Shown: positions 1 through 64,000 of the stretch, piece by piece
Layout of the letters: each line of letters starts with the position of its first letter
Position numbering within the stretch: the stretch's first letter is position 1
Source of the DNA: a virus
Strand: one strand, 5' to 3'
IMG/VR virus record: IMGVR_UViG_3300014204_000170
Span: 9,717-73,716 of that record
DNA length: 64,000 bases
Program-made: the position numbers and the translations under genes
The notes under the pieces: generated by a model
Databases searched by the model: none
What the model was told of the DNA's origin: nothing
The model's input: only the letters and a program-made list of their open reading frames with translations

Positions 1-386
1 AAATAACCCTACCAGCTTCCCATATTATTCCAAATTGAGTATTAATGTTGTTCCATGCTGTATCCCAAACAAGTGTAGTGGAAGTAGTTTTTTCTGGAGT
101 AAATGATTTAGCTATAAAAACATCGTCTGCTATTTCAAATCCTAATCCACATAATTGATTTAAATCATAAAACCCAAACTTAGAAGCATCACCAGCAACT
201 GGAGTTGAAACCTTGACACTAAAAGTTGCATCAGCGCGTAACATATCTGCAAAATGAATAACACTAGCATTATCTAGTTTTAATTGATTGGAAACAACAA
301 CAGGAGTACCTGTAATAGTACTCCATGTGTTTAAATCATATCCTTGACGGATCGGATCGTAATAAAAATTGTAATATTGATTGGAC
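1..386 (-). CDS. hypothetical virion-module protein, N-terminal 128 aa only; gene continues past window start
   Basis: Open minus-strand frame from ATG at 386-384 to position 1 with no stop (MSNQYYNFYYDPIRQGYDLNTWSTITGTPVVV...). Not in the ORF track because it is truncated. Lies in the structural block. Confidence 0.5.
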
Positions 387-442
387 ATGATAAAAATAAA
401 TTAATTAAACTAATATACTTATTTTACCATAGTCCTAGGATA

Positions 443-973
443 TTACTTGATTTTTTCTTCAATCTTTTTATCCTCTTTCTTTGGTTCAGGTTTAACTTCT
501 TTAACTTCTTTCATTTCTTTAGGTTCCTTATCTTTCATATCAGCAGCTAAGTTGGTTATGATATCTTTAAGTATAGTTGGGTTTGCTTTTAAAATTGAAG
601 GAAGCATTTTGATAGCCTCACTTTCAATAAACTTTTTCATTGCTGGAGTAATTTTAACTGGTTTAGCTGTTCCTTTTATTGCTTCTGCGTGTCCATATTT
701 AATTTCAGACATAACATGCTCTGGTTCAATTTCTGTTCTAGAATCAGCATAAGGATCCATTCCTATTGCTTCAACTTCAATAAAATCATTACCAAACTGT
801 GGATGTTCACGAAGCATTTGTGCTACTTTATCTTCTTTAACAGTTACTATTCCTCCTTCAAATTTTATATAAATTCCTGCGACAGGTTGTGTGCCCAAGA
901 TTCGATTACCTTCAATTCCATTCTTAAGAACAACCATATAATTGGAATTTTTACTAACAAATTGTGTTGACAT
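443..973 (-). CDS. hypothetical protein with Lys/Glu-rich C-terminus (structural module)
   Basis: 176-aa ORF, co-oriented and tightly spaced with the capsid genes. Confidence 0.5.
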   Translation of the reverse strand: MSTQFVSKNSNYMVVLKNGIEGNRILGTQPVAGIYIKFEGGIVTVKEDKVAQMLREHPQFGNDFIEVEAIGMDPYADSRTEIEPEHVMSEIKYGHAEAIKGTAKPVKITPAMKKFIESEAIKMLPSILKANPTILKDIITNLAADMKDKEPKEMKEVKEVKPEPKKEDKKIEEKIK

Positions 974-1002
974 AAATTTTTTTATTCATAATTAATAATA
1001 AG

Positions 1003-1072
1003 TCTCTGCTCTGACCTTAATCCGAAGGACGAATTTCTTCATCCTTCGTATAAAGTCAGAGACTTTTTTCTA
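1003..1072. terminator. compound stem-loop with a T-run between structural genes
   Basis: GTCTCTG...CAGAGAC outer stem and TCCGAAGGA...TCCTTCGT inner stem, then ACTTTTTTC. A related GAAGGACTTTTTTCT element lies at about 1840-1885. Confidence 0.4.
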
Positions 1073-1780
1073 CTACTCAATTGTACCTGTAAGTTTCATA
1101 TAAGCACCATCTGCCATAGAAGCAGCATCTTTAATAACTACAATTAATTCTTCACCATCGTTTGAGGTAATTTTACCATTTCCTGATGCGAAATTAACTG
1201 TTGTAGCTGTTGTGTCTACTGATAACCCAGAGTAAATCAATCTTTCTACTGCTCCCTTACGAGCGTAAACTTTTAATTGATTTGCTGCTGCTGTTCCCAT
1301 GTTAGCAACATATGCAATCTCTTGAAGATTGATTCTGTGACCAACCATTGTTGGAGAATTGAAAGCTCTTTCACCTGAAAGACAAGCACCTACATAAAAC
1401 ATTCCACTTGTATCAACCTTAACGTCATAAACAGCGTTGTTTAATTCGTCATATGTTGCTACTGTAATTGTTTCTGCTAATAGTGCATCATCTGAAGCTG
1501 CTGAACGTAGTACGTCCAAAACCTTACACTCAAATATACCAGCTGCGTTTATAGCATCTGCTAGTGCACCCATGGTTGCATAAGCTGAGAACAAATATGT
1601 ATCTGTTCCACCATCTGATGTGATTGTTTCAACACTTGTAGCTGTAATAGTTGCAACTGATGTAACTGTACCAGTACCAATGTATCGAAGTCTAAGAGCA
1701 ACCGCATTATCTGTACCTGCAAATGTAGCTATTCCTTTCTCTAATAATTTTCTTGTTTGTAATGATTCTAATGAAGCCAT
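1073..1780 (-). CDS. putative virion structural protein (Ala/Thr/Gly-rich; possible decoration or major tail protein)
   Basis: 235-aa ORF immediately downstream of the putative major capsid gene. Flanked by strong stem-loops, which suggests high expression. Confidence 0.45.
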   Translation of the reverse strand: MASLESLQTRKLLEKGIATFAGTDNAVALRLRYIGTGTVTSVATITATSVETITSDGGTDTYLFSAYATMGALADAINAAGIFECKVLDVLRSAASDDALLAETITVATYDELNNAVYDVKVDTSGMFYVGACLSGERAFNSPTMVGHRINLQEIAYVANMGTAAANQLKVYARKGAVERLIYSGLSVDTTATTVNFASGNGKITSNDGEELIVVIKDAASMADGAYMKLTGTIE

Positions 1781-1940
1781 AATTTAATTTTAATCAAGCA
1801 TTAACCCGTGCTTTAATCGGGGAATGGTTCGAAACCACCCATGTCTATGATTTATAGTCCCATAAACACGAAGGACTTTTTTCTATTTGCCCCATAAAAG
1901 AATTTACAGGGCATTAGAAATTTAACTTAACCTAATAGTA

Positions 1941-3218
1941 CTAAGCAGTTACTCCTAGAAGTAATGAATGCTTTGCAGCGTGTTCTCTTTGTAGACCTAC
2001 TTCTGAGATGTATTGATCTACCTGTCCATCTGCATCTGGAGCTTGAATATTTGTTTGTAAACTTGTATCTCGGTTATTCAAGAAACGATATACAAATGAT
2101 TCCATATCTAGCATGAATGCATAACTAGCATAGTCTTGAACAAATAGAGGGTTGTGAACGATATTTATTGTACCGAACGCAGTTACGTATCTACTTATTT
2201 TCATACCATATGAAGTTGCTTCTGGGGCCATAAGAATCTGACCTCGTGCAATTTCATTAATAGCCTGAAGAACTATACCACCAGCAAACATAACTTTTTC
2301 ATTGTTTCCATATGTGAAAGATTCACGTAGGAAGGTATTAAGATCTGGAGCGGTAAGAGCACCTCCTTGATTCTGAACGTAGGCGTTTCCTGCGTTTATG
2401 AATTCAAGAATTCCTCCTGTACCTCTCTTAATATGACCTTGTGCACCTGTGAAAGCTGCTGTTTTTTGACCAAACCAAAACGCTTTTTCAATATCAAGAG
2501 CATGTTCTGTACCTTTCTTTGCTCTTTGATAAGGTAAGTCTTTACCTCCGTAGAGATTAGCTTCCTTTTCAGTGTTAGACAAGGCAATAGTAGTCTTGAA
2601 AATCTGAGTGTAGTTGGTTTGAGGAGTGACACGTGTTGTGTTAACAGCACGAGCACCTCCGTTTTCTTCATTGGCATTACCAATAATGAAAAGTCCATCA
2701 CCTGCTAACGGAGCTGCTGCAGCTGTAGACCCAAAGGCTCTTGAAGCTGTATTGATAGTGATACCTGTTCCACTACCTGCTGCATCGATTAACATGTTTT
2801 CACCTGTTCTTGCGTTTTTTACGATATCTCCAATTGTGAAGATAGTTGCAGACGCGCTTCCTGCTCCTGTTAAGACAAGTACGATTGTACCAGTATCACC
2901 TGAAGTGACTGATGCAATACGACAGTATCTTCCACCATAATAATCTTCGAACCATTTGAACTCTGGGTTACCAGTAGCTCTCTTCATCATTCCAGAACCC
3001 TTCCAAGCCTTACCATCCCATACCTTTCCTACATTTGTAAGAAGAGTTACGAGTGGGTGCTTATTAGGTTCCAAAAGAAAGATTTTATCAACTGCATCAA
3101 CGATTAAACGTTGTTCTGCTGCTGAAACGACAGTTGTTCGTCCTGCGTTTGCTGCTGTCAAAGTGATTGCAGCACCTACATCGTGGGTAGGCTCCGTGTA
3201 ATAAGGAAATGTTGACAT
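1941..3218 (-). CDS. putative major capsid protein
   Basis: 425-aa ORF placed after the portal and scaffold-like genes in a typical head-module order. Size and composition fit an HK97-fold major capsid protein. No search was run. Confidence 0.5.
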   Translation of the reverse strand: MSTFPYYTEPTHDVGAAITLTAANAGRTTVVSAAEQRLIVDAVDKIFLLEPNKHPLVTLLTNVGKVWDGKAWKGSGMMKRATGNPEFKWFEDYYGGRYCRIASVTSGDTGTIVLVLTGAGSASATIFTIGDIVKNARTGENMLIDAAGSGTGITINTASRAFGSTAAAAPLAGDGLFIIGNANEENGGARAVNTTRVTPQTNYTQIFKTTIALSNTEKEANLYGGKDLPYQRAKKGTEHALDIEKAFWFGQKTAAFTGAQGHIKRGTGGILEFINAGNAYVQNQGGALTAPDLNTFLRESFTYGNNEKVMFAGGIVLQAINEIARGQILMAPEATSYGMKISRYVTAFGTINIVHNPLFVQDYASYAFMLDMESFVYRFLNNRDTSLQTNIQAPDADGQVDQYISEVGLQREHAAKHSLLLGVTA

Positions 3219-3307
3219 ATAATTTTTTTCTAATAAACTAATAAACTAATAATCTAATGTGTTAAAAACAATTTTGTCTATAGTTTATTTTCATATTTAG
3301 CTAAACC

Positions 3308-4099
3308 CTAAAATGAATTAGGATTTGCTTTATTGGAAATCAAAGAATCAATCATGTTACTATCTGCTGATATTCGGTGTGTTGAATTTCCTGAACCACC
3401 ACCCATGTTTAATGCTCCTGATTTTTCTAATTCTGCTTTATCTATTTCTGCTTGGGCACGAGCTTCTTTTTCTGAAAGTTCTCCTTTGACTGCGTAGTAT
3501 GCAATAGAAATGTCTGTAACATCATGTTCATCAAGCCATGCATCGATTTCTTTAGAGTATTTTGAGAAATCTGGTGTTCGATTTATAAAATCATTTACAC
3601 TAGATTCAAATGCACTAAGGTCATCTCTTTCTTTTAATTCTTTCTGTAAATCACCCTTAAGTTCTCTAGCTTTGTCCTCAATAAGTTTTGAGATTTCTTC
3701 AGGAGAAGCACCTTTGTACTCTGCCTTAGTTAAATCTTTTTTAACTTCTGCGGCTGCTGTATTAACTATTTCAGCATCTGTGATCGAAACCTTACCTTCC
3801 ATAGCTGCTTTTGCTAGGTCTGGCGTAATTTTTCCGTCCACGATGGCTTGTATAAGTTCAGGACTTTTATCTAACTTGTCTAACAATGGAGAGATATCAG
3901 AAATAAACTTTCTATATTCTCCTAATTCTGCCCCTTGCCTTCCTACAAGACTCTCCAGTTCCTTATGTTGTACTGGATCTATTTGAGGTGCTTGATTTTG
4001 TGTCTCCCCTACAGCACCTCCAAAGCTATTAGGATTAGGAACACTTGTAACTTCTGGACTACCCGCATTTGCGGATCCATTGAATTTATTTTCTTCCAT
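3308..4099 (-). CDS. putative scaffolding protein
   Basis: 263 aa, highly charged and coiled-coil-like (KELKERDDLSAFES...). Sits between the portal region and the capsid gene. Confidence 0.4.
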   Translation of the reverse strand: MEENKFNGSANAGSPEVTSVPNPNSFGGAVGETQNQAPQIDPVQHKELESLVGRQGAELGEYRKFISDISPLLDKLDKSPELIQAIVDGKITPDLAKAAMEGKVSITDAEIVNTAAAEVKKDLTKAEYKGASPEEISKLIEDKARELKGDLQKELKERDDLSAFESSVNDFINRTPDFSKYSKEIDAWLDEHDVTDISIAYYAVKGELSEKEARAQAEIDKAELEKSGALNMGGGSGNSTHRISADSNMIDSLISNKANPNSF

Positions 4100-4151
4100 A
4101 AATTTTTTTATTCATAATTAATAATAAAACCGACTTATTTGTATATCATTT

Positions 4152-4676
4152 TTATAACTTAATTCCGTTAATGCATTCTTCAACTGATTCATTTATATCA
4201 TGTTCCCAAAAACGATAAACCATATAACCATTAGAGATAAGTACTTGATCTTGTTTAAAATCTCTATCTCTTCGACCAATATATTTATCTGGATGATGAA
4301 TGGGGCAATTATGATAATAACAACCATCTACTTGAATTGCAATACCGTAATCTGTTAATAAAAAATCTACCACCGCTACTTTACATAATTGAACTTGTTT
4401 TGTATATTTAATATTTCTTTCCTTAAGTTCATTTTCTACTTTTACCTCAATTCCTGTTTCTTTAAATTTACGATTTGGATTAGCAATTTGCCATTCACTA
4501 TTTTTCTTTTTAACTTCAGGCCTCTTTGAAGGATTTTTATCTCCAATCATTGCTTCTTTGCGTTTTTGTCTATTTTCTAATTTTTTAGAAGGATTTTTAT
4601 CAGTTAACATAAATTTTCTATGTTTTTCTCGTGTAATATCTGAAACTAATTTTCTTTTATATTGTCCTGTAGGCAT
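4152..4676 (-). CDS. Vsr/DUF559-like endonuclease-fold protein (possible free-standing homing endonuclease)
   Basis: C-terminal motif DGCYYHNCPIHHPD...RDRDFKQDQVLISNGYMVYRFWEHDI resembles very-short-patch-repair/DUF559 nucleases. The N-terminus carries lysine-rich DKNPSK repeats. Confidence 0.4.
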   Translation of the reverse strand: MPTGQYKRKLVSDITREKHRKFMLTDKNPSKKLENRQKRKEAMIGDKNPSKRPEVKKKNSEWQIANPNRKFKETGIEVKVENELKERNIKYTKQVQLCKVAVVDFLLTDYGIAIQVDGCYYHNCPIHHPDKYIGRRDRDFKQDQVLISNGYMVYRFWEHDINESVEECINGIKL

Positions 4677-4846
4677 ATATTATTTTCTCTTTCCAAATTT
4701 TTTTTCGGAAAGTTTTTTTGCGATATCAACTAAATCAACTCCCTCCTTTTGTGGTTCCTTCTTAAGTTTTAGAAGTACCTCGGATATTGCTTCATTAATT
4801 GGACTATCTTGCGTTTTTTCCATATTTATATTCATATTTATAATAA

Positions 4847-5080
4847 TTACTTATTAGCGAAATTACCAATTGCTGCAGAAACTTTTCCTGCATTTGCTTC
4901 TAATCCTTCTTTGAAGGTTGATCCCTTTGCTCTTAATTGTGCTGCTTTCTTTTTCTTAAGTTTGTTTATAACCCTTGTTTCCTTTGTTGTTCTATCTGAA
5001 CCGATATTGCCAAAAGGCTTCATTCCTAATAGGTCTGATTGATCATGCGTATTAACTTTTCCTTTGTCTTCATTAAACAT
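4847..5080 (-). CDS. hypothetical protein
   Basis: 77-aa ORF in the co-directional block. Confidence 0.3.
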   Translation of the reverse strand: MFNEDKGKVNTHDQSDLLGMKPFGNIGSDRTTKETRVINKLKKKKAAQLRAKGSTFKEGLEANAGKVSAAIGNFANK

Positions 5081-5085
5081 ATAAT

Positions 5086-5397
5086 TTAATTAATTTTTTT
5101 AGTAATAATCGACTTTAGACTTTTCTTTTTTTCTTCCTTGGTTTCATTTTCTTCCATCTTACTAAGACCTGTATAATAATTAGGATGTTCATTAATGTGA
5201 GCTAGTGCTATTTTACCAGTTTTTAGTGGATCATCGTTTGTTAAATTAGCATTAACCCCCTCTCTTGTTGCATCCTTACCATGTTCTAACTCCACACCTA
5301 AACCAATTTGAAATTGTTTTTGTCCATGTTCGTTAAACTTAACCTTAAGTTTTGAGGCAATATCTCTTGATTCTTTTGTGGTAAACCCTTTTTTCAT
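5086..5397 (-). CDS. hypothetical protein
   Basis: 103-aa ORF. Confidence 0.35.
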   Translation of the reverse strand: MKKGFTTKESRDIASKLKVKFNEHGQKQFQIGLGVELEHGKDATREGVNANLTNDDPLKTGKIALAHINEHPNYYTGLSKMEENETKEEKKKSLKSIITKKIN

Positions 5398-5670
5398 TTT
5401 ATTTCTTTAAATTTGTATATTTTTTAAAAGACATATCTTTTTCATTATCATTTTTACCTTCACTTATTTCTTTTGTCTTGGATTCTACTCCCTCATGAGC
5501 AGAACTACCATCAATAGACTTTAATACTTTTTTTATTATACCTTTTTTATCTTTTTTCATGTTGTTTTTTTAAAATTTTTTTAATAATCTTTTTCTTTTG
5601 ATTAACATCTACCTTTAATCGACCCTCCTCCGATGAATTAGATGTAGTTGTTGGTCCAGTGTAGTTCATA

Positions 5671-5916
5671 TTAAGAAAATTTAAATGCCTTAGCTTTTTT
5701 AACGGCCTTTTTTAAAATTGTAACCTTTGGAGATTTTGGTAATTTAGTAAGTTTAGTGATACTAGAATAATTAAATGCCTTTGGTTGTTTTGTTGTTGAA
5801 AGCTTAGGTGCCTTGATGGAAGGTTGTTTTATACTAGGTGCTTTAGTAAAAGAAGCAAATTTTGCACTTGTTTTAGGTAATCCTGCATTTTTTAATTTTG
5901 TAAAACTTAAGTTCAT
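5671..5916 (-). CDS. hypothetical lysine-rich protein
   Basis: 81-aa ORF. Confidence 0.3.
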   Translation of the reverse strand: MNLSFTKLKNAGLPKTSAKFASFTKAPSIKQPSIKAPKLSTTKQPKAFNYSSITKLTKLPKSPKVTILKKAVKKAKAFKFS

Positions 5917-5956
5917 ATTATTATTATAACATAGATACTAATCAATAAACAAGTAT

Positions 5957-6307
5957 CTAATATTTTCCATATGCTCCACCTAAATCGTTTTTAGCTTCTT
6001 CTTCTTTTGTGTTTGGATCTTCTGCTTTTTTTGATTCATATTTAAGAGATAAAACTGCATCCTGTAAATCTAACATTCCTGTAATTATACCTTGATATTG
6101 TGATATTTTTGATGGTTCCTTAACTGGATCTAGTGTGAGAAATGAGTCTTGTATAACTGCTATTCTGTCTAGTGTATATTTTAATATTGCGAACCAATAT
6201 GGTGTGCCTTCTATAGCTTTCAAGTTTATCTTCATCTCATCAATTGACATTTCTCTTATTGCATCTCTTACATCTTGTGTAAAGTAATCTTTTTTTTCAT
6301 TTGTCAT
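5957..6307 (-). CDS. hypothetical protein
   Basis: 116-aa ORF. Confidence 0.4.
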   Translation of the reverse strand: MTNEKKDYFTQDVRDAIREMSIDEMKINLKAIEGTPYWFAILKYTLDRIAVIQDSFLTLDPVKEPSKISQYQGIITGMLDLQDAVLSLKYESKKAEDPNTKEEEAKNDLGGAYGKY

Positions 6308-6339
6308 ATTTATATATTCATATTTAAATTAATAATTAC

Positions 6340-6927
6340 TTACTTGTTTTTATTATATGCATCAAGTCTATTTTTATTTATAGAGCTTTTTGCTTTTTCG
6401 AACCATTCATCTTTCTGTTTGGTATTCATTTTTGAAACTGGTTCAGGAATAGCATCTAGGTCTGAATATTTTTCAACTGATTTAAATGGTGCCTTTTTAA
6501 CTGAATTTTTAGAAGGCATTGTTTTGGGAGCATTTAATGGCATTGTTCTTATTCCATATGATGGTATTGTTTTTAGTGTGTTTTTTAATACCTCTTTTTG
6601 TGGAGATACAATAGATTTTACTTTATCTACATTACTTTTTATATTTTCACCCATTGCATGTAAAGCACCTACACCACCATATATAGCACCTTTTGCTCCT
6701 GAATACACCTTATCAAGAAGGTTATTTTTATTAATGGCTGATTCTTCTTTGTATTTAGCCATATTGTTCGCATATGCTTCGTTATAGTTTTTACTTGTAT
6801 GTTCTTTAATATTTTGTGCCCCTCTTTTAAACCCAGTTACTGTGTCAGCTACTGGGCCACCTTTTCCACACGCCTTTTTTAATATTTCTTTTTTTGTTAT
6901 TGTTTTCATTTGATTATTATACCACAT
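6340..6927 (-). CDS. hypothetical protein
   Basis: 195-aa ORF. Confidence 0.4.
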   Translation of the reverse strand: MWYNNQMKTITKKEILKKACGKGGPVADTVTGFKRGAQNIKEHTSKNYNEAYANNMAKYKEESAINKNNLLDKVYSGAKGAIYGGVGALHAMGENIKSNVDKVKSIVSPQKEVLKNTLKTIPSYGIRTMPLNAPKTMPSKNSVKKAPFKSVEKYSDLDAIPEPVSKMNTKQKDEWFEKAKSSINKNRLDAYNKNK

Positions 6928-6928
6928 G

Positions 6929-7255
6929 TTAATTATTAATACTAATTTTATTGCCTAATGAATTTACTCTTGATCTTGGGATCGCACTAGCCGTTGGTGG
7001 CTCACCAGATTTTAATAAATTTATGGGAGATGATGCTTCTTCAAAAGATGAATCTACACTTGGTCCCCCTTTTCCTGTATGTTTCTTAATTGTTTTTTTA
7101 ATAATTGCTATTTTTGTCTTTGTTTTAATTTTATGTTCAGGTAGTTTTTTTATATCCTTAGTGGCATCAGCCCATTCTTGTGCATGCGCTTTCATTTCTG
7201 GACCTAATGCTCCGCTGAAAGCTCCCCTCATTTGTGCTAAACTTTGAAATGGCAT
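6929..7255 (-). CDS. hypothetical protein sharing a ~30-aa motif with the portal C-terminus
   Basis: 108-aa ORF. The segment ASSPINLLKSGEPPTAS...NSLGNK parallels the portal segment ASSPINLLNMSGTPPTAA...RGLNK. Confidence 0.35.
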   Translation of the reverse strand: MPFQSLAQMRGAFSGALGPEMKAHAQEWADATKDIKKLPEHKIKTKTKIAIIKKTIKKHTGKGGPSVDSSFEEASSPINLLKSGEPPTASAIPRSRVNSLGNKISINN

Positions 7256-7256
7256 A

Positions 7257-9425
7257 TTATTTACCTTTTTGAAGGCTAGTTGCCCTACTTAATAATTGTG
7301 CTTCAGGATTACTATTTATACTGTGAGTGCTTGTATTTGTATTTACTTTTCCGCTTTTATTTAACCCCCTTGGATTTGATGTTGGTAGTGGAACACGTGC
7401 AGCTGTTGGTGGGGTTCCAGACATATTTAATAGATTTATGGGAGAAGATGCTTGTGTAAATGCTGAAGGAACACCTGCTGGTCCTCCTCTTAGCATAGCT
7501 AATGCATTTTGCGCTACATCTGGTGATATATTTTTCATTCCTGGTTGTGGAGCTTCAATTATTGGTGGTGGTTGCATAATTCCAGCATTAGGATCTTCCA
7601 TTGGTGGTAATGGCTGCCCATCTGGACCCACTGCAGGTGCTCCATCTGCTCCAGCTATTTTTACATTTGGATCTTCACTTTTAGTTATAGAATCAAGTGC
7701 CCAATTCCAATCAACAAGAACCTTTTGTGTAAGTTTCTGAGGGTCAACGAATGGAAGATTAATAAGAAGCTGGAATAGATCCATGTCTTGTTTCTTTTTA
7801 ATGTCTTGTTGTCCTGCAATAGATGGAAGAACTGCTGCTTTATAATCAAACCTTCCTTCTAGGTCATCTTTTTGAATAAGTGGAAATATCTCCTTACCAT
7901 CATCTCCGATTATTCGAATAATCATATCTTTTGTAAAAAATTGACGTGACATATCCATCCAATATCTCATAAGAATAGAAAATCCATCTCCTAGGTGGTT
8001 TACAAATAAACGAACACGCTCAAGTGTTGATTCACGAAGGTGTCGTACTTCTGTTGCTGAACTTGCTCCTCCTCCCGCTCCCATTGAAAAATCATCTACA
8101 CCAGATGCGTAACGCATATCTGCCTTAAGTAAATCTTCTTCTTTGTAAGCTGAAGCTTTAATATCTGAAAATTGAACTTCACGAACTCCATTAGGATCAA
8201 CTGAATAAATAATACCAAAAGGACGTGTTACAAGTTCTTCTTTATTAATGTTTGCTAGTGGGTTAACTATCCACATCTTATGAATACCAAGAGTAGCAGC
8301 ATCTAGACGCTGGTTTTTAATCATATTCATCATAATCTGAGGATTTTCAAGAATCATAGGTAATCCATATCCTTCAAATTCTCCTGGAATCTTTAAGTAA
8401 GGAAAATCAATAAACGTAGCTTCTTTAAAATCATAAGGAATAGGCATCCATCCTCCTTTGAAGATCGGTGTATATCCACCACCAACGTGAACTGAGTACA
8501 TATCTTGAAATGGTTGTGTGTATTCGAAAACTTCGTACATTTGAAGTTCTGGATCACCAAAGGTATTATATTTATCACTACCATAACCAAAAGAACCATA
8601 AGTTGGTCCATTAAACGTATTAATACCGTTAAATGTATTAATACCCTTAACAACAAGTTCCTGGTTTTGTTTCACCTGTGTTCTAATAGAAGCGTAATCA
8701 GTTAAATCACCTCCTGGATTATTTAAAGCTAGTTGTAAACGTTCTGGATCAGCATTAGGATAACGTCTTACTATTTCTGGTGCAGTTAAACACAATCTCT
8801 TAAACCAATACTGCTTAGATCCACGATCCGTGTTGTGCCAGTCATACATTAAAGAGTAGTTATCTACCCATTCAGCTGTTGGTGCATCATAAAATGTTTT
8901 TTCTTCTGTTTTCCATTCATATTTCTTTTTACTTAAATCTTTTGTTTTTAAGAATTTTTGTTTTCTTACATCCTTCTTCCATGAAGCCTGTAAAAATCCT
9001 GTTCCATAAACTAAAGAAGAACGAACAACATCTTCTACTGTTCTATCCATTTTTGATATTTCCCAAATATAGTCTCCTAGTTGTTGTTGTTTTTCTGACT
9101 TATTTTGATCTTCTTGTGTTCTACCTTGAACAGTAAAATCAGGACGTGCATCTAAAACACGAGGCATAAGAGTTTCTACCACAGCTTGAACGTAAGGAAC
9201 GAATATATTTGACTGCCAGGATTTAATCTGTAACTGTCTGTCTCCATTATAAGCGATATAAAGTTTATATGATCTATCTAGTCTTGGCTTAATTATGCGT
9301 AAAAAATACTGACGAGCATCCATTAAAGATAACATGAACTTCGATTGAAATTCAACCTCATCTTTGCCGTAGTTAGATGGGTTGTAAGTATTGTAACGCG
9401 TATATTTTGAATATTGTGTAAGCAT
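7257..9425 (-). CDS. portal protein
   Basis: 722-aa ORF directly downstream of the large terminase gene. Size and position are typical of phage portals. No search was run. Confidence 0.65.
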   Translation of the reverse strand: MLTQYSKYTRYNTYNPSNYGKDEVEFQSKFMLSLMDARQYFLRIIKPRLDRSYKLYIAYNGDRQLQIKSWQSNIFVPYVQAVVETLMPRVLDARPDFTVQGRTQEDQNKSEKQQQLGDYIWEISKMDRTVEDVVRSSLVYGTGFLQASWKKDVRKQKFLKTKDLSKKKYEWKTEEKTFYDAPTAEWVDNYSLMYDWHNTDRGSKQYWFKRLCLTAPEIVRRYPNADPERLQLALNNPGGDLTDYASIRTQVKQNQELVVKGINTFNGINTFNGPTYGSFGYGSDKYNTFGDPELQMYEVFEYTQPFQDMYSVHVGGGYTPIFKGGWMPIPYDFKEATFIDFPYLKIPGEFEGYGLPMILENPQIMMNMIKNQRLDAATLGIHKMWIVNPLANINKEELVTRPFGIIYSVDPNGVREVQFSDIKASAYKEEDLLKADMRYASGVDDFSMGAGGGASSATEVRHLRESTLERVRLFVNHLGDGFSILMRYWMDMSRQFFTKDMIIRIIGDDGKEIFPLIQKDDLEGRFDYKAAVLPSIAGQQDIKKKQDMDLFQLLINLPFVDPQKLTQKVLVDWNWALDSITKSEDPNVKIAGADGAPAVGPDGQPLPPMEDPNAGIMQPPPIIEAPQPGMKNISPDVAQNALAMLRGGPAGVPSAFTQASSPINLLNMSGTPPTAARVPLPTSNPRGLNKSGKVNTNTSTHSINSNPEAQLLSRATSLQKGK

Positions 9426-9464
9426 ATATTTATAAGTCTATTTTATCATAGTACTATTTTATTA

Positions 9465-10910
9465 TTAATACCCAACCTCTGGTAAGTGATTTAAATAATT
9501 CAATTGTGTCATTGGTTTATCTGAAATAACTTTGAATCCCTGACATGCTATTGCTGTAGAAAAAATACAGTCATCATTATATGAATCCATACAAACCATA
9601 TTATTTGCATCATTAAACACAAAAGTTGTCATTTCATCTACTGTCTCCTTACTATGTAGTATAACATTTCCCTCTCTTGTCATTTGTTCAAATTCATCAA
9701 TAAGAATAGGTCTAGTAACCTTAGTTGTTTTCCATCCCAATTTATCACTCCAAGGATTTCCAATTGTGTCAAATCGCGATGGTCTAAAATACAGAGATGG
9801 ATAAAGCATTTGTTTTAAAACATTAAGAACAACATTTCCATGTGCTTCAGCTTCAACTACCATTAATGCATTATTATAGTATCTTCCCCATCTATCTAAA
9901 ACCTTAGCAAATTTATCTGGCGCAATGTGACCTCTCCACATACCAACTTCTTCACCATTGCTTCTATCTATTATTGTAGCAACAGAATAGTCTCCTCCCG
10001 TAACACCCTCAGAACAGTCGGCCCCAACTACATAAAAATGTTTTGATTGTGGTGGTTTATATATCCTAAATCCCTCTTCTTCTCTGACCATATGTTGAGA
10101 TCCATCTTCTAGTTTAACAATGTCTCCAACTTTCAATACTCCTTGTCTTTGTAAATTGATTGCTTCTTGCGTAAATACTGCTCTACCTGAAATAAGAAAT
10201 TCTAATGCGTAGTTATTATTAAACTTACGTGGATTATTCATACGTCTTCGTATTGTTTCTATCTCCTCTTCGGAGTAGTTCCACCACCATCCATATTCTT
10301 TTTTTACATAATCATTTTCTGATACCCACATTCTATGGAAGTAATCTCCAACAGCCCCAGGTGATGACTCAATGATGATTTTTCCATTAATAGGTACTGA
10401 AGCTTCCAATGTTACAAGTTTATCTTCTGCTTTGTCCCAGAAGGGAACCTCAGTAAGTAGTGCATAGTTAATAGTATATCCTCTTCCTACGTTATCAGTA
10501 GAAGGGAGCACTAAAATCTTTGAATCAGATTTTGGAAATGAAATTTCGAACTTTGAGTTATAGTGAATCGTAGGTTTAATTGCATCAGGAGTTGTTCTAT
10601 AAAAAGTTTTAATTTTATCTAGAAGTTCTGCTGTAAGGTCGTTGTTGTAACCAACAAGAGCAGTAGAAACTCCTGCCATTGTTATTGTTTTATGATATAA
10701 ATAACCAGTAACCGCAGTAGAGAACCCAATTTGACGAGCTTTCATGATAATGATACGATTATTTCTTTGAATAACATTAAAAATATCTAACTGTGCAGGT
10801 TTAAGAATAAAGGGAACTAATCCTTTTCCATCTTTTCCCTTAATTTTACAGAAATGTTCTAAGTAAAATCTAGGATCTGCAAGTTGTTCAACACTAAGAT
10901 TGTTATCCAT
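9465..10910 (-). CDS. terL: terminase large subunit
   Basis: 481 aa. The N-terminal ATPase region has a Walker-A-like QIGFSTAVTGYLYHK; the C-terminal region is nuclease-like. It lies upstream of the portal. Confidence 0.75.
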   Translation of the reverse strand: MDNNLSVEQLADPRFYLEHFCKIKGKDGKGLVPFILKPAQLDIFNVIQRNNRIIIMKARQIGFSTAVTGYLYHKTITMAGVSTALVGYNNDLTAELLDKIKTFYRTTPDAIKPTIHYNSKFEISFPKSDSKILVLPSTDNVGRGYTINYALLTEVPFWDKAEDKLVTLEASVPINGKIIIESSPGAVGDYFHRMWVSENDYVKKEYGWWWNYSEEEIETIRRRMNNPRKFNNNYALEFLISGRAVFTQEAINLQRQGVLKVGDIVKLEDGSQHMVREEEGFRIYKPPQSKHFYVVGADCSEGVTGGDYSVATIIDRSNGEEVGMWRGHIAPDKFAKVLDRWGRYYNNALMVVEAEAHGNVVLNVLKQMLYPSLYFRPSRFDTIGNPWSDKLGWKTTKVTRPILIDEFEQMTREGNVILHSKETVDEMTTFVFNDANNMVCMDSYNDDCIFSTAIACQGFKVISDKPMTQLNYLNHLPEVGY

Positions 10911-11421
10911 AAATTTGTCCTGCTTCCTTGTTTGCTTTTTCTTTTGCTAATCTAATGTGTTCAGGCATTACTGGTTCTGCTACTTCATATTCAATTAATT
11001 TAATTTCACCACCTTTTTCTTCCGCTTCAGCTTTTATTTTTAATAATGTATCTTCCCAACTTCCACCACTAACAGCTGTTTCTTCATATTTATCTAACCC
11101 AATAGATTTAAGAATCATGTTTAATCCTGCTAGTCTATCAGAGGCTTTATCAGCTGAATCTATTTCAGATTTAATACCCTTTACGACATAATCAAAAGTA
11201 ATACCATTTTTAGCTAATGATGAATGATATTCTTTTCTCATTGCCATCTTATCTAATGTTCTGTATACTTCAGCTACTGTTTTTACTCCAATTAACTCCT
11301 TCAATTTCTTAGGATCTTGTGTTATTTGCAATGCCTTTAATAGCATTATTTGTTGGGTTGTGTTTTGGTTGTTATATGCATATTTACCTTGCACAAATAC
11401 AACTGGTTTTAATTTATTCAT
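10903..11421 (-). CDS. hypothetical protein (possible small terminase subunit by position)
   Basis: 172-aa ORF immediately upstream of terL with a 4-bp overlap. Confidence 0.3.
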   Translation of the reverse strand: MNKLKPVVFVQGKYAYNNQNTTQQIMLLKALQITQDPKKLKELIGVKTVAEVYRTLDKMAMRKEYHSSLAKNGITFDYVVKGIKSEIDSADKASDRLAGLNMILKSIGLDKYEETAVSGGSWEDTLLKIKAEAEEKGGEIKLIEYEVAEPVMPEHIRLAKEKANKEAGQIYG

Positions 11422-12092
11422 AGTTTTTTCTTCTTCTTAATTTTTAAAAGTTTATCATTATCCTTAATATAGTATGGTGATCTCAAATCCTTACTTTGAG
11501 TTAATTCATATTTACCATATCCCAACAAATCATTTTCACAAAGAGTATGGTTCAAGATGTAATCTAAAAAAACTGCATAAGACATATTCTTCTTATCAGC
11601 TTCTTGTAATATTTCAAAACGATCATCCATTTGATATACAACCAGTAGGAATTCCATTGAAATATTTTTATAAGGAAATTTATAGAAATCTGGATTAGTG
11701 AAAGGATTCTCTTCTTCAAATCCTGGAAATAATTGATTAAAATAATGTAGATCTAATTTATTAAAAAATTTACTTTTCGTTATTATTTGAATATCATTAC
11801 CAATATTCCTTCTTAGGAACTTAGTAAACGCATTAGTTAGAACACGAGAATTATTTCTCATTGGCATAACTGTTTTTGAACCATAAAATACAAATCTTCT
11901 TCTTAACCACGCAAGTTTGACACAATTCAAAAAAAGATCAGAATACATCTCTGTTAAAAAATTATGTGTAAGTGTCCTATATTGGTTTAACTCCATGCCT
12001 ACAGCTGATATATTATCAACCTGTAGTCGTGATTTACTATTTGGTACATCGGAGGAAAACACGTTCTCATATGTTTTGTTGTGGTGTTTCAT
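11418..12092 (-). CDS. hypothetical protein
   Basis: 224-aa ORF, translationally coupled to the downstream gene. Confidence 0.4.
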   Translation of the reverse strand: MKHHNKTYENVFSSDVPNSKSRLQVDNISAVGMELNQYRTLTHNFLTEMYSDLFLNCVKLAWLRRRFVFYGSKTVMPMRNNSRVLTNAFTKFLRRNIGNDIQIITKSKFFNKLDLHYFNQLFPGFEEENPFTNPDFYKFPYKNISMEFLLVVYQMDDRFEILQEADKKNMSYAVFLDYILNHTLCENDLLGYGKYELTQSKDLRSPYYIKDNDKLLKIKKKKKL

Positions 12093-12582
12093 TTGTATTT
12101 ATATTCATATTTGGTGTAGTTGGGTTATTTATATCAGTGGTTACTTGTGAAATTTCCATACCTTCCTCAGGCATAGTATCATCTTCTGGTGTTGTATCAT
12201 CTTCTGATATTAATGTTTGAAGAATTTTTTCTATTTGTTGGAAAATCTCAGGATTATTTTCTTTTATTTTTTGCAAGAAAGCATTTACATCTTCAACATT
12301 ACTAGGATCTACTCCTGCTTGTTGTAACATATCAAAAAACATTCGAAGAGCATCTCCTTTTGAACTTTTAACTTTATTTTCTAATGAAAAGTTTTGTGAA
12401 CTAAAATCTTGATATTTACTATCAATTTTACTCATTAAATCTTGTAAATTTTGTCTCATTTCTAATTGAGACATACCACTAGCTTCATCAGGAGATACAG
12501 GAGCAGGTGCTACTGTTGATGGTGGCAAACTTTGTGGTGGATATTCTGGTGCTAATGATGGTTCTACGTTTGGATCTAACAT
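12067..12582 (-). CDS. hypothetical acidic protein
   Basis: 171-aa ORF at the head of the minus-strand operon. Confidence 0.4.
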   Translation of the reverse strand: MLDPNVEPSLAPEYPPQSLPPSTVAPAPVSPDEASGMSQLEMRQNLQDLMSKIDSKYQDFSSQNFSLENKVKSSKGDALRMFFDMLQQAGVDPSNVEDVNAFLQKIKENNPEIFQQIEKILQTLISEDDTTPEDDTMPEEGMEISQVTTDINNPTTPNMNINTNETPQQNI

Positions 12583-13097
12583 AAGTTTAAAAAATTATTT
12601 AATAATGGTTTAATTATACCACAGTACATGAGATGAAAAGAAGGGGGAAGCTAATGTGTGAGAGTGATTAATTCTCGAATCAAATATTATTCATATTTAT
12701 TCCCCCGTTGGAAATTAAAATTTCCCCTTCTGTTCACCTAAGATGTATAAAGTTCTGGGAGTGGATTATGGTTTCCACTAAGGATGGAGTAGATTATGGC
12801 TTTTATTTTTGCAGACTTTAAGAGTAACCTACCCCTTATTGTCAGTGACTTTCCACCTACCTAGGAAGCTTGTCATAAATTGACGACTATTTAAACCCAA
12901 CTGCAGGAGGGCATAAACAATACTACTGTCAACTGGCTGATTCCACAGCCACTTTGGAGACGTACCTTTTACAAGTTGTAATTCCATCCTATCATCTCCG
13001 CGAGCCCACTCGCATCAATGTAGTTTATCTCCCGTCAAAGAGATTATTCACTCACCCAGAACTTTATACACCTTTTCAAATAACTATATCTAGTGTA

Positions 13098-13141
13098 GCA
13101 AAAGAAAAACCATTTGTCAACTCTGTACATGACAAATGGTT
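13098..13141 (-). terminator. rho-independent terminator (minus strand)
   Basis: 12-bp stem AACCATTTGTCA/TGACAAATGGTT with a 10-nt loop, followed on the minus strand by TTTTTCTTTT. Confidence 0.5.
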
Positions 13142-13271
13142 AGTTCTTTAAGATAGTTTTTAATTTATTGAAAGGTCGAAATATTCATTCAATAAAAGTT
13201 AATATTTAATTATATGACATCTAGCTTTTATATACTGTTTAAGTTGTTGTCTAGTGTTTGTTAATTAAGTA

Positions 13272-13760
13272 TTATGTTTTTTTTGGTAGAAACTTCTTGT
13301 ATGCTCCTGATGTGTAACTTACCCAAGCTCGTATTCCTTGCTCTTTATAAATCCTTTCCACGGCTTTCATATTGCCTTCTAGATTTAATAAATTTGCTGG
13401 ACAAACTTGGCCCTTAGTATTAATCTGAGCGATGCCACAGTCTACTGACCATGACTTATACTTATCTCCCTTTTTGCATGTTGTTGAATAAGTCTTTCCA
13501 GTTTTCTCACTAACGTATCTACAGTTATAATGAGTTAATGTTAAATTTAGTCCACTTTCATGCTTGAAAACAGCTAATGCTACTTCCGAGTTGTCTCCGA
13601 AGATGTGCTCTACGTGCTGTTCCAATGTTAGAGGTTTAACTTCTTCTACTACTACTACCTCTAACGGTACTATTTTTTGATCTTCTGCAACTAACCTTTG
13701 TAGGTGGAAAACAAACAGGGAGGCAATCACTAAAAGAACAATTATTATTTTTTTAAACAT
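13272..13760 (-). CDS. lytic transglycosylase-like protein (SLT domain) with N-terminal signal/TM segment
   Basis: N-terminal hydrophobic segment, then FKHESGLN...CGIAQINTKG, which resembles the E-S ... G-L-M-Q SLT motifs. Confidence 0.45.
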   Translation of the reverse strand: MFKKIIIVLLVIASLFVFHLQRLVAEDQKIVPLEVVVVEEVKPLTLEQHVEHIFGDNSEVALAVFKHESGLNLTLTHYNCRYVSEKTGKTYSTTCKKGDKYKSWSVDCGIAQINTKGQVCPANLLNLEGNMKAVERIYKEQGIRAWVSYTSGAYKKFLPKKT

Positions 13761-13784
13761 GGTAGTCCTTAAGTGGACAATTCT

Positions 13785-14132
13785 TTATTTAACAGGAACA
13801 GCACCAATAAAGTTTCCCTGACTTGTGGTCAAGAAAGAAGTTATAAGTGAGCCTATACCGCCCAATACAGCTAACCCAAAAGCATTTGCAAGAGAGTGAA
13901 TATCAATAGAAAATAAATCCCCAACGTTGAGAATATATGCTATCGATGCCCCAATCCCTATAACAACTGCTACAACTAACGCGTTTGTTACACTTTTCCA
14001 GTCTAATGTAAAAATATTACTCATTTTTTTTATGTTAACTAATAATACCTCTTTGAAGGAGTTCTCAGTTCCTACCCTAAGAGGGATGTAATCAATAGTA
14101 TCATATTTAAGATTTTTAGCAAGTTTTTTCAT
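13785..14132 (-). CDS. holin-like small membrane protein
   Basis: 115 aa with two predicted TM helices. Adjacent to cell-wall hydrolase genes. Confidence 0.4.
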   Translation of the reverse strand: MKKLAKNLKYDTIDYIPLRVGTENSFKEVLLVNIKKMSNIFTLDWKSVTNALVVAVVIGIGASIAYILNVGDLFSIDIHSLANAFGLAVLGGIGSLITSFLTTSQGNFIGAVPVK

Positions 14133-14150
14133 ATATCAACTGTGGATAAC

Positions 14151-15128
14151 TTATTTATTTAATTCAGCGATAGTTTTAGGGCCAACTAAACCGTCTGGGG
14201 TTAAATTGTGTTTTGTTTGCCAATCTTGTACTGCCTTTTTGGTCTTTGGTCCAAAAACACCGTCTAAGGGAATTGCATTAACTCTCTTTTGTAGCTCTTT
14301 TACCTCGATTCCTCTACTTCCTACTTGCATATTTGAAGTAAAAATATAATTAACTGGTTTTGGAAAATTATAAACCATTGTCCAAGTGGACCAAATAAAA
14401 GGATTTTTAACGTAATCTTCTGTTATCCATTGCCATCCTTTTTCCCCAGTTGATTCACCCCATGAGTTTAAGAATCCAATATATTTTTTTCCATTAATCA
14501 TTTTTGCTTTACCAACATAGACCCAGTGGTTCCAACAAGAATTATCTACGCTTATAGGGGGTAGCGGAAACTTTGATGACCATGTTCCATTATTTTTACC
14601 AGTTATACCAATGATACAACCTTTATTATTTTCCATTGCTTGTGCAATTGCATCAATATTAGAATATACGTTTGCGTAAGACAATGCTTTATCTATTAAG
14701 GCTTCCTTGTATGCTTCCTCTGTTATATCTGACTTTCTTTGCATAAATGCTTCTCCTGGAGGTAATCCATTATCATAAGATGGTGTTAATTTTTCATCCC
14801 CCCAGCCCTTATTAGTAACTAAATCACTATTGGTTCTTCCAGCACTTCCTGCAGGTTTTACAAATGTTTGTGAGTAAATAAATTTAGATGATTTTTCTTC
14901 GTTGTCTTGATCAAGAACTTCTCCATAATAACCCCAAGCTTGTCCACCACAAGATCCAGAACCATTCTGATCTTTTACCTTTAATTTTTTTCCGATAACT
15001 TCTTCAATATCAAAACCCTTCTCCCAATCAAATGGTGGTAGTGACATTCCAACATCAGCATATTGAAAATCTCTAACATCTAATGTATCTTTTATTGCTC
15101 CTGTGCCTCCTATTTTTTCTTCTTCCAT
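14151..15128 (-). CDS. cell-wall hydrolase with C-terminal peptidoglycan-binding domain (endolysin or tail lysin)
   Basis: C-terminal GIEVKELQKRVNAIPLDGVFGPKTKKAVQDWQTKHNLTPDGLVGPKT matches the PG_binding_1 repeat. The N-terminal region has a Cys-containing SGSCGGQAWGYY papain-like motif. Confidence 0.55.
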   Translation of the reverse strand: MEEEKIGGTGAIKDTLDVRDFQYADVGMSLPPFDWEKGFDIEEVIGKKLKVKDQNGSGSCGGQAWGYYGEVLDQDNEEKSSKFIYSQTFVKPAGSAGRTNSDLVTNKGWGDEKLTPSYDNGLPPGEAFMQRKSDITEEAYKEALIDKALSYANVYSNIDAIAQAMENNKGCIIGITGKNNGTWSSKFPLPPISVDNSCWNHWVYVGKAKMINGKKYIGFLNSWGESTGEKGWQWITEDYVKNPFIWSTWTMVYNFPKPVNYIFTSNMQVGSRGIEVKELQKRVNAIPLDGVFGPKTKKAVQDWQTKHNLTPDGLVGPKTIAELNK

Positions 15129-15154
15129 AAATTTTATAACTTAAATAATAATTA

Positions 15155-18100
15155 CTACTGTCCCGACGTTGCTTTAGTAGTATCTAATGTGTAAGCTGGC
15201 AACCCAGACCTACCTAATAAAGATCCTAATGTTTTTCTAACTGCATCTTCCTTTGTTATAGCACCAATAGAACTTCTCCCCTGTGTAGCATTAGCCAGGT
15301 TTCTTCCTCCATATGATGGAAAAAGATCCACAGTTTCTGGTGATAAATTAGTTACACTATTAATTAATCCTAAATATGCTAATGATCCAGGAACTACTGT
15401 TTCTGCCAATGATCTACCTCCGTAGAATGCTTTTGTTCCAATACTTGCTTCGATTGGTTTACCACTAGAATCATAAGATGGAAATAATGGTTGACCAAAT
15501 TGTCCTTGTGCTACATCACCAGAACCTGAGAGTAACCATGGTTGAATAAAATAATCCTTAATTACCTGTCCAATTGGATCTTGCATAATGGGGAATTTAT
15601 CAGAAATTTTCATAATATCACTTCCAACAGTATTACCTGTATATGTTCTTTGTGATGGATTAAACATGTTCATTTGGTAATAAGGAACTAGGTTTTTAAT
15701 ATCAGTATTCCACATACCAAACATTTTGACAACAGTGGGAGATTTTAAGTATTCATTATATTTTTCCTCTAAGAGTGTTTTTTCCTGTGGAGTTCTTGCT
15801 GCGTTCATTTCATTTATTATATATCCTATTTTATTAAATAACGCAGGATTATTTATTGCTGTCTTTGCGGTCTTTATTGCCATTGCATATGGGAACGATA
15901 AGAATGGTGAACCAACAACTGGAAGGGCTCTCATTACACGTACAAAATCTGGCATAGCTGCGTAGTTCATGAATGCTTCTGTTGCAACTTCTGATGCTTT
16001 CAATGGTGTTAATCTAAAATATTTTTTTCCATTCTGTATAATAGGTTCCAATATATCTTCCTTGAGCATTGGAGTTGTTCTGGAAATAGTTACTAATTCT
16101 TGTTCTGTTAATCCTATCTTAGTTAAGTAATCAGCTGTTCCTATTTTAAAAGATTGGTCAATATGTTCATACCACCTTGGCATACTATTAACCATTGTAT
16201 TAGCAGTCCTTACTATTGGATTATATGGTTGGAGTTCTGCTTGTTTCTGTAAATAATCTTTTAATTTATCCATTGTTGCGTTTGGCCCAATTTCACTAGT
16301 AGTATAAGAACCAAATTCTTCAGATCTTTTTATTGGAGATTCTTTTAATGCCTTAGCTAGATTTTCAGATGGAGTTTCAAATCTCTTCATGCCTTCTGTC
16401 ATCATTTTTTTACTAGTTGGAGATTCTGCTGCCATCCTAGCTGCGTCGTCTGCAACATTTTTAAAATCTGAAAGTTTATCACCAGTTATAACCCCTTCTT
16501 CAATTCTGTCAATCGCATCCCTCATAACCTGCATAACTTGTTGCCTTGTTGATTGCTCGTTAAGAACGTGTGTTATTTTTTCCTCTATAGCCAACTTACT
16601 TGCTATTTCTTTTGGATCTAATCCTGTTAATTGTTTAAATCTAGTTGGATTATTATCAGCAAGATCAATTAAAGAATTCATATCATTGAAAAATATATCC
16701 TTAAATCCTGCTGCTCCTAATTTTCCTTTTACTAGTGCACTGGATTTAGCAATAGATTTTATGTATTCAGGTTTCCACATAGGAAGACCCATCATGGACC
16801 CCATAAAAAAGTTACCTATTGTTGCAACAACGTGAGATCCTACATTCATTGGAACTTTTGCTGATTTGAAAACAGAAATTAAAGATTGTTGTGCATTTAA
16901 TAGTTTTTCAAATGGTTTTAAATCTCTTACTTTTCCATAAGAGTTCCAAGTTTTTACTAATTCATCTGCTTCGTTTTTCACTAAGTCGATAGTGTTGCCA
17001 TTTCCTAATCGTCCATGAATAACATCATCAACTGTGGTCGATTTTAATTTATCTAATGCATCATCGTACCATCCAACACCTGTTTTTCCTTTTTCAGTTA
17101 CCTTATAAGCCTCAGTTAAATGTTTAAGATTATAATCTGTTCCTGCTGCGTCCAATAATGACTTAGCATTTTCCATTGTATCTGCTATTTTTGCTTGTCC
17201 TGCGAATTCTGGTTTTAGAGACCCATCTGCTTCGCGAATTATTTGATCTAAAGTATCACCAATTTGATCCTTTAGTTTTATTGTTGCTCCTGGCTTCAAA
17301 AAATCATCGATTGATTGAAAATTAGCACCCTCTGCGCTTCTTGTTAAAATTGCACCTTGATTTTTAGCTAAATTAATAACCTTATCTCTTAAATCTGCAA
17401 CATCTGCTGCTTTTTTTGTTGAATATTTAAAGAAATCAACAATATCTTCACCTTTAGGTGTTGCTTTTCCAAAAATCGTTACTGATGGTATCTTTTCTAT
17501 CGCTGCTTCTGCTGTGTCTCCTAGTAAACCACCTTTAAAACCATAAGGAGTTTTATTTATTCTATTTAAATATGTAGTTCCAGTTAGTGCATCAAACTTA
17601 TCAGCTCCTTTTATTGCTGCTTCTCCAACTCTTTCTGTAAAATTAGTATATCCAGTAGCTCCTCTTTTTATTAAATTACTTACGGTATTAGTTTTTACAC
17701 CAGTTGCCTCTACTACTGGTGCTAGTTTAGCAATTTTCTTTGCAAGTGGCATCAAATTTAAAACAGTTGATGCTTTACTTTGTAGTCCCGACGTTAAACC
17801 AGTAACTCCACCTTTAATTGCACCCATTAATCCCGATTCTGCAACTGATTCTACTCCTTCTATTGCTGCTTTTTTCATTGCTCCCTTTACAATACCTGTT
17901 CCAACTCGTGGAATAAGTGCTGCGGTTCCTGCGGTCAACCAGTTTACTGGATCAAACATAACATCAAGAGCAAAACCTAATGGAACCTGAAGAGCCCTAG
18001 GTGCACCATATTGCTTAAGTACATCCCCCGCTGTTAATCCTGTCTTCATTGCATTATTAATATTACTTGTTAAACTACCCTGAGATCCCTTCCCAAGTGC

Positions 18101-18400
18101 ATATTGCCCCGCACCAACAATAGCATTAAGTGGTTTCTGTAATGCTTTTAATCCTTTCATAAAAAGTCCATCTGTATCTCCTGTATCTTCTACTGGAGCT
18201 ACTGATGGTCCGTACCATTCATTTCTTATTTGCTTACTTCTAGTATCTTCGATTTGTTTATTTATAGAAGCTAGTTGAGTATCCTTACTGATATCCCCCC
18301 TAGATGGTAAGGTGTTTGGTGCATATGCAGTGGGAGAAGAACCTAAACTATTTTTTAGTGTATCTGCTCTGTTTTGTAAAGCTTCTAAAGGTGTTGCCAT
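15155..18400 (-). CDS. large tail protein (tape-measure or tail fibre/needle candidate)
   Basis: 1081-aa ORF rich in Gly/Ala/Thr, placed next to lysis and tail genes. Confidence 0.55.
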   Translation of the reverse strand: MATPLEALQNRADTLKNSLGSSPTAYAPNTLPSRGDISKDTQLASINKQIEDTRSKQIRNEWYGPSVAPVEDTGDTDGLFMKGLKALQKPLNAIVGAGQYALGKGSQGSLTSNINNAMKTGLTAGDVLKQYGAPRALQVPLGFALDVMFDPVNWLTAGTAALIPRVGTGIVKGAMKKAAIEGVESVAESGLMGAIKGGVTGLTSGLQSKASTVLNLMPLAKKIAKLAPVVEATGVKTNTVSNLIKRGATGYTNFTERVGEAAIKGADKFDALTGTTYLNRINKTPYGFKGGLLGDTAEAAIEKIPSVTIFGKATPKGEDIVDFFKYSTKKAADVADLRDKVINLAKNQGAILTRSAEGANFQSIDDFLKPGATIKLKDQIGDTLDQIIREADGSLKPEFAGQAKIADTMENAKSLLDAAGTDYNLKHLTEAYKVTEKGKTGVGWYDDALDKLKSTTVDDVIHGRLGNGNTIDLVKNEADELVKTWNSYGKVRDLKPFEKLLNAQQSLISVFKSAKVPMNVGSHVVATIGNFFMGSMMGLPMWKPEYIKSIAKSSALVKGKLGAAGFKDIFFNDMNSLIDLADNNPTRFKQLTGLDPKEIASKLAIEEKITHVLNEQSTRQQVMQVMRDAIDRIEEGVITGDKLSDFKNVADDAARMAAESPTSKKMMTEGMKRFETPSENLAKALKESPIKRSEEFGSYTTSEIGPNATMDKLKDYLQKQAELQPYNPIVRTANTMVNSMPRWYEHIDQSFKIGTADYLTKIGLTEQELVTISRTTPMLKEDILEPIIQNGKKYFRLTPLKASEVATEAFMNYAAMPDFVRVMRALPVVGSPFLSFPYAMAIKTAKTAINNPALFNKIGYIINEMNAARTPQEKTLLEEKYNEYLKSPTVVKMFGMWNTDIKNLVPYYQMNMFNPSQRTYTGNTVGSDIMKISDKFPIMQDPIGQVIKDYFIQPWLLSGSGDVAQGQFGQPLFPSYDSSGKPIEASIGTKAFYGGRSLAETVVPGSLAYLGLINSVTNLSPETVDLFPSYGGRNLANATQGRSSIGAITKEDAVRKTLGSLLGRSGLPAYTLDTTKATSGQ

Positions 18401-18409
18401 ATTGGTTTA

Positions 18410-18721
18410 TTATATCATAGTACTCTCTTGTCCTAGGGCATAATAGTATTTCTTTACCTTATAGTCAGGTGAAAATTTAACAGTTGGTTTAGCTGAAATT
18501 TGAGTCATTTGTCCAGTATTAATATTAATCATTTTTCTACCTTTGTGAATTTTCAGATTAAACTCACCCCAATCTGGAAGTCTAATTACCTGTCTATCTC
18601 TTAATTCCCTAGACATAGTTCTTACCATTCCATAATAAATATCTCTTACTGTTTGTAAATCAGGAACCCCAGAATGAGTTGATATTAGTTTAAAGAATTG
18701 TTCTGAGTCTATACTTTTCAT
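18410..18721 (-). CDS. hypothetical protein
   Basis: 103-aa ORF. Confidence 0.4.
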   Translation of the reverse strand: MKSIDSEQFFKLISTHSGVPDLQTVRDIYYGMVRTMSRELRDRQVIRLPDWGEFNLKIHKGRKMININTGQMTQISAKPTVKFSPDYKVKKYYYALGQESTMI

Positions 18722-18722
18722 C

Positions 18723-18971
18723 TTATATCTTATGTTCTCCTAAGTGTAATAATTCTTTTATTTTAGTTTTATCAAATCCAACAATGAATTCTTCTCCTAT
18801 TGTAATTACAGGAACTCCCATTTGATTACTCTTTTCTATCATTTCTCTTCTTGCAACTGCGTCACTTCCAACATCTACTGCAGTATAATTAACTTTATAA
18901 CTATCAAGGAATTCTTTTACATCCTTGCAGTAATGACATGTTTTTGTTGTATATATTGTTACCTTTTCCAT
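18723..18971 (-). CDS. glutaredoxin (NrdH-like)
   Basis: 82 aa with CxxC active site TKTCHYCKDVKEFL and glutaredoxin-like length and topology. Confidence 0.65.
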   Translation of the reverse strand: MEKVTIYTTKTCHYCKDVKEFLDSYKVNYTAVDVGSDAVARREMIEKSNQMGVPVITIGEEFIVGFDKTKIKELLHLGEHKI

Positions 18972-18975
18972 AAAT

Positions 18976-19665
18976 TTATTTTATTGCTTCGGCCCATAGA
19001 GCCTCTGTTAATACGACTGTTCCTTTATTAAATATAAAATGATCATAAGCTTTCTGTGGAGTCATTAGTGGGCTGTTTGTTGGAAACACAGTAATAGTTA
19101 TATCCTTTAATTTGAATCCAACTGTTTGTAAATAATACCCTAATGAGAAGGGGGTAAATGGAACCTTATGAAATTCTCCTGGCCCTGCTTGGTTGCCATA
19201 AATAACTTGAGATAATGTTATATATCTATCAATATCCTGTTTGGTACTTAATGGATTTCCTGTAACATTTAAAATCCAAAGTTTTGCAAGTTCATCAAAA
19301 TTAGTTGTTGATATACAAAGTTTTCCTCCTGGTTTTAATACACGATACATCTCAGTGAGTGCTGGAATAACTTCTGCCATTGCCATGTGTTCTATTGAAT
19401 CATTACACTCTATATAATCTGCATAATTATCTTCAAGTGGGAGGTTACAATAATCTGCTTGAATAAACTTTGCACCTTTAGGAACTCTTGCATTTACTAA
19501 CATTGGATCTTTTTCTTTTATGCCTTTCTCGAGATCCTCCTTACTAAAAAACTTATCTACATTAATAAATGGTAAATCTGCAAGTGAAACTCCACATCCT
19601 AAATTAAGCCACACTTGTGATAATTCTTCTTTTGTACGTACAACTTTATTTTCTTTTTTCTTCAT
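18976..19665 (-). CDS. class I SAM-dependent methyltransferase
   Basis: Motifs VLKPGGKLCIST and an upstream DxxCN-like region fit the Methyltransf_11/25 pattern. Confidence 0.6.
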   Translation of the reverse strand: MKKKENKVVRTKEELSQVWLNLGCGVSLADLPFINVDKFFSKEDLEKGIKEKDPMLVNARVPKGAKFIQADYCNLPLEDNYADYIECNDSIEHMAMAEVIPALTEMYRVLKPGGKLCISTTNFDELAKLWILNVTGNPLSTKQDIDRYITLSQVIYGNQAGPGEFHKVPFTPFSLGYYLQTVGFKLKDITITVFPTNSPLMTPQKAYDHFIFNKGTVVLTEALWAEAIK

Positions 19666-20092
19666 AATAATTTAATAATTAATAATAATATTTAGTGGAG
19701 AAGTCGGTATCGAAACCGAGTGTACTATTTGTTTTCATAACGTCTACGAGAAATATTCCGATTATTCTAGATTAACTTGGAAGACATACGGACACGACTT
19801 ACCCAAGATACCCCTTACTCAAGTCTTATATATATCGAGAGTTGGCAATGGATATATATTGCAATATGGTTTTATATTAAGTTACTAGAACGCCCCATAT
19901 TAGGAACTAGAAACTCCGTTTAAACGAAAGCGAGATTCAACGAACCTACTGTCGAAAAGAACGGGCTAAGAATTGAATTCTTTGCAATTGATTTTACCTA
20001 CACATCAAGAGTTAGTAGATATGCTCTTTCTCGCGGCCATAAAAGGACAATTAATATCTAAACCTTTCATCCCCATTGAGACAGTATATCAC

Positions 20093-20121
20093 TTGACAAG
20101 TTTCATGTCAAGGAATATACT
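20093..20121 (+). promoter_or_regulatory. sigma70-like promoter (TTGACA-17-TATACT) upstream of the tRNA array
   Basis: TTGACA at 20093-20098, 17-nt spacer, TATACT at 20116-20121. Part of the recurring ACTTGACAAGT family. Confidence 0.6.
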
Positions 20122-20136
20122 AGATATAATGTTAAT

Positions 20137-27824: not shown

Positions 27825-28199
27825 ATGCAAAATATACCAACAATTATAGAACAAACAATTAGCGTCTTAAGTGAAAAGTTTGGCGTAGTAGGAACACGAC
27901 TCTGGGCTGTATTAATTAAACAATCTTATATAGATGGATGGACAAACATAGCAGGAACAATTATATTCCTAATACTTATTATAGGAGGAATTATACTATT
28001 TAAAAGAGGTGATAAAGAATACAAAATGAAAGATAAATGGGATCATGACCCAAGTGGATGGTGGATATCGAGAATGGTTGTATTAACTTTTAGTTCAATA
28101 GGAATAATGTTTAGTATTACAGGAGCAATAAATGACTTTGCTAATCCAGAATATCAAGCAATTCAAACTATTTTATCAGCAACTAGTCAGCAAAAATAA
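27825..28199 (+). CDS. small membrane protein (2 TM helices)
   Basis: 124 aa with two hydrophobic segments. Confidence 0.45.
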   Translation: MQNIPTIIEQTISVLSEKFGVVGTRLWAVLIKQSYIDGWTNIAGTIIFLILIIGGIILFKRGDKEYKMKDKWDHDPSGWWISRMVVLTFSSIGIMFSITGAINDFANPEYQAIQTILSATSQQK

Positions 28200-28208
28200 T
28201 TATTAACA

Positions 28209-28456
28209 TTGTGAACTGAATGTAAGTGTGGCGAAATTAGACTAACGCAAGATTCTACTAATAGCTTAGTGCTACGAAGTAATCAGCGACGGCCAATAGG
28301 CAGACATTGATTACAGGCTTATGTTCCCAACAAATTATATCCGTGGATTTCGGAGAACCTATTGCGGTTCTATGATGAAAAACTCGAATTTAACCATGAA
28401 CACATAAATATCTTACTATAAAGTGAAAATCTTTATCACTTACATTCAGTTCACAA
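28209..28456. mobile_element. 248-bp element bounded by perfect 20-bp terminal inverted repeats (MITE-like or long-stem structured RNA)
   Basis: TTGTGAACTGAATGTAAGTG at 28209-28228 is the exact reverse complement of CACTTACATTCAGTTCACAA at 28437-28456. The interior is GC-richer than its surroundings and has no ORF. Confidence 0.45.
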
Positions 28457-28471
28457 TAAACAACAAAATAT

Positions 28472-28726
28472 ATGAAAGTAGAAGCAAGAATAAGTTCAAC
28501 AGAAAACAAAATAGTTGACATTGTTCCAAACAGTGAAAAAATATGTAGTTGTGGAGCAAAAATACTTTACAAGGTTACATATATAAACAAAAAAGGTGAA
28601 CGAACATGGACACCAATAGTAGAAATAGAGGAAGAAATAAAAATGTTAGATAACACAGTTAAAAAATTTATTATTAAGAAAAACCATTTTATAGATTGCC
28701 CAGACTGGAAACTATATCACAAATAA
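28472..28726 (+). CDS. hypothetical protein
   Basis: 84-aa ORF with a Cys pair. Confidence 0.4.
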   Translation: MKVEARISSTENKIVDIVPNSEKICSCGAKILYKVTYINKKGERTWTPIVEIEEEIKMLDNTVKKFIIKKNHFIDCPDWKLYHK

Positions 28727-28727
28727 C

Positions 28728-29411
28728 ATGCCTAAAATCAAAAAAGAATTAATACAATATAAAGGAGAAGATAAAGAAATAATCAGAAAAAAGATAATAG
28801 AAACAATTAATAAAGAATATGAAAAAGACCCAACAACAACATTCCTTGATTTATTCGGAGAAGGAGAATCATATAACCAAGTAAGAAAAGAAACAAAAGC
28901 AAGAATACTATCCATTGATAATAATCCTACAATAGCAAAAAAAATGAGAACATTACCAGATACAAGATTTATCTCAATTTATGATTTATGTATCGAGGCA
29001 AGAGAAAGCTTCAATGTAATGTATCTAGATTATTGTGGAATACTAAAAGAAGGAGGAGATATAGAAAAAGATTTAATGGTATTACCAAATATAATGAAAG
29101 ATAAGGGTGTATTATTCTTAACATTATCAATGCGAGACATAGACTACGACAAAGGAACAGATAGACATATGATGGAAAGAGCAATAGTATCAACAATAGC
29201 TCATGATTTTATGATTAATAAAGTCAAAATAGAAAGAATGTACACAGCAAAATATAAATCATTTGCTACAATAAAAGGAAAAAGAAAAAAGGGTAATTAT
29301 ACACCAATGAAAGTATACAAATTTTTATGGGAAAAAGTTATCGAACGAATAGACACAATTCCATTCAAATTTGATGACACATTAATTCTACCAACAGATA
29401 TAACAGATTAA
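28728..29411 (+). CDS. hypothetical protein, possible SAM-methyltransferase-like fold
   Basis: FLDLFGEGESY resembles the glycine-rich motif I of Rossmann-fold methyltransferases; the assignment is weak. Confidence 0.3.
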   Translation: MPKIKKELIQYKGEDKEIIRKKIIETINKEYEKDPTTTFLDLFGEGESYNQVRKETKARILSIDNNPTIAKKMRTLPDTRFISIYDLCIEARESFNVMYLDYCGILKEGGDIEKDLMVLPNIMKDKGVLFLTLSMRDIDYDKGTDRHMMERAIVSTIAHDFMINKVKIERMYTAKYKSFATIKGKRKKGNYTPMKVYKFLWEKVIERIDTIPFKFDDTLILPTDITD

Positions 29412-29543
29412 TAATTAAATAAGTAAGGAAAGTCACTTGTCCCCATATTGTAATGATATGGTGCACTTTATTGTGAATATATATCTCCAGACATATATTG
29501 AAGCGGTTAGAGAACGGGGTGACCATTTGAGCTATGATTCGGT

Positions 29544-29978
29544 TTGGCTCATACATTAATAACAACAAAATATATGAAAACATATAAAATGATATACAAA
29601 GTATTATTAACAAATTGTGAAATAATAGAAGCACCTACGTATAAAATAGCTGAAGAAAAATTCACAAAATTAATGAAAAAAACAAATCCTTTTAAATTAC
29701 CAAATAAAATTCCTAAAAACATAACCTTCGAAGATTACATGATAACAGGATCATTTATAGAAAAAAACTGTTCACACTGTCATCAACCTATAAAAGATAA
29801 AACAATATCAAAAATAAATTTAACAGCAGAACTAGAATCTAAGCTAACAAATGAACAATGGACATTATATGATCAATTAAAAACATTACAATTTGAAGAA
29901 GAATACGAAGAAAAAAACAAAAACAAAAAAACAAAACTAGGTAAAAAAAGCCAGATAGACACATCATGTTACCTATAA
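29544..29978 (+). CDS. hypothetical protein
   Basis: 144-aa ORF. Confidence 0.4.
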   Translation: MAHTLITTKYMKTYKMIYKVLLTNCEIIEAPTYKIAEEKFTKLMKKTNPFKLPNKIPKNITFEDYMITGSFIEKNCSHCHQPIKDKTISKINLTAELESKLTNEQWTLYDQLKTLQFEEEYEEKNKNKKTKLGKKSQIDTSCYL

Positions 29979-30018
29979 ATCACAACATTAACCATTAACA
30001 ATAATAACATTTAAAACA

Positions 30019-30246
30019 ATGACAAACTTTCACCTATGTGCAAAACCAACATGTTTAAAGCAAACAGACAACTATTTTTGCGATAAACATATAAAAGCTT
30101 ACAACAAAACATGGCATTATAAAATTAGTAGATTTAATACATGGCCAAAAAACATGATATCTGGTCGACCAATAAAACTATTTGGTATTTATCTATTCTG
30201 CATAATGCATATAGCTAACAAAGATTACCAATGGCAAAACAATTAA
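30019..30246 (+). CDS. small Cys-rich (zinc-binding) protein
   Basis: CAKPTCLKQTDNYFCDKH. Confidence 0.35.
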   Translation: MTNFHLCAKPTCLKQTDNYFCDKHIKAYNKTWHYKISRFNTWPKNMISGRPIKLFGIYLFCIMHIANKDYQWQNN

Positions 30247-30261
30247 TAATTAAATAAATAT

Positions 30262-30606
30262 ATGATAGACATAAACGGATTAGATTGTTGTGGAATTAAA
30301 GAAATCGTTGATATAGACAATTATACTGAAAATCCAAAACAGATAATATTAGATATATGTGAAGATTACTATAAGGAAGAACATATGTGTGCATTTTACA
30401 TATTCTCAGATATACAAAAGAAAAAAGCAGGAAAAAACTTAAAAAACTTCATTCAAAAAAATAAACTAGGATTAATAACATTATCACCAATAAGAATTAA
30501 CCCTAACTCAGGTAATTCATTAAGAGTCTACTTATGGACAATAGACAAAAAGAATCTTAAACAATATTGGCATAAAAACAATAATTACGATGTTGATGAA
30601 TATTAA
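30262..30606 (+). CDS. hypothetical protein
   Basis: 114-aa ORF. Confidence 0.4.
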   Translation: MIDINGLDCCGIKEIVDIDNYTENPKQIILDICEDYYKEEHMCAFYIFSDIQKKKAGKNLKNFIQKNKLGLITLSPIRINPNSGNSLRVYLWTIDKKNLKQYWHKNNNYDVDEY

Positions 30607-31783
30607 AAACTTATTATTAAAATATATGAATAAACAAAAAGAAAAAGAAAAAAAACCTCCATTAACTGAAAAAATACAACCATATACAGTTACATTTGGC
30701 TGTGATCCTGAATTCTTCTTTGAAAGAAAAGGTAAAATAATAGGCTCTGAAAAAGTAATAAACATAGAAAAAGGATTAACTGTTAAAAAAGATATAAGAA
30801 AAAATGTAAATGGTAGCACAGGCAATGGAAACGATAGTAAATTTATTGTAGATGGAGTTCAAGCTGAAATTAATCCAAAACCAGATACATGTAGAGCAAG
30901 ATTAGGTAATGAAATATCTCAATGCTTTAGAACATTATATGAAACAATAAAAGCAGATCCTGAATTATCTATAAATTTCTTACCAACAGTTAAAGTAAGC
31001 AAGGCAGAACTTATGTCTCTCAATGAAAAATCTCGCATATTTGGCTGTTCACCTAGCAAAAACGCTGATAAGAAATCACAAAATGTTGTTGCTTTAAAGG
31101 ATCCAGCAAAATATAAATATCGCAGTGCAGGAGGACACATACACTTAGGAGCAAGTGGATACGACACACAAGTCAAAAGTATTATGAAAGAACCTGCAAG
31201 ACTAGTCCAAATAATGGATATCTTAGTAGGAAACACTTGTGTATTAATAGACCGAGATCCAGGTAACAAAGAAAGACGCAAAGTATATGGTAGAGCAGGA
31301 GAATATCGCACTCCTATGTATGGAATAGAATACAGAACATTAAGTAACTTCTGGTTGAGAGCATATCCATTAATGTCATTTGTTATGAACCTATCAAGAT
31401 TATCTGTAGATGTAATGGCAAGTTCAATACCAGGAAGAGATTTTGAAAGAGAATTATTAAGTTTAGTAGACATAAAGAAAATTCGTAAAGCTATTAATAC
31501 AAATGATTTTAAATTAGCTTGGAATAATTTTCAAGCCATTAAAGGATTCATTGCTAGAACAATGGATAAAGGAGGAGATAATTTCCCATTAACAGCTAAT
31601 AATTTGGCAGCATTTGAATTTTTTGTATCAAAAGGTATAGATTTCTGGTTTAAAGAAGATCCAATTGAACACTGGATGAAAATTCCTGAAGGTCATACAT
31701 GTGGCTGGGAAAACTTCTTAATCAATGTAGTAACACCTGTAATGATAGAAGAAATTCCAAGTCCTACACCAGATGTAAAATAA
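30590..31783 (+). CDS. glutamine-synthetase-like amidoligase family protein (paralog 1)
   Basis: Shares the motifs FGCDPEFFFE, AEINPKP and GGHIHLGAS with the ORF at 38476-40143. This pattern is consistent with phage carboxylate-amine (amidoligase) enzymes. No search was run. Confidence 0.45.
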   Translation: MLMNIKNLLLKYMNKQKEKEKKPPLTEKIQPYTVTFGCDPEFFFERKGKIIGSEKVINIEKGLTVKKDIRKNVNGSTGNGNDSKFIVDGVQAEINPKPDTCRARLGNEISQCFRTLYETIKADPELSINFLPTVKVSKAELMSLNEKSRIFGCSPSKNADKKSQNVVALKDPAKYKYRSAGGHIHLGASGYDTQVKSIMKEPARLVQIMDILVGNTCVLIDRDPGNKERRKVYGRAGEYRTPMYGIEYRTLSNFWLRAYPLMSFVMNLSRLSVDVMASSIPGRDFERELLSLVDIKKIRKAINTNDFKLAWNNFQAIKGFIARTMDKGGDNFPLTANNLAAFEFFVSKGIDFWFKEDPIEHWMKIPEGHTCGWENFLINVVTPVMIEEIPSPTPDVK

Positions 31784-31785
31784 AA

Positions 31786-32130
31786 ATGAAAATTGCATTT
31801 GACATAGACGATACACTAATTATTCCTAGTGTAATTACAGAAGATAGAGATGTACCAAACTATGATACAATCACTATTTATAATTGGTTTCAAGCTCAAG
31901 GAAATCAAATGATACTCTGGTCAGGAAGTGGAATAGATTGGGCACAAACATGGGGAGAAAAATTAGGTCTTCAACCATTCACTGTTCAAAAAAAAGAAAA
32001 AGATTTATCAATAGATCTAGCTTTCGATGATTGTAATGTAGATCTAGCAAAAATTAACATTAAAGTAAAAAGAATTAATAACTCAATTAGTCGTAAAGAA
32101 TGGAATAACACTAAAAAAATCAATGAATAA
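31786..32130 (+). CDS. HAD-like hydrolase
   Basis: The true start is probably MKIAFDIDDTLIIP (DxDxT motif) at 31786, not the upstream in-frame ATG at 31699 reported in the ORF track. Confidence 0.5.
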   Translation: MKIAFDIDDTLIIPSVITEDRDVPNYDTITIYNWFQAQGNQMILWSGSGIDWAQTWGEKLGLQPFTVQKKEKDLSIDLAFDDCNVDLAKINIKVKRINNSISRKEWNNTKKINE

Positions 32131-32611
32131 TATAAAACCTCTATCACCAAAACAACAAATTCAAGAAGACAAAAGACTCGCAAAAGCAAAAATCAAACAA
32201 CAAAAAGAAGATGCAGATGAAAGAATAAAGAAACAAGAAGCAGTTAGAACAATCAAAAAAGTTCTTAATATATACAAAACAAATTTCAAAGATTTATTAA
32301 AATTAGCAAAAAAAGAAATACCAGCTAAAGGTATTTCAACAAAAGCATTACACACAATATTAGGAACAAAAATAAAACAAAAACCAAAAGAATGTAATCA
32401 TTGCCACATAAAAACAGAAAACAACACATCACTATGTAATGAATGTAAAAAAATACCAAAATGCGATAGTTGTGAAATTATAATGGGATACTGGGAAATT
32501 AACAATGACACCAAAGAAAAAGAATTACGATTTACTGCATTCGATAAACCGAGCCACTTAAAACCAACAATTTGTGAAGGATGTTACGAGATAGAACAAG
32601 AAGAAAAATAA
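32123..32611 (+). CDS. zinc-finger protein
   Basis: CNHCH...CNEC...CDSC...CEGC. Confidence 0.4.
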   Translation: MNNIKPLSPKQQIQEDKRLAKAKIKQQKEDADERIKKQEAVRTIKKVLNIYKTNFKDLLKLAKKEIPAKGISTKALHTILGTKIKQKPKECNHCHIKTENNTSLCNECKKIPKCDSCEIIMGYWEINNDTKEKELRFTAFDKPSHLKPTICEGCYEIEQEEK

Positions 32612-32742
32612 TATGAAAGAAATATATTATCTATTCGCAGTAATCTATACATTCATAATCTGGGGAATTGGATGGGGAATAGTGTCAATATTCCTCCCAA
32701 TCTTCCCATTAATAGACTTAGTTAAATACTTATTCAAATAAT

Positions 32743-32994
32743 ATGGAAATCAAATATTTAGAAGTATTATTAATGCCAAACGGAGAAATACTAAATAAAG
32801 GTAAAACAATAGGATATATAAATAACCTAGAAAAATATATCAAAAAAGAAAAAGATATATTAAAAGATTCATTTGTTAAATATCTCGTCGATAATGATAT
32901 TAGAAATGACAATGGATTAAAATCATTATTTGATCTTTTTACAGAATACCCACAAGAATGGGATAATTTTATAGAAGATTTAATAGCCTCATAA
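32743..32994 (+). CDS. hypothetical protein
   Basis: 83-aa ORF. Confidence 0.35.
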   Translation: MEIKYLEVLLMPNGEILNKGKTIGYINNLEKYIKKEKDILKDSFVKYLVDNDIRNDNGLKSLFDLFTEYPQEWDNFIEDLIAS

Positions 32995-32995
32995 T

Positions 32996-34192
32996 ATGAA
33001 AGAAATTACAACAGAAAAACTACCAATAAAAATGTGGTTAGAAGAAATTGAAGAAGGAGCAATGGAACAAATAAAACATTTAGCCAATCTTCCTTTTGCA
33101 TTTAAACATATAGCTATTATGCCTGATTCACACCAAGGATTCGGAATGGTAATCGGAGGAGTATGCGCAACTAAAGATGTAATATGTCCCAATATGGTTG
33201 GTGTGGATATTGGATGTGGAATGTGTGCAGTTAAAACAAATCTTACAGAAATAAATACAGAAACTCTTAAAATAATTATGGGAGAAATAAGAAAATATAT
33301 TCCAATAGGATTTAATAAACATAACACAACTCAAAACTCATCACTAATGCCATATATATTAAATCCAGAATATCATCCATCAGGAACATTATCAAAAACA
33401 TGTCCAATTGTAGCAAGAGAATTTGGAAATGCCTTATTATCTATAGGAACATTAGGAGGAGGAAATCACTTCATTGAAATTCAAAAAGGTTCAGATGGAC
33501 ACATATGGATAATGATTCACTCAGGAAGCAGAAATCTAGGAAAACAAGTAGCTGATCATTATAACAAATTAGCTATTAAATTAAATGAAAAATGGCATTC
33601 AAGTATCCCAAAAGAATGGGAACTAGCTTTCTTACCAATTAATAGCGAAGAAGGACAAGCATATCTAAAAGAAATGCAATATTGTGTAGACTTCGCTTTT
33701 GCTAATAGAAAATTAATGATGTCTCGCGTCATAAATTGCTTTAAAGAAATACTTAAAAGCGAAAACTTCAAAGAGCTAGAATTCATTAATATCGCTCATA
33801 ATTATGCATCACTCGAACACCATTTCGGTAAAGAGGTCTGGATACACCGTAAAGGGGCTACACTTGCTACACAAGACACTATCGGTATTATTCCAGGGTC
33901 GCAAGGTACAAAAAGTTATATCGTTAGAGGTAAAGGAAACATATTCTCCTTTAATTCCTGCTCACATGGAGCTGGTCGTAAAATGGGAAGAAAGGAAGCT
34001 GAAAGGACCCTTAATCTCGAAGAAGAAGTTAAAAAACTAAATGATCAAGGTATCCTGCACTCAATAAGAGGAACGAAAGAATTAGATGAAGCACCTGGAG
34101 CTTATAAAAACATAAATACAGTAATGAAAAATCAAGAAGATTTAGTCGATATTCTTGTAGAACTAACACCATTAGGAGTTATTAAAGGTTAA
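32996..34192 (+). CDS. rtcB: RtcB-family RNA ligase
   Basis: 398 aa with conserved RtcB blocks: MPDSHQGFG, HSGSRNLG, HNYASLEHHFG, GSQGT, and SCSHGAGR near the C-terminus. Confidence 0.8.
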   Translation: MKEITTEKLPIKMWLEEIEEGAMEQIKHLANLPFAFKHIAIMPDSHQGFGMVIGGVCATKDVICPNMVGVDIGCGMCAVKTNLTEINTETLKIIMGEIRKYIPIGFNKHNTTQNSSLMPYILNPEYHPSGTLSKTCPIVAREFGNALLSIGTLGGGNHFIEIQKGSDGHIWIMIHSGSRNLGKQVADHYNKLAIKLNEKWHSSIPKEWELAFLPINSEEGQAYLKEMQYCVDFAFANRKLMMSRVINCFKEILKSENFKELEFINIAHNYASLEHHFGKEVWIHRKGATLATQDTIGIIPGSQGTKSYIVRGKGNIFSFNSCSHGAGRKMGRKEAERTLNLEEEVKKLNDQGILHSIRGTKELDEAPGAYKNINTVMKNQEDLVDILVELTPLGVIKG

Positions 34193-34771
34193 ATTAACTA
34201 GTGTGTAAGGTTCTGGGCAGTTATTAATTTACAAAGAAGTTCGCAACAATAATGTCTGCCACGTGGAAACGTAATCCTCGTGAGACCAAGTTTATTAGAC
34301 AGTCAGCGTAAGCTGTTACATAAGGAAAATTAAAAAATATTAATATATATACGGATTGATCGTCAATATAGATATTAAAAATATTTAATTAGATATATAG
34401 TCAACTAAACACTTATAAGTAAATTAATTCTAACCCAGAGCCTTGCACACTAATAAATATATGACAAAATTAACATACATACTAATAGGATTAATTATAG
34501 GTATGCCAATAGGAGCAATAGCTATAATGTTAGGTTATTTATCAGGTAAAAAATAATTATTAATAATAGCACTAATCAACTTAAGATTAGGAATTACATA
34601 TGCCAGAATTAGAAGGAGTTTTATCAATCAAAGACTCAGAAGGAAATTTAATCGCAATAGTATACAACGACATTAAAAGAAAATCGCAAGTTTTCTTTAC
34701 AGTAAAAGAATGTGGAGCTGAAGATATTAAAATGTTATTAGAAGACTTATTAGTTAAAAATAATACATAAT

Positions 34772-35092
34772 ATGACCTGCTTAGCAGATAGATATTTAAT
34801 CCCTAAACAATTAAAGAAAACAACACATTACACAGATGAACAAAGAGCAAATGTAAAAATCCTTTATGAAAAAGGAAATAGCATTCGCTCCATATCTCGT
34901 GAAATACCAATGAGTCGAAGAATGGTACAATTTATACTTTTTCCAGAACGTGCATTATTAGCTAAAACAAACTTTGCCAAACGACAAAAAGACGGAAGAT
35001 ATAGATACACCACACAAACACAAAGTCAATTAGTTCAAGAAGTTAGAAGTCGAAAACGTAAAATGTTAGATAACTTAATTAAAAAAACATGA
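34772..35092 (+). CDS. hypothetical basic protein
   Basis: 106-aa ORF. Confidence 0.35.
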   Translation: MTCLADRYLIPKQLKKTTHYTDEQRANVKILYEKGNSIRSISREIPMSRRMVQFILFPERALLAKTNFAKRQKDGRYRYTTQTQSQLVQEVRSRKRKMLDNLIKKT

Positions 35093-35958
35093 AATACTTA
35101 GTTGGCATAACAGCCTCAAAAAGCAAAATTCAAAACTTCATAAACGATGCTTATATAAAAGCATTTACAACAGACAACACAACACCAATCATTGTTCCAA
35201 ATTTATTTGAAACAAAAAATGAAATTGTAACAAAAGAAGATAAAAAGAACCTACAAGCTAATATAATTAAATTAGCTGAAACACTAGACGCATTAGTTCT
35301 TTCAGGAGGAGTAGATTTAAATCCAGTTTTCTACAATAATAAAATAGAAGATTCATGTTCCTTTAATTTTCATAGAGATTATATGGAAACAGAATTAATC
35401 AAAGAATTCATTAAAAGAAAAAAACCAATATTAGGAATATGTAGAGGATTCCAACTTCTTGGACTGTCTTTTAACTTAAATTACTTTCAACAAGATATAT
35501 CAATCTCAAAAGAAAAACACAATGGAATACAAAGTGATATAAATGTTAGAACAGAACCAATGCATAGTGTATTTGTATTTGGTGAATTCAAAGAATATTG
35601 CAAAAAAATGGGAATGGAAGAACCAAAAATGCTCACAAACTCATGGCACGAACAAGGATTCACATTATTGCCAGATGGAAATAGAATCAAAAATAAAGAC
35701 ATAGAAAAATTTATAACAGGAACAGAGGAATTCAAAGATAAAACAAATCTAATACTAAATAGTTTTCCTGAAGTAAATGTAATAATGTCTACAAATTATG
35801 TAATAGAAGGATTTGAACATAAAACATTTCCAATATTAGCATTCCAAAACCATCCAGAAGAATACTCAAATAGTGTGGCGATAAACTATTTTATAGAAAA
35901 ATACATAATTAAACTCTATGAAGAAAAAAATAAAAAAACAACCGAAAAAACAACCTAA
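35089..35958 (+). CDS. peptidase C26 / class-I glutamine amidotransferase-like gamma-glutamyl hydrolase
   Basis: LVLSGGVDLNP, PILGICRGFQLLG (nucleophilic Cys) and FQNHPEE (His-Glu) are typical of GATase1/gamma-glutamyl hydrolases. Confidence 0.6.
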   Translation: MKYLVGITASKSKIQNFINDAYIKAFTTDNTTPIIVPNLFETKNEIVTKEDKKNLQANIIKLAETLDALVLSGGVDLNPVFYNNKIEDSCSFNFHRDYMETELIKEFIKRKKPILGICRGFQLLGLSFNLNYFQQDISISKEKHNGIQSDINVRTEPMHSVFVFGEFKEYCKKMGMEEPKMLTNSWHEQGFTLLPDGNRIKNKDIEKFITGTEEFKDKTNLILNSFPEVNVIMSTNYVIEGFEHKTFPILAFQNHPEEYSNSVAINYFIEKYIIKLYEEKNKKTTEKTT

Positions 35959-36364
35959 AAAACCTAAAGCAAAAAAAATACAATCGATCGATTTGTATGA
36001 CGCAGATCATCCACTAAGGAGAACAGCTATTGAAATAATAGAAAATATCATAGAACCATTAATGCAAAGAGGTATAAATGGAGAAAGATATTATAAATTA
36101 GAAGATGATCTAACATTAACAATGAATAAAAGATTATTAAGATTCCTCAAAAAACCAATAATCGGAGACATCAAAAAACAAAATAAATTAAAATTAAATG
36201 AAAATAGAAATCCAGATTGTGACTTTGATCCATATGGAGCTCATTTTGATATAGACGAAAACGATGAAGAAAATTTTGATGATAACGATGATGATAATAA
36301 TGATTTTACTTTAGGTGATGCATATGAAAACATATTAGGACCAAAAGGTTATCCATCATTTTAA
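35918..36364 (+). CDS. hypothetical protein with acidic Asp/Asn-rich tail
   Basis: 148-aa ORF. Confidence 0.35.
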   Translation: MKKKIKKQPKKQPKKPKAKKIQSIDLYDADHPLRRTAIEIIENIIEPLMQRGINGERYYKLEDDLTLTMNKRLLRFLKKPIIGDIKKQNKLKLNENRNPDCDFDPYGAHFDIDENDEENFDDNDDDNNDFTLGDAYENILGPKGYPSF

Positions 36365-36386
36365 TTAATAATCAAAAATAATCAAT

Positions 36387-36797
36387 ATGGGATTTGATTT
36401 AATGGGACAAAAAGCAAAAAACAAAAAAGGAGAATACTTCAGAAATAATGTATGGTGGTGGAGAAATCTATGGTTCTTTGTTTGCTTAAACTGCGGAAGA
36501 TTCCTAACAAGAGAAGAAATGGATTATGGTAATTGGAACGCAGGAAAAAAAATAGTAAAACCAAAAGCTGGAAAAATCGTAAAAAAACTAAAAGAAACAA
36601 TAGAAAACGGAACAGCTAAAAAATTTGAAATAGAAATATCTAAAATAATAATAACTGCAAAAATACACAACAGAAAACTAGAAAAAGGAATGACTGACCC
36701 AAATTATGAAATAAACGAACATTATCCATTCACGGTCGAAAACTTAAAAGGATTTATACAATTCGTAGAAAATAGTGGCGGATTTCGAATCTTTTAA
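36387..36797 (+). CDS. hypothetical protein
   Basis: 136-aa ORF. Confidence 0.35.
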   Translation: MGFDLMGQKAKNKKGEYFRNNVWWWRNLWFFVCLNCGRFLTREEMDYGNWNAGKKIVKPKAGKIVKKLKETIENGTAKKFEIEISKIIITAKIHNRKLEKGMTDPNYEINEHYPFTVENLKGFIQFVENSGGFRIF

Positions 36798-37344
36798 TAA
36801 CAAAAATAAAAAAAATAAAATGTGGAAATGCCCAAATTGCAATAATGAAGTAGACCATTTACAATACAGCGTAAACACTTGTTCAAATGAATATGGAACT
36901 GCAGATTTATCAGATAAAAAAGAAATAGGAAAAAGAAACATAGTATGTGATTATAATTCAGATGATTATGGAGATAGTGATTGGAATGGTGATCCTGAAT
37001 ACACATGCCCAGAATGTGACGATGAAATAGACCCAGAAGACTTAATATGGGAAAATGATAATGAGGAAAACGAAGAAGAAAAACCAAAAACAGAACCAGA
37101 ACCAGAAGAAACACTACATAAAATTATAACTCCATTAAAAAATATAATAAAAACAGACTTACCAAAATCAATAAAAGGTTCAATAATATGTAAAAATAAA
37201 AAATGTCTCCATATCTTCGTAGTCGAAGAAGAAAAATATAAATGTCTAGGAGATAATGATGAAGTAACATTTGAATGCCCAAAATGTTCAACATCAATGA
37301 CACATGAAGAATATGAAAACTTACTAGATAATGATTATTACTAA
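36775..37344 (+). CDS. zinc-ribbon protein with acidic C-terminus ending ...DNDYY
   Basis: Three CxxC...CxxC pairs. Confidence 0.4.
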   Translation: MADFESFNNKNKKNKMWKCPNCNNEVDHLQYSVNTCSNEYGTADLSDKKEIGKRNIVCDYNSDDYGDSDWNGDPEYTCPECDDEIDPEDLIWENDNEENEEEKPKTEPEPEETLHKIITPLKNIIKTDLPKSIKGSIICKNKKCLHIFVVEEEKYKCLGDNDEVTFECPKCSTSMTHEEYENLLDNDYY

Positions 37345-37346
37345 TT

Positions 37347-38501
37347 ATGATAGAAAAAAAACTAAAAATTGATTTATCTCCACTTTGGAATGAAGAAATA
37401 GGTACATTCACAATAAGATTTCTAAATATAAATGAAAAAGAAAAAAGAATTTTAGCCCAAAGAATTAAAGATGTTGCTAAGCAAGCAAGAATCAGAAGTT
37501 TAAGAGGACCAAACATTCAAGATATCTATGAAACCTTAATGGAAATAAATCCTATAATTTTTGGAGAATACAATCAAAATTATATCCATAGAACAATAAA
37601 TGGATATAAAACATTCAACAAAACTAACTCAAGAACACTTGATGGTTATTTCTTTCATGAATTATGTAAAGCAATATATTTAATAAATTGCTTAAAAAGA
37701 GACTTAAATAAACAAGAAATAAACTCTATTGCTTATTTAACATGTCAAAGTTGGGATAAAGTAATACATTACACGGATCAACATTACCAAACTAGACATG
37801 AAGAAGAAATAGAAAGAAGAAACATCATAGAAGATATAGGAATAGATGACATTAAAAGAGCAAGAGAACATGCAGAAGAAAACGGAGCAGATAGAATACC
37901 AGATGGAGTATTTACAAGAGAACCAGAAAATAATGAAGAAGAAAACAATCAATTTAGTGTAATAGAAACAGGAATACTAAATGAAATAATAGATGAAAGA
38001 CAAATACCTACAATGAGAACATTTGAAGGAATAACATTCGAAGAAAGAACATTTAGAACAAATGAATTCGAAGAAGCAACAAGAGAAATACCTGGAAGAC
38101 AAATTAATAGAGAAAGACACACAAGGGGATCAAATCTTTATATAGATAGAGCAATAACAGAAATACAAGAATTAGAATTACAACAAGAAGGTGTAGAAAG
38201 AATACCAAATCCATATGCAATAGGAAGTGCAAATTGGAGAGAACTAGAAGAAAGTAAAATAGTAAGAATAAGAACAATAAGAGACAGAATAAATCATCTA
38301 AATCATGAAATAAACCAAAGAAATCTAGAACAAAACCCTAATAATAGATTTGTTGAAGATTTTAGAATAGAAACACAACAAATAGTACCAGCACAAATAC
38401 CAAACGAAAGAGAAACAATAAGATACTCCCCAACAATAAGACTAACACCAAATAGATACAATACAAATAGAGTATATGATCCATTCAACAATGACAATTA
38501 A
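37347..38501 (+). CDS. hypothetical Glu/Arg-rich protein
   Basis: 384-aa ORF. Confidence 0.4.
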   Translation: MIEKKLKIDLSPLWNEEIGTFTIRFLNINEKEKRILAQRIKDVAKQARIRSLRGPNIQDIYETLMEINPIIFGEYNQNYIHRTINGYKTFNKTNSRTLDGYFFHELCKAIYLINCLKRDLNKQEINSIAYLTCQSWDKVIHYTDQHYQTRHEEEIERRNIIEDIGIDDIKRAREHAEENGADRIPDGVFTREPENNEEENNQFSVIETGILNEIIDERQIPTMRTFEGITFEERTFRTNEFEEATREIPGRQINRERHTRGSNLYIDRAITEIQELELQQEGVERIPNPYAIGSANWRELEESKIVRIRTIRDRINHLNHEINQRNLEQNPNNRFVEDFRIETQQIVPAQIPNERETIRYSPTIRLTPNRYNTNRVYDPFNNDN

Positions 38502-40143
38502 AAAATTAAAAAAATTTATTAACAATATAATTATGCCAAATACAAAAAAAGAATTTGAATTTAAAATAGGAGCAGATCCTGAATTTGTTTTAACTATGCA
38601 AGGTAGAAAAGTAGATGCAAAACAAACCATGCAATTAGTTTTAAATAAAAAACCAGGATTTAAACCAACGAGAGACGATATGGGTTTTGATGTGGATCCA
38701 TTTGGAAATATAGGATGGGATGGAGCATCATCAACAGCAGAAATAAGACCAAAAGCAAGTAATACACCACAAGAAGTTGTAAATAATCTAGGAGGAATGT
38801 TTAAAGCTTTCGTAAAACATATAAGATTATGTGATATGTCAACAATATCAGAATATAGTTCAGTAGGAGGACATATTCACCTAGAAATTCCAAAAGGAGA
38901 AAAATGGTCAATAGAAAAAAAGAACACACTTCACAGAAGAATGGCTTCATTTTATTTACCACTATTAATCTCAGAAAATAAAACAAACCTAAACTTAAGA
39001 TTAAAACAAACTTACGGAGCACTAAAGGACAATAGAATAGAACAAAAATTCAAATATGAAGATGGATCTCCAGGATTCACATATGAATTTAGATGTCCTT
39101 CAGCTGAATGGTTAACAACACCAAAACTTGCTCAAGCAACAATGGCTTACATGGCAGTAATATATCATGAAATTTTAAAACATCCAAAAAACTTTACAAA
39201 ATTTAATGATATAGTTTATAAAAGTGATAAACAAGGAGACGCATTACAAACACTAGCAATCATGGAATTTGATATATTAACACAAAGTATATTAAATAAA
39301 GTTAAAAAATACATAAGAACATTCGAAATGTATGAATATTATAAAAATGAAATTGAATATCTATTTAATCCTAAACAGGTGATTAAAGATAAACAAAAAG
39401 CAGATTATAATATTGCAATAGGATGGAATCTAATAGGAAAAACAATTCCAAAGAAATCAGAAATCTTATCATCAAAGAAAAAAATTCAAGGAATAGCTGC
39501 TAAAAAAGATTTCGATAACCTAAAAGCTGTAATGAATATTCACTATAACGCTGACACAAATGTAGGACTTTTTGCAGATAGCTTAAAAGATAGAGTTGCT
39601 GCTTTCAATTGGAAATTAAAAAACAACTATTTCTTATTCGGAATGAGAAAAGGAATCACAACAATAATAGCTAGAAATCTAAAAAAAGAATATCTAACAG
39701 GTCAAAAAATAATCAAAACAGTTCTAGAAAAAGAACATATAGATAGATTATTTGATAAAATGGAAACAAAATTTAATAATAATAATGGAGTATTAAATAA
39801 TGCTACATTAGATTTTATTACAGGAAAAGTCAAAGATATGAGAGAATCAGTAATAGTAATAGGAATTCCATATTCAATGAGAATAGAAGAAAATATAAAA
39901 CCATTCTTAAATTTTATTTGGACACTTGAAAAAGGAGAAATCCCAAAAATAAATAAAAAAGATGAAATTAAATTAATCAATGATGTCGATTTGCCATTAG
40001 AGCAAAAAGGTGAAATTTATAAAATCTTAACAAAACAAATGGAGACACCACAAGAAATTATTATGGATGCAGGATCACACAGCTTACGCGCACATGAAAA
40101 TGCATTACATGAAATAATATGTGAAACAGAAAACAATTATTAA
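38476..40143 (+). CDS. glutamine-synthetase-like amidoligase family protein (paralog 2)
   Basis: IGADPEFVL, AEIRPKA and GGHIHLEIP match paralog 1. 555 aa with a C-terminal extension. Confidence 0.45.
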   Translation: MIHSTMTIKKLKKFINNIIMPNTKKEFEFKIGADPEFVLTMQGRKVDAKQTMQLVLNKKPGFKPTRDDMGFDVDPFGNIGWDGASSTAEIRPKASNTPQEVVNNLGGMFKAFVKHIRLCDMSTISEYSSVGGHIHLEIPKGEKWSIEKKNTLHRRMASFYLPLLISENKTNLNLRLKQTYGALKDNRIEQKFKYEDGSPGFTYEFRCPSAEWLTTPKLAQATMAYMAVIYHEILKHPKNFTKFNDIVYKSDKQGDALQTLAIMEFDILTQSILNKVKKYIRTFEMYEYYKNEIEYLFNPKQVIKDKQKADYNIAIGWNLIGKTIPKKSEILSSKKKIQGIAAKKDFDNLKAVMNIHYNADTNVGLFADSLKDRVAAFNWKLKNNYFLFGMRKGITTIIARNLKKEYLTGQKIIKTVLEKEHIDRLFDKMETKFNNNNGVLNNATLDFITGKVKDMRESVIVIGIPYSMRIEENIKPFLNFIWTLEKGEIPKINKKDEIKLINDVDLPLEQKGEIYKILTKQMETPQEIIMDAGSHSLRAHENALHEIICETENNY

Positions 40144-40163
40144 TTAAATGAATAAAAACAATT

Positions 40164-41570
40164 ATGTGTGGAATAATCGCAGGATTCAATAAAAGAACTC
40201 CTAAAAATAAAGACAAAAAAGCAATAAATGCAAAACCAATAAATGATTTTATTCTTAATCAATATGAAGACCAATACAATAGAGGTCAAAAAGGATTTGG
40301 AATCATTCGAATCGAAAAAAATGGAAATATAGAAATAGACAGAGCCACAGAACCTACAAAATTTCTATTAGATTTATATCTTAAACCATCAACTATGATA
40401 ATTGCCCATCACAGAACACCAACATCTACAGAAAATAAAATACAACAAACGCATCCAATTAAAATATCAAATAAAAAATTAAAATTTGATTATTATGCAG
40501 TTCATAATGGAATGATAAGCAATGATGAAGAATTAAAGAAAAAACACGAAAAATTAGGATTCGAATACACAACAAAATGTTTCGAATCAGTAAATCAATA
40601 CTACAAAACAAACAAAACAGAAAAATGGAATGATTCAGAAGCAATAGCTATAGAATTAGCATTATTCATAGAAGGAAAAATTAAAACAGTAAGAACAGAA
40701 AATGGAGCAGCATTTATAATTCTACAAGTAAACAAAAAAACAAACCTAGCTCAAAAATGTTTCTTTGGAAGAAATGGTTTTAATAGTATATTGAATATAT
40801 GTAAATCTAAAGGAAATTTACTAATCTCAAGTGAAGGAAAAGGAGAAGAAGTAAAAGAAGGTAAATTATTTTCATTTCACACAAGAGATAATAAAATGAA
40901 ATTAACTTCAATAGATATTCCATTCAAAAAAGAAGAAAAACCAATAGAAATTAAAACAGAAGCACCAAAAGAAATAGAATCTACAATGCCAAAAAATGTA
41001 GCTATTGTACCCGTAGAAAACGAAAAACCTAAAGTATTTGATAAGGTTATTACAGCAGTACGTAGTTGGATAGACATAGAAAAAGATCCAATTTTAGACT
41101 TAGATTTCGATGCAGCCGTATTTACTGATAAAAATTACAAAGAAACAATAAGTGAAGACTTCAAATATAAACTAAAAAATTGCACAACAGAAGAAATTAA
41201 AAGTACATTAGATGACTCATTAGATGAAGAAATTGCAAAAATAGAAGAATTATGTACAAACTTTAAAGAAATCTGTCAATGTAACAAAATAGAACTACCT
41301 GAAAGAAATTTCTTCATTTCACAAATAGCAAATTTATTCAGAACAATGGAAGCAATAACAGATATAGCTTCAGATGAATTTGCAATAGTTCAACAAAAAG
41401 AAGATGAAGAAACAATAGCTGATTATAATACAGGATTTGAATTAAACGATGATGGAAGTTATGGAAAAGGTCCTAAAAAATATGATAGCTCAAAACACAT
41501 AAATGTTGCCAATCATTACGGTCAAGGAATATATGATGACGATTATAACGATTTTAACAGGTTTGGATAA
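40164..41570 (+). CDS. class-II (Ntn) glutamine amidotransferase domain protein
   Basis: Starts MCGIIAGF (Cys2 nucleophile) and has AVHNGMISNDEEL, the HNG-I-x-N motif of GATase_2. Carries a long acidic C-terminal extension ending ...IYDDDYNDFNRFG. Confidence 0.6.
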   Translation: MCGIIAGFNKRTPKNKDKKAINAKPINDFILNQYEDQYNRGQKGFGIIRIEKNGNIEIDRATEPTKFLLDLYLKPSTMIIAHHRTPTSTENKIQQTHPIKISNKKLKFDYYAVHNGMISNDEELKKKHEKLGFEYTTKCFESVNQYYKTNKTEKWNDSEAIAIELALFIEGKIKTVRTENGAAFIILQVNKKTNLAQKCFFGRNGFNSILNICKSKGNLLISSEGKGEEVKEGKLFSFHTRDNKMKLTSIDIPFKKEEKPIEIKTEAPKEIESTMPKNVAIVPVENEKPKVFDKVITAVRSWIDIEKDPILDLDFDAAVFTDKNYKETISEDFKYKLKNCTTEEIKSTLDDSLDEEIAKIEELCTNFKEICQCNKIELPERNFFISQIANLFRTMEAITDIASDEFAIVQQKEDEETIADYNTGFELNDDGSYGKGPKKYDSSKHINVANHYGQGIYDDDYNDFNRFG

Positions 41571-41581
41571 AAATTTATTCT

Positions 41582-41995
41582 ATGTACCCAACAAAAGAAC
41601 AAATTCTAACTGTAAAACCGAGAATTAAAACATCAATTAAAAAAGCAACATTAATATGGAAAAAAAACAATCTTAAAGAATGGAAAAACTTATCTCAAAA
41701 AGAACAATTAAATAGATTAGAAAGATTAATCATATGGCTTAATTGGACAAACGATAAAAAAGATAACCTAAAAATAAAATTAGGAAAAGAATATCAATAT
41801 AATCCACAAACACAAACAATATATCTAGACAAAAATCATGCAAGTATAATATCAGCACTTCATGAATTAGGTCATCATATATTTGGAACAAGTGAATTAA
41901 AAACATGTAGATGGTCAATATGGCTATTTATAGAATGCTTTCCTGAATTATATAAAAATCTAAAATGGGATAGACACTTATTAATCAAAAAATAA
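41582..41995 (+). CDS. small HExxH motif protein (possible metallopeptidase)
   Basis: ALHELGHHIFG. Confidence 0.3.
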   Translation: MYPTKEQILTVKPRIKTSIKKATLIWKKNNLKEWKNLSQKEQLNRLERLIIWLNWTNDKKDNLKIKLGKEYQYNPQTQTIYLDKNHASIISALHELGHHIFGTSELKTCRWSIWLFIECFPELYKNLKWDRHLLIKK

Positions 41996-42059
41996 AACCA
42001 TTATGAATAAAAGTAATGCACCGTGAAAGGTCGAATATTATTAGAAAAATTAAATAAAT

Positions 42060-42368
42060 ATGCAATTCAAAATTCCCATAGGAAGTTCAATCGATAGAGC
42101 AGAAAGTTCAGATATAATAAAGATTAGAGTCCCAAATACTAAATTTTGGGTCTTAGGAGAAAAAATTTCCAAATATAATTGGAAAATGTCTCTAATTGAT
42201 CCACAATCGAACTACAAGGAATTAATCAAAGAAAATATATCAACAAAAGCATTCGCAATATTATCAAGTATGATATTGAAGTCTCCATTCCCATACAAAG
42301 GGAAAAGAGCAAACAGTTCAAAAACTATTAAAAATTTCGTTAATAAAAATATAAAAAACATATGTTAA
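42060..42368 (+). CDS. hypothetical protein
   Basis: 102-aa ORF. Confidence 0.3.
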   Translation: MQFKIPIGSSIDRAESSDIIKIRVPNTKFWVLGEKISKYNWKMSLIDPQSNYKELIKENISTKAFAILSSMILKSPFPYKGKRANSSKTIKNFVNKNIKNIC

Positions 42369-42820
42369 AAGAAAACACAAAAGAAAACGCAATAGCATTA
42401 AATGAAAAAGTAGCAAATTACAAATTATTAGCTCGTGAAGCATTAAGAATGGAATTAATCACTCCCCGTCTTTCAAAAATTGCTAATCTAGAAGTAAGTA
42501 TTAAATCAGTAATGGATTGTAAAGCTGCTATTGAACACGAGATTTTAGTAGAAAACTACGAAATCTCAAAACTAGACACTGAACACCCAGATTATCTAGA
42601 AATGAAAAAAGAAAAAGAAGAAGCAATTATAGCATATAACGAAGAAGTAACTTTACACACAGAAGGATTAAAGGAATTAGAAGAAGTAATGAAAGAACAA
42701 AAAGAAGGTATTGCTAAAATTGAAAGTGGAGAAACAAAAGTATCTATTGAAGCGTTAAATGAACTTGTATCAAAAATGATTGAACAAAGTGCACTAAATG
42801 CAGTAGCAGAAGTAAAATAA
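42362..42820 (+). CDS. hypothetical coiled-coil protein
   Basis: 152-aa ORF, last gene of the plus-strand block. Confidence 0.4.
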   Translation: MLKENTKENAIALNEKVANYKLLAREALRMELITPRLSKIANLEVSIKSVMDCKAAIEHEILVENYEISKLDTEHPDYLEMKKEKEEAIIAYNEEVTLHTEGLKELEEVMKEQKEGIAKIESGETKVSIEALNELVSKMIEQSALNAVAEVK

Positions 42821-42846
42821 TATAATAAAAACTAAATAAATAAATT

Positions 42847-42882
42847 AAGGCAGGGATACAAATCGTATCACCTGCCTTTTTT
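42847..42882 (+). terminator. rho-independent terminator at the convergent junction
   Basis: AGGCAGG-N16-CCTGCCT followed by a T6 run. Confidence 0.6.
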
Positions 42883-43145
42883 TATGCCCCTTTTAGTGCC
42901 TAAATCCTTAAAATACTTCCCTAGGCTGAAATTTTGACTTTCGGAGGACAATGGTATAATATGAAAAGCATGAAAAAAACAGCATATATTAGAGCAAAAT
43001 ATGTTGAAAAAATAATCCGCCAAGCGTGGAGTAGTTTAGAAAGCCATCTTGAATATACCTACAAAAATAGCTCTGAAAAAGAGAAATTCCATAAAGCCTG
43101 TGTAAAAGAATATGTAGATATAATCAAAAACGCCTCCGAGCTATA

Positions 43146-43940
43146 TTAAACTGTGGTTTTTACAACTCTTTGATCTGTGAAATATGAACCACATTCTTGG
43201 CATTGATACTGAACTTTATAACCACCCTTGACAATTCGATTTTTACTTCGTGTCATGTGTGCTGATAAACACAATGGATTAGGACAAGTTATTCCATCTG
43301 GATTAACATAAACAAAGTCTCCTGTTTGTTTAGCAAAAGGAAGAACTCTTTTTAATACTTCGTATTGTAAACTTACATCCATACCACAATATTTTTTCAT
43401 ATACTTCCAAGCTTTTTGTTCTCCAGCTTCGCAATCAAACCATAATTGTTTATATGTACTTAACTTTTGACCAATTCCTAAAAATCCAGCAATATCATCT
43501 AATTTATTACTTGGAAGATTAAAATTTGCTCTAGCGATTTTTTTAGTATCAAAAGTTTTACTTACTGGAACTGGATCTACACCATGAGCTAATAATCGTG
43601 TATTAAATACCTTGATATCAAAATTATCCCCATTGTGAGCTGAGACCACGTCTGCTTGTTTTAAAATTGGAGCAAAAAACTTTACTAACGCTTCATCATC
43701 TAAAACGCCCTTTTTATATCCCTTAAAATCATCTTGCCCTATTACCTTAATTGGACCATCATCCCACCTATAACCAACACATAAAATGCTTGTGTGTTCA
43801 ATTACTTTTATTATGTCTGTCTCCCAAATAGATCCAAAGAAATATCCCTTTTGTGGACTTGTTTCATAATCCAAAGATAAAATTCTAGGTTCTTTTCGAT
43901 TTTCTAATTTTACTTCCTTTTTTATTTTTTGTTTTTTCAT
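43146..43940 (-). CDS. DEDDh 3'-5' exonuclease (DnaQ-like) with C-terminal zinc ribbon
   Basis: LSLDYETS (Exo I), SAHNGDNFDIKVF (Exo II), YCGMDVS (Exo III-like); C-terminal CPNPLC...CQECG. Confidence 0.55.
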   Translation of the reverse strand: MKKQKIKKEVKLENRKEPRILSLDYETSPQKGYFFGSIWETDIIKVIEHTSILCVGYRWDDGPIKVIGQDDFKGYKKGVLDDEALVKFFAPILKQADVVSAHNGDNFDIKVFNTRLLAHGVDPVPVSKTFDTKKIARANFNLPSNKLDDIAGFLGIGQKLSTYKQLWFDCEAGEQKAWKYMKKYCGMDVSLQYEVLKRVLPFAKQTGDFVYVNPDGITCPNPLCLSAHMTRSKNRIVKGGYKVQYQCQECGSYFTDQRVVKTTV

Positions 43941-43961
43941 ATATATAATATTATTTAATAA

Positions 43962-44978
43962 TTAAACTAACCATTCAGGATTATTAACATACCACTGAAC
44001 AATAGTTTTTAATGATTCTTCAATTGAGAATGGATATTTCCAACCAATCTCTAGCATTTTTCCATTAGTTAAACCGTAATGCATGTCATGACCCTTTCTT
44101 ACTGTATTCGAATAAAATGATATAACTTCATAATTAAGTTCTTTTCCTATTATTCTAGCAACCAATTGAGCAAATTCCAAGTTATTTAATTGTTTTTCTC
44201 CTACAATATTAAATTTATTAGGTTTTAAATCACCATTTTCATAACTTGCAGGTTTTACATTTTTAATAATATATAAAATTGCATCAGCTTGATTACGCAC
44301 ATCTATATAAAATCTAGATCCAAAAGTTCCATCCTCTTTTGCATATATAGGCATTTTTTTACCTTCTTGAATATACTTTACAATTTTAGGAAGGAATTTA
44401 ACGGCATCCTGTCTTGTTCCTATTAAATTCATTGTGTTTGTAATAATTACAGGAACTCCATAGGTTCTCCAATAAGAAGTAGCTATAGCTTCTTGTGCGG
44501 CCTTTGAAGCAGCATAAGGATTACTTGGTAGTATTGCACTCCATTCTTTATGGGGTTCATTATTAACCATAGCTCCATAAACTTCATCCGTGGAAATTTG
44601 AATGAAAACTTCAGGTTTAATTTCTCTAGCTAACTCTAATATATTTAATATTAAAGCTACATTATTCTCAACAAAAGGAACAGGATCTTGTATGGACTGT
44701 TCTACATCTGACATAGAAGCAATATTAATAATATAATCTATCTTACCTATTCTTTGTTTTGTTATAGGTGTAAAAGGTGACTCTAAATCATGAGTAAGAA
44801 CTTCAACACGTTCTTTGTTTTTTTGGTAAACTTCACTATCTAAAATTCGTTCTGGAATACCCTTATGTTTCCAAGATGCAATACCCACTATATCCCAATC
44901 TGTAGTCTCAAGAATATGATCTACAAAATGTGAACCTGAGAATCCTCCAATACCTGTTAGTAATACTCTTTTATTCAT
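43962..44978 (-). CDS. rmlB: dTDP-glucose 4,6-dehydratase-like NAD-dependent sugar dehydratase/epimerase
   Basis: LLTGIGGFSGSHFV Rossmann motif and PYAASKAAQE (YxxxK). Confidence 0.65.
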   Translation of the reverse strand: MNKRVLLTGIGGFSGSHFVDHILETTDWDIVGIASWKHKGIPERILDSEVYQKNKERVEVLTHDLESPFTPITKQRIGKIDYIINIASMSDVEQSIQDPVPFVENNVALILNILELAREIKPEVFIQISTDEVYGAMVNNEPHKEWSAILPSNPYAASKAAQEAIATSYWRTYGVPVIITNTMNLIGTRQDAVKFLPKIVKYIQEGKKMPIYAKEDGTFGSRFYIDVRNQADAILYIIKNVKPASYENGDLKPNKFNIVGEKQLNNLEFAQLVARIIGKELNYEVISFYSNTVRKGHDMHYGLTNGKMLEIGWKYPFSIEESLKTIVQWYVNNPEWLV

Positions 44979-44989
44979 ATATTTTATAA

Positions 44990-45967
44990 TTATTTTTTTA
45001 ATTCGACTTTATCGTTGCACTCATTAGCGAAACCAACCTTTCCACCAAACTCATTATCTGAGCTTGTAGGACTACCGCTTTCTAATGCTGATAATGTTTC
45101 AACTGTGTCATTTAAATTGTTATCCAAACAAAGAACAGAAATAAGTGTTTCTGCCAAAGCTGCGAATGATAATCCTTTTGTTTTTTTAACCCACTCATTT
45201 AAGTTTTCAGTTTTAGGAAGTTTTGCTTTAAGGAACGCTATTCTAACTTTATCCCCTGGGGCTGAAATTTTGTATATTCTATCAAATCTTCTTGGACGAT
45301 TTATAATTCTTCTATCAAGTAATTCTGGATAGTTTGTTGTAGCAATATTAATAACTCTATCAATTTGGCTATCACCATCTAAAATCGACAAAAGTTCAGT
45401 ATCTCCATACTTTTTAATTATTGCATCTATATCTTCAAAAACACAAACTATAGGACGATTAGGTTCTACTTGTCTCAAGTTTTTTAAACCTTCTGTAAAA
45501 AATCTAGGATTATCACATATCAACACAAGTCCACCACGATCAACTACATCTTTCATTACTTGCCACACTATGGATGATTTTCCAACACCTTGTGCTCCGT
45601 AAAGCATATATCCTCTACGGTGAAGAAAGCCATGTTTTTTAAACAAAGTTTCCTTTTTCCAAAAGTCATCTATTTCATTTAAAAACTTATCTGCAATTTC
45701 CCCCTTAAAACGCATTATTTTATCTATCTTAATATATCTACCTATAAAAATTGGTTTATCATCTGTTCTATCAACAGTAACGCCATAACATCCAGGTGGT
45801 AATTTCTCGTGTGTAACAGAAAAAGCTTTAAACATTCTAGCTCCAATTGTGCCCCATTGATTTGGTTTTATAATACTTTCTTCTTGTTCCAATTTTAGAT
45901 TATACATATTGTATATTCCATCATCGACATCATCTGAATCTATTCCTCTTGGTGTATGTAAACTCAT
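44990..45967 (-). CDS. AAA+ ATPase
   Basis: Walker A GAQGVGKSS and Walker B VCVFEDIDAI. Confidence 0.55.
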   Translation of the reverse strand: MSLHTPRGIDSDDVDDGIYNMYNLKLEQEESIIKPNQWGTIGARMFKAFSVTHEKLPPGCYGVTVDRTDDKPIFIGRYIKIDKIMRFKGEIADKFLNEIDDFWKKETLFKKHGFLHRRGYMLYGAQGVGKSSIVWQVMKDVVDRGGLVLICDNPRFFTEGLKNLRQVEPNRPIVCVFEDIDAIIKKYGDTELLSILDGDSQIDRVINIATTNYPELLDRRIINRPRRFDRIYKISAPGDKVRIAFLKAKLPKTENLNEWVKKTKGLSFAALAETLISVLCLDNNLNDTVETLSALESGSPTSSDNEFGGKVGFANECNDKVELKK

Positions 45968-46268
45968 ATATAAATATTCATAATTAATAATTTAAACAGC
46001 ACAGTGGTTGGGAGTTGAACCCAAATGGATGATTTTGGAGATCTTCCTATGACCGTCACCCACCATAATGTGGGTAATCTAATACCCACCCAAAACTATT
46101 CTAATTCAGTCTTAACTTCTTCTTCTACGACAGACTCTTCAACTGGTGTTTCAACAACTGGTGTTTCAACAACTTCTGGTTCTGCTCCTATTTTTAAATC
46201 TTCATTCATAAATTTTTTATTTTTAACTTTTGATAATCATTCGACCAGTATTAATATAATAACATAGT

Positions 46269-46532
46269 TTAGAAAAAATCAAAATCATAATCTTTAATAC
46301 AGGAATTACTAACATACTCTTTTGATGTGCGAAGTTTTTTAATTGTTTTTCTAGCATCTCTCATTATCTTTGTTCGAGCACTTCGTGTTTTTCTTTTATA
46401 TTCTTTTAAATACTCCTTATAAGAATTTTTACCATGATTGATTTTTTCTTCTGTTTCAATCTCTATTTCTTTTTTACAATTATTAATTCTACTATTCATA
46501 AAATAGAGGTTAGATAACCATAATAATATCAT
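46269..46532 (-). CDS. hypothetical basic protein
   Basis: 87-aa ORF. Confidence 0.3.
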   Translation of the reverse strand: MILLWLSNLYFMNSRINNCKKEIEIETEEKINHGKNSYKEYLKEYKRKTRSARTKIMRDARKTIKKLRTSKEYVSNSCIKDYDFDFF

Positions 46533-46791
46533 CCTCTAGTGTCATCATATAAGTCTTTCCATCAACTTGTACAGCTTTACCATATTGGAAAGTAACTACA
46601 TCATCTTTTTTTACACACATTGGCAATAATTCTCCATTGTTGTTTTTTTTACCTTCACCAACTTCAAATACTTTACCTGTCATGTATTCACCCATTTCTT
46701 CTTCTTTAGCCAAGATAACTCCTGAGGCTGTTTTTTTCTCATTTCGATCTACTTCTATTAAAACTCTATTTCCTAATAATTTGATACTCAT
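46510..46791 (-). CDS. groES: co-chaperonin GroES
   Basis: 93 aa; LGNRVLIEVDRNEKKTASGVILA...GKVFEVGEG fits the Cpn10 pattern. Lies adjacent to GroEL. Confidence 0.6.
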   Translation of the reverse strand: MSIKLLGNRVLIEVDRNEKKTASGVILAKEEEMGEYMTGKVFEVGEGKKNNNGELLPMCVKKDDVVTFQYGKAVQVDGKTYMMTLEDDIIMVI

Positions 46792-46811
46792 AAATTTTAT
46801 TTAATTAACTA

Positions 46812-47324
46812 TTAATCCCACAAACTCCTAATATATTTTCCAAACAAAATTAACCCTTCTTCTACTTTTAAATTATGTTCTTTTAATTGTTCAGCTGTCA
46901 TACCTCTAGTAAATCTATTTTCCATTTCATTTTCGTCTTCCCAAACGCTATCAAAAGCAAATTCAATCTTTTTAAGAATCATAAGCCAAGCTCCTGGATC
47001 TGATGCAAATTCAACTGGAAGTGACATACCATGTTCCTCATAATTCTTTACAAATCTCTTTAATGGAATATAAGTTTTTCTTACGATAAAACTACCAAGA
47101 TTCCAAACATCAGAATCAGAATATCCTCTAAAGATCTCCTGCCATTTTATTTTAATATCATAAGGCCAATTTTTAATTTCTAAAATAAACCTATACCAAA
47201 TAAAATCTTTTAAATCAAGAAATATTCTAACAAGAAAAGGTTTTAAGGCCCTTCTTTTTTCATCTTCCTCTAATTGTTCTAAAAAGTTTTTTGTACCTTT
47301 TAAATATTCTTCTTTATCTATCAT
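46812..47324 (-). CDS. hypothetical protein
   Basis: 170-aa ORF downstream of a consensus promoter. Confidence 0.4.
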   Translation of the reverse strand: MIDKEEYLKGTKNFLEQLEEDEKRRALKPFLVRIFLDLKDFIWYRFILEIKNWPYDIKIKWQEIFRGYSDSDVWNLGSFIVRKTYIPLKRFVKNYEEHGMSLPVEFASDPGAWLMILKKIEFAFDSVWEDENEMENRFTRGMTAEQLKEHNLKVEEGLILFGKYIRSLWD

Positions 47325-47459
47325 GTTTTAAATTTTAATTAATAATAAAGTATTTAATCGTAGGAATTTAACAGGTGACGATTTCTCGTTCTCCATCATA
47401 TTGATTATTTTGATGAGTTCCTACGATTAATACTTTTACCCCTAAGCAGGACTATCTTA

Positions 47460-47488
47460 AGTATATACCTTTCGATTTAACTTGTCAA
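47460..47488 (-). promoter_or_regulatory. consensus promoter TTGACA-17-TATACT (minus strand)
   Basis: Plus strand reads AGTATA...TGTCAA; the conserved spacer is AGTTAAATCGAAAGGTA. Confidence 0.6.
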
Positions 47489-47499
47489 GTAATTAGTGA

Positions 47500-49146
47500 T
47501 TATCTCATTCCATCTGGAAGTATTTTTGGCTCTTCTGCCATACAAACTTCTGTTGTCAATAATATACCACCAGCACTTGAAGCATTTTCAATTGCACTTC
47601 TTTCTACCTTTGTAGGATTTACAATTCCAGAATTAAACATACTATCTACATATTCATTTCTCAAGGCATCGAATCCTCCACCCTCTGACATCGTTTTAAC
47701 GTAATCTACTATAGTTTGACCATCTAGACCACAATTTGTTGCAATACAGTACAGAGGAGCTTCTAGAGCCTTTGAGAGGATACTAAAACCTATAAGCTCA
47801 TCCTTTGTATACTTACCTTCTGAAGTTTCACGCATTATAGCTTCTGATGCTCCAATCAAGGCTACACCTCCACCAGAAACAATACCTTCCTCCAAAGCTG
47901 CTTTTACCGAGTTTACAGCATCTTCTATTTTTAATTTTTGATATTTAGTATCTTGTTCTGTAGCAGCTCCAACTTTTATAATTGCAACCCCACCAGACAA
48001 CTTAGCAATTCTTTCTTCAACCTTAAGTTTATCGTGTTTTGATTCTAATTTCGCAAGTTCAGATTTAGCTAACGCAATACGAGCATCGATAGCTTCCTTT
48101 GTTCCTTTACCTCCAATGATTGTTGTTTTGTCTCTTGTTGACACAACACGAGTTGCAGATCCCAAATCAGATAATTTTACCTTACTCAATGACATACCTA
48201 AATCACTAGCAATAAAGTTGGCACCAACTACAGTTGCAATATCTTCTAGATAATCTCTCTTTCTAAGTCCAAAACCAGGAGCCTTAATAGCTAGAACTGT
48301 TAAAGCACCACGCATTTTATTTACAACGAAAGTATTTAAGGCTTCTCCCACAACATCCTCTGCAATAATTACAAGTTCTCTTTTTCCTGAGTTCATAACT
48401 TCTTCAAGCAATGGAACAATCTCATCAATAGCACCAAGTTTCATATCTGTAACTAAAATAGGAACATCTTTACACACTGCTTCAACTCTACTTATATCTG
48501 TAACCATGTAAGGAGAAATATAACCTTTTTCAAACTCTAATCCTTGAGAAACTTCAGATGAAATTCCAACAGTTGGAGATTCTTCTACTGTTATAACTGA
48601 ATCAACTCCTAATTGTTTAATAGTTTCTGAAATCTTTTTACCAATCTCTTCTGATTCTGATGAAATTATTGCTACTTGTGTAATTTCTTCATCTGTATTA
48701 ATTGGCTTTGCAATAGATTTCAAATATGCAACTCCGACTTTCGAAGCTTTCTCGATACCGTTCTTTATTCCAATAGCATTTACACTTTCTTTTTTAGTAA
48801 AAAATTTATACCATGGTTTTTTACTATTCATAACCTTCATACCTTCATTGAAAATAGATTGCATAATAATAACAGAAGTCGTTCTTCCGTCTCCTGCATT
48901 ATCATTTGTTTTTTGTGCAACTTCTTTTGTAACATTTGCACCCATATTTTGTATAGGATCTTGTAATACAACTTCTCTACTAATCGATCCACTATCATTA
49001 GCAATCGTGGGACCACCAAATCCTCGATCGAATATTACATTACGTCCCTTTGGACCAATTGTAACCTTTGATATATTACCAACTGTATTAACACCAACTG
49101 CTAATTCATCCCTTCCTAAATTCCCGAACAATATTTGTTTTGACAT
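47500..49146 (-). CDS. groEL: chaperonin GroEL (Cpn60)
   Basis: 548 aa; conserved blocks TTATVLA-like DGTTTSVII, GGGVALI and a C-terminal PKILPDGM tail. Confidence 0.85.
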   Translation of the reverse strand: MSKQILFGNLGRDELAVGVNTVGNISKVTIGPKGRNVIFDRGFGGPTIANDSGSISREVVLQDPIQNMGANVTKEVAQKTNDNAGDGRTTSVIIMQSIFNEGMKVMNSKKPWYKFFTKKESVNAIGIKNGIEKASKVGVAYLKSIAKPINTDEEITQVAIISSESEEIGKKISETIKQLGVDSVITVEESPTVGISSEVSQGLEFEKGYISPYMVTDISRVEAVCKDVPILVTDMKLGAIDEIVPLLEEVMNSGKRELVIIAEDVVGEALNTFVVNKMRGALTVLAIKAPGFGLRKRDYLEDIATVVGANFIASDLGMSLSKVKLSDLGSATRVVSTRDKTTIIGGKGTKEAIDARIALAKSELAKLESKHDKLKVEERIAKLSGGVAIIKVGAATEQDTKYQKLKIEDAVNSVKAALEEGIVSGGGVALIGASEAIMRETSEGKYTKDELIGFSILSKALEAPLYCIATNCGLDGQTIVDYVKTMSEGGGFDALRNEYVDSMFNSGIVNPTKVERSAIENASSAGGILLTTEVCMAEEPKILPDGMR

Positions 49147-49184
49147 ATATTTTTTATAATTAATTAATAATATTTATAATAATT

Positions 49185-50579
49185 TTATTTTTTGTACTTA
49201 GCCTCTAATTCTTTTATGTAGTCATCAACCATACTATGATCTTCTTCTACTTTTTCCCCTCCTTCAATTAATTGGTCAATAATTTCTTGTTTTCTTTCAA
49301 TTAATTTTCTCATAAATCCATCTATAGTATCCTTACCTACTATTCTATAAATGTTTAAAGAATCATACACTGCACCTGGACGATGGGCGCGATTTTCGCC
49401 TTGATCTAGGTCAGCAGGATTCCATGGTAAATCTAAGAATATCACATTACTGGCTGCTGTCAATGTTATACCAACTCCAGCACTTCTTGTTCCACCAAAG
49501 AATACATTTATATTTGGATCTTCTTGAAATTTCTTTACCAAAGCACCTCTCTCATCTACTGGTGTATCTCCAAGAAGTAATACTGAATTCTCTTCATACA
49601 TTTCCTCAAGTTCTTTCAATGGAGCGTTAAAGCTTGAGAATACTATAACTTTTTGTCCAGCCTCTATTATATTATCAATCATTTCTCTTGCTGTTGGAAT
49701 TTTACCTATAGCATTTATTTCTCTAAGCAAATTAAGTTTTACTAATTTTTCTGCTTGTAGGGATTTAGCTATCTCCTTATCTGTTTTATCTTTCTTGTAT
49801 TCTTTTAAATATTTAATAAGATTAGCTTCAACTAAGTCGTATTGCTTTCTGGCTTCATCTGGTAATTTAATAGGAACATATATTGGAGGATTTTTAGTAG
49901 GTAATTCAGATAATACTTCTTCCTTTGTTCTTCTTAAAAAATATCTAGATATTCTACCTTTTAATTCCTCAAGATTACTAGCTCCTTTTGCCTCGAAGCC
50001 CCAATACCCTTGTTTGCCTTCACAATATTTAACTGCGTAATGATAATAATTATTCCATGTTTGTGGATCCAAAATTGAAAGCATATTAAACATTTCAATT
50101 GGTCGACTCAATACTGGTGTTCCTGTAAGCATTATTACGTTTGGTATTACTTTTGAAAGAGCCTTAATAACCTTTGAACGTATTGCTGTTGGTGATTTAA
50201 TTAAATGACTCTCATCAACAACTAAGCAATCCCACTTATATTTCATAAATTCATTAAAGAATTTTTTCAATATTTCAAAGTTTATAATAACTAAATTAAC
50301 ATCATGTGGTATATCAGAAAGATTTGTTTTAGAATCTACAACGAAAGATGTTAAATTTGTCCATTTTTCTACTTCATCTTCCCAACAAAATTTTACAGAC
50401 GCGGGACAAACAACCAAAGTTCTATTATGACCACTATGTGACACATACCCTAGAGCCTGTGCTGTTTTACCAACACCTGGACTATCTGCAAGTAATGCTC
50501 TTCCACCACTATCTACTAAAAATTTAATTCCTATTTTTTGATATTCGTACAACTCTTTCTTAATACCATTTATAATCAT
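49185..50579 (-). CDS. SNF2-family helicase (DEAD-like N-terminal and helicase C-terminal domains)
   Basis: LLADSPGVGKT (motif I), VVDESHLIKS (DExH), and C-terminal helicase motifs LLGDT...GGTRSAGVGITLT...QGENRAHRPG. Confidence 0.75.
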   Translation of the reverse strand: MIINGIKKELYEYQKIGIKFLVDSGGRALLADSPGVGKTAQALGYVSHSGHNRTLVVCPASVKFCWEDEVEKWTNLTSFVVDSKTNLSDIPHDVNLVIINFEILKKFFNEFMKYKWDCLVVDESHLIKSPTAIRSKVIKALSKVIPNVIMLTGTPVLSRPIEMFNMLSILDPQTWNNYYHYAVKYCEGKQGYWGFEAKGASNLEELKGRISRYFLRRTKEEVLSELPTKNPPIYVPIKLPDEARKQYDLVEANLIKYLKEYKKDKTDKEIAKSLQAEKLVKLNLLREINAIGKIPTAREMIDNIIEAGQKVIVFSSFNAPLKELEEMYEENSVLLLGDTPVDERGALVKKFQEDPNINVFFGGTRSAGVGITLTAASNVIFLDLPWNPADLDQGENRAHRPGAVYDSLNIYRIVGKDTIDGFMRKLIERKQEIIDQLIEGGEKVEEDHSMVDDYIKELEAKYKK

Positions 50580-50581
50580 AA

Positions 50582-50794
50582 CTATTTTTTACATTTTATA
50601 TCTTTTAATGTTTTACCTTTCATTTTTAAATCTCCTATTTTTTCAACTATCGCTATTGTTTTTTCTAAATCAAAAACATTCATACGTCCAACCTTAGTGA
50701 TTGGAACGATAAGTCCCATGGTGAAGTAGTAAGCAAGTTTGCTTTTATTAATACCTAATTTTAATGCGATTTCTCCCAATGATGATTGCTTCAT
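50582..50794 (-). CDS. small HTH DNA-binding protein; annotated start corrected
   Basis: The ORF-track start at 50863 is a TTG that sits inside a TTGACA -35 box. A more plausible start is MKQSSLGEIALKLGINKSKLAYYF (helix-turn-helix) at about 50794. Confidence 0.4.
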   Translation of the reverse strand: MKQSSLGEIALKLGINKSKLAYYFTMGLIVPITKVGRMNVFDLEKTIAIVEKIGDLKMKGKTLKDIKCKK

Positions 50795-50833
50795 AAATTT
50801 ATTCTTTATTCTATTAATTACTGATATGTATCC

Positions 50834-50863
50834 ATTATACTCTATTGCCTTGCCACTTGTCAA
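50834..50863 (-). promoter_or_regulatory. promoter TTGACA-18-TATAAT (minus strand)
   Basis: Plus strand ATTATA...TGTCAA, with the ACTTGTCAAGT family motif. Confidence 0.5.
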
Positions 50864-50865
50864 GT

Positions 50866-51054
50866 TTAATATCTATTAAATACATGATGCCTAAAACTAC
50901 GATGATCACCCTCTGATGTTAAGTGCCATGCACCACATTGATCACATTCATATTCCCTCATTTCTATTCTATGAAGTTTCATTGTAAGGTTTTTAAATGA
51001 TATTGCCCCCTTTTTATCTAACATTTGTTTCCCTGATGGACATTCTGTTTTCAT
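50866..51054 (-). CDS. small zinc-finger protein
   Basis: CPSGK...CDQCG, 62 aa. Confidence 0.35.
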   Translation of the reverse strand: MKTECPSGKQMLDKKGAISFKNLTMKLHRIEMREYECDQCGAWHLTSEGDHRSFRHHVFNRY

Positions 51055-51230
51055 GTTAATCTATAGTTTGGTTTTTAACACTAAATCTACATCCTGATGC
51101 AAGTTCGGCCATTAACCACTTTCCTATTACATATAAATCCACTATTTTATTTTCTGGACTTATAAATAGCTTAAGAAAAGCTAGTGCATTTGAGTTAATT
51201 GCTGTTTGTTGTTTAATTTTTTTCATTATT

Positions 51231-51485
51231 TTAAAGTATTATTGTTTTAACTTGTTTATAATCTTGTTTTTCACTTACATCTTCTGCTAATTCATGAGGA
51301 CCTTCCCACCAGACACTTTCATCATTGTAATCCAAGCACATGTCTACGATAGTTCCACTTGGTACAATATCACAATAACCACCTTCATATCCATTTGTCA
51401 TAACTATTGTATCTTCTGGTAATTTTTCAAGAAACTTAATTAATTGTTTTATGTTCATTATATTCACCAATTTCTGGCTTATCAT
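51231..51485 (-). CDS. hypothetical protein
   Basis: 84-aa ORF overlapping the upstream gene's end. Confidence 0.3.
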   Translation of the reverse strand: MISQKLVNIMNIKQLIKFLEKLPEDTIVMTNGYEGGYCDIVPSGTIVDMCLDYNDESVWWEGPHELAEDVSEKQDYKQVKTIIL

Positions 51486-52164
51486 TATTAATAATCAAAT
51501 ATTCATTTCCTGGCTCCAAAGTATCAATAAAAAATATATCATCAGTAATCTGGATATGTTTTTGGTGAGTATGTCCAACAACCTGTTTAAATCCTACTAT
51601 TTTATCTTCTAGTAAACTTTTAGGTCTAACCCAGAAAGGTGATTGAGTTACATCATCTCCATAATTACTATGATTTTTCCCTTCTATAAAACAAAATGAT
51701 CTAGGGTAATCAAGAAAAATACGATTAACTGAATCTTCTATAGTTTTGATATTTCCCCCACTATTACGCAACCAAGTTTTAGTTATTCCAGCATGAGTAA
51801 ATACCCAATTTTTATAAGAATAACAAGCTTGAAGCATTCCATCTTCTATTGCTAGTTCTAATAGAGAAGAAATTTTAGATTTTTTATCAGCTTGATATCC
51901 ACTGTAGTGTTCTCCGACATATGATAAATATTGATAATCATGATTTCCAAGTAATAAAACAACCTTATCTGGACTACCATACTTAAAAGCCAAGATATTT
52001 TTAAAATTCTCTAACTGTTGTTCGAATGGTACCTCAAAACTATCAAAATAATCTCCAAGAAAAATCACCTTACTAAAGGGTTGTTTAATTATTTCTTGCC
52101 ACTTATTTAATCCATGGACATCTCCTAAGGCAATTATTTTATTTTTTACTTGATTTTTTTTCAT
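51436..52164 (-). CDS. calcineurin-like metallophosphoesterase (Ser/Thr phosphatase family)
   Basis: IIALGDVHG, FLGDYFDSFE, LLLGNHDYQ, THAGIT and VVGHTHQ phosphoesterase motifs. Confidence 0.65.
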   Translation of the reverse strand: MKKNQVKNKIIALGDVHGLNKWQEIIKQPFSKVIFLGDYFDSFEVPFEQQLENFKNILAFKYGSPDKVVLLLGNHDYQYLSYVGEHYSGYQADKKSKISSLLELAIEDGMLQACYSYKNWVFTHAGITKTWLRNSGGNIKTIEDSVNRIFLDYPRSFCFIEGKNHSNYGDDVTQSPFWVRPKSLLEDKIVGFKQVVGHTHQKHIQITDDIFFIDTLEPGNEYLIINNDKPEIGEYNEHKTIN

Positions 52165-52169
52165 TTTAA

Positions 52170-52592
52170 TTAACTATTTAAATGCTTAATTATCCTAAAC
52201 ATAATATCATCTGTTATACCTAAATCAAATGATGTATTAAAGAAATTTGGTAATTGTTCTAAAAGAATATCTATATCATCATCAATAATGGCATATTTTT
52301 TAACTTCTGGATGCGCAGTTAACCAAGCGGCTATTTCATCACCTCTTTCTTTTTTATTTAGATCAGTTGACTCTATTGTGGAATCAAATACTTTACATAT
52401 TTTTTCTTCGACCTTAGATACTAACACAGGACTAAGTCTCCACATAGAAGACAACACAACATTACATCCTGTTGATAATTGTATAGCCTTTATTTTATTT
52501 GCCAAAATTTCATCTATTTCATCAATTGGATTTCTCGCAAAAGATTCCTTATTGTTAACCACGCCATCTATATCGAGGAATAAGATTTTCAT
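52170..52592 (-). CDS. HAD-like phosphatase
   Basis: LFLDIDGVVNN motif I; 140 aa. Confidence 0.5.
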   Translation of the reverse strand: MKILFLDIDGVVNNKESFARNPIDEIDEILANKIKAIQLSTGCNVVLSSMWRLSPVLVSKVEEKICKVFDSTIESTDLNKKERGDEIAAWLTAHPEVKKYAIIDDDIDILLEQLPNFFNTSFDLGITDDIMFRIIKHLNS

Positions 52593-52624
52593 ATTTTATA
52601 TTTCATTTAATTAATAATAACTTA

Positions 52625-52653
52625 AGTATATACCCATTCGATTTACTTGTCAA
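52625..52653 (-). promoter_or_regulatory. consensus promoter TTGACA-17-TATACT (minus strand)
   Basis: Spacer AGTAAATCGAATGGGTA; family motif ACTTGACAAGT. Confidence 0.6.
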
Positions 52654-52661
52654 GTGTAAAG

Positions 52662-53018
52662 TTATACCTTCTTTTTAGTTTCTTTTATTTGTTTATGTTC
52701 CTTGTGCCATTCATATGCCATTACATTCCAAATAATCGCACTTGCGTGATCCTCATCTTTATCACCCCTTATCCATGCAATAAAATGTCTCCAAGCACTA
52801 GCAATAAATCTTTTATATTCAATCTCAGAATTGGCTTTTCTCCAGTTATTTTCATCATATTTTACAGCACCTCTTTGATATAACCCAGCTAGTCTTGTAA
52901 GTAATTCATGAGGTATTAAATCATATCTAGGTTTACCTTCTGCTGTGTCTCTCTGAAAACCTCCTTCATAATTAACTCTTTTTCCACTATCTTTTGTTGT
53001 GTAAATTTTTTCTTGCAT
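52662..53018 (-). CDS. phage dNTP pyrophosphohydrolase-like protein (MazG/dGTP-diphosphohydrolase N-domain-like)
   Basis: KPRYDLIPHELLTRLAGLYQRGAVKYDENNWRKA resembles the conserved block of phage nucleotide pyrophosphohydrolases; called from memory. Confidence 0.35.
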   Translation of the reverse strand: MQEKIYTTKDSGKRVNYEGGFQRDTAEGKPRYDLIPHELLTRLAGLYQRGAVKYDENNWRKANSEIEYKRFIASAWRHFIAWIRGDKDEDHASAIIWNVMAYEWHKEHKQIKETKKKV

Positions 53019-53122
53019 ATTATTTTATAATTAATAATGCTAATAATACAATTATAAATAAACCTAAGTAATAACATATTTTCAATATTATCTCAAGAAA
53101 CTTATATTGTTTCAATTTCATA

Positions 53123-54136
53123 TTATTTATCCCAAGTAAACCCTTCTCCAAAATGACCAAATTGTGCAGTCTTTTCAAATTGTGGTTCTCTTAATTTAAG
53201 AAACTTAATAATACCCTGTGGTGTTAAGTCATAATTATTTTCTTTTAATAAGTCAATATTAATTATTCTATCATGACCAGACATATCACTAGACTCACCA
53301 CTTATCTGGACTGTTGCCATGACTGGTTGTATAACTCCAATAGCATATGCAATTTTTACTGTTACGTCTTTTTCTGTAGGATTTTTTTTTATATAATCTA
53401 CAGCTATCTTGCGAGCCATATATGCACCAGAACGATCAACCTTAGTTGCATCCTTACCTGAGAAACATCCACCACCAATAGCAACTTGTGGTCCATAATT
53501 ATCTACTATAAGTTTTCTACCAGTTAAACCTGTATCTGCTTCAAATCCTCCTTGTACCCAATCTCCTGCTGGATTTGCGAGAACTGAAAACTTAATTATA
53601 TCTTCTTCTTCAAGACCTAAAAATGCGTACCATGTAAAAATAGCTTCTTTTAATTCTTTACTTGTAGTATTTTGAAAACTAGCAATAATTGTCTCGATTT
53701 GATTTTCATCATTTAGTGTTATTTGCGTTTTTCCATCATAAGGATACATTGCAAATAAAAACTTACACAATGATCTTGCTAAAAATAATTCTTGAGGTAT
53801 CATTTCTTTATTATCATTACAAGCATAACCAACCATAATACCTTGGTCACCTGCACCTTCTGCATCAACACCACGAGCAATTTCTGAACTTTGTTGTACT
53901 ATATTAACTTGAACACCATATTGATTGCCCGCTATACCTTGCGCAATTTCTCGGATATTAATATACGCCTTAGTTGTTAATTCTCCTGTAATCGTTATTA
54001 TTCCATGCCCTCCCATGGTTTCTACTGCAACTCTACTCATAGGATCTTGTTTTAAACACGCGTCAAGAATCGCGTCGCTTATCCTGTCACATAATTTATC
54101 TGGGTGTCTTGGCGTTACCGCCTCTGCTGTTTTCAT
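53123..54136 (-). CDS. metK: S-adenosylmethionine synthetase
   Basis: HPDKLCDRISDAILD, GAGDQGIMVGYA and GGGCFSGKDATKVDRSGAYMAR signature blocks. Confidence 0.85.
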   Translation of the reverse strand: MKTAEAVTPRHPDKLCDRISDAILDACLKQDPMSRVAVETMGGHGIITITGELTTKAYINIREIAQGIAGNQYGVQVNIVQQSSEIARGVDAEGAGDQGIMVGYACNDNKEMIPQELFLARSLCKFLFAMYPYDGKTQITLNDENQIETIIASFQNTTSKELKEAIFTWYAFLGLEEEDIIKFSVLANPAGDWVQGGFEADTGLTGRKLIVDNYGPQVAIGGGCFSGKDATKVDRSGAYMARKIAVDYIKKNPTEKDVTVKIAYAIGVIQPVMATVQISGESSDMSGHDRIINIDLLKENNYDLTPQGIIKFLKLREPQFEKTAQFGHFGEGFTWDK

Positions 54137-54307
54137 ATATATTATTTAAGAATGATGCAGTAAAACTGGGGGATGTAGGATAGTACTTTTGTTGTTTGAT
54201 TTTCCTTGCTCAAACTACAAGGTCATTTTAGTTTAACATTACCTATGTAATACTTAGGATACTACGGATTGCTACTGTATCCCCCCATTTTGCTGCACCA
54301 CTCCTTA

Positions 54308-54820
54308 TTATTTTTTAATTGTTGATAAAATTTTTAAGACCTTTTTTAATCTCTTTTCTTTTGAACCAGTTATAGTATGATAGTTAAATATACCAGAATT
54401 TAAAATATGTTGAATAGCCTTATCTATATTCTTTTGGAATTCTATATCAGTAGATCTAAGTCCATCATTCTCTATGGGAAATTCAATAGGTATATAAAAT
54501 ACAATATCATAATGAGCTTTAGCTAACCAGTAATTGATATAATTTAAAAGTTTTTCGTTGCCTTCAAATAAAACCATACAATAAGCAAGAATATCAATAA
54601 TACCTCTATCTGCAATAAAACTTTCCTCTAACTCTAATAATATTTGACGTTGCAACATTATTCTTTCAAATTCTTCTGTTGCTCCACTGTCTAAGCTGTA
54701 TCCTTCTTCTATCATTTGTCTAGCTACTTCTGGTAATATTTTTATCCATATACTACTTGAAACCTCTTTCACTAAAGTTGTTTTTCCAACACCTTGTGCT
54801 CCTGTAAATAAGATTTTCAT
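54308..54820 (-). CDS. P-loop kinase-like protein
   Basis: ILFTGAQGVGKTTL Walker A; 170 aa. Confidence 0.4.
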   Translation of the reverse strand: MKILFTGAQGVGKTTLVKEVSSSIWIKILPEVARQMIEEGYSLDSGATEEFERIMLQRQILLELEESFIADRGIIDILAYCMVLFEGNEKLLNYINYWLAKAHYDIVFYIPIEFPIENDGLRSTDIEFQKNIDKAIQHILNSGIFNYHTITGSKEKRLKKVLKILSTIKK

Positions 54821-56028
54821 TATGATATTCTATATTTAACTTGCTCTTCGGTTTCTTTATCTATAGAAATTTTGAGAGCTTCTAATTTTAATAATGCTAC
54901 ATTTTTGTCTATTTCAGTAGGTACATTATAAACCCTATTATCTTTTACTATTAATGGATGCTTAACTAAATATTCCAAACTTAATGCTTGGTTAGCAAAA
55001 GACATATCCATTACTTCTGATGGGTGTCCTTCTGCTGCTGATAAGTTAACAAGTCTACCTTCTGATAATAAATTAATTCTAGTTGGAAAATCTGGATCAG
55101 ATGGATCATCAATTAATGTATATTCAGTTATATCGTCACTAATTTTGGTGATTTTTTTTGCATTAATTTCAAGAAATTTTCTATTTATTTCTATGTCAAA
55201 ATGTCCAGAATTTGCAATAATAGCTCCATCTTTTAGATTATTGATTTCCTTATTTAACACATTTACACTCCCTGTAACTGTTACAATTATATCAGCCTTA
55301 AAAGCAGCCATCTTCATTTCCATTACTTTAAAACCATCCATATGAGCCTGTAACGCTCTAATAGGGTCTATTTCGGTAATAATAACGTTACATCCCATCC
55401 CGCGTGCTCTTTGTGCTAAACCTTTTCCACAAAAACCATAACCAGCAACCACAAATGTTTTACCAGCCAGGAGAACATTAGTAGATCTTATTATTCCATC
55501 AAGTGTACTTTGTCCAGTACCATACACATTATCAAATAAATGTTTTGTATCTGCATCATTAACTGCAATAATGGGATATTTCAAATCCATATGTTTTATA
55601 CGGGTAACTCCAGTTGTTGTTTCTTCAAGTCCTCCTTTAGGAAAAATATTACTTGTTTTATGAATTAAAGTAGTTAGATCTGCTCCATCATCTATTATAT
55701 AATCTGGATTAACATCTGCTACAAATTTTAAACCCATATCATATTCTTCTTGGCCCATGCCCTTTTTACCACGAATAAACATTTTTCCATAAGTTTTTAA
55801 ATAATCAACAACATCATCTTGCGTAGAAAGAGGGTTAGAAGCACATGCTACAACATTAGCACCACCTGCTTGAAGTGCTAATAATAAAATAGCTGTTTCT
55901 TTTGTTAGATGTAGACATACACCAACTTTTAATCCAGAAAATGGTTTAGTTTTCTCAAACTGTTCTGTTATTTTTGCCATTACGGGCATTTGTTTTTTTG
56001 TCCATTCTATTTTATGTTCTATATTCAT
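54820..56028 (-). CDS. ahcY: adenosylhomocysteinase (SAH hydrolase)
   Basis: 402 aa; NAD-binding VAGYGFCGKGLAQRARGMG, ITEIDPIRALQA, and a C-terminal KLEALKISID-type helix. Confidence 0.8.
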   Translation of the reverse strand: MNIEHKIEWTKKQMPVMAKITEQFEKTKPFSGLKVGVCLHLTKETAILLLALQAGGANVVACASNPLSTQDDVVDYLKTYGKMFIRGKKGMGQEEYDMGLKFVADVNPDYIIDDGADLTTLIHKTSNIFPKGGLEETTTGVTRIKHMDLKYPIIAVNDADTKHLFDNVYGTGQSTLDGIIRSTNVLLAGKTFVVAGYGFCGKGLAQRARGMGCNVIITEIDPIRALQAHMDGFKVMEMKMAAFKADIIVTVTGSVNVLNKEINNLKDGAIIANSGHFDIEINRKFLEINAKKITKISDDITEYTLIDDPSDPDFPTRINLLSEGRLVNLSAAEGHPSEVMDMSFANQALSLEYLVKHPLIVKDNRVYNVPTEIDKNVALLKLEALKISIDKETEEQVKYRIS

Positions 56029-56029
56029 T

Positions 56030-56257
56030 TTATTTAATACTATATACTACTGGTTTACCCGCTTTTAATGCCTCCTCTCTTTCCATTTTACGAATTTTGA
56101 AACGCGCTATTTTTTTTATTACTCTTTTTTTAATTCCTTCTTTTTTATTATTCCAAGCCTTAGAATTAAAAGGTGAACCTAATGTTCCTTTCATTAATTT
56201 TTCTTCCTTAGATTGCATTGCTACTGCTTTCTTTTTGAATATTTTGTGATTTTTCAT
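56030..56257 (-). CDS. hypothetical basic protein
   Basis: 75-aa ORF. Confidence 0.3.
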   Translation of the reverse strand: MKNHKIFKKKAVAMQSKEEKLMKGTLGSPFNSKAWNNKKEGIKKRVIKKIARFKIRKMEREEALKAGKPVVYSIK

Positions 56258-56365
56258 AATTTTTTTGAGAGCAATCTGGGCAAATTATTTTAAACTTTTC
56301 TTTTGACCTAAATGGCTCATGACACTTCCTACAAATACATCTATGTTTTTTATTACTTGACATTT

Positions 56366-56725
56366 TTAATTTGAATATCTATTAATACAATCCTGTAAAT
56401 TTTCAGCTTGTTTTACTGCCTTTAAACACTCTATCTTAGCACTTGAATCTGTAATTGATTCACAATCTTTATTAAGTATTATCTTATTTTCTTCTGTTTG
56501 TTGAGTTTTATCAGTAGTTTCCGATTTAGACCTATCAAATTTATCAGATATAGGTGATTCCTCTTTTGTTATTTGTTTTATTTTATCTGACATCTTACAT
56601 CCATCATGTGTTGGATCTGCTTTACATCTAGCAGTTTTCAAACTAGCCAAAACTACAGTAGATAATATTCCAATAATAGCAATAACAACAAGTAATTCAA
56701 TTAAAGTAAATCCTTTATTTTTCAT
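56366..56725 (-). CDS. type IV pilin / pseudopilin-like protein with class III (prepilin peptidase) signal
   Basis: N-terminus MKNKG|FTLIELLVVIAIIGILSTVV is the canonical prepilin cleavage/methylation motif; the C-terminus has a Cys pair. Confidence 0.6.
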   Translation of the reverse strand: MKNKGFTLIELLVVIAIIGILSTVVLASLKTARCKADPTHDGCKMSDKIKQITKEESPISDKFDRSKSETTDKTQQTEENKIILNKDCESITDSSAKIECLKAVKQAENLQDCINRYSN

Positions 56726-56726
56726 A

Positions 56727-57596
56727 TTATTTTAATTGAATAAGAGGAACAGTACTCCCACCCATAACAGTTGTAGGATAATGTCCATCCCATTGTTTGA
56801 TTGCTTGTAACGCTACATAATCAGCACCACCTTGACTATTAACAGCCTGTGCTTGAATCTTAATGGCTTCTGCTTCACCTTTTGCTTGAGCAACCCTCTG
56901 TTGAGCTTTATATTCTTCAATAGCAAGATTATTTTTTTCAGTTAATGCGTTTTGTTCTGCAGTAACCTTAAGCTCAATTGCCTTAGAGTATGTTGTAGAA
57001 AATTGAAAGTTTGTAACTGAAAATCTTTCTAAAACTGCACTCTTCGCTGTAAATTGAGTTGCTAATGCTACATTTACCTTATCAGAAAATTCTGCACGTT
57101 TAGTTACCAATTCTTCTGCTGTATATTGAGCTGAAGTTGATTTGACTATTTCACGAATCATTGGTTCTACAACATTTGATTGATAGTTTTCTACTGAACT
57201 ATATTGAGAATAAATTTCCTGAACCTTTGTTGCATCTACATGATAGTTTACAACTACGCCAATTGATACATCCTGAAGGTCCTTGGAAGCTCCGAATAAA
57301 TTATCGGTAGCTACTTTGTTTTCTCCGCTATCTCCTGCTTTATCATAATTAATTGTTAATGTCTTAATTGACATTTTATGGACTTGTTCAACGATAGGCA
57401 TCTTAAAATAAAGACCTTGTTGAACAGTTCCTACTACAGCACCGAAACGAGTTTTAACACCCATTTCACCTGCGCTTATGTTACCCATTGAACCAAATAA
57501 TACACATAAGATTAATATTGCCAAAATAATGTGTCCTATAATCTTACCTAATTTAAAATCACCTTTTTCCTCGTCGTAATAATTGAATATTTTCAT
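56727..57596 (-). CDS. SPFH/band-7 (prohibitin/HflK-like) membrane protein
   Basis: N-terminal TM segment followed by an SPFH-like core (GEMGVKTRFGAVVGTVQQGLYFKMP...) and a coiled-coil tail. Confidence 0.6.
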   Translation of the reverse strand: MKIFNYYDEEKGDFKLGKIIGHIILAILILCVLFGSMGNISAGEMGVKTRFGAVVGTVQQGLYFKMPIVEQVHKMSIKTLTINYDKAGDSGENKVATDNLFGASKDLQDVSIGVVVNYHVDATKVQEIYSQYSSVENYQSNVVEPMIREIVKSTSAQYTAEELVTKRAEFSDKVNVALATQFTAKSAVLERFSVTNFQFSTTYSKAIELKVTAEQNALTEKNNLAIEEYKAQQRVAQAKGEAEAIKIQAQAVNSQGGADYVALQAIKQWDGHYPTTVMGGSTVPLIQLK

Positions 57597-57682
57597 ATTA
57601 TAATTTTTAATTTTTAATTTAATAATAAACTCCTAGTGTTTTTATATCACATATATTTAATATATTATTTAATAATAACTTA

Positions 57683-57711
57683 AGTGTATACCTATTCGAT
57701 TTACTTGTCAA
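57683..57711 (-). promoter_or_regulatory. consensus promoter TTGACA-17-TACACT (minus strand)
   Basis: Spacer AGTAAATCGAATAGGTA. Confidence 0.55.
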
Positions 57712-58366
57712 GTGATAACCCTAGATATTCCATATATTTATTATATTTTCTTTCCAATCTAAGATTTATTGAATCTTTATATACTAATTTTAAAAGTTTC
57801 AATGATTCTTTTGTGGAATACTTAACCAAAAAAGCTGTTCTGTTTTTTGTTAAATTTTTTAATCTTAATCCACTTAGTTCATTAATTTCTTTTTGTAAAC
57901 TTTTTAAAAAAGGAATAGAAGCACTAACAATTGAAACTCTTAAAAATGTATATGTTTTATTTTTATATTTATCTTGCTGTGTATAAACAGAACCATCCCC
58001 ATCAATAACTCCTCTTAAAAAATGAAAAAAATATTTTTTAGGGATTTTTAGCATTCTTACTATTTTACTTTTATTGGGTTTCAACCCTAATTGAATTAAC
58101 TTATTATAAATTTTCCTACTAGAAAGATACAATGTATATTGTATTTTAGTTCTATTTTTAGGTAAATACCCTTTAATAGGATATGTATTTTCAAGTTTTT
58201 GGGCAATTTTTTCTAATATTTCCTTATCTACACTTCCTATTTTCACTTCTCCATTCCTTTTAGAAATATTACCATCAGTTAAAATATATCCTAAAATATA
58301 GGCATTTTCTTTTGAAAAACTATTAAAAAACTCATCGTTTATTTTATATTTTCTTTTTGTATTCAT
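57701..58366 (-). CDS. LAGLIDADG homing endonuclease (free-standing, two-motif)
   Basis: LGYILTDGNI and LRGVIDGDGSV dodecapeptide motifs. Confidence 0.65.
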   Translation of the reverse strand: MNTKRKYKINDEFFNSFSKENAYILGYILTDGNISKRNGEVKIGSVDKEILEKIAQKLENTYPIKGYLPKNRTKIQYTLYLSSRKIYNKLIQLGLKPNKSKIVRMLKIPKKYFFHFLRGVIDGDGSVYTQQDKYKNKTYTFLRVSIVSASIPFLKSLQKEINELSGLRLKNLTKNRTAFLVKYSTKESLKLLKLVYKDSINLRLERKYNKYMEYLGLSLDK

Positions 58367-58417
58367 GGGTTACATTATATCATAGTTTGAAATGTAACGC
58401 AACCACACCAAAATTAA

Positions 58418-59119
58418 CTATCTTTTTTCGTAAATCCATTTAATTGTCTCAAACAAACTTTTAGGAATACCACAATCTGACCAGAAATTATCTTTTTTCA
58501 TATGATATATTTCACATTTTTTAGATTTTAAATAAAAATTATTAACAGAAGTAATTTCTATTTCCCCCCTAGTTGATGGTTTTAATGTTTTTATTAAATC
58601 AAACACATCGTTTGGATAAACATATAGACCAGTAACAACATCTCCCTTTTCTATATCCTTAGGTTTTTCAACGATTTTATCTCCAATTAAAACTCCAAAC
58701 CTTGAAGCTCCCTCCATTTGTTTTACTAAAATACTTGAATACCCGACTGGTGTAATTTTATTTAAAAATATATTATTTATATTATCATAAATATTATCTC
58801 CAAGAATAACCATAACATTATCATCACCAACAAAACATTCAGCCAATCCTAAAGCTTGAGCTATTCCACCTGCATTTTTTTGAACCTTGTATGTTATATT
58901 TACACCAAAATTCGAACCATCTTCTAAAAATTCAGCAATTTGCCCTATATGTTCTCCACCAGTTATAATCATGATATCCACAATACCAAAACTCTTTAGG
59001 GTATTTAATGGATACGTAATCATAGGTGTATTCAAAAGAGGTACCATATGTTTATTCATATATTTTGTAGCTGGTAATAAACGTGTTCCTTTCCCCCCAC
59101 AAAGTAAAACTCCTTTCAT
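58418..59119 (-). CDS. rmlA: glucose-1-phosphate thymidylyltransferase-like sugar nucleotidyltransferase
   Basis: LLCGGKGTRLLPAT (G-G-x-G-T-R-L) and VILGDNIY. Confidence 0.65.
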   Translation of the reverse strand: MKGVLLCGGKGTRLLPATKYMNKHMVPLLNTPMITYPLNTLKSFGIVDIMIITGGEHIGQIAEFLEDGSNFGVNITYKVQKNAGGIAQALGLAECFVGDDNVMVILGDNIYDNINNIFLNKITPVGYSSILVKQMEGASRFGVLIGDKIVEKPKDIEKGDVVTGLYVYPNDVFDLIKTLKPSTRGEIEITSVNNFYLKSKKCEIYHMKKDNFWSDCGIPKSLFETIKWIYEKR

Positions 59120-59237
59120 AAATTATTTTAAATTATTAATCTTGTAATATTTTATATTATACACCTTTTTATATACTTATCAAGTTATTTGCTTATTTTA
59201 AGGGTACTGTGTTATAATGTCTATATTAATAACTTAA

Positions 59238-59522
59238 ATGAAATTTTATATGGAAAATATATTTAGTACAAGAGATCTTTATTTAGCCGCAACATTAGTA
59301 ACCCTTAAGTTTTATCTTACTGGAATTGATTACTTAATGGAAGGAAATAAAAATAGTCCAATTGGATATTTTAAATTTGAAGATACCCCTGAAATTCAGG
59401 ACGCAAAAAGTCGTTATACACAAGGATTACTATCAATTGAACCAAAACAATTTGTAACGAATCTAAAAAGTTTGAAATCTGAAATTGTTAATATGTACAA
59501 CAACCCACACAAAAACATATAA
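59238..59522 (+). CDS. hypothetical protein
   Basis: 94-aa ORF after an extended -10 (TGTTATAAT at 59206-59214). Confidence 0.35.
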   Translation: MKFYMENIFSTRDLYLAATLVTLKFYLTGIDYLMEGNKNSPIGYFKFEDTPEIQDAKSRYTQGLLSIEPKQFVTNLKSLKSEIVNMYNNPHKNI

Positions 59523-59660
59523 TTTATAATGTATTTGTATCTTAAAAAAGAATGTCATGTTTTCGCTTGACATTCTTTTTTAATTTTGATAGGATGAAAT
59601 TAATCCCCTGTCGAAGAGGAGAAATTATGAAATTAGCTTATATGTTTTAGCCTGTCTATA

Positions 59661-60560
59661 TTGGTTGTTATAAGCGCTAATATAGAAGGACTAAAACAAA
59701 ATTATAATGATATGGCAAAATATAGAACAGTCAATACAAGGTTTTGGACAGATAATTTTATATCTGACCTAAACCCACTAGATAGATATTTATTCTTGTA
59801 TTTTATAACAAATGATCACACAAATATTATTGGAATTTATGAAGTTCCACTAAGAACTGTTTCATTTGAAACTGGCATAGAAGTTGATATGTTAAAGAAG
59901 ATGTTAGTACGCCTAAATGGAAAGGTTTTCTATGTTGATGGGTGGGTATTTGTTAAAAATTTTAAGAAATATCAAGCATATAGCAACCCAAGTGTTAAAA
60001 AAGGCATGGAAGTAGCATTAAATGATGTACCCGCCAAAATACTCAATAAAATCAATGGTTTGAGACACACTGTGACAGGACCCGACACACTGTCAGAGGA
60101 CCCGAGTAATATAGATATAGATATAGATATAGATTCTAATATAGATATAGACGTGCCCCCACTCAAGACCCCTACTGAAATAGCTAATAAGAAACACAAA
60201 GAAGAAAGCTTTGAAATTTTCTACGCAGCTTATCCTAGGAAGAAAGACAGGATAACTGCCAAAAGACGCTTTATGAATTTAAGCACAAAGCTATATCCTA
60301 AAATCATGGAAGCCTTAGAGTTAAACAAAAGATCTAAACAATGGCAAGATAAGGAATTTATTCCATTTCCATCTACTTGGTTAAATCAAAAAAGATGGGA
60401 AGATGAAGTTGAGGTTAGTAATATGGACCCAATGGAAGTAGAAGCGAGAGCCTTACTTAAACAATTTCCTTCCGACAATGATACGACAGCACAATTCCGT
60501 TTCTCTAAAAAGTACGGAAATCAAAATTTATTAAGATTTAAACACCTATTTAATTTATAA
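59661..60560 (+). CDS. replisome-organizer / replication-initiator-like protein
   Basis: N-terminal RFWTDNFISDLNPLDRYLFLYFITN resembles the phage replisome-organizer N-domain. Contains a DIDIDIDSNIDID repeat. Lies upstream of the primase-helicase. Confidence 0.35.
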   Translation: MVVISANIEGLKQNYNDMAKYRTVNTRFWTDNFISDLNPLDRYLFLYFITNDHTNIIGIYEVPLRTVSFETGIEVDMLKKMLVRLNGKVFYVDGWVFVKNFKKYQAYSNPSVKKGMEVALNDVPAKILNKINGLRHTVTGPDTLSEDPSNIDIDIDIDSNIDIDVPPLKTPTEIANKKHKEESFEIFYAAYPRKKDRITAKRRFMNLSTKLYPKIMEALELNKRSKQWQDKEFIPFPSTWLNQKRWEDEVEVSNMDPMEVEARALLKQFPSDNDTTAQFRFSKKYGNQNLLRFKHLFNL

Positions 60561-60561
60561 T

Positions 60562-62409
60562 ATGAAAAAACAAATATATGTGTTAATTGATGATAAAAAG
60601 AAACATGACGGAGCAAAAACATACTACGAATACAACGAAGAACTTTTCCAGGGAATGAACAAAGAAGGGTGGGGTGTATACTTCGCAGTTAATGACTTTG
60701 GTGAGAATCCAAGACAAGATCAATACTGCCAAAAACTACGTTACGTGTATGGTGATTTAGACATCGCAAAATCAGGTGATAATCAAACACGAGAAGAGAA
60801 AGATAGAAAGAAACAAATAGTTATAGATGCTTTAATTAAAAAATGTCCTCCTTCATTAATAATTGGAACCTCAAATGGCATTCAACCTCTTTGGAAGTTA
60901 AAAGATGGAGATCCAAGTAGAAAAGCAGAATATGTGAATGCAATTAAGGGGGTTATTGAGTGGAGCAAGGATTATGGGTGTAAGGCTGATAAGATTTACG
61001 ATATGGCTAGAATTTTAAGAAATCCTGGGTTTTTGCATATGAAGGAAGAGCCATATATGTGCAAGGTTATTTATACATCTGATAAAAAATATACTATAGC
61101 GGAACTTATAGAAAATTTTCCATATGTTGATGATACACCAGTTTATGTTGCACCTACGGTTGAGGCACACTTAAGTCCTATTGATATAGCAATGAATAAA
61201 ATAGATATAAAGGAAATTGTAGTTAATGCATATCAGCAAACTGGTAGAACAGCAGAATTTGATAGACAAGGACGATTGATTCTTGATGGTAGATTAACTG
61301 GTACATTCCAAGGTAAAAAAGATAGTAGGGATTATATTTCTTCCTCTTCCCATGAACCAATAAAAGGGAATCGAATAACTGTAGTTGCAGATATTCTTGG
61401 AATAAATAACAAAGAAGCTAGAAAGTGGATCTTAAAAGAATACAACATAAACTGGCAACAGGAAACAGCTAAACAAGTTGTATTTAAACCAACAATTCCA
61501 ACCAAGGATTATAAACTTAGATATACATGGGGAACACAAAATCTAGATGATAATTTCGCGATTATAAAAAGAAAAAGTTTTATAGTGTTAGCCGCGAAGC
61601 GTGGTAGTGGTAAAACAACATTCGCTTTTGACATGGCTTGTAAAAACGCGAGACTTGGTCATAGGGTATTATTCATATCACTTGAAATGGAGAAGGACCA
61701 CATCAAAGAAGACTTCGCTCGAAGACGTGCAGGTATTACGATTCCAGAAGAACGTGATTATAAAATTCCAAACTCAAAAAAGGTTTACTATGAAGAGAAA
61801 GTAAAAGAGATTGACAATATTGAAACATTGTTGTTCTCTGGTATACAACGAGGTAGTGATATTTCTTGGGATGGGATAAAACTATTAATTGCTGAACATA
61901 AAGATTTAGATTTAGTTTTTATTGATAACCTTGATTTGATTGATAAAAATGAAGGAGAAAAAGATGATTGGGATAAGCAAAAAAGAATTGTTAAAAGTAT
62001 TATGAATTTTACTTCTGATCAACAGGTTCCAATCGTTCTTATTCACCATTACAGAAAATCACCAGCAGGACAAAAGGGTGGAGGAATGGATGAGTTGTCT
62101 GGTAGTGGAAAAATTGCAGATAGTGCGGATTACATTGTTAAAATAAGTAGAAGTAGTGACACGGAAGCTTTATATCCTGAGAATTTACGTTCTAGTGTTT
62201 ATCTTCAAAAAGCTAGAGGATACAATGAATCAATGCAAGATGTTTTCTTTATTAAGGGAACTTTTGTTGATGACGCACCTGCTGAAAACAATCCAGCAAT
62301 AATTACACTAAATAAAGCATTTCCTGATAAAGGGGTCGAAATTAGAAAACCTTATAAAGAAGATAGTGATAGAGAAGAAGACATAACTGAAACCACACTA
62401 CCTTTTTAA
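60562..62409 (+). CDS. primase / DnaB-like replicative helicase fusion
   Basis: The C-terminal half has RecA/DnaB-type motifs: VLAAKRGSGKTTFAFDMA (Walker A), LFISLEME and VFIDNLDL (Walker B). Confidence 0.55.
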   Translation: MKKQIYVLIDDKKKHDGAKTYYEYNEELFQGMNKEGWGVYFAVNDFGENPRQDQYCQKLRYVYGDLDIAKSGDNQTREEKDRKKQIVIDALIKKCPPSLIIGTSNGIQPLWKLKDGDPSRKAEYVNAIKGVIEWSKDYGCKADKIYDMARILRNPGFLHMKEEPYMCKVIYTSDKKYTIAELIENFPYVDDTPVYVAPTVEAHLSPIDIAMNKIDIKEIVVNAYQQTGRTAEFDRQGRLILDGRLTGTFQGKKDSRDYISSSSHEPIKGNRITVVADILGINNKEARKWILKEYNINWQQETAKQVVFKPTIPTKDYKLRYTWGTQNLDDNFAIIKRKSFIVLAAKRGSGKTTFAFDMACKNARLGHRVLFISLEMEKDHIKEDFARRRAGITIPEERDYKIPNSKKVYYEEKVKEIDNIETLLFSGIQRGSDISWDGIKLLIAEHKDLDLVFIDNLDLIDKNEGEKDDWDKQKRIVKSIMNFTSDQQVPIVLIHHYRKSPAGQKGGGMDELSGSGKIADSADYIVKISRSSDTEALYPENLRSSVYLQKARGYNESMQDVFFIKGTFVDDAPAENNPAIITLNKAFPDKGVEIRKPYKEDSDREEDITETTLPF

Positions 62410-62414
62410 AATAT

Positions 62415-62654
62415 ATGAACGAATCAAAAATTAGAGAATTGTTCGAAGAAATAGATCCCGAAGGAAGAATTCCAGAAGGGAAAATAGATGAATTAATTTC
62501 AGTAATGAAAGACCAAGAAGAACATCCCCTTAAGGATGGTGACAAGGTTGGAGACGCAACTTTTAACACAATACATGAAGAAATTAAAAATGAACCAGAC
62601 TGGAGAAAACGTGCATCATTAGCAGCAAAAATTATATCTATGGGCTTAGAGTAA
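62415..62654 (+). CDS. hypothetical acidic protein
   Basis: 79-aa ORF. Confidence 0.35.
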   Translation: MNESKIRELFEEIDPEGRIPEGKIDELISVMKDQEEHPLKDGDKVGDATFNTIHEEIKNEPDWRKRASLAAKIISMGLE

Positions 62655-62661
62655 CTTATTA

Positions 62662-62690
62662 CTTGACAAGTTGAATCGATAGGTATATAC
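62662..62690 (+). promoter_or_regulatory. consensus promoter TTGACA-17-TATACT
   Basis: ACTTGACAAGT, spacer AGTTGAATCGATAGGTA, TATACT at 62685-62690. Confidence 0.6.
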
Positions 62691-62722
62691 TTAGGTTATT
62701 AATAGTTAAAAGAAAATATAAT

Positions 62723-63538
62723 ATGAAAAATTATTTTAAAAGATTATTTAGTAAGGAAGATAAAAAGGGGTTTATGTTTACAACTAGACATCTAGCAACA
62801 CAAACTGGGAATGGAGAATTTATTAGTAGAGAACCTCACCCTAGGTCTGAATTAAATTTTATAACTGTTGGTGATTTTACTGAGTCAGGAAACCAAACAG
62901 TTGGAAGCGCACCATTGCAATGGAGTTATGATACTACTGGAGGAACTAGTCAAAAAGAAGTAAAAAAGATTGATGAGAGAAAAGAAGTCCAACCAATTGA
63001 AGTATTTAACGAAATTAAAAAAGAAGGACTAGAACCAGATTTTTCTAAACTTGATGAAAAAATAACAGCTGTAGAAAATAGAATAAAAATTCTTAAAGAA
63101 CATTTAAAGGATGAACATCTTACTGATGAACATAAGGCATTATTCTTTTTAAAAAATAGAAGAACATATCTAAAAACAATGAAGAAAAATCCTCTTGATT
63201 GGGCTATGACAAACAGGGAAGCAATAGATGATCTTTGTAAAAGATATAAACTTCAAACAGTTCCACTTAAACAATATTACACATTAGTTCCAAATGATGG
63301 AGTAAAAGAAATGAGTAGGTATTCGAAAGCATACGAAGCAATCACAGGAGATAAACCAATTTTTGAATTAATCATTAAGGTTGAGGAATCAAAACCAGAA
63401 GAGAAAAAAGAGAGAACAAAAAAAGACAGAGATCCGATTTTAGTAGCAAATTCACCACTAGGAGATTTTATGTTTGTACTTGGAGCATGGGATGATGAAG
63501 TAGAATTTGTTGATGAAATAATCTATCAAGGGAAATAA
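62723..63538 (+). CDS. hypothetical protein
   Basis: 271-aa ORF downstream of a consensus promoter. Confidence 0.4.
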   Translation: MKNYFKRLFSKEDKKGFMFTTRHLATQTGNGEFISREPHPRSELNFITVGDFTESGNQTVGSAPLQWSYDTTGGTSQKEVKKIDERKEVQPIEVFNEIKKEGLEPDFSKLDEKITAVENRIKILKEHLKDEHLTDEHKALFFLKNRRTYLKTMKKNPLDWAMTNREAIDDLCKRYKLQTVPLKQYYTLVPNDGVKEMSRYSKAYEAITGDKPIFELIIKVEESKPEEKKERTKKDRDPILVANSPLGDFMFVLGAWDDEVEFVDEIIYQGK

Positions 63539-63539
63539 T

Positions 63540-63920
63540 ATGAATGGATTTTTAAAAACTTGGGAAGACGCTTCAGACACACTATCATGGTATTTTATTA
63601 AGAGGTACTTTGGTAAAATAGAGGAAGTCGAATACTATTGGATAGCAGAAGATGTAGGAGGTGTTTTAGCTGTTAATGATTATTTTTTTAGTATTGATGA
63701 TATTGTAAATTTTATTAAATATCACTATTCTAAGGATTTAATGTTTGAGTATTATGATTATGCTCTAGATTACCATTTACAAACAAAACACAAGTCAACT
63801 GATTACCCAATAAACATTAAAAATTATAAGGAATTAGAATCATGTCAAAGGGAAAGATTATTAAAAGGGAACCTAACTACGAAAAGTTCCAATTCGAAGA
63901 ACAAAAGGAAACTAACGTAG
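63540..63920 (+). CDS. hypothetical protein
   Basis: 126-aa ORF, translationally coupled. Confidence 0.4.
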   Translation: MNGFLKTWEDASDTLSWYFIKRYFGKIEEVEYYWIAEDVGGVLAVNDYFFSIDDIVNFIKYHYSKDLMFEYYDYALDYHLQTKHKSTDYPINIKNYKELESCQRERLLKGNLTTKSSNSKNKRKLT

Positions 63921-64000
63921 TTTTGTGGATAAATACAATATTCACAATCTTAACAGGAGTAGCAACATTAGTATTAGCAATCTTACAATTTTATAGAAAA

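Follow-up and report, generated by a model that had tools for sequence, protein, structure and literature searches.

A probable new structured RNA family with a 21-bp closing helix and a tRNA-like order of arms between two genes of an uncultivated phage

The ideal substrate of RNase III is a duplex of 22 bp, or two helical turns; RNase III stalks release the rRNAs, and RNase III signals are the sites at which the early polycistronic mRNA of T7 is cut (PMC3867540). The T-loop follows a pentaloop pattern whose first base is U and whose fifth is A (PMC4810234), YrlA RNAs carry the motif GNCGAAN0-1G (PMC4201824), and candidate structured RNAs have been catalogued in viral metagenomes (PMC10690425; PMC12286853). 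Beyond such catalogues of candidate viral structured RNAs, a literature search turned up nothing that matches the RNA described here. Phage non-coding RNAs that combine strong structural conservation with an unassigned role are rare, and several have proved mechanistically surprising. The PeSL (promoter-early stem-loop) cassettes of T4-type phages, reportedly described by Arbiol et al. in 2010, are said to be short promoter-plus-hairpin units and supposed recombination substrates.

The element analyzed here, at 28208-28457, lies in a window of 64 kb, the whole stretch of DNA under analysis, which is part of a 109,737-bp metagenomic phage contig. The genes of the window include an SU10-type capsid and portal, RtcB (4.5 kb downstream of the element), a chaperonin, SAM-cycle enzymes, a DnaB-type helicase, three phiEco32-type COOH.NH2 ligases and 21-22 tRNA genes (Rfam RF00005, ARAGORN), none of the last at the element locus. 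An earlier note, made from the sequence alone, had described perfect 20-bp terminal inverted repeats around a GC-enriched, ORF-free core of 208 bp between two small genes, and had read the element either as a MITE-like insertion or as a structured transcript with a long closing helix. An inverted-repeat search confirmed the repeats and lengthened each arm by one base, to 21 nt; the left arm (ATTGTGAACTGAATGTAAGTG) and the right arm (CACTTACATTCAGTTCACAAT) are 100% complementary, the right being the exact reverse complement of the left, with a spacing of 208 nt. They form the longest inverted repeat of the window. The arm 20-mer has only two sites in the 64 kb with up to three mismatches allowed, whereas shuffled sequences gave 0.04 expected matches and reached two in 0 of 100 trials. 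Perfect inverted repeats of 21 nt, scored at 50-600 nt spacing, were absent from all 200 first-order Markov simulations of the window (maximum, 17 nt), which upholds the view that such a repeat is unlikely to arise by chance.

The composition of the core also agreed with the earlier description. G+C content reached 0.38 across 28200-28399, against about 0.25-0.31 (some 0.27 overall) in the surroundings, and was 0.36 for the whole element; no ORF of at least 30 aa lies fully within it, those at 28390-28521 (−) and 28423-28518 (+) only crossing the right arm. The core holds an ATG frame of 28 codons (28321-28407), whose phase is not kept in the closest homologue, L126. Both neighbouring genes are indeed small and lie on the + strand (Table 1). 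The folding z-score of the element was −5.4. Promoter and terminator scans gave matches no commoner than in shuffles, and a −10-like AATAAT located 7 nt upstream of the closing helix, P1, was indistinguishable from the AT-rich background.

To find relatives, we compared both DNA and protein. Blastn detected no DNA-level relative of 27000-30000 among 50,697 GenBank phages, and the ligase is only 25-32% identical to those of cultured phages. A large protein database contains ligase relatives of graded similarity, on contigs of roughly 100 kb, and the DNA around nine of them was compared. Homologues of the element were found in five related SU10/phiEco32-like metagenomic phages of about 100 kb, as four complete copies and one truncated by its contig (Table 1). 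Other routes gave little: tblastn with the flanking 124-aa protein returned a single weak match, a neighbouring 227-aa protein had one distant homologue only, on a 1-kb contig, and searches of IMG/VR loci with single proteins (227-aa, 124-aa, ligase) found no match.

The conserved part is a frame: both arms plus the adjoining inner stretches, 26 nt long on the left and 27 nt on the right. Phages with as little as 57-81% identity in a marker protein carry the element in the same gene neighbourhood, and it is retained even as the immediate flanking genes vary among relatives. Of the 84 frame positions that lie outside helix P3, four differ between the window and L126, and these make up two compensatory pairs; this part of the frame is thus about 95% identical, whereas the DNA of the neighbouring genes is 75-82% identical. 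The core shows the opposite behaviour. It is not alignable among homologues by blastn or MAFFT, and a forced global alignment with L126 gives about 60% 'identity'. The earlier note had named relatives with the same sequence and no arms as the finding that would speak against it; the relatives keep the arms and have lost the similarity of the core.

Table 1. Coordinates of the element's parts, its neighbouring genes, its homologous copies and its paralogues. Positions in the upper rows are those of the window; those from the L126 E1 row on are those of the contig named.
Feature	Position	Strand	Remarks
Upstream neighbour gene	27825-28199	+	124 aa, membrane protein, phrog_1486; stop codon 8 nt before the element
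P1 5' strand (AUUGUGAACUGAAUGUAAGUG)	28208..28228	+	21-bp closing helix; compensatory changes in L126, L006, L010, L008
J1/2 UG linker	28229..28230	+	invariant in five members; also in L126-E1, L126-E3, L009a
P2 hairpin GCG / 12-nt loop AAAUUAGACUAA / CGC	28231..28248	+	loop consensus AAAnnAGAnnA
P3 5' strand AAGAU	28249..28253	+	partner 28410-28414; both-side changes in 3 of 5 pairs
Variable core, ~156 nt	28254..28409	+	G+C-rich in the window phage
P3 3' strand AUCUU	28410..28414	+	pairs with 28249-28253; RNAalifold and covariation
J3/4 linker ACU, 3 nt	28415..28417	+	AAU in L006 and L010
P4 hairpin AUAAAG / UGAAAAU / CUUUAU	28418..28436	+	two pairs changed on both sides; abuts P1 3' strand
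P1 3' strand (CACUUACAUUCAGUUCACAAU)	28437..28457	+	perfect complement of left arm; covariation
Downstream neighbour gene	28472-28726	+	84 aa; start codon 14 nt past the element
L126 E1, paralogue	382-625		
L126 E2, homologous copy	1588-1853		orthologue of the window element; ligase 81% identical
L126 E3, paralogue	2637-2883		
L006 copy	7874-8119		ligase 64% identical
L010 copy	6375-6629		ligase 65% identical; same sequence in L011 and L042
L008 copy	13924-14150		ligase 61% identical
L004 copy	very start of contig		3' end only; ligase 80% identical
L009 paralogue (L009a)	5928-6266		

RNAalifold, applied to an untrimmed MAFFT alignment of four full-length copies, predicted four helices, P1, P2, P3 and P4, with 14 pairs changed on both sides. 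In the frames of the five complete copies, that of the window among them, 98.9% of the cells were paired and 16 of 35 pairs had changed on both sides; sliding the partners by 1-3 columns lowered pairing to 37-41% and double changes to 0-2, a contrast inflated by the structure-aware construction of the trimmed alignments (A4, A9). The observed pairing and double changes were reached by none of 500 shuffles. The folding and covariation analysis that the earlier note had called for thus supports P1-P4, on five independent sequences, too few for a formal R-scape-type test.

Individual changes illustrate how the helices are kept. In L126, one P1 pair has changed from A-U to G-C and the middle pair of P2 from C-G to U-A (GUG...CAC). 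L010 carries three extra base pairs at matching places of both arms, and in L008 P1 is of largely different sequence and still pairs over 20 bp. P1 measures 20-25 bp in the five copies of this first family and in three paralogues that share the frame. P4 has 6 bp, an invariant closing G-C pair and a 7-nt loop, UGAAA(A/G)U, in all members. Position 4 of the P2 loop and position 6 of the P4 loop are U and A in two sequences and C and G in two others, a candidate tertiary contact. The linkers of the junction are 2 nt, 0-1 nt, 3 nt and 0 nt long, so that P4 meets P1 without a spacer and P2 is separated from P3 by at most 1 nt. In four of the five members the P1 sequence itself is strongly conserved beyond its pairing, which would also fit recognition by a sequence-specific protein.

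The mismatches in the arms indicated which strand folds. In the homologues, all P1 mismatches are G·U on the + strand and would be C·A clashes on the opposite strand. Fifteen closing helices, taken together from the element's own family, the paralogues and another RNA family (described below), contained on the sense strand 16 G·U pairs, one A·C and one other mismatch; because the helix scan tolerated G·U this raw count is biased, and the choice of strand is the unbiased test. In all 11 wobble-containing elements the wobble-compatible strand was the coding strand of the neighbouring genes. One of the 11, at 12740-13074, has minus-strand genes around it and itself folds on the minus strand. The 11 of 11 strand choices, together with three covarying internal helices, indicate a transcript and not protein-bound DNA repeats, and we conclude that the element very probably specifies a structured RNA on the + strand.

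These observations weigh on the first of the earlier readings, a MITE-like DNA transposon, non-autonomous, with 21-bp terminal inverted repeats that a transposase would bind. Perfect repeats around a non-coding interior, and an arm sequence well conserved among four homologues, are what one would expect of it; yet every mismatch in the homologues' arms is a G·U pair on the transcribed strand, the 3-bp insertion in L010 is co-ordinated between the arms, P2-P4 covary, and the gene neighbourhood is retained across phages of 57-81% marker identity. Moreover, the window ORFs that were scanned yielded no transposase domain, the window has no further match to the arms at up to three mismatches, and the exact arm 20-mer is absent from IMG/VR.

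Paralogous elements allowed the question of mobility to be addressed directly. L126 carries three elements (E1, E2 and E3) within 5 kb, E2 being the orthologue of the window element. These three and the element of L009 have in common a P1 of 20-24 bp, the UG linker, a hairpin of 3-4 bp with an A/G-rich loop after the UG (AAAAAGAGAAA, GAAUAGUAA) and another hairpin directly next to the 3' strand of P1, whereas their arm sequences and interiors are unrelated. E3 lies between the orthologues of window genes 30019-30246 and 30262-30606, which in the window are merely 15 nt apart with no E3 between them. This paralogue thus shows a polymorphism of presence and absence of the kind that the earlier note had proposed to look for. 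Three paralogues in 5 kb and a polymorphic E3 could suggest transposition, but the E3 site has no duplicated target bases, no copy shows the target-site duplication that the earlier note had proposed to look for (the window flanks read ...TTATTAAC / AAACAAC...), and paralogues with unrelated arms are not copies of one repeat. We consider a MITE scarcely credible, and of the two earlier readings only the structured transcript is supported, by covariation.

Gain and loss also affect genes. The 124-aa gene of the window is missing in L126, where a conserved leader (window 27650-27815) abuts E2. Such cassette-like shuffling, with the 124-aa gene only in the window and E3 only in L126, could be accommodated by a structure of single-stranded DNA, either an attC-like recombination site for the exchange of gene cassettes or a replication or packaging signal; G·T wobbles would be tolerated in folded single-stranded DNA too, and three contig ends from other assemblies fall inside P4. 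Against this, the folded strand tracks transcription even where the genes flip (12740-13074), four-way junctions that covary and keep their loops are typical of RNA, neither an integrase nor a recombinase turned up near the element, and the contigs L006, L008, L010, L011 and L126 run straight through their copies. We therefore regard a DNA structure as very unlikely. A genome terminus or nick at the element was also considered and rejected as a general property, because contigs of the same run read through their copies; the ends in P4 more likely come from an assembly fork between co-occurring phages with a common frame and different cores.

Besides the paralogues, we found a second conserved RNA family directly 3' of RtcB in three phages, and several different long-helix elements in other intergenic gaps of these phages. 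The paralogues and the post-RtcB family show that the phages carry several such RNAs.

The distribution of the family was surveyed by sequence patterns and by models of the frame. A pattern for the 5' module matched 35 loci in a scan of JGI metagenomes, of which only L042 was real (identical to L010), the others being chance matches in coding DNA of different G+C content. A pattern for the 3' module matched 18 loci in GTDB (185,579 genomes) and IMG/VR, none with the closing helix or the 5' module. Neither covariance model R1 nor nhmmer frame profiles identified any member in the IMG/VR loci (79) that carry more distant relatives of the ligase; R1 was built from core-deleted frames and gives partial matches only, since it does not bridge an insertion of about 150 nt. 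A structural descriptor (P1, UG, P2, P4) is informative solely when P1 is at least 20 bp, as at a minimum of 13 bp it gave 23 matches against 37 in reversed sequence. As far as these searches reach, the RNA family is restricted to a narrow and rare clade of phages.

A hairpin at 28352-28371 (GGAGAACC-UAUUGC-GGUUCU) is the sole sub-element of the core recognizably shared with L126, whose version (GGAGGACC-AAAUGC-GGUCCU) differs by a compensating change from A-U to G-C. A search for antisense targets of the core within the window gave nothing above chance matches of 11 nt. A core that cannot be aligned and that has no significant complementarity in the window points to an arm, at the 'anticodon' position of the fold, that is weakly constrained or diversifying.

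We compared the element with known RNA families. Rfam 15 gave nothing at the gathering threshold, and its six matches in 28100-28560 were at chance level (E 3-7, far below gathering scores). ARAGORN made no call on the native element or on constructs with P1 shortened to 7 bp and a 7-nt loop in place of the core. Retron RNA was considered because of the inverted repeats and excluded, since neither the scanned window ORFs nor the gene tables for related loci include a reverse transcriptase domain.

A self-cleaving ribozyme was one of the options listed in the earlier note. For known ribozymes this option found no support, as no Rfam ribozyme family matched at E<=10. A new self-cleaving ribozyme or other catalytic RNA built on the four-way junction would explain why invariant nucleotides are concentrated in the junction-proximal loops and would suit an intercistronic site, where a processing activity is useful; however, the alignment marks no cleavage site, and a protein could already bring about cleavage through the long perfect duplex. 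The probability of catalysis is, in our judgment, very small.

Another candidate is a divergent Y-RNA-like RNA of the YrlA/Yrn type, whose stem would bind a putative Ro60-like ring protein, whose other part would be a tRNA-like module, and which would work with the phage RtcB. The nearby RtcB gene, the long terminal stem, the GGCGAA right behind that stem (similar to how the YrlA motif begins) and the T-loop-like hairpin all lend it some appeal, as does L005, in which a gene for a DUF2828 and vWA-like protein is followed by a stem enclosing a T-arm-like CCG-UUCGACU-CGG. But no Rfam Y RNA or YrlA model matched at E<=10, the scan of window ORFs showed no TROVE/Ro60 domain, and the element also occurs in loci without RtcB nearby. 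The details of the motif disagree as well: its C changes to U with a compensating change, which marks a base pair and not a protein-binding motif, the G after GGCGAA is missing, the loop is UGAAARU and not that of a UUCGA T-arm, and the arms come D-like and then T-like, the opposite of YrlA. A Y RNA is therefore highly improbable.

Taking these results together, we propose that the element is probably the gene of a structured non-coding RNA of about 250 nt, outside Rfam and co-transcribed on the + strand with its neighbour genes, a proposal that includes the four-way junction, an excision stalk, a tRNA-like shape and action in trans. The small flanking genes and the element would be read as one polycistronic + strand transcript. 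P1, about two helical turns wedged between cistrons, is taken as a processing stalk because its 20-25 bp lie near the 22-bp RNase III ideal; it is the predicted substrate of a double-strand-specific enzyme of the RNase III type. Cleavage in P1 would separate the flanking messages and free the RNA as a discrete species, as in rRNA stalks and T7 early-mRNA signals. Excision of this kind is a step on which we are evenly divided; the window ORFs that were scanned include neither an RNase III gene nor a candidate partner protein.

Processing alone could be the whole function. According to this alternative, the element would be a purely cis-acting part of the mRNA, an intercistronic RNase III signal or a stability or insulator signal resembling the T7 R sites, which separates or stabilizes the flanking messages or frees the downstream start region, and the excised piece would be functionless. 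Its tight fit, 8 nt and 14 nt from co-oriented genes, the length of P1, equal to that of an RNase III substrate, the various long-helix elements in other intergenic gaps of the same phages and the poor conservation of the core all agree with it. A bare processing site, however, needs no four-way junction, no invariant loops (AAAnnAGAnnA, UGAAARU) and no covarying P2-P4; the frame outside P3 is more conserved than the neighbouring genes, and it is the element, not the flanking genes, that relatives have kept. The invariant P2 and P4 loops, being unneeded for cleavage and more conserved than the neighbouring proteins, point to a function of the freed RNA or to a binding site at the junction. We consider a purely cis-acting element unlikely.

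In the preferred reading, that of a trans-acting RNA, the way the arms are ordered and spaced, together with the T-loop hairpin, would give the junction a tRNA-like L-shape, with an elbow made by the P2 and P4 loops as its conserved recognition surface and the variable domain at the position of the anticodon arm. The freed RNA would then act in trans early in infection, as a decoy or scaffold for a putative factor that recognizes tRNA-like shapes. The arrangement itself suggests a partner that reads the shape of tRNA, while the genomic context gives no functional hint, because the neighbour genes differ between relatives. That the modelled fold forms a true tRNA-like elbow is doubtful, if possible.

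A bolder version would see the frame as a tRNA-shaped scaffold that displays a hypervariable domain of about 150 nt, with cassette-like paralogues that the phages would deploy in an arms race against the host as trans-acting decoys or adaptors; by mimicking the tRNA elbow they might, for instance, engage or titrate host nucleases or processing enzymes that act on tRNA. This we think rather improbable. The setting of such a race would be phages that also carry 22 tRNAs and the RtcB repair ligase.

If real, the element would represent a new structured RNA family, part of a small superfamily in which a frame resembling the tRNA junction sits on a long stalk and carries a fast-evolving domain, in a clade of uncultivated phages of about 100 kb without cultured relatives. 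The RNA that follows RtcB in three phages suggests that RNA-level takeover of the host, or RNA repair, is important in this clade. In practical terms, the stalk and T-loop junction may serve as a natural RNA-stabilizing scaffold.

How the element relates to described systems can be stated feature by feature. Its duplex comes closest to RNase III stalks, its junction to the tRNA-like parts of tmRNA and YrlA, and its setting to that of phage-borne RNAs such as ROOL and GOLLD. Like a tRNA, it has in order a closing stem, a hairpin with a 12-nt loop, a long arm and a hairpin with a 7-nt T-loop that abuts the closing stem. The loop U-G-A-A-A-R-U with its invariant G-C closing pair satisfies the T-loop definition, as judged by loop sequence only. 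The 2-nt UG linker stands at the place of tRNA U8-N9, and the spacings of P4 to P1 and of P2 to P3 correspond to the coaxial arrangements of T with acceptor and of D with anticodon arm. Unlike a tRNA, it has a closing stem of 20-25 bp instead of 7, followed by AAAC..., and it has no CCA, no G18G19 and no T-Psi-C signature. As modelled, its likeness to tRNA is one of topology and one loop motif, not membership. It differs from tmRNA in receiving no ARAGORN or Rfam tmRNA call and in the lack of conservation, in L126, of its 28-codon core frame.

With MITEs it shares perfect terminal inverted repeats and a short non-coding interior, and it departs from them in having no target duplication or repeated copies, in its strand-specific G·U pairs and in its covarying internal helices. 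Like PeSLs, such elements are conserved intergenic structured sequences flanking small early genes, with content shuffled between related phages; unlike PeSLs, the element is a 250-nt RNA fold of several helices. Like ROOL and GOLLD, it is a covariation-supported, phage-borne non-coding RNA in a tRNA-rich genome, but it is much smaller (about 250 nt), has no Rfam model and is absent from the IMG/VR loci examined. Finally, it resembles the RNase III stalks of E. coli rRNA, of the T7 early mRNA and of DicF in the Qin prophage dicBF transcript in having a duplex of about two turns that flanks a structured RNA or sits between the cistrons of a polycistronic phage transcript. The five T7 signals are simple hairpins of about 60 nt with internal loops, whereas the duplex of the element, a predicted substrate, is perfect and encloses a conserved four-way junction and a domain of 150 nt. 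What is new is the RNA family; structured non-coding RNAs of phages that combine a processing stalk with a tRNA-like junction are, as a general kind, already known.

In addition to the structured RNA gene at 28208-28457 (family 1), the window carries a member of a second structured-RNA family (family 2), copies of which are also found in related metagenomic phages (see the table). The closing helix of family 2 is 19-23 bp long. In the window, the RNA starts 7 nt 3′ of the stop codon of the RNA ligase gene RtcB, a position also kept in two relatives; in two others, family 2 follows the phiEco32-type COOH.NH2 ligase gene. Comparison of the three RtcB-linked copies revealed a well-conserved interior and 8 pairs with changes on both sides. 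Family 2 had no match in Rfam.

Candidate structured elements in the window and in loci (L) of related phages
Feature	Location	Strand	Description
Family 2 copy	window 34199-34452	+	closing helix arms UAGUGUGUAAGGUUCUGGG / CCCAGAGCCUUGCACACUA
Family 2 copies in relatives	L004:5230-5527; L005:6589-6881; L008:11696-12011; L010:11065-11402; L127 ~3300-3575		
335-nt element	window 12740-13074	−	20-nt arms with a single G·U wobble (minus strand)
Long imperfect hairpin	window 27653-27797	+	z −6.4; in 273-nt gap 5′ of 124-aa gene
17-bp closing helix	window 26729-26911	+	AT-rich interior; z −4.8
Perfect 17-bp hairpin	window 27566-27604		5-nt loop; just 3′ of 76-aa gene
Family 1 paralogues	L126:382-625 (E1); L126:2637-2883 (E3); L009:5928-6266		
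15-bp closing helix, then U-run	L005:1475-1618		directly 3′ of DUF2828 + vWA-like (DUF7788) gene

The arms of the 335-nt minus-strand element are similar to those of family 2 (..AAAGUUCUGGG). This element, whose fold z-score is −4.6, is flanked by two minus-strand structural-region genes and lies within a 690-nt G+C-rich gap; Rfam returned only chance-level matches to it.

The paralogues of family 1 share the logic of its frame, namely a 20-24 bp stalk, UG, a small hairpin with an A/G-rich loop and a stalk-abutting hairpin, and have unrelated arm and interior sequences. The window lacks E3; there, the orthologous spacer (30246-30262) is 15 nt. Within family 1, the bases at position 4 of the P2 loop (28237) and position 6 of the P4 loop (28429) are U and A in both the window and L126, C and G in both L006 and L010, and A and G in L008. 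Three contigs of other assemblies (L001 start, L002 end and L004 start) terminate inside the P4 hairpin, within ~15 nt of each other (window 28410-28426). In the same run, the copies of the element on other contigs are read straight through. The termini probably reflect a fork in the assembly, as related phages that co-occur have the frame in common, not the core; less probably, they mark a physical DNA end.

Upstream of the family 1 RNA, the long imperfect hairpin might act as a promoter or leader region, or form a further RNA. It is kept at L126:1470-1587, immediately 5′ of the family 1 orthologue E2, with a compensating change in the outer pair. The 17-bp closing helix is located in a stretch of ~1 kb (26184-27203) that has no convincing genes. 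The perfect hairpin was scored as terminator-like on the minus strand, and the surrounding gene block is on the plus strand. The window also encodes 22 tRNAs (20137-23968 and 45999-46069), all but one in a single plus-strand cluster that precedes the early-gene block with the family 1 RNA. Elsewhere it has a free-standing LAGLIDADG homing-endonuclease-like gene (57701-58366, minus strand) and a Vsr/DUF559-type endonuclease-like gene (4152-4676, minus strand).

The L005:1475-1618 candidate likewise had no Rfam match. Its helix encloses a T-arm-like CCG-UUCGACU-CGG, and it is possibly a tRNA-like RNA that partners the DUF2828 + vWA-like (DUF7788) protein.

Follow-up and report, generated by a model that had tools for sequence, protein, structure and literature searches.

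A conserved four-gene core with a predicted carboxylate–amine ligase and class-II amidotransferase in an uncultivated phage

An uncultivated phage with a genome of ~100-110 kb carries, in the 64,000-nucleotide stretch analysed here (the window), two genes for predicted carboxylate–amine ligases as well as genes for a putative class-II amidotransferase and a Peptidase C26. A preliminary description took ligase, amidotransferase and hydrolase for a triad and a candidate novel ligation-tagging system. The locus raises the question of which genes belong together, what bond their products may make, and how the system relates to those already known.

Genes that stay together

We assessed the conservation of the locus (Table 1) over 74 related metagenomic phage lineages, with linkage counted on deduplicated lineages. 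E adjoins D in 57/57 lineages, F follows D-E in 45/45, and the zinc-ribbon gene (Zn) is found upstream of D in 44/52. In the window, the stop of D and the start of E are separated by 20 nt and the stop of E and the start of F by 11 nt, all on the same strand. In contrast, A was within 10 kb of D in only 7/25 lineages and C26 in 5/25. The conserved unit is a strictly co-linear four-gene core, Zn-D-E-F; A, the second ligase, and a gamma-glutamyl hydrolase, which is C26 or, in some relatives, GGACT, occur only sporadically and are accessory. The proposed triad therefore does not hold as a unit: across the related phages D-E-F is constant, but A and C26 come and go. Nor do related loci keep RtcB as a neighbour, or most of the small Cys-rich ORFs that lie between the enzymes. 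Gene calls on the ENA contig place the gene that follows A at 31786-32130. The two small genes past F were found in 16/39 (102 aa) and 29/39 (152 aa) loci by tblastn, and a Pfam search returned no match for either.

Table 1. Features of the locus (positions in the window)
Feature	Position	Strand	Description
A	30596..31783	+	395/397 aa; phiEco32-like-phage-type COOH-NH2 ligase; start 30590 or 30596; accessory
C	35089..35958	+	289 aa; Peptidase C26 / class-I GATase-fold gamma-glutamyl hydrolase; accessory
Zn	36820..37344	+	174 aa; 2 zinc ribbons and acidic linker; conserved upstream neighbour of D
D	38476..40143	+	555 aa; long-form COOH-NH2 ligase
E	40164..41570	+	468 aa; predicted class-II (Cys-Ntn) glutamine amidotransferase domain at residues 1-255
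F	41582..41995	+	137-aa orphan; invariant HExxHH..G..E..C motif
Two small genes past F	42060..42820	+	102 and 152 aa; frequent followers of F

Predicted enzymes of the core and its accessories

The four ORFs of the preliminary description, and the motifs quoted from them, are all present in the translations. Both ligases pass the gathering score of Pfam PF14395 COOH-NH2_lig (cut-off 25 bits), D with 48.9 bits and A with 40.6 bits (E 2.3e-10), and A also matches phrog_3815 'COOH.NH2 ligase' (E 1.2e-40; PHROG). The family-invariant residues G-x-DPE, AE, GGHxH and ExR are kept in both; the motifs are GADPEF at residue 32, AEIRPK at 88 and GGHIHL at 131 in D, and GCDPEF at 37, AEINPK at 92 and GGHIHL at 181 in A. 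The first reading of A and D as GS-like carboxylate-amine ligases agrees with these scores and with the GS-like fold of D: similarity to PF14395 is significant, and the catalytic residues of the enzymes are retained. Their description as paralogues needs qualification, because they are related by hhalign (E 1.2e-6, probability 91%) but reach only E 0.011 in BLASTP, and are deep paralogues only.

In D, a GS-like catalytic domain at the N-terminus is followed by a conserved C-terminal domain of alpha/beta type and an acidic tail. Its fold resembles YbdK, glutamate-cysteine ligase, PafA/Dop and glutamine synthetase, and the nearest folds include glutamate-cysteine ligases and the amine-specific GS homologues GmaS and 1-naphthylamine GS. 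A sequence-level search of the PDB with D gave no match.

E alone stays under the Pfam cut-off (GATase_6, 21.3 vs 27), though its profile and fold bear out the earlier assignment to the class-II Ntn amidotransferases. The profile of its family (43 homologues) matches PurF at E 1.5e-5 and GFAT at 2.9e-4, and in Foldseek the AF2 model of E matches the glutaminase domain of GlmS (E 7e-12), EgtC (2e-9) and also PurF. E starts with MCGI and has HNGMISN at residue 114. Invariant in the 43 homologues are M1 C2 G3, R40 G41, H82 H83 R84 P86 T87, H97 P98, H114 N115 G116 and N156 D157 E159, of which the R, N-G and D residues would correspond to the glutamine site of GlmS. E is, on this profile and model, predicted to carry a class-II Cys-Ntn glutamine amidotransferase domain. 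Past residue 255 a disordered linker leads to a helical region (325-423), and the protein ends in a tail that is disordered, acidic and rich in aromatic residues; this C-terminal half is variable and poorly conserved, and E has neither a conserved synthase-docking domain nor a fused synthase domain.

The tail is net acidic in 40/40 homologues of D and in 32/43 of E. Acidic Tyr-containing C-termini had been proposed as substrates, and such ends do exist (..DNDYY, ..YDDDYNDFNRFG). However, neither the sequence of the C-terminus nor its terminal residue is conserved among the homologues of D or E, and on that account the proposal does not hold.

C, described earlier as a Peptidase C26 gamma-glutamyl hydrolase, indeed passes the Peptidase_C26 cut-off in Pfam (81.6 vs 20.5, E 9.2e-23), with GICRGFQ at residue 116 and NHPEE at 254. 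In the PDB it matches 3fij (8e-7) and 7d4r, a 'probable glutamine amidotransferase' (1.3e-5), with the ICRG nucleophile aligned. In NCBIfam it matches gamma-glutamyl-CDP-amidate hydrolase (4.9e-12, far under the cut-off) and, weakly but over the full length, PuuD (1.3e-5; 24.8 vs a cut-off of 266 bits); a match to the GatD model is also weak (6e-4). GGACT takes the place of C26 in one lineage (L003), and A and a hydrolase tend to be found in the same lineages (4/7 vs 2/18, Fisher p 0.03). A small membrane protein, kin of that at 27825-28199 of the window, sits between A and GGACT in L003.

The most likely start of Zn is 36820 (MWKCPNC), corrected from 36775. Eight Cys and G26 are invariant in its 55 homologues, and Y16 and E24 are kept in 90% or more of them. 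The 152 cluster representatives found among 1.84 billion proteins are all of 95-245 aa and include no fusion, to a ligase or otherwise. Pfam and NCBIfam gave generic zinc-ribbon matches only, the LysW zinc-ribbon model reached only E 0.07-0.09, and the C-terminus is conserved neither in sequence nor in its terminal residue. Zn is a candidate partner, carrier or target. Pfam assigns no domain to any of the 354 homologues of F. Invariant residues of the protein are Y2, P3, W26, S88, H94, E95, H98, H99, G102, E105, C109 and H132. Its only two family matches are weak (M78, E 0.07; phrog_87, E 1.3e-4), and the PDB held no significant match; judged by its motif, F is a candidate minimal zinc metallohydrolase.

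Reactions that the module may catalyse

The predicted function of the module is most likely the ATP- and glutamine-dependent formation of a gamma-glutamyl or amide bond. Our preferred reading, which we regard as evenly poised, is of a divergent phage amidoligase/class-II amidotransferase system with Zn-D-E-F as the working unit. D would activate a carboxylate at the expense of ATP, giving an acyl-phosphate, and then join this to an amine; the group activated is most likely a glutamate-type gamma-carboxylate, as it is in all the closest structural relatives of D. E would bind glutamine or a gamma-glutamyl moiety at its N-terminal Cys, and most likely acts as a glutaminase whose ammonia serves to amidate the carboxylate activated by D. 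F may trim or release the product, and the zinc-ribbon protein could be a partner, a scaffold or a target, roles suggested by motifs. A and its hydrolase (C26 here, GGACT elsewhere) would be an optional pair, one member writing and the other erasing gamma-glutamyl-amine bonds. Candidates for the acceptor are small molecules, peptides, cell-wall precursors and proteins. In favour of this reading are the family and fold assignments, the constant gene order, the gamma-glutamyl-cleaving accessories and the kin clusters of other phages; folds, active-site residues and linkage are observed, while the chemistry, the pairing of D with E and the direction in which E works are inferred.

Against the preferred reading, E shows poor conservation of its C-terminal half and no conserved domain for docking to a synthase, and the window contains neither of two ligases of the phiEco32-type cluster, the PF12224 amidoligase and the ATP-grasp enzyme. 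Stand-alone class-II Ntn enzymes of the EgtC kind are gamma-glutamyl hydrolases and EgtC is among the fold matches of E, which speaks against an ammonia-donor role. E might thus be an EgtC-like hydrolase in a pathway where the ligases add a transient gamma-glutamyl 'handle' to a small amine (a polyamine, amino sugar or amino-acid derivative), other enzymes modify the intermediate, and E, C26 or GGACT finally remove the handle. This logic has precedents in PuuA/PuuD, EgtA/EgtC and BtrJ/BtrG, and we think of it as possible though not likely. It is favoured by the EgtC match, by the lack of a synthase domain in E, by the Peptidase C26 with its PuuD match and the GGACT of L003, and by the glutamate-cysteine ligases, GmaS and 1-naphthylamine GS near D. 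However, no oxidase, decarboxylase or transferase that would act on an intermediate is conserved in the core, dedicated gamma-glutamyl hydrolases occur in only ~1/4 of lineages, and the invariable D-E adjacency fits a synthase-glutaminase pair more than two enzymes that open and close a pathway. Another reading is a Pup/LysW-type conjugation, in which D joins the carboxylate of a protein and an amine, with the protein on either side of the bond and Zn or an acidic tail in its place, E deamidates Gln to Glu to prime the reaction as Dop does for Pup, and F processes or removes the tag. The conservation of a small acidic zinc-ribbon neighbour with nearly invariant Y16-E24-G26, the HExxH protein that rounds off the module and the acidic tails are in line with such a scheme, yet we consider it quite unlikely: no Pup-like protein with a conserved C-terminal Gln or Glu was seen, the C-termini of Zn, D and E are unconserved, the LysW match is marginal and a fusion of Zn to a ligase was not found.

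MurT/GatD performs the glutamine-dependent amidation of a Glu carboxylate, and similar amidation or peptide modification of cell-wall precursors could alter the host envelope and exclude superinfecting phages. Iyer et al. 2009, as quoted in PMC10580990, suggested such a function for the amidoligase/GATase genes of phiEco32, and the GatD match of C and the small membrane protein of L003 would suit it. It is nevertheless very unlikely here, as a Mur-ligase, a transferase and an export component are absent from the window, and D, E and F have no membrane, export or cell-wall family matches in Pfam, PHROG or NCBIfam. Most unlikely is a modification of nucleic acid, either an amino acid or amide group attached to a DNA base as a hypermodification, or tRNA amidation, for example in place of GatCAB on Glu-tRNA(Gln). 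GatCAB uses the same chemistry, gamma-carboxyl activation followed by glutamine-derived ammonia, and the phage has 22 tRNA genes (including 2 tRNA-Gln, 1 tRNA-Glu, 1 tRNA-Asn and 1 tRNA-Asp), the RNA-repair genes RtcB and HAD_SAK_2, a MazZ-like dATP/dGTP diphosphohydrolase domain and SAM-cycle genes. In related phages, however, these genes are unlinked to the core (RtcB is in 6/29 loci before deduplication), and the window showed neither a hydroxymethylase nor a base kinase or transferase. In addition, E. coli phages carry related systems, while E. coli has direct GlnRS and AsnRS.

Relation to known systems

Amidoligase/GAT-II clusters were predicted in phiEco32-like phages by Iyer et al. 2009 (quoted in PMC10580990), and PF14395 is named for these phages. 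This prediction, together with the A homologues in 311 phage records (26-32% identity, tblastn), is at odds with the system being novel in kind. D and E had no detectable match in 50,697 phage records. The literature searched gave no experimentally established function for any family member.

Compared with the YbdK/GCS2/glutamine synthetase superfamily, D has 8-14% identity and a different C-terminal domain. PafA/Dop differ in that the module has no Pup-like tag, conserved C-terminal Gln/Glu or proteasome context, and its candidate deamidase is an Ntn amidotransferase instead of a ligase paralogue. E shares the N-terminal Cys and fold of EgtC and the GlmS/PurF N-terminal domains, but has no fused synthase domain and, as its C-terminal half, a variable helical and disordered extension. 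As in PuuA/PuuD, a ligase of the GS superfamily (A) occurs together with a hydrolase, either Peptidase C26 or GGACT; here, however, the ligase is PF14395 and not GS type I, and there are no oxidase or dehydrogenase steps.

The phiEco32-type cluster is present in Kuravirus, LUZ24-like Pseudomonas phages, 50-kb Vibrio phages and Salmonella phage 7-11, and the neighbours of A-type ligases in kin phages are amidoligase, GAT-II, ATP-grasp and gamma-glutamyl cyclotransferase genes. Cluster and module have in common the ligase family, the pairing of ligases with a class-II Ntn amidotransferase and an enzyme that cleaves gamma-glutamyl bonds, and the placing of all genes on one strand in a non-structural region. 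Besides lacking PF12224 Amidoligase_2 and the ATP-grasp ligase, the present module differs in having two PF14395 paralogues, a conserved C-terminal domain of ~250 aa in D, Peptidase C26 where the cluster has GGCT, and as invariant partners Zn and F, neither with a family assignment. It is a divergent member of a predicted kind of system and not a new kind; what is new is the make-up of its conserved unit.

Predicted ligases, amidotransferase and partner proteins

Two proteins encoded in the window, A and the long-form D, matched PF14395 ('Phage phiEco32-like COOH.NH2 ligase-type 2') in a Pfam HMM search, with scores of 40.6 and 48.9 bits, respectively, against a gathering cut-off of 25; A also matched phrog_3815 of PHROG at 1.2e-40. 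The search bears out the preliminary description, which had placed both in the glutamine synthetase (GS)-like ligase family, and all open reading frames and motifs quoted there were found in the window. The fold of the ligase D is GS-like, not ATP-grasp. In an alignment of nine A-type, Kuravirus, Vibrio-phage and D-type sequences, G-x-DPE, AE, GGHxH, YG and ExR are invariant, and G-x-DPE, AE, GGHxH and ExR are also invariant within 40 D homologues. By analogy with the superfamily, these acidic residues, His and Arg would be catalytic in A and D; both proteins are GS-superfamily ligases with the conserved residues intact, and are predicted to join carboxylates to amines with ATP. The two had been described as paralogous, which they are, but the relationship is deep and they are not recent duplicates (BLASTP E 0.011; hhalign of the D family versus A, E 1.2e-6). 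No match was found among PDB sequences searched with the D-family profile and with A, the PF14395 family is without a solved structure, and a literature search brought up no published enzyme assay of any PF14395 member. For the C-terminal domain of D, Pfam gave nothing usable at E<=1.

E, the amidotransferase encoded downstream of D, begins with MCGI, which puts a candidate catalytic Cys directly after the initiator Met. Invariant in 43 E homologues are M1-C2-G3, R40-G41, H82-H83-R84-P86-T87, H97-P98, H114-N115-G116 and N156-D157-E159. As a single sequence E remained under the Pfam cut-offs (GATase_6, 21.3 versus 27; GATase_7, 13.2 versus 25); some of its homologues have a precomputed PF13522 match. 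The E family profile matched PurF (1.5e-5), the alignment taking in HHRTPT and HNG, and GFAT (2.9e-4). In a Foldseek search, an AF2 model of E (pLDDT 83) matched the glutaminase domain of GlmS (7e-12; TMt 0.68 on 1xff), as well as PurF and EgtC. The glutamine-site residues of GlmS, namely R73, N98-G99 (the oxyanion hole) and D123 (in the DSE motif), presumably have their counterparts in R84, N115-G116 and D157 of E. The invariant residues, the PurF/GFAT profile match and the GlmS fold match confirm the earlier class-II Ntn assignment, and sequence and model together show a Cys-Ntn amidotransferase domain whose glutamine/gamma-glutamyl pocket is intact. No synthase (acceptor) domain is fused to this glutaminase domain. 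In residues 256-468 a helical hairpin stands between a disordered linker and a disordered tail; conservation of this part is poor and Pfam has no match for it; a search of the C-terminal half against Pfam at E<=1 likewise gave nothing usable.

The preliminary description had also called C a Peptidase C26, and indeed it scored 81.6 bits against a Pfam cut-off of 20.5. Its GICRGFQ aligns, nucleophile Cys included, with ICRG of the solved homologues 3fij and 7d4r, and the HPE motif at residues 255-257 would provide the His-Glu pair of the active site. C is a predicted gamma-glutamyl hydrolase of the Cys-His-Glu type with a Peptidase C26/class-I GATase fold.

Two small proteins accompany the enzymes. 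F (137 aa), encoded after E, has invariant H94-E95-x-x-H98-H99, G102, E105, C109 and H132, and from this motif it looks like a minimal zincin. None of its 354 homologues has a Pfam domain, F itself gave nothing usable against Pfam at E<=1, and its profile found only chance myoglobin matches in PDB (E ~0.05). Zn (174 aa), the zinc-ribbon acidic protein encoded upstream of D, probably starts at 36820. It carries eight invariant Cys that form two ribbons; G26 is also invariant, Y16 and E24 are nearly so, and the linker is acidic. Its 152 relatives among 1.84 billion representative proteins are all small, with no fusion to another domain, and nothing usable was found for Zn in Pfam at E<=1.

The conserved core in related loci

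Searching D and E by tblastn against 50,697 phage records gave no detectable match; hundreds of metagenomic homologues exist for both. D as a single sequence found nothing in IMG/VR, and an alignment-based scan found relatives. In all, 97 loci with a D relative were collected: from IMG/VR and GTDB genomes, from JGI/ENA metagenomes and through look-ups of exact proteins. We mapped the window proteins onto them by tblastn and collapsed near-identical loci into 74 lineages; denominators below are lineages with enough flank. E directly followed D in 57/57 lineages and F followed E in 45/45, so that the D-E-F linkage is absolute. Zn preceded D in 44 of 52 lineages, a lower bound set by the sensitivity of tblastn. 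A, in contrast, was within 10 kb of D in only 7/25. The gamma-glutamyl-cleaving enzyme, which is Peptidase C26 in the window and GGACT in locus L003, is accessory only (5/25 and 1/25 lineages, respectively). These counts identify Zn-D-E-F as the conserved unit, and A with the hydrolase as an optional sub-module. The triad of ligase, class-II amidotransferase and Peptidase C26 proposed earlier does not, therefore, recur as a unit among the relatives. Within the optional part, a gamma-glutamyl hydrolase tended to accompany A, being present in 4/7 lineages with A versus 2/18 without it (Fisher p 0.03, on small numbers).

Two further genes were considered as members and rejected, as each is found in a minority of relatives only: RtcB (6/29 loci, before deduplication), and a 384-aa open reading frame that in the window is inserted between Zn and D and that few relatives have.

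The acidic, Tyr-containing C-termini proposed earlier as substrates (..DNDYY and ..DDDYNDF..) are present in the window but unconserved, the ends of homologues being unrelated. We rejected them as conserved substrates, since no terminal residue or motif is kept. Composition is conserved: the last 30 residues are net acidic in 40/40 D homologues and 32/43 E homologues. Such a pattern lends no support to specific sites of C-terminal tagging.

A cellular origin of D was rejected: among 185,579 species genomes just 4 have it, in each case on a contig of a CPR/DPANN MAG (loci L018-L021 from GTDB; Shapirobacteria, Paceibacterota, Aenigmatarchaeota and one unclassified bacterial MAG). JBAYUY010000002.1, the one D-bearing MAG contig that was checked, proved identical to IMG/VR locus L011, a contig of 38,636 bp, and these contigs look like mis-binned phage. 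Many of the 97 loci come from 0.1-um groundwater fractions. L033-L040, L051 and L097 are from such fractions of Hainich groundwater, many metagenomic relatives being from groundwater fractions of ultra-small cells. CPR bacteria are possible hosts.

The phage genome around the module

The genome to which the window belongs is that of a tailed phage (see table); its terminase shares no more than 29% identity with that of any phage record. Contigs bearing D relatives measure 86-103 kb, and an identical E protein was also found on a 109,737-bp ENA contig. The phage also has genes for an SNF2 helicase and a primase-helicase, many auxiliary genes, and 22 tRNA genes. Among the tRNAs are tRNA-Ile(UAU), three tRNA-Leu, and two each of tRNA-Gln, tRNA-Lys and tRNA-Arg.

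Features of the window discussed in the text
Feature	Position	Strand	Remark
Major head protein	1941-3218
Portal	7257-9425
Large terminase	9465-10910
tRNA array	20137-23968	+	21 tRNA genes in <4 kb
A, PF14395 ligase	30596-31783
RtcB ligase	32996-34192	+	E 5e-113
C, Peptidase C26	35089-35958
Zn, zinc-ribbon acidic protein	36820-37344
384-aa open reading frame rich in Glu, Arg, Asn, Ile	37347-38501	+	no family match; overlaps D start by 26 nt
D, PF14395 ligase, long form	38476-40143
E, class-II Ntn amidotransferase	40164-41570
F, small HExxH protein	41582-41995
NAD-dependent epimerase/dehydratase and glucose-1-phosphate-type nucleotidyl transferase	43962-44978 and 58418-59119	-	sugar-nucleotide genes
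tRNA-Trp	45999-46069	-	apart from array
GroES and GroEL chaperonin pair	46510-46791 and 47500-49146	-	phage-encoded
Calcineurin-like phosphoesterase	51436-52164	-
HAD_SAK_2 'Swiss Army Knife RNA repair' domain	52170-52592	-
118-aa protein, PF18909	52662-53018	-	dATP/dGTP diphosphohydrolase N-terminal domain (MazZ-like), 6.7e-19
S-adenosylmethionine synthetase and S-adenosylhomocysteine hydrolase	53123-54136 and 54820-56028	-	SAM-cycle enzymes
AAA_28 (NadR-kinase-like) protein	54308-54820		between the two SAM-cycle genes
Small protein with type-IV-pilin N-terminal methylation motif and adjoining SPFH/Band-7 protein	56366-56725 and 56727-57596	-	motif 1.3e-9
LAGLIDADG homing endonuclease	57701-58366	-	amid replication/metabolism genes

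The module sits within a dense plus-strand block from ~27.8 to 42.8 kb. Directly upstream of this block lies a perfect hairpin with a 17-bp stem (27566-27604), which may be a terminator or boundary element; scans for promoters and terminators gave results not above those for shuffles. RtcB, HAD_SAK_2 and the phosphoesterase look like RNA-repair genes and probably counter host tRNA nucleases. The MazZ-like protein may be a sign that nucleotide pools are manipulated or that a non-canonical base is used; a PurZ-like gene was not seen within the window.

Possible functions and relation to known systems

D would form an acyl-phosphate on a glutamate-type carboxylate, followed by coupling to an amine or ammonia. 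E is most likely its glutaminase partner, because the invariant adjacency of the two genes is typical of synthase-glutaminase pairs. A, together with C26 or GGACT, would write and erase gamma-glutamyl-amine bonds. The main rival to a glutaminase role is that E acts as an EgtC-like gamma-glutamyl amidohydrolase and that the gamma-glutamyl group is a transient handle in a pathway; both the fold match to EgtC and the freestanding glutaminase domain fit this reading. Modification of cell-wall precursors and modification of nucleic acids are less likely: neither in the window nor in related loci does gene linkage support the former, and the latter has no such support either.

Protein tagging of the Pup or LysW type is also less likely, although it would account for both Zn and the HExxH partner. 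In pupylation (PafA/Dop/Pup) a small tag protein is ligated to lysines through its conserved C-terminal Gln/Glu, whereas Zn, D and E keep no C-terminal residue or motif; D resembles PafA/Dop at the level of the fold only. The zinc-ribbon carrier of the LysW system has a conserved acidic C-terminal tail ending in Glu and its ligase is ATP-grasp, whereas the C-terminus of Zn is variable, its match to Zn_ribbon_LysW reaches only E 0.07-0.09, and D is of the GS-like fold. We regard it as improbable that Zn-D-E-F is a phage protein-conjugation system functionally analogous to pupylation or LysW-type carrier chemistry. In such a system D would link an amine to a carboxylate of Zn or a host protein, E would prime by deamidation or give the amide nitrogen, and F would remove or process the adduct. 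If true, it would be the first case of post-translational amide tagging by the machinery of a bacterial virus, possibly one of ultra-small groundwater bacteria.

Hundreds of sequenced phages have clusters of amidoligase and class-II amidotransferase genes, among them phages of E. coli, Pseudomonas and Vibrio that serve in therapy and as models. Such clusters were predicted more than 15 years ago, and in the literature searched an experimental function came up for none. The lineage described here cuts the system down to a strictly co-inherited, minimal set, compact enough for joint expression and product screening. If the system proves to make a new metabolite, to alter a precursor of the cell wall or to tag proteins, it would represent a new route of phage host takeover.

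The preliminary description had proposed a novel system. However, homologues of the A-type ligase occur in 311 phage records, including Kuravirus/phiEco32-like phages, 7-11, LUZ24-like Pseudomonas phages and 50-kb Vibrio phages, and Iyer et al. 2009, as quoted in PMC10580990, described the phiEco32-type phage system. The kind of system is, therefore, already known, as a computational prediction only. PMC10580990 (2023), in the passage on the idea of Iyer et al., gives it as cell-wall modification against superinfection and says that the function is still to be explored; general reasoning from the Aravind laboratory takes linked ligases to perform successive peptide ligations. Literature on amidoligase, phiEco32, Kuravirus and PF14395 yielded genome annotations only, and no experimental function.

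In Bas88, Vibrio WD615 and UFV-P2 the A-type ligase lies beside a PF12224 amidoligase, a class-II amidotransferase, an ATP-grasp ligase and a gamma-glutamyl cyclotransferase. These clusters share with D-E the linkage of a COOH-NH2 ligase to a class-II amidotransferase. The phiEco32-type cluster has GGCT/GGACT or an equivalent as its gamma-glutamyl-cleaving enzyme, where the window has Peptidase C26. PF12224 (Amidoligase_2) and the ATP-grasp ligase, present in locus L001 and UFV-P2, had no match among the window proteins scanned. What is new here is, thus, not a category but a minimal, invariant four-gene core, two of whose partners have no family assignment.

Follow-up and report, generated by a model that had tools for sequence, protein, structure and literature searches.

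An S-adenosyl-L-homocysteine (SAH) hydrolase (AhcY), a small P-loop kinase and an S-adenosylmethionine (SAM) synthetase (MetK) are encoded head to tail in a phage genome, and the same gene order recurs in related phages and in bacterial chromosomes. Our main reading, to which we give a probability of about 0.55, is that this is one operon common to a lineage of phages with genomes of roughly 90–110 kb and to their probable Patescibacteria hosts, and that it serves SAM supply, SAH clearance and adenosine salvage. In the literature searched, neither the conserved cassette of three genes nor its kinase appears to have been described, and nothing relevant turned up on either a link between AhcY and the Pfam family AAA_28 or a phage AhcY-MetK cassette; phage metK and viral ahcY are already known.

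The 64,000-nt stretch of DNA analysed here (the window) is part of a 109,737-bp metagenome contig, the two ends of which carry a 141-bp repeat according to coordinate arithmetic. Because of this repeat, the genome is apparently circular, with a length of ~109.6 kb. Its viral origin, assumed in the original prediction, is confirmed by the presence of portal, large terminase and capsid genes (Table 1). Phage genes, including replication genes, flank the cassette on both sides, which is the setting expected of viral auxiliary metabolic genes (AMGs). The gene content of the phage further comprises 22 tRNA genes, RtcB and additional RNA-repair genes.

Table 1 Features of the window discussed in the text (positions in nt of the window).
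Feature	Position	Strand	Remarks
Major head protein	1941-3218		phage structural gene
Portal	7257-9425		phage structural gene
Large terminase	9465-10910		phage packaging gene
Class-I SAM-dependent methyltransferase, Methyltransf_11 type, possible SAM consumer	18976-19665	-	Pfam Methyltransf_11, E = 2.7e-12
Divergent SAM-methyltransferase-fold protein, possible SAM consumer	28728-29411	+	closest to tRNA/rRNA methyltransferases
MetK, methionine adenosyltransferase (SAM synthetase)	53123-54136	-	337 aa, short form
Non-coding spacer between kinase gene and metK	54137-54307	-	171 nt, long closing stem
P-loop nucleoside-kinase-like protein, proposed adenosine kinase	54308-54820	-	170 aa, stand-alone
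AhcY, S-adenosyl-L-homocysteine hydrolase	54820-56028	-	402 aa, short 'archaeal-type' form

The SAM synthetase and the SAH hydrolase

MetK and AhcY had been predicted to lie on the same strand with a P-loop kinase between them, and this arrangement stands, the order being AhcY-kinase-MetK. The 683 nt that separate the metK and ahcY genes consist of the kinase gene and a 171-nt spacer, and the stop codon of ahcY overlaps the ATG start codon of the kinase gene in the sequence TAATG.

All three S-AdoMet synthetase Pfam domains are found in MetK above their gathering scores (PF00438, PF02772 and PF02773, with E values of 1e-40, 1e-23 and 1e-12, respectively), and the protein matches solved MetK structures (E = 5e-62) and PHROG 1569 (E = 1e-98). 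It retains residues H14, D16, E42, D118, K165, D238, R244, K245, K265, K269 and D271 of E. coli MetK, the reference sequence of which was verified to be identical to that of PDB 7ll3, and its catalytic, metal-binding and phosphate-binding residues are invariant in 14 of 14 phage relatives (the phage MetK and AhcY sets used in these residue checks are 57–83% identical overall). The score of MetK against the NCBIfam equivalog TIGR01034 is below the cut-off (289.2 versus 309.4) because of deletions: 13 residues of the N domain are missing, stretches of the central domain are trimmed, and the C terminus is 14 residues shorter. A shortened gating loop was considered as a peculiarity of the phage enzyme and rejected, as host, Streptococcus-phage and other MetKs depart from the E. 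coli enzyme by the same 5 residues.

AhcY contains both the AdoHcyase (PF05221) and AdoHcyase_NAD (PF00670) Pfam domains and passes both NCBIfam equivalog cut-offs (TIGR00936, 498.7 versus 497.6; NF004005, 507.9 versus 275). Compared with the human enzyme, which served as a reference after verification against PDB 1li4, it retains H55, D131, E156, T157–159, K186, D190, N191, H301 and H353 together with the GxGxxG NAD motif. These catalytic residues are nearly invariant, being kept in 14–16 of the 16 phage relatives. The domains, matches and residues of MetK and AhcY point to two catalytically competent enzymes of the proposed identities, in agreement with the original prediction, which had named degenerate catalytic residues as the sign of the contrary; the residues checked are intact in both proteins.

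The nucleobase motif of AhcY is HxTxE (H40-L-T42-K-E44), and it is present in 16 of 16 phage and 23 of 23 host copies of the enzyme. Since HxTxE(Q) marks SAH-preferring enzymes and HxExK marks those that prefer S-inosylhomocysteine (SIH) (PMC10978960), the predicted substrate of the phage AhcY is SAH, not S-inosylhomocysteine, and its predicted product is adenosine. The protein is similar to the archaeal-type short SAH hydrolases of Thermotoga, Pyrococcus and Sulfolobus (PMC10978960) in its length, in the lack of the C-terminal Lys/Tyr tail (it stops before the segment that carries Lys426 and Tyr430) and in its best solved relatives, which belong to this short group (E = 1e-107 to 1e-117), but it differs from them in having HxTxE instead of HxExK and in being encoded by a phage. 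In the long eukaryotic and bacterial form, Lys426 and Tyr430 of the tail contact the NAD of the neighbouring subunit; the tail-less archaeal-type enzymes are still active.

A P-loop kinase linked to AhcY

The product of the middle gene matches AAA_28 from end to end (E = 5.5e-21), and its structural model displays a P-loop NMP-kinase-like, nucleoside-kinase fold of the NadR RNK-domain type, with a Walker A motif and a lid. In close homologues the gene is linked to ahcY without exception. The ahcY gene is located immediately upstream and on the same strand in 25 of 25 loci of GTDB species representatives of Nomurabacteria/Paceibacterota with a kinase at least 42% identical to that of the phage, and counting six phage loci the linkage extends to 31 of 31. 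Neither ahcY nor metK is found within 5 kb in any of 27 loci of more distant AAA_28 proteins, the neighbours of which (HD domain, MurG, trigger factor, YopX, phosphoglycerate mutase, PanE) share no theme. Considering the fold and the exclusive, conserved association with AhcY, the earlier suggestion that the gene encodes a nucleoside or adenosine kinase is reasonable, and the protein may phosphorylate adenosine to AMP.

The adenosine kinases known so far are of the ribokinase/PfkB type in their fold, whereas the modelled cassette kinase has a P-loop NMP-kinase-like one. The protein may thus work like an adenosine kinase without being a member of that family; if it does, it replaces the PfkB adenosine kinase as a non-homologous enzyme. 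A broader proposal, which we advance tentatively and at somewhat less than even odds, is that the AAA_28 protein is the first of a new family of P-loop (NadR-RNK-like) adenosine kinases. In Nomurabacteria/Paceibacterota and in the phages of this group it would stand in for the PfkB kinase and form, with AhcY and MetK, a self-contained operon for SAM supply, SAH clearance and adenosine salvage, which phages would have captured to sustain methylation and purine economy in hosts of minimal metabolism.

The best structural match of the kinase is the nicotinamide-riboside kinase domain of NadR, which counts against the adenosine reading. The enzyme could be a nicotinamide-riboside kinase, with NAD+ salvage supplying the tightly bound NAD+ of AhcY or countering an NAD+-depleting defence in the manner of the phage NARP3 system, which consists of PnuC and a NadR-like protein (PMC13464706). 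However, the identity to NadR is 13–18%, the TIGR01526 score is 28.7 against a cut-off of 341, and the phage protein is a single domain to which no NMN adenylyltransferase (NMNAT) is fused. The window ORFs scanned and 20 kb of the flanks contain no NMNAT domain, and no PnuC-type nicotinamide-riboside transporter was seen among the annotated genes of the window and flanks; the product of such a kinase, NMN, is not by itself NAD+. In further contrast to NadR and NARP3, the kinase is linked to AhcY and MetK and not to NAD genes, none of which occurs in those of the 31 close loci that have annotated neighbours. We consider the nicotinamide-riboside reading to be of low probability. The L. lactis NadR structures, which were sought for their nicotinamide-riboside-binding residues, have an empty RNK site.

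Distribution and origin of the cassette

The AhcY-kinase-MetK order is shared by six or more contigs of related phages (L043, L044, L099, L100, L104 and L105), and tight packing of the three genes, with 1-nt spacers or 4-nt overlaps, is seen among relatives. In five or more phage contigs besides that of the window, which derive from different samples, the cassette occupies the same syntenic place between a primase-helicase block and a SNF2-GroEL block. In the related phage L101, metK comes straight after ahcY and the kinase gene is missing, so some contexts do not require the kinase. In 19 of the 25 Nomurabacteria/Paceibacterota loci described above, MetK is encoded downstream of the kinase. 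Several of the host contigs are 238–813 kb long, which is a chromosomal size, and in the Nomurabacteria locus L045, PNPase, ribosomal protein S15 and RNase Y are encoded beside the trio.

As the gene order recurs in phages and, with all three genes, in 19 of the 25 host species, we regard the cassette as a Patescibacteria operon carried by the phages of these bacteria. The simplest reading, and a point missed by the original prediction, is that the phage carries a housekeeping module of its host rather than a phage-specific invention. The host itself is probably an ultra-small bacterium of the Patescibacteria, from the Nomurabacteria/Paceibacterota group, in which the closest cellular kinases are found. 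Patescibacteria (CPR) make up a large and mostly uncultured share of bacterial diversity; they have a minimal metabolism, cells of this type are generally held to be incapable of de novo purine synthesis, and their phages are barely characterised.

The relatives that carry the cassette came from exact-protein look-ups. Scans of IMG/VR with the kinase alone and with MetK alone returned no relatives, and a scan with AhcY returned 39 loci at 47–53% identity, with MetK nearby in one of them (L007) and the kinase in none.

In neighbour-joining trees, the phage MetKs and two short MAG-binned copies (L051 and L053) group together in 200 of 200 bootstraps, and this group joins the Nomurabacteria MetKs in 197 of 200. 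A nested deletion in the N domain, of 8 residues in hosts and 13 in phages, agrees with the MetK tree. The phage and host clades of AhcY are each monophyletic but are not sisters (0 of 100 bootstraps), and the deep nodes of this tree are unresolved. Because the phage clade does not adjoin that of Nomurabacteria, capture of the three genes en bloc from the present host lineage is unsupported for AhcY, and we do not use the AhcY phylogeny as an argument for it. The grouping of phage and host kinases has a support of 28%.

Host DNA could in principle have entered a phage-like contig by misassembly, mis-binning or transduction, in which case the cassette would have no role in the phage, and part of the short-MetK clade does come from deposited MAG bins with the names Nomurabacteria or Bacilli. 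We regard such an origin as extremely improbable considering (i) the apparently circular contig, in which the cassette is surrounded by phage genes, (ii) the conserved syntenic position in the other phage contigs, and (iii) the separate clades, with conserved active sites, that are formed by the phage copies of AhcY (96 of 100 bootstraps) and MetK (199 of 200).

Methylation and the role of the cassette

The original prediction interpreted the genes as an activated-methyl cycle. However, no methionine synthase (MetH, MetE), BHMT or other homocysteine-consuming gene was found in ~84 of the 109.6 kb (the 64-kb window and 20-kb flanks). The cycle is therefore open and, as the phage recycles no homocysteine, we describe the function of the cassette as SAM supply, SAH clearance and adenosine salvage. 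The equilibrium of the AhcY reaction favours SAH synthesis, and in eukaryotes adenosine kinase drives hydrolysis by removing adenosine.

In the mechanism that we propose, MetK would form SAM from methionine and ATP, host or phage methyltransferases would convert SAM to SAH, AhcY would hydrolyse SAH to homocysteine and adenosine, and the NadR-RNK-like kinase, presumably coupled to AhcY at the level of translation, would convert adenosine to AMP. This last reaction would pull the thermodynamically unfavourable AhcY reaction forward, so that SAH, a toxic product of methylation, stays low and methylation continues, and would send the adenosyl moiety back to the adenylate pool, which would be relevant in cells that make no purines de novo. 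The phage copy of the cassette may in this way maintain both methylation potential and purine salvage during the infection of a metabolically minimal host. The scheme is analogous to the coupling of SAH hydrolase (SAHH) to a PfkB-family adenosine kinase (ADK) in eukaryotes and actinobacteria, where SAHH-made adenosine is turned into AMP, SAH hydrolysis is sustained and adenosine is recycled.

The purpose originally ascribed to the genes was heavy methylation of the phage DNA as an escape from restriction-modification or BREX-type defence. A connection of this kind is suggested by an N6_N4 DNA methyltransferase encoded at most 4–5 kb from the cassette in two related phages (L044 and L101) and by Streptococcus phages such as Javan3, in which metK lies a short distance upstream of genes for adenine and cytosine DNA methyltransferases. 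For the phage described here the idea is unsupported: in the ~84 of 109.6 kb scanned, a coverage that itself leaves room for such a gene, no N6_N4_Mtase, Dam, Dcm or similar canonical DNA methyltransferase was found, and the two ORFs of methyltransferase type look like enzymes that act on small molecules or on tRNA/rRNA. The Methyltransf_11-type ORF, with the motif I LNLGCG, is weakly similar in NCBIfam to small-molecule methyltransferases of the UbiE, BioC and ArsM type. Furthermore, the trio forms an operon in the chromosomes of at least 19–25 host species, so its presence can be explained without DNA modification as a purpose peculiar to the phage. The type I and type III restriction systems and BREX themselves depend on SAM, so additional SAM is not obviously a means against defence. 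Taken with this evidence, a DNA-methylation function is unlikely.

Alternatively, the SAM could be used mainly for RNA, the cassette sustaining tRNA and rRNA methylation for phage translation. The tRNA and RNA-repair genes of the phage and a Trm1/TYW2-like methyltransferase are the arguments for this alternative, which we judge to be quite unlikely as the principal function.

Set against adenosine salvage in a host-derived operon, earlier descriptions of these genes in viruses are different in emphasis. The AMGs metK and ahcY reported by Kieft et al. (bioRxiv 10.1101/2021.01.05.425418) are likewise borne by phages and have conserved active-site motifs, but here the two genes are in one operon with an uncharacterised kinase, mirroring the host operon; that study read organosulfur and cysteine-methionine AMGs as serving sulfide production and describes no such cassette. 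In deposited phages, metK is common and ahcY rare: of 50,697 records, 155 have the former, most of them Streptococcus prophages whose enzyme is likewise short (~340 aa), and 3 have the latter. The presence of phage metK should not always be taken for an anti-restriction device. The retention of the module in host chromosomes and throughout a phage clade marks SAM/SAH homeostasis as a bottleneck worth carrying genes for, and the kinase provides a concrete, cheaply checked functional prediction for AAA_28, a widespread family of 'ATPases of unknown function'. If the AAA_28 protein is an adenosine kinase, it would fill a gap in SAH disposal by bacteria that have no Pfs/LuxS or PfkB kinases, and the compact set of three enzymes could serve for SAM regeneration in vitro.

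A scan of the cassette for promoters and terminators was uninformative in this AT-rich DNA. The spacer between the kinase gene and metK was considered as a conserved regulator or riboswitch upstream of metK, and this idea was rejected: the spacer has no Rfam match at E ≤ 1, neither the window nor any of the loci fetched contains a second copy or homologue of it, and it is missing in the closest relatives, where the two genes are 1 nt (L104) or 41 nt (L105) apart. When folded together with the kinase stop codon (54137-54310, 174 nt), it has a minimum free energy of −51.3 kcal/mol, compared to −30.1 ± 3.8 kcal/mol for shuffled sequences (z = −5.6). The spacer is probably an insertion specific to the phage of the window, with a very stable local structure.

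The cassette and its active sites

All three ORFs of the AhcY–kinase–MetK cassette lie on the minus strand where the original prediction, a phage activated-methyl cycle that would serve heavy methylation of DNA, RNA or proteins, had placed them. Pfam domain assignments support the MetK and AhcY identities, and the phage context is borne out by a portal, a large terminase and a major head protein encoded in the window. AhcY scores above two NCBIfam equivalog cut-offs, and MetK (289 bits against a cut-off of 309) falls slightly under, as it lacks about 47 residues relative to the E. coli enzyme. The ahcY gene ends in a stop codon that overlaps the start of the kinase gene (TAATG).

Features of the window, with positions, strand and assignment
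Feature	Position	Strand	Remarks
MetK (SAM synthetase)	53123-54136	−	337 aa; all three Pfam S-AdoMet synthetase domains
Kinase–metK spacer	54137-54307	−	171 nt
P-loop kinase	54308-54820	−	170 aa; Pfam AAA_28 match over full length
AhcY (S-adenosylhomocysteine hydrolase)	54820-56028	−	402 aa; Pfam AdoHcyase and AdoHcyase_NAD
Unrelated ORF	56030-56257		75 aa
Prepilin-type protein and SPFH/Band_7 protein	56366-57596	−	119 aa (prepilin-type)
LAGLIDADG homing endonuclease	57701-58366	−	free-standing
RmlA-like nucleotidyltransferase	58418-59119
118-aa protein	within 51436-53018	−	PF18909; N-terminal domain of dATP/dGTP diphosphohydrolases
HAD_SAK_2 phosphatase	within 51436-53018	−	'Swiss-army-knife RNA repair'
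Calcineurin-like phosphoesterase	within 51436-53018	−
Class-I methyltransferase	18976-19665	−	Methyltransf_11-type; weak similarity to UbiE, BioC, ArsM-type enzymes
Methyltransferase-fold ORF	28728-29411	+	no family match; model pLDDT 88.9
tRNA array	20137-23968	+	21 genes in 3.8 kb
tRNA-Trp	45999-46069	−
phiEco32-like COOH-NH2 ligases	30590-31783, 38476-40143	+
RtcB	32996-34192
Peptidase_C26/GATase	35089-35958	+
GATase_6 protein	40164-41570	+	weak match
RmlB-like dTDP-glucose 4,6-dehydratase	43962-44978
GroEL and GroES	46510-49146	−	548 and 93 aa

Using as residue references E. coli MetK (identical to PDB 7ll3) and human AHCY (identical to PDB 1li4), we found no sign of the degenerate catalytic residues that had been named as a possible weakness of the prediction. 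Window MetK retains H14, D16, E42, D118, K165, D238, R244, K245, K265, K269 and D271 (E. coli numbering), and window AhcY retains H55, D131, E156, T157-159, K186, D190, N191, H301 and H353 (human numbering) together with the NAD glycine motif. This AhcY has no C-terminal Lys/Tyr tail, a trait shared with its best relatives of solved structure, the short enzymes of archaeal type. Across phage sequences that share only 57-83% overall identity, the checked residues hardly vary in AhcY (16 sequences) and do not vary at all in MetK (14 sequences), as expected under purifying selection on function. The nucleobase motif of window AhcY is HxTxE, which experiments have linked to enzymes that prefer SAH to S-inosylhomocysteine (PMC10978960), and the nucleoside released should be adenosine.

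The spacer upstream of metK folds very stably, with a closing stem of ~26-28 bp (MFE −51.3 kcal/mol, z −5.6 versus shuffles, computed over the 174 nt of 54137-54310). Neither an Rfam match nor a second copy was found, and the spacer is absent from the closest relatives, phage contigs L104 and L105. Candidate explanations are a MITE-like insertion bounded by terminal inverted repeats, a site for RNase III and a local regulator.

An operon shared by phages and Patescibacteria

Homologues of the kinase form two groups, one on phage-like contigs (50-69% identity) and one from Candidatus Nomurabacteria/Paceibacterota (~45%). Exact-protein look-ups recovered the trio with unchanged gene order in six related phage contigs, L043 (90 kb), L044 (36 kb), L099 (103 kb), L100, L104 (45 kb) and L105 (98 kb), and in five of the six, L044 being the exception, it sits between a primase-helicase block and an SNF2-GroEL block. 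In a different phage, L101, MetK follows AhcY directly, with no kinase. The same order recurs on a 191-kb Paceibacterota chromosomal contig (L045), beside PNPase, ribosomal protein S15 and RNase Y. When GTDB was scanned with one genome for each species, 52 kinase-homologue loci came up. Every locus with a kinase of at least 42% identity has AhcY as its immediate upstream neighbour in the same orientation (25/25), and most have MetK downstream too (19/25), several of the AhcY-positive contigs being of chromosomal size (238-813 kb); the other 27 loci, with more distant AAA_28 proteins, have neither gene within 5 kb. The three genes therefore constitute a housekeeping operon in the Nomurabacteria/Paceibacterota lineage, of which a clade of phages has its own copy.

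Gene order and MetK sequences together make a common origin of the cassette well supported. In a neighbour-joining tree with outgroups limited to E. coli, a Streptococcus phage and L007 (a phage locus with AhcY and MetK nearby), phage MetKs cluster with two short MAG-binned copies in 200/200 bootstraps, and this group joins the 354-aa Nomurabacteria MetKs in 197/200; a nested N-domain deletion, of 8 residues in hosts and 13 in phages, agrees with the tree. The trees do not show that the three genes were captured together in one recent event: the phage (96/100) and host (100/100) AhcY clades are each monophyletic and are not sisters, and the phage kinases are nearest to AhcY-linked host forms with weak support (28%). 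The two MAG contigs, L051 and L053 (labelled bacterium or Nomurabacteria), have AhcY and kinase genes of host type together with a short MetK of phage type (321-324 aa); they could represent a donor lineage, phage-to-host transfer or mis-binned mobile DNA.

Among 50,697 deposited phage records, metK (PHROG 1569) is common (155, mostly short forms in Streptococcus prophages) and ahcY rare (3, one an 8.8-kb fragment). Both viral genes are listed among organosulfur auxiliary metabolic gene families (bioRxiv 10.1101/2021.01.05.425418), and we found no description of an AhcY-AAA_28-MetK cassette in phages or Patescibacteria in the open-access texts searched. The cassette thus belongs to a known class, phage auxiliary metabolic gene cassettes, and the function of the kinase is a separable and more novel claim. 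The enzymes themselves are ordinary; the value lies in an operon conserved in hosts and phages alike and, if true, in a new adenosine-kinase family as a testable prediction in a poorly understood bacterial radiation.

The kinase and the use of SAM

The confident AlphaFold model of the kinase (pLDDT 91.9) is a stand-alone nucleoside-kinase-type domain. As it carries no NMN adenylyltransferase domain, and neither the window nor its flanks showed a PnuC or NMNAT gene, it falls outside the definition of NadR and of the phage NARP3 system; published NadR structures offered no pocket residues usable for comparison. Phage and host copies retain Walker A, a DR motif, D76, Y80, a DGxR lid motif and R157 without exception. 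At equilibrium the AhcY reaction lies towards SAH synthesis, and adenosine must be removed to draw it the other way. Since adenosine is the predicted product of the coupled upstream AhcY, the most economical hypothesis is an adenosine kinase, to which we assign a probability of roughly 40-45%; the original suggestion of a nucleoside or adenosine kinase stays plausible. Such an enzyme would phosphorylate the adenosine released by the translationally coupled AhcY and favour SAH hydrolysis, making the pair a functional analogue of the eukaryotic SAHH-ADK pairing, although PfkB adenosine kinases have a different fold.

What did not stand were the closed cycle and the DNA-methylation purpose. In the window and 20 kb of flanks (~84 of 109.6 kb) we found no methionine synthase; with no route for recycling homocysteine, the 'cycle' stays open. 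Nor did we find a canonical DNA methyltransferase domain there. That the cassette fuels heavy methylation of phage DNA to escape restriction-modification or BREX is thus unlikely: an N6_N4 DNA methyltransferase lies near the cassette in some relatives (L044, L101), but the evidence visible here does not point to DNA methylation. Of the two methyltransferases proposed, the first is a class-I enzyme of Methyltransf_11 type, and the second ORF has the fold in its model, nearest to the tRNA methyltransferases Trm1 and TYW2 and the rRNA methyltransferase RlmO, without a family match. A faint Methyltransf_23 gene lies just beyond the window. RNA is a plausible candidate for the methyl acceptor. The best reading of the cassette is SAM supply, SAH clearance and adenosine/purine salvage, which the phage would maintain in a host of minimal metabolism.

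Neighbouring genes, genome and host

The three genes directly downstream of metK (51436-53018) are all present in L104, and the phosphoesterase also adjoins the cassette in L043, L099 and L105; with RtcB, they suggest an RNA-repair or nucleotide-pool module. Just upstream of ahcY lie a protein with a prepilin-type N-terminal methylation motif and an SPFH/Band_7 protein, a pair similarly placed in L100 and L104. N-methylation of type IV pilins consumes SAM, and pili play a central part in how Patescibacteria live. Directly upstream of ahcY, the closest relatives encode a small cupin (L104 5685-6017; L105 5625-5969, weakly matching acireductone dioxygenase of methionine salvage) near a class-Ib aminoacyl-tRNA synthetase; the 75-aa ORF occupies this position in the window.

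The exact proteins of the window are located on one 109,737-bp metagenome contig (ENA ERZ27247350, k141_2421641). The window wraps round the contig ends, which by coordinate arithmetic repeat 141 bp, the assembly k-mer length, and we read the genome as circular, ~109.6 kb. Among deposited phages, all relatives of its capsid protein are remote (25-29% identity). From the cassette affinities, the low G+C (about 27-41% in 2-kb windows) and the prepilin-type gene, we infer a Patescibacteria host.

The window additionally encodes a primase-helicase, RtcB, GroEL/GroES, which stay beside an SNF2 helicase in related contigs, and 22 tRNA genes covering 17 amino acids, which is many for a phage of 110 kb. 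The ligases and GATase-type proteins, interspersed with unknown ORFs (30590-41570), may form a peptide or amide-bond modification module. An RmlB-like dehydratase is also present, and the homing endonuclease separates the SPFH gene from the RmlA-like gene. In the flank of the same contig (L103 12185-12373), ~1.8 kb past the window end, a gene of 62 aa has a match to the Acb2/Tad1 hairpin family (PF24729), whose members act as sponges for nucleotides that signal in defence; this hints at anti-CBASS/Thoeris activity in a Patescibacteria phage. It is followed by genes for RecA, Mre11/Rad50-like proteins, peptide deformylase and a class II ribonucleotide reductase.
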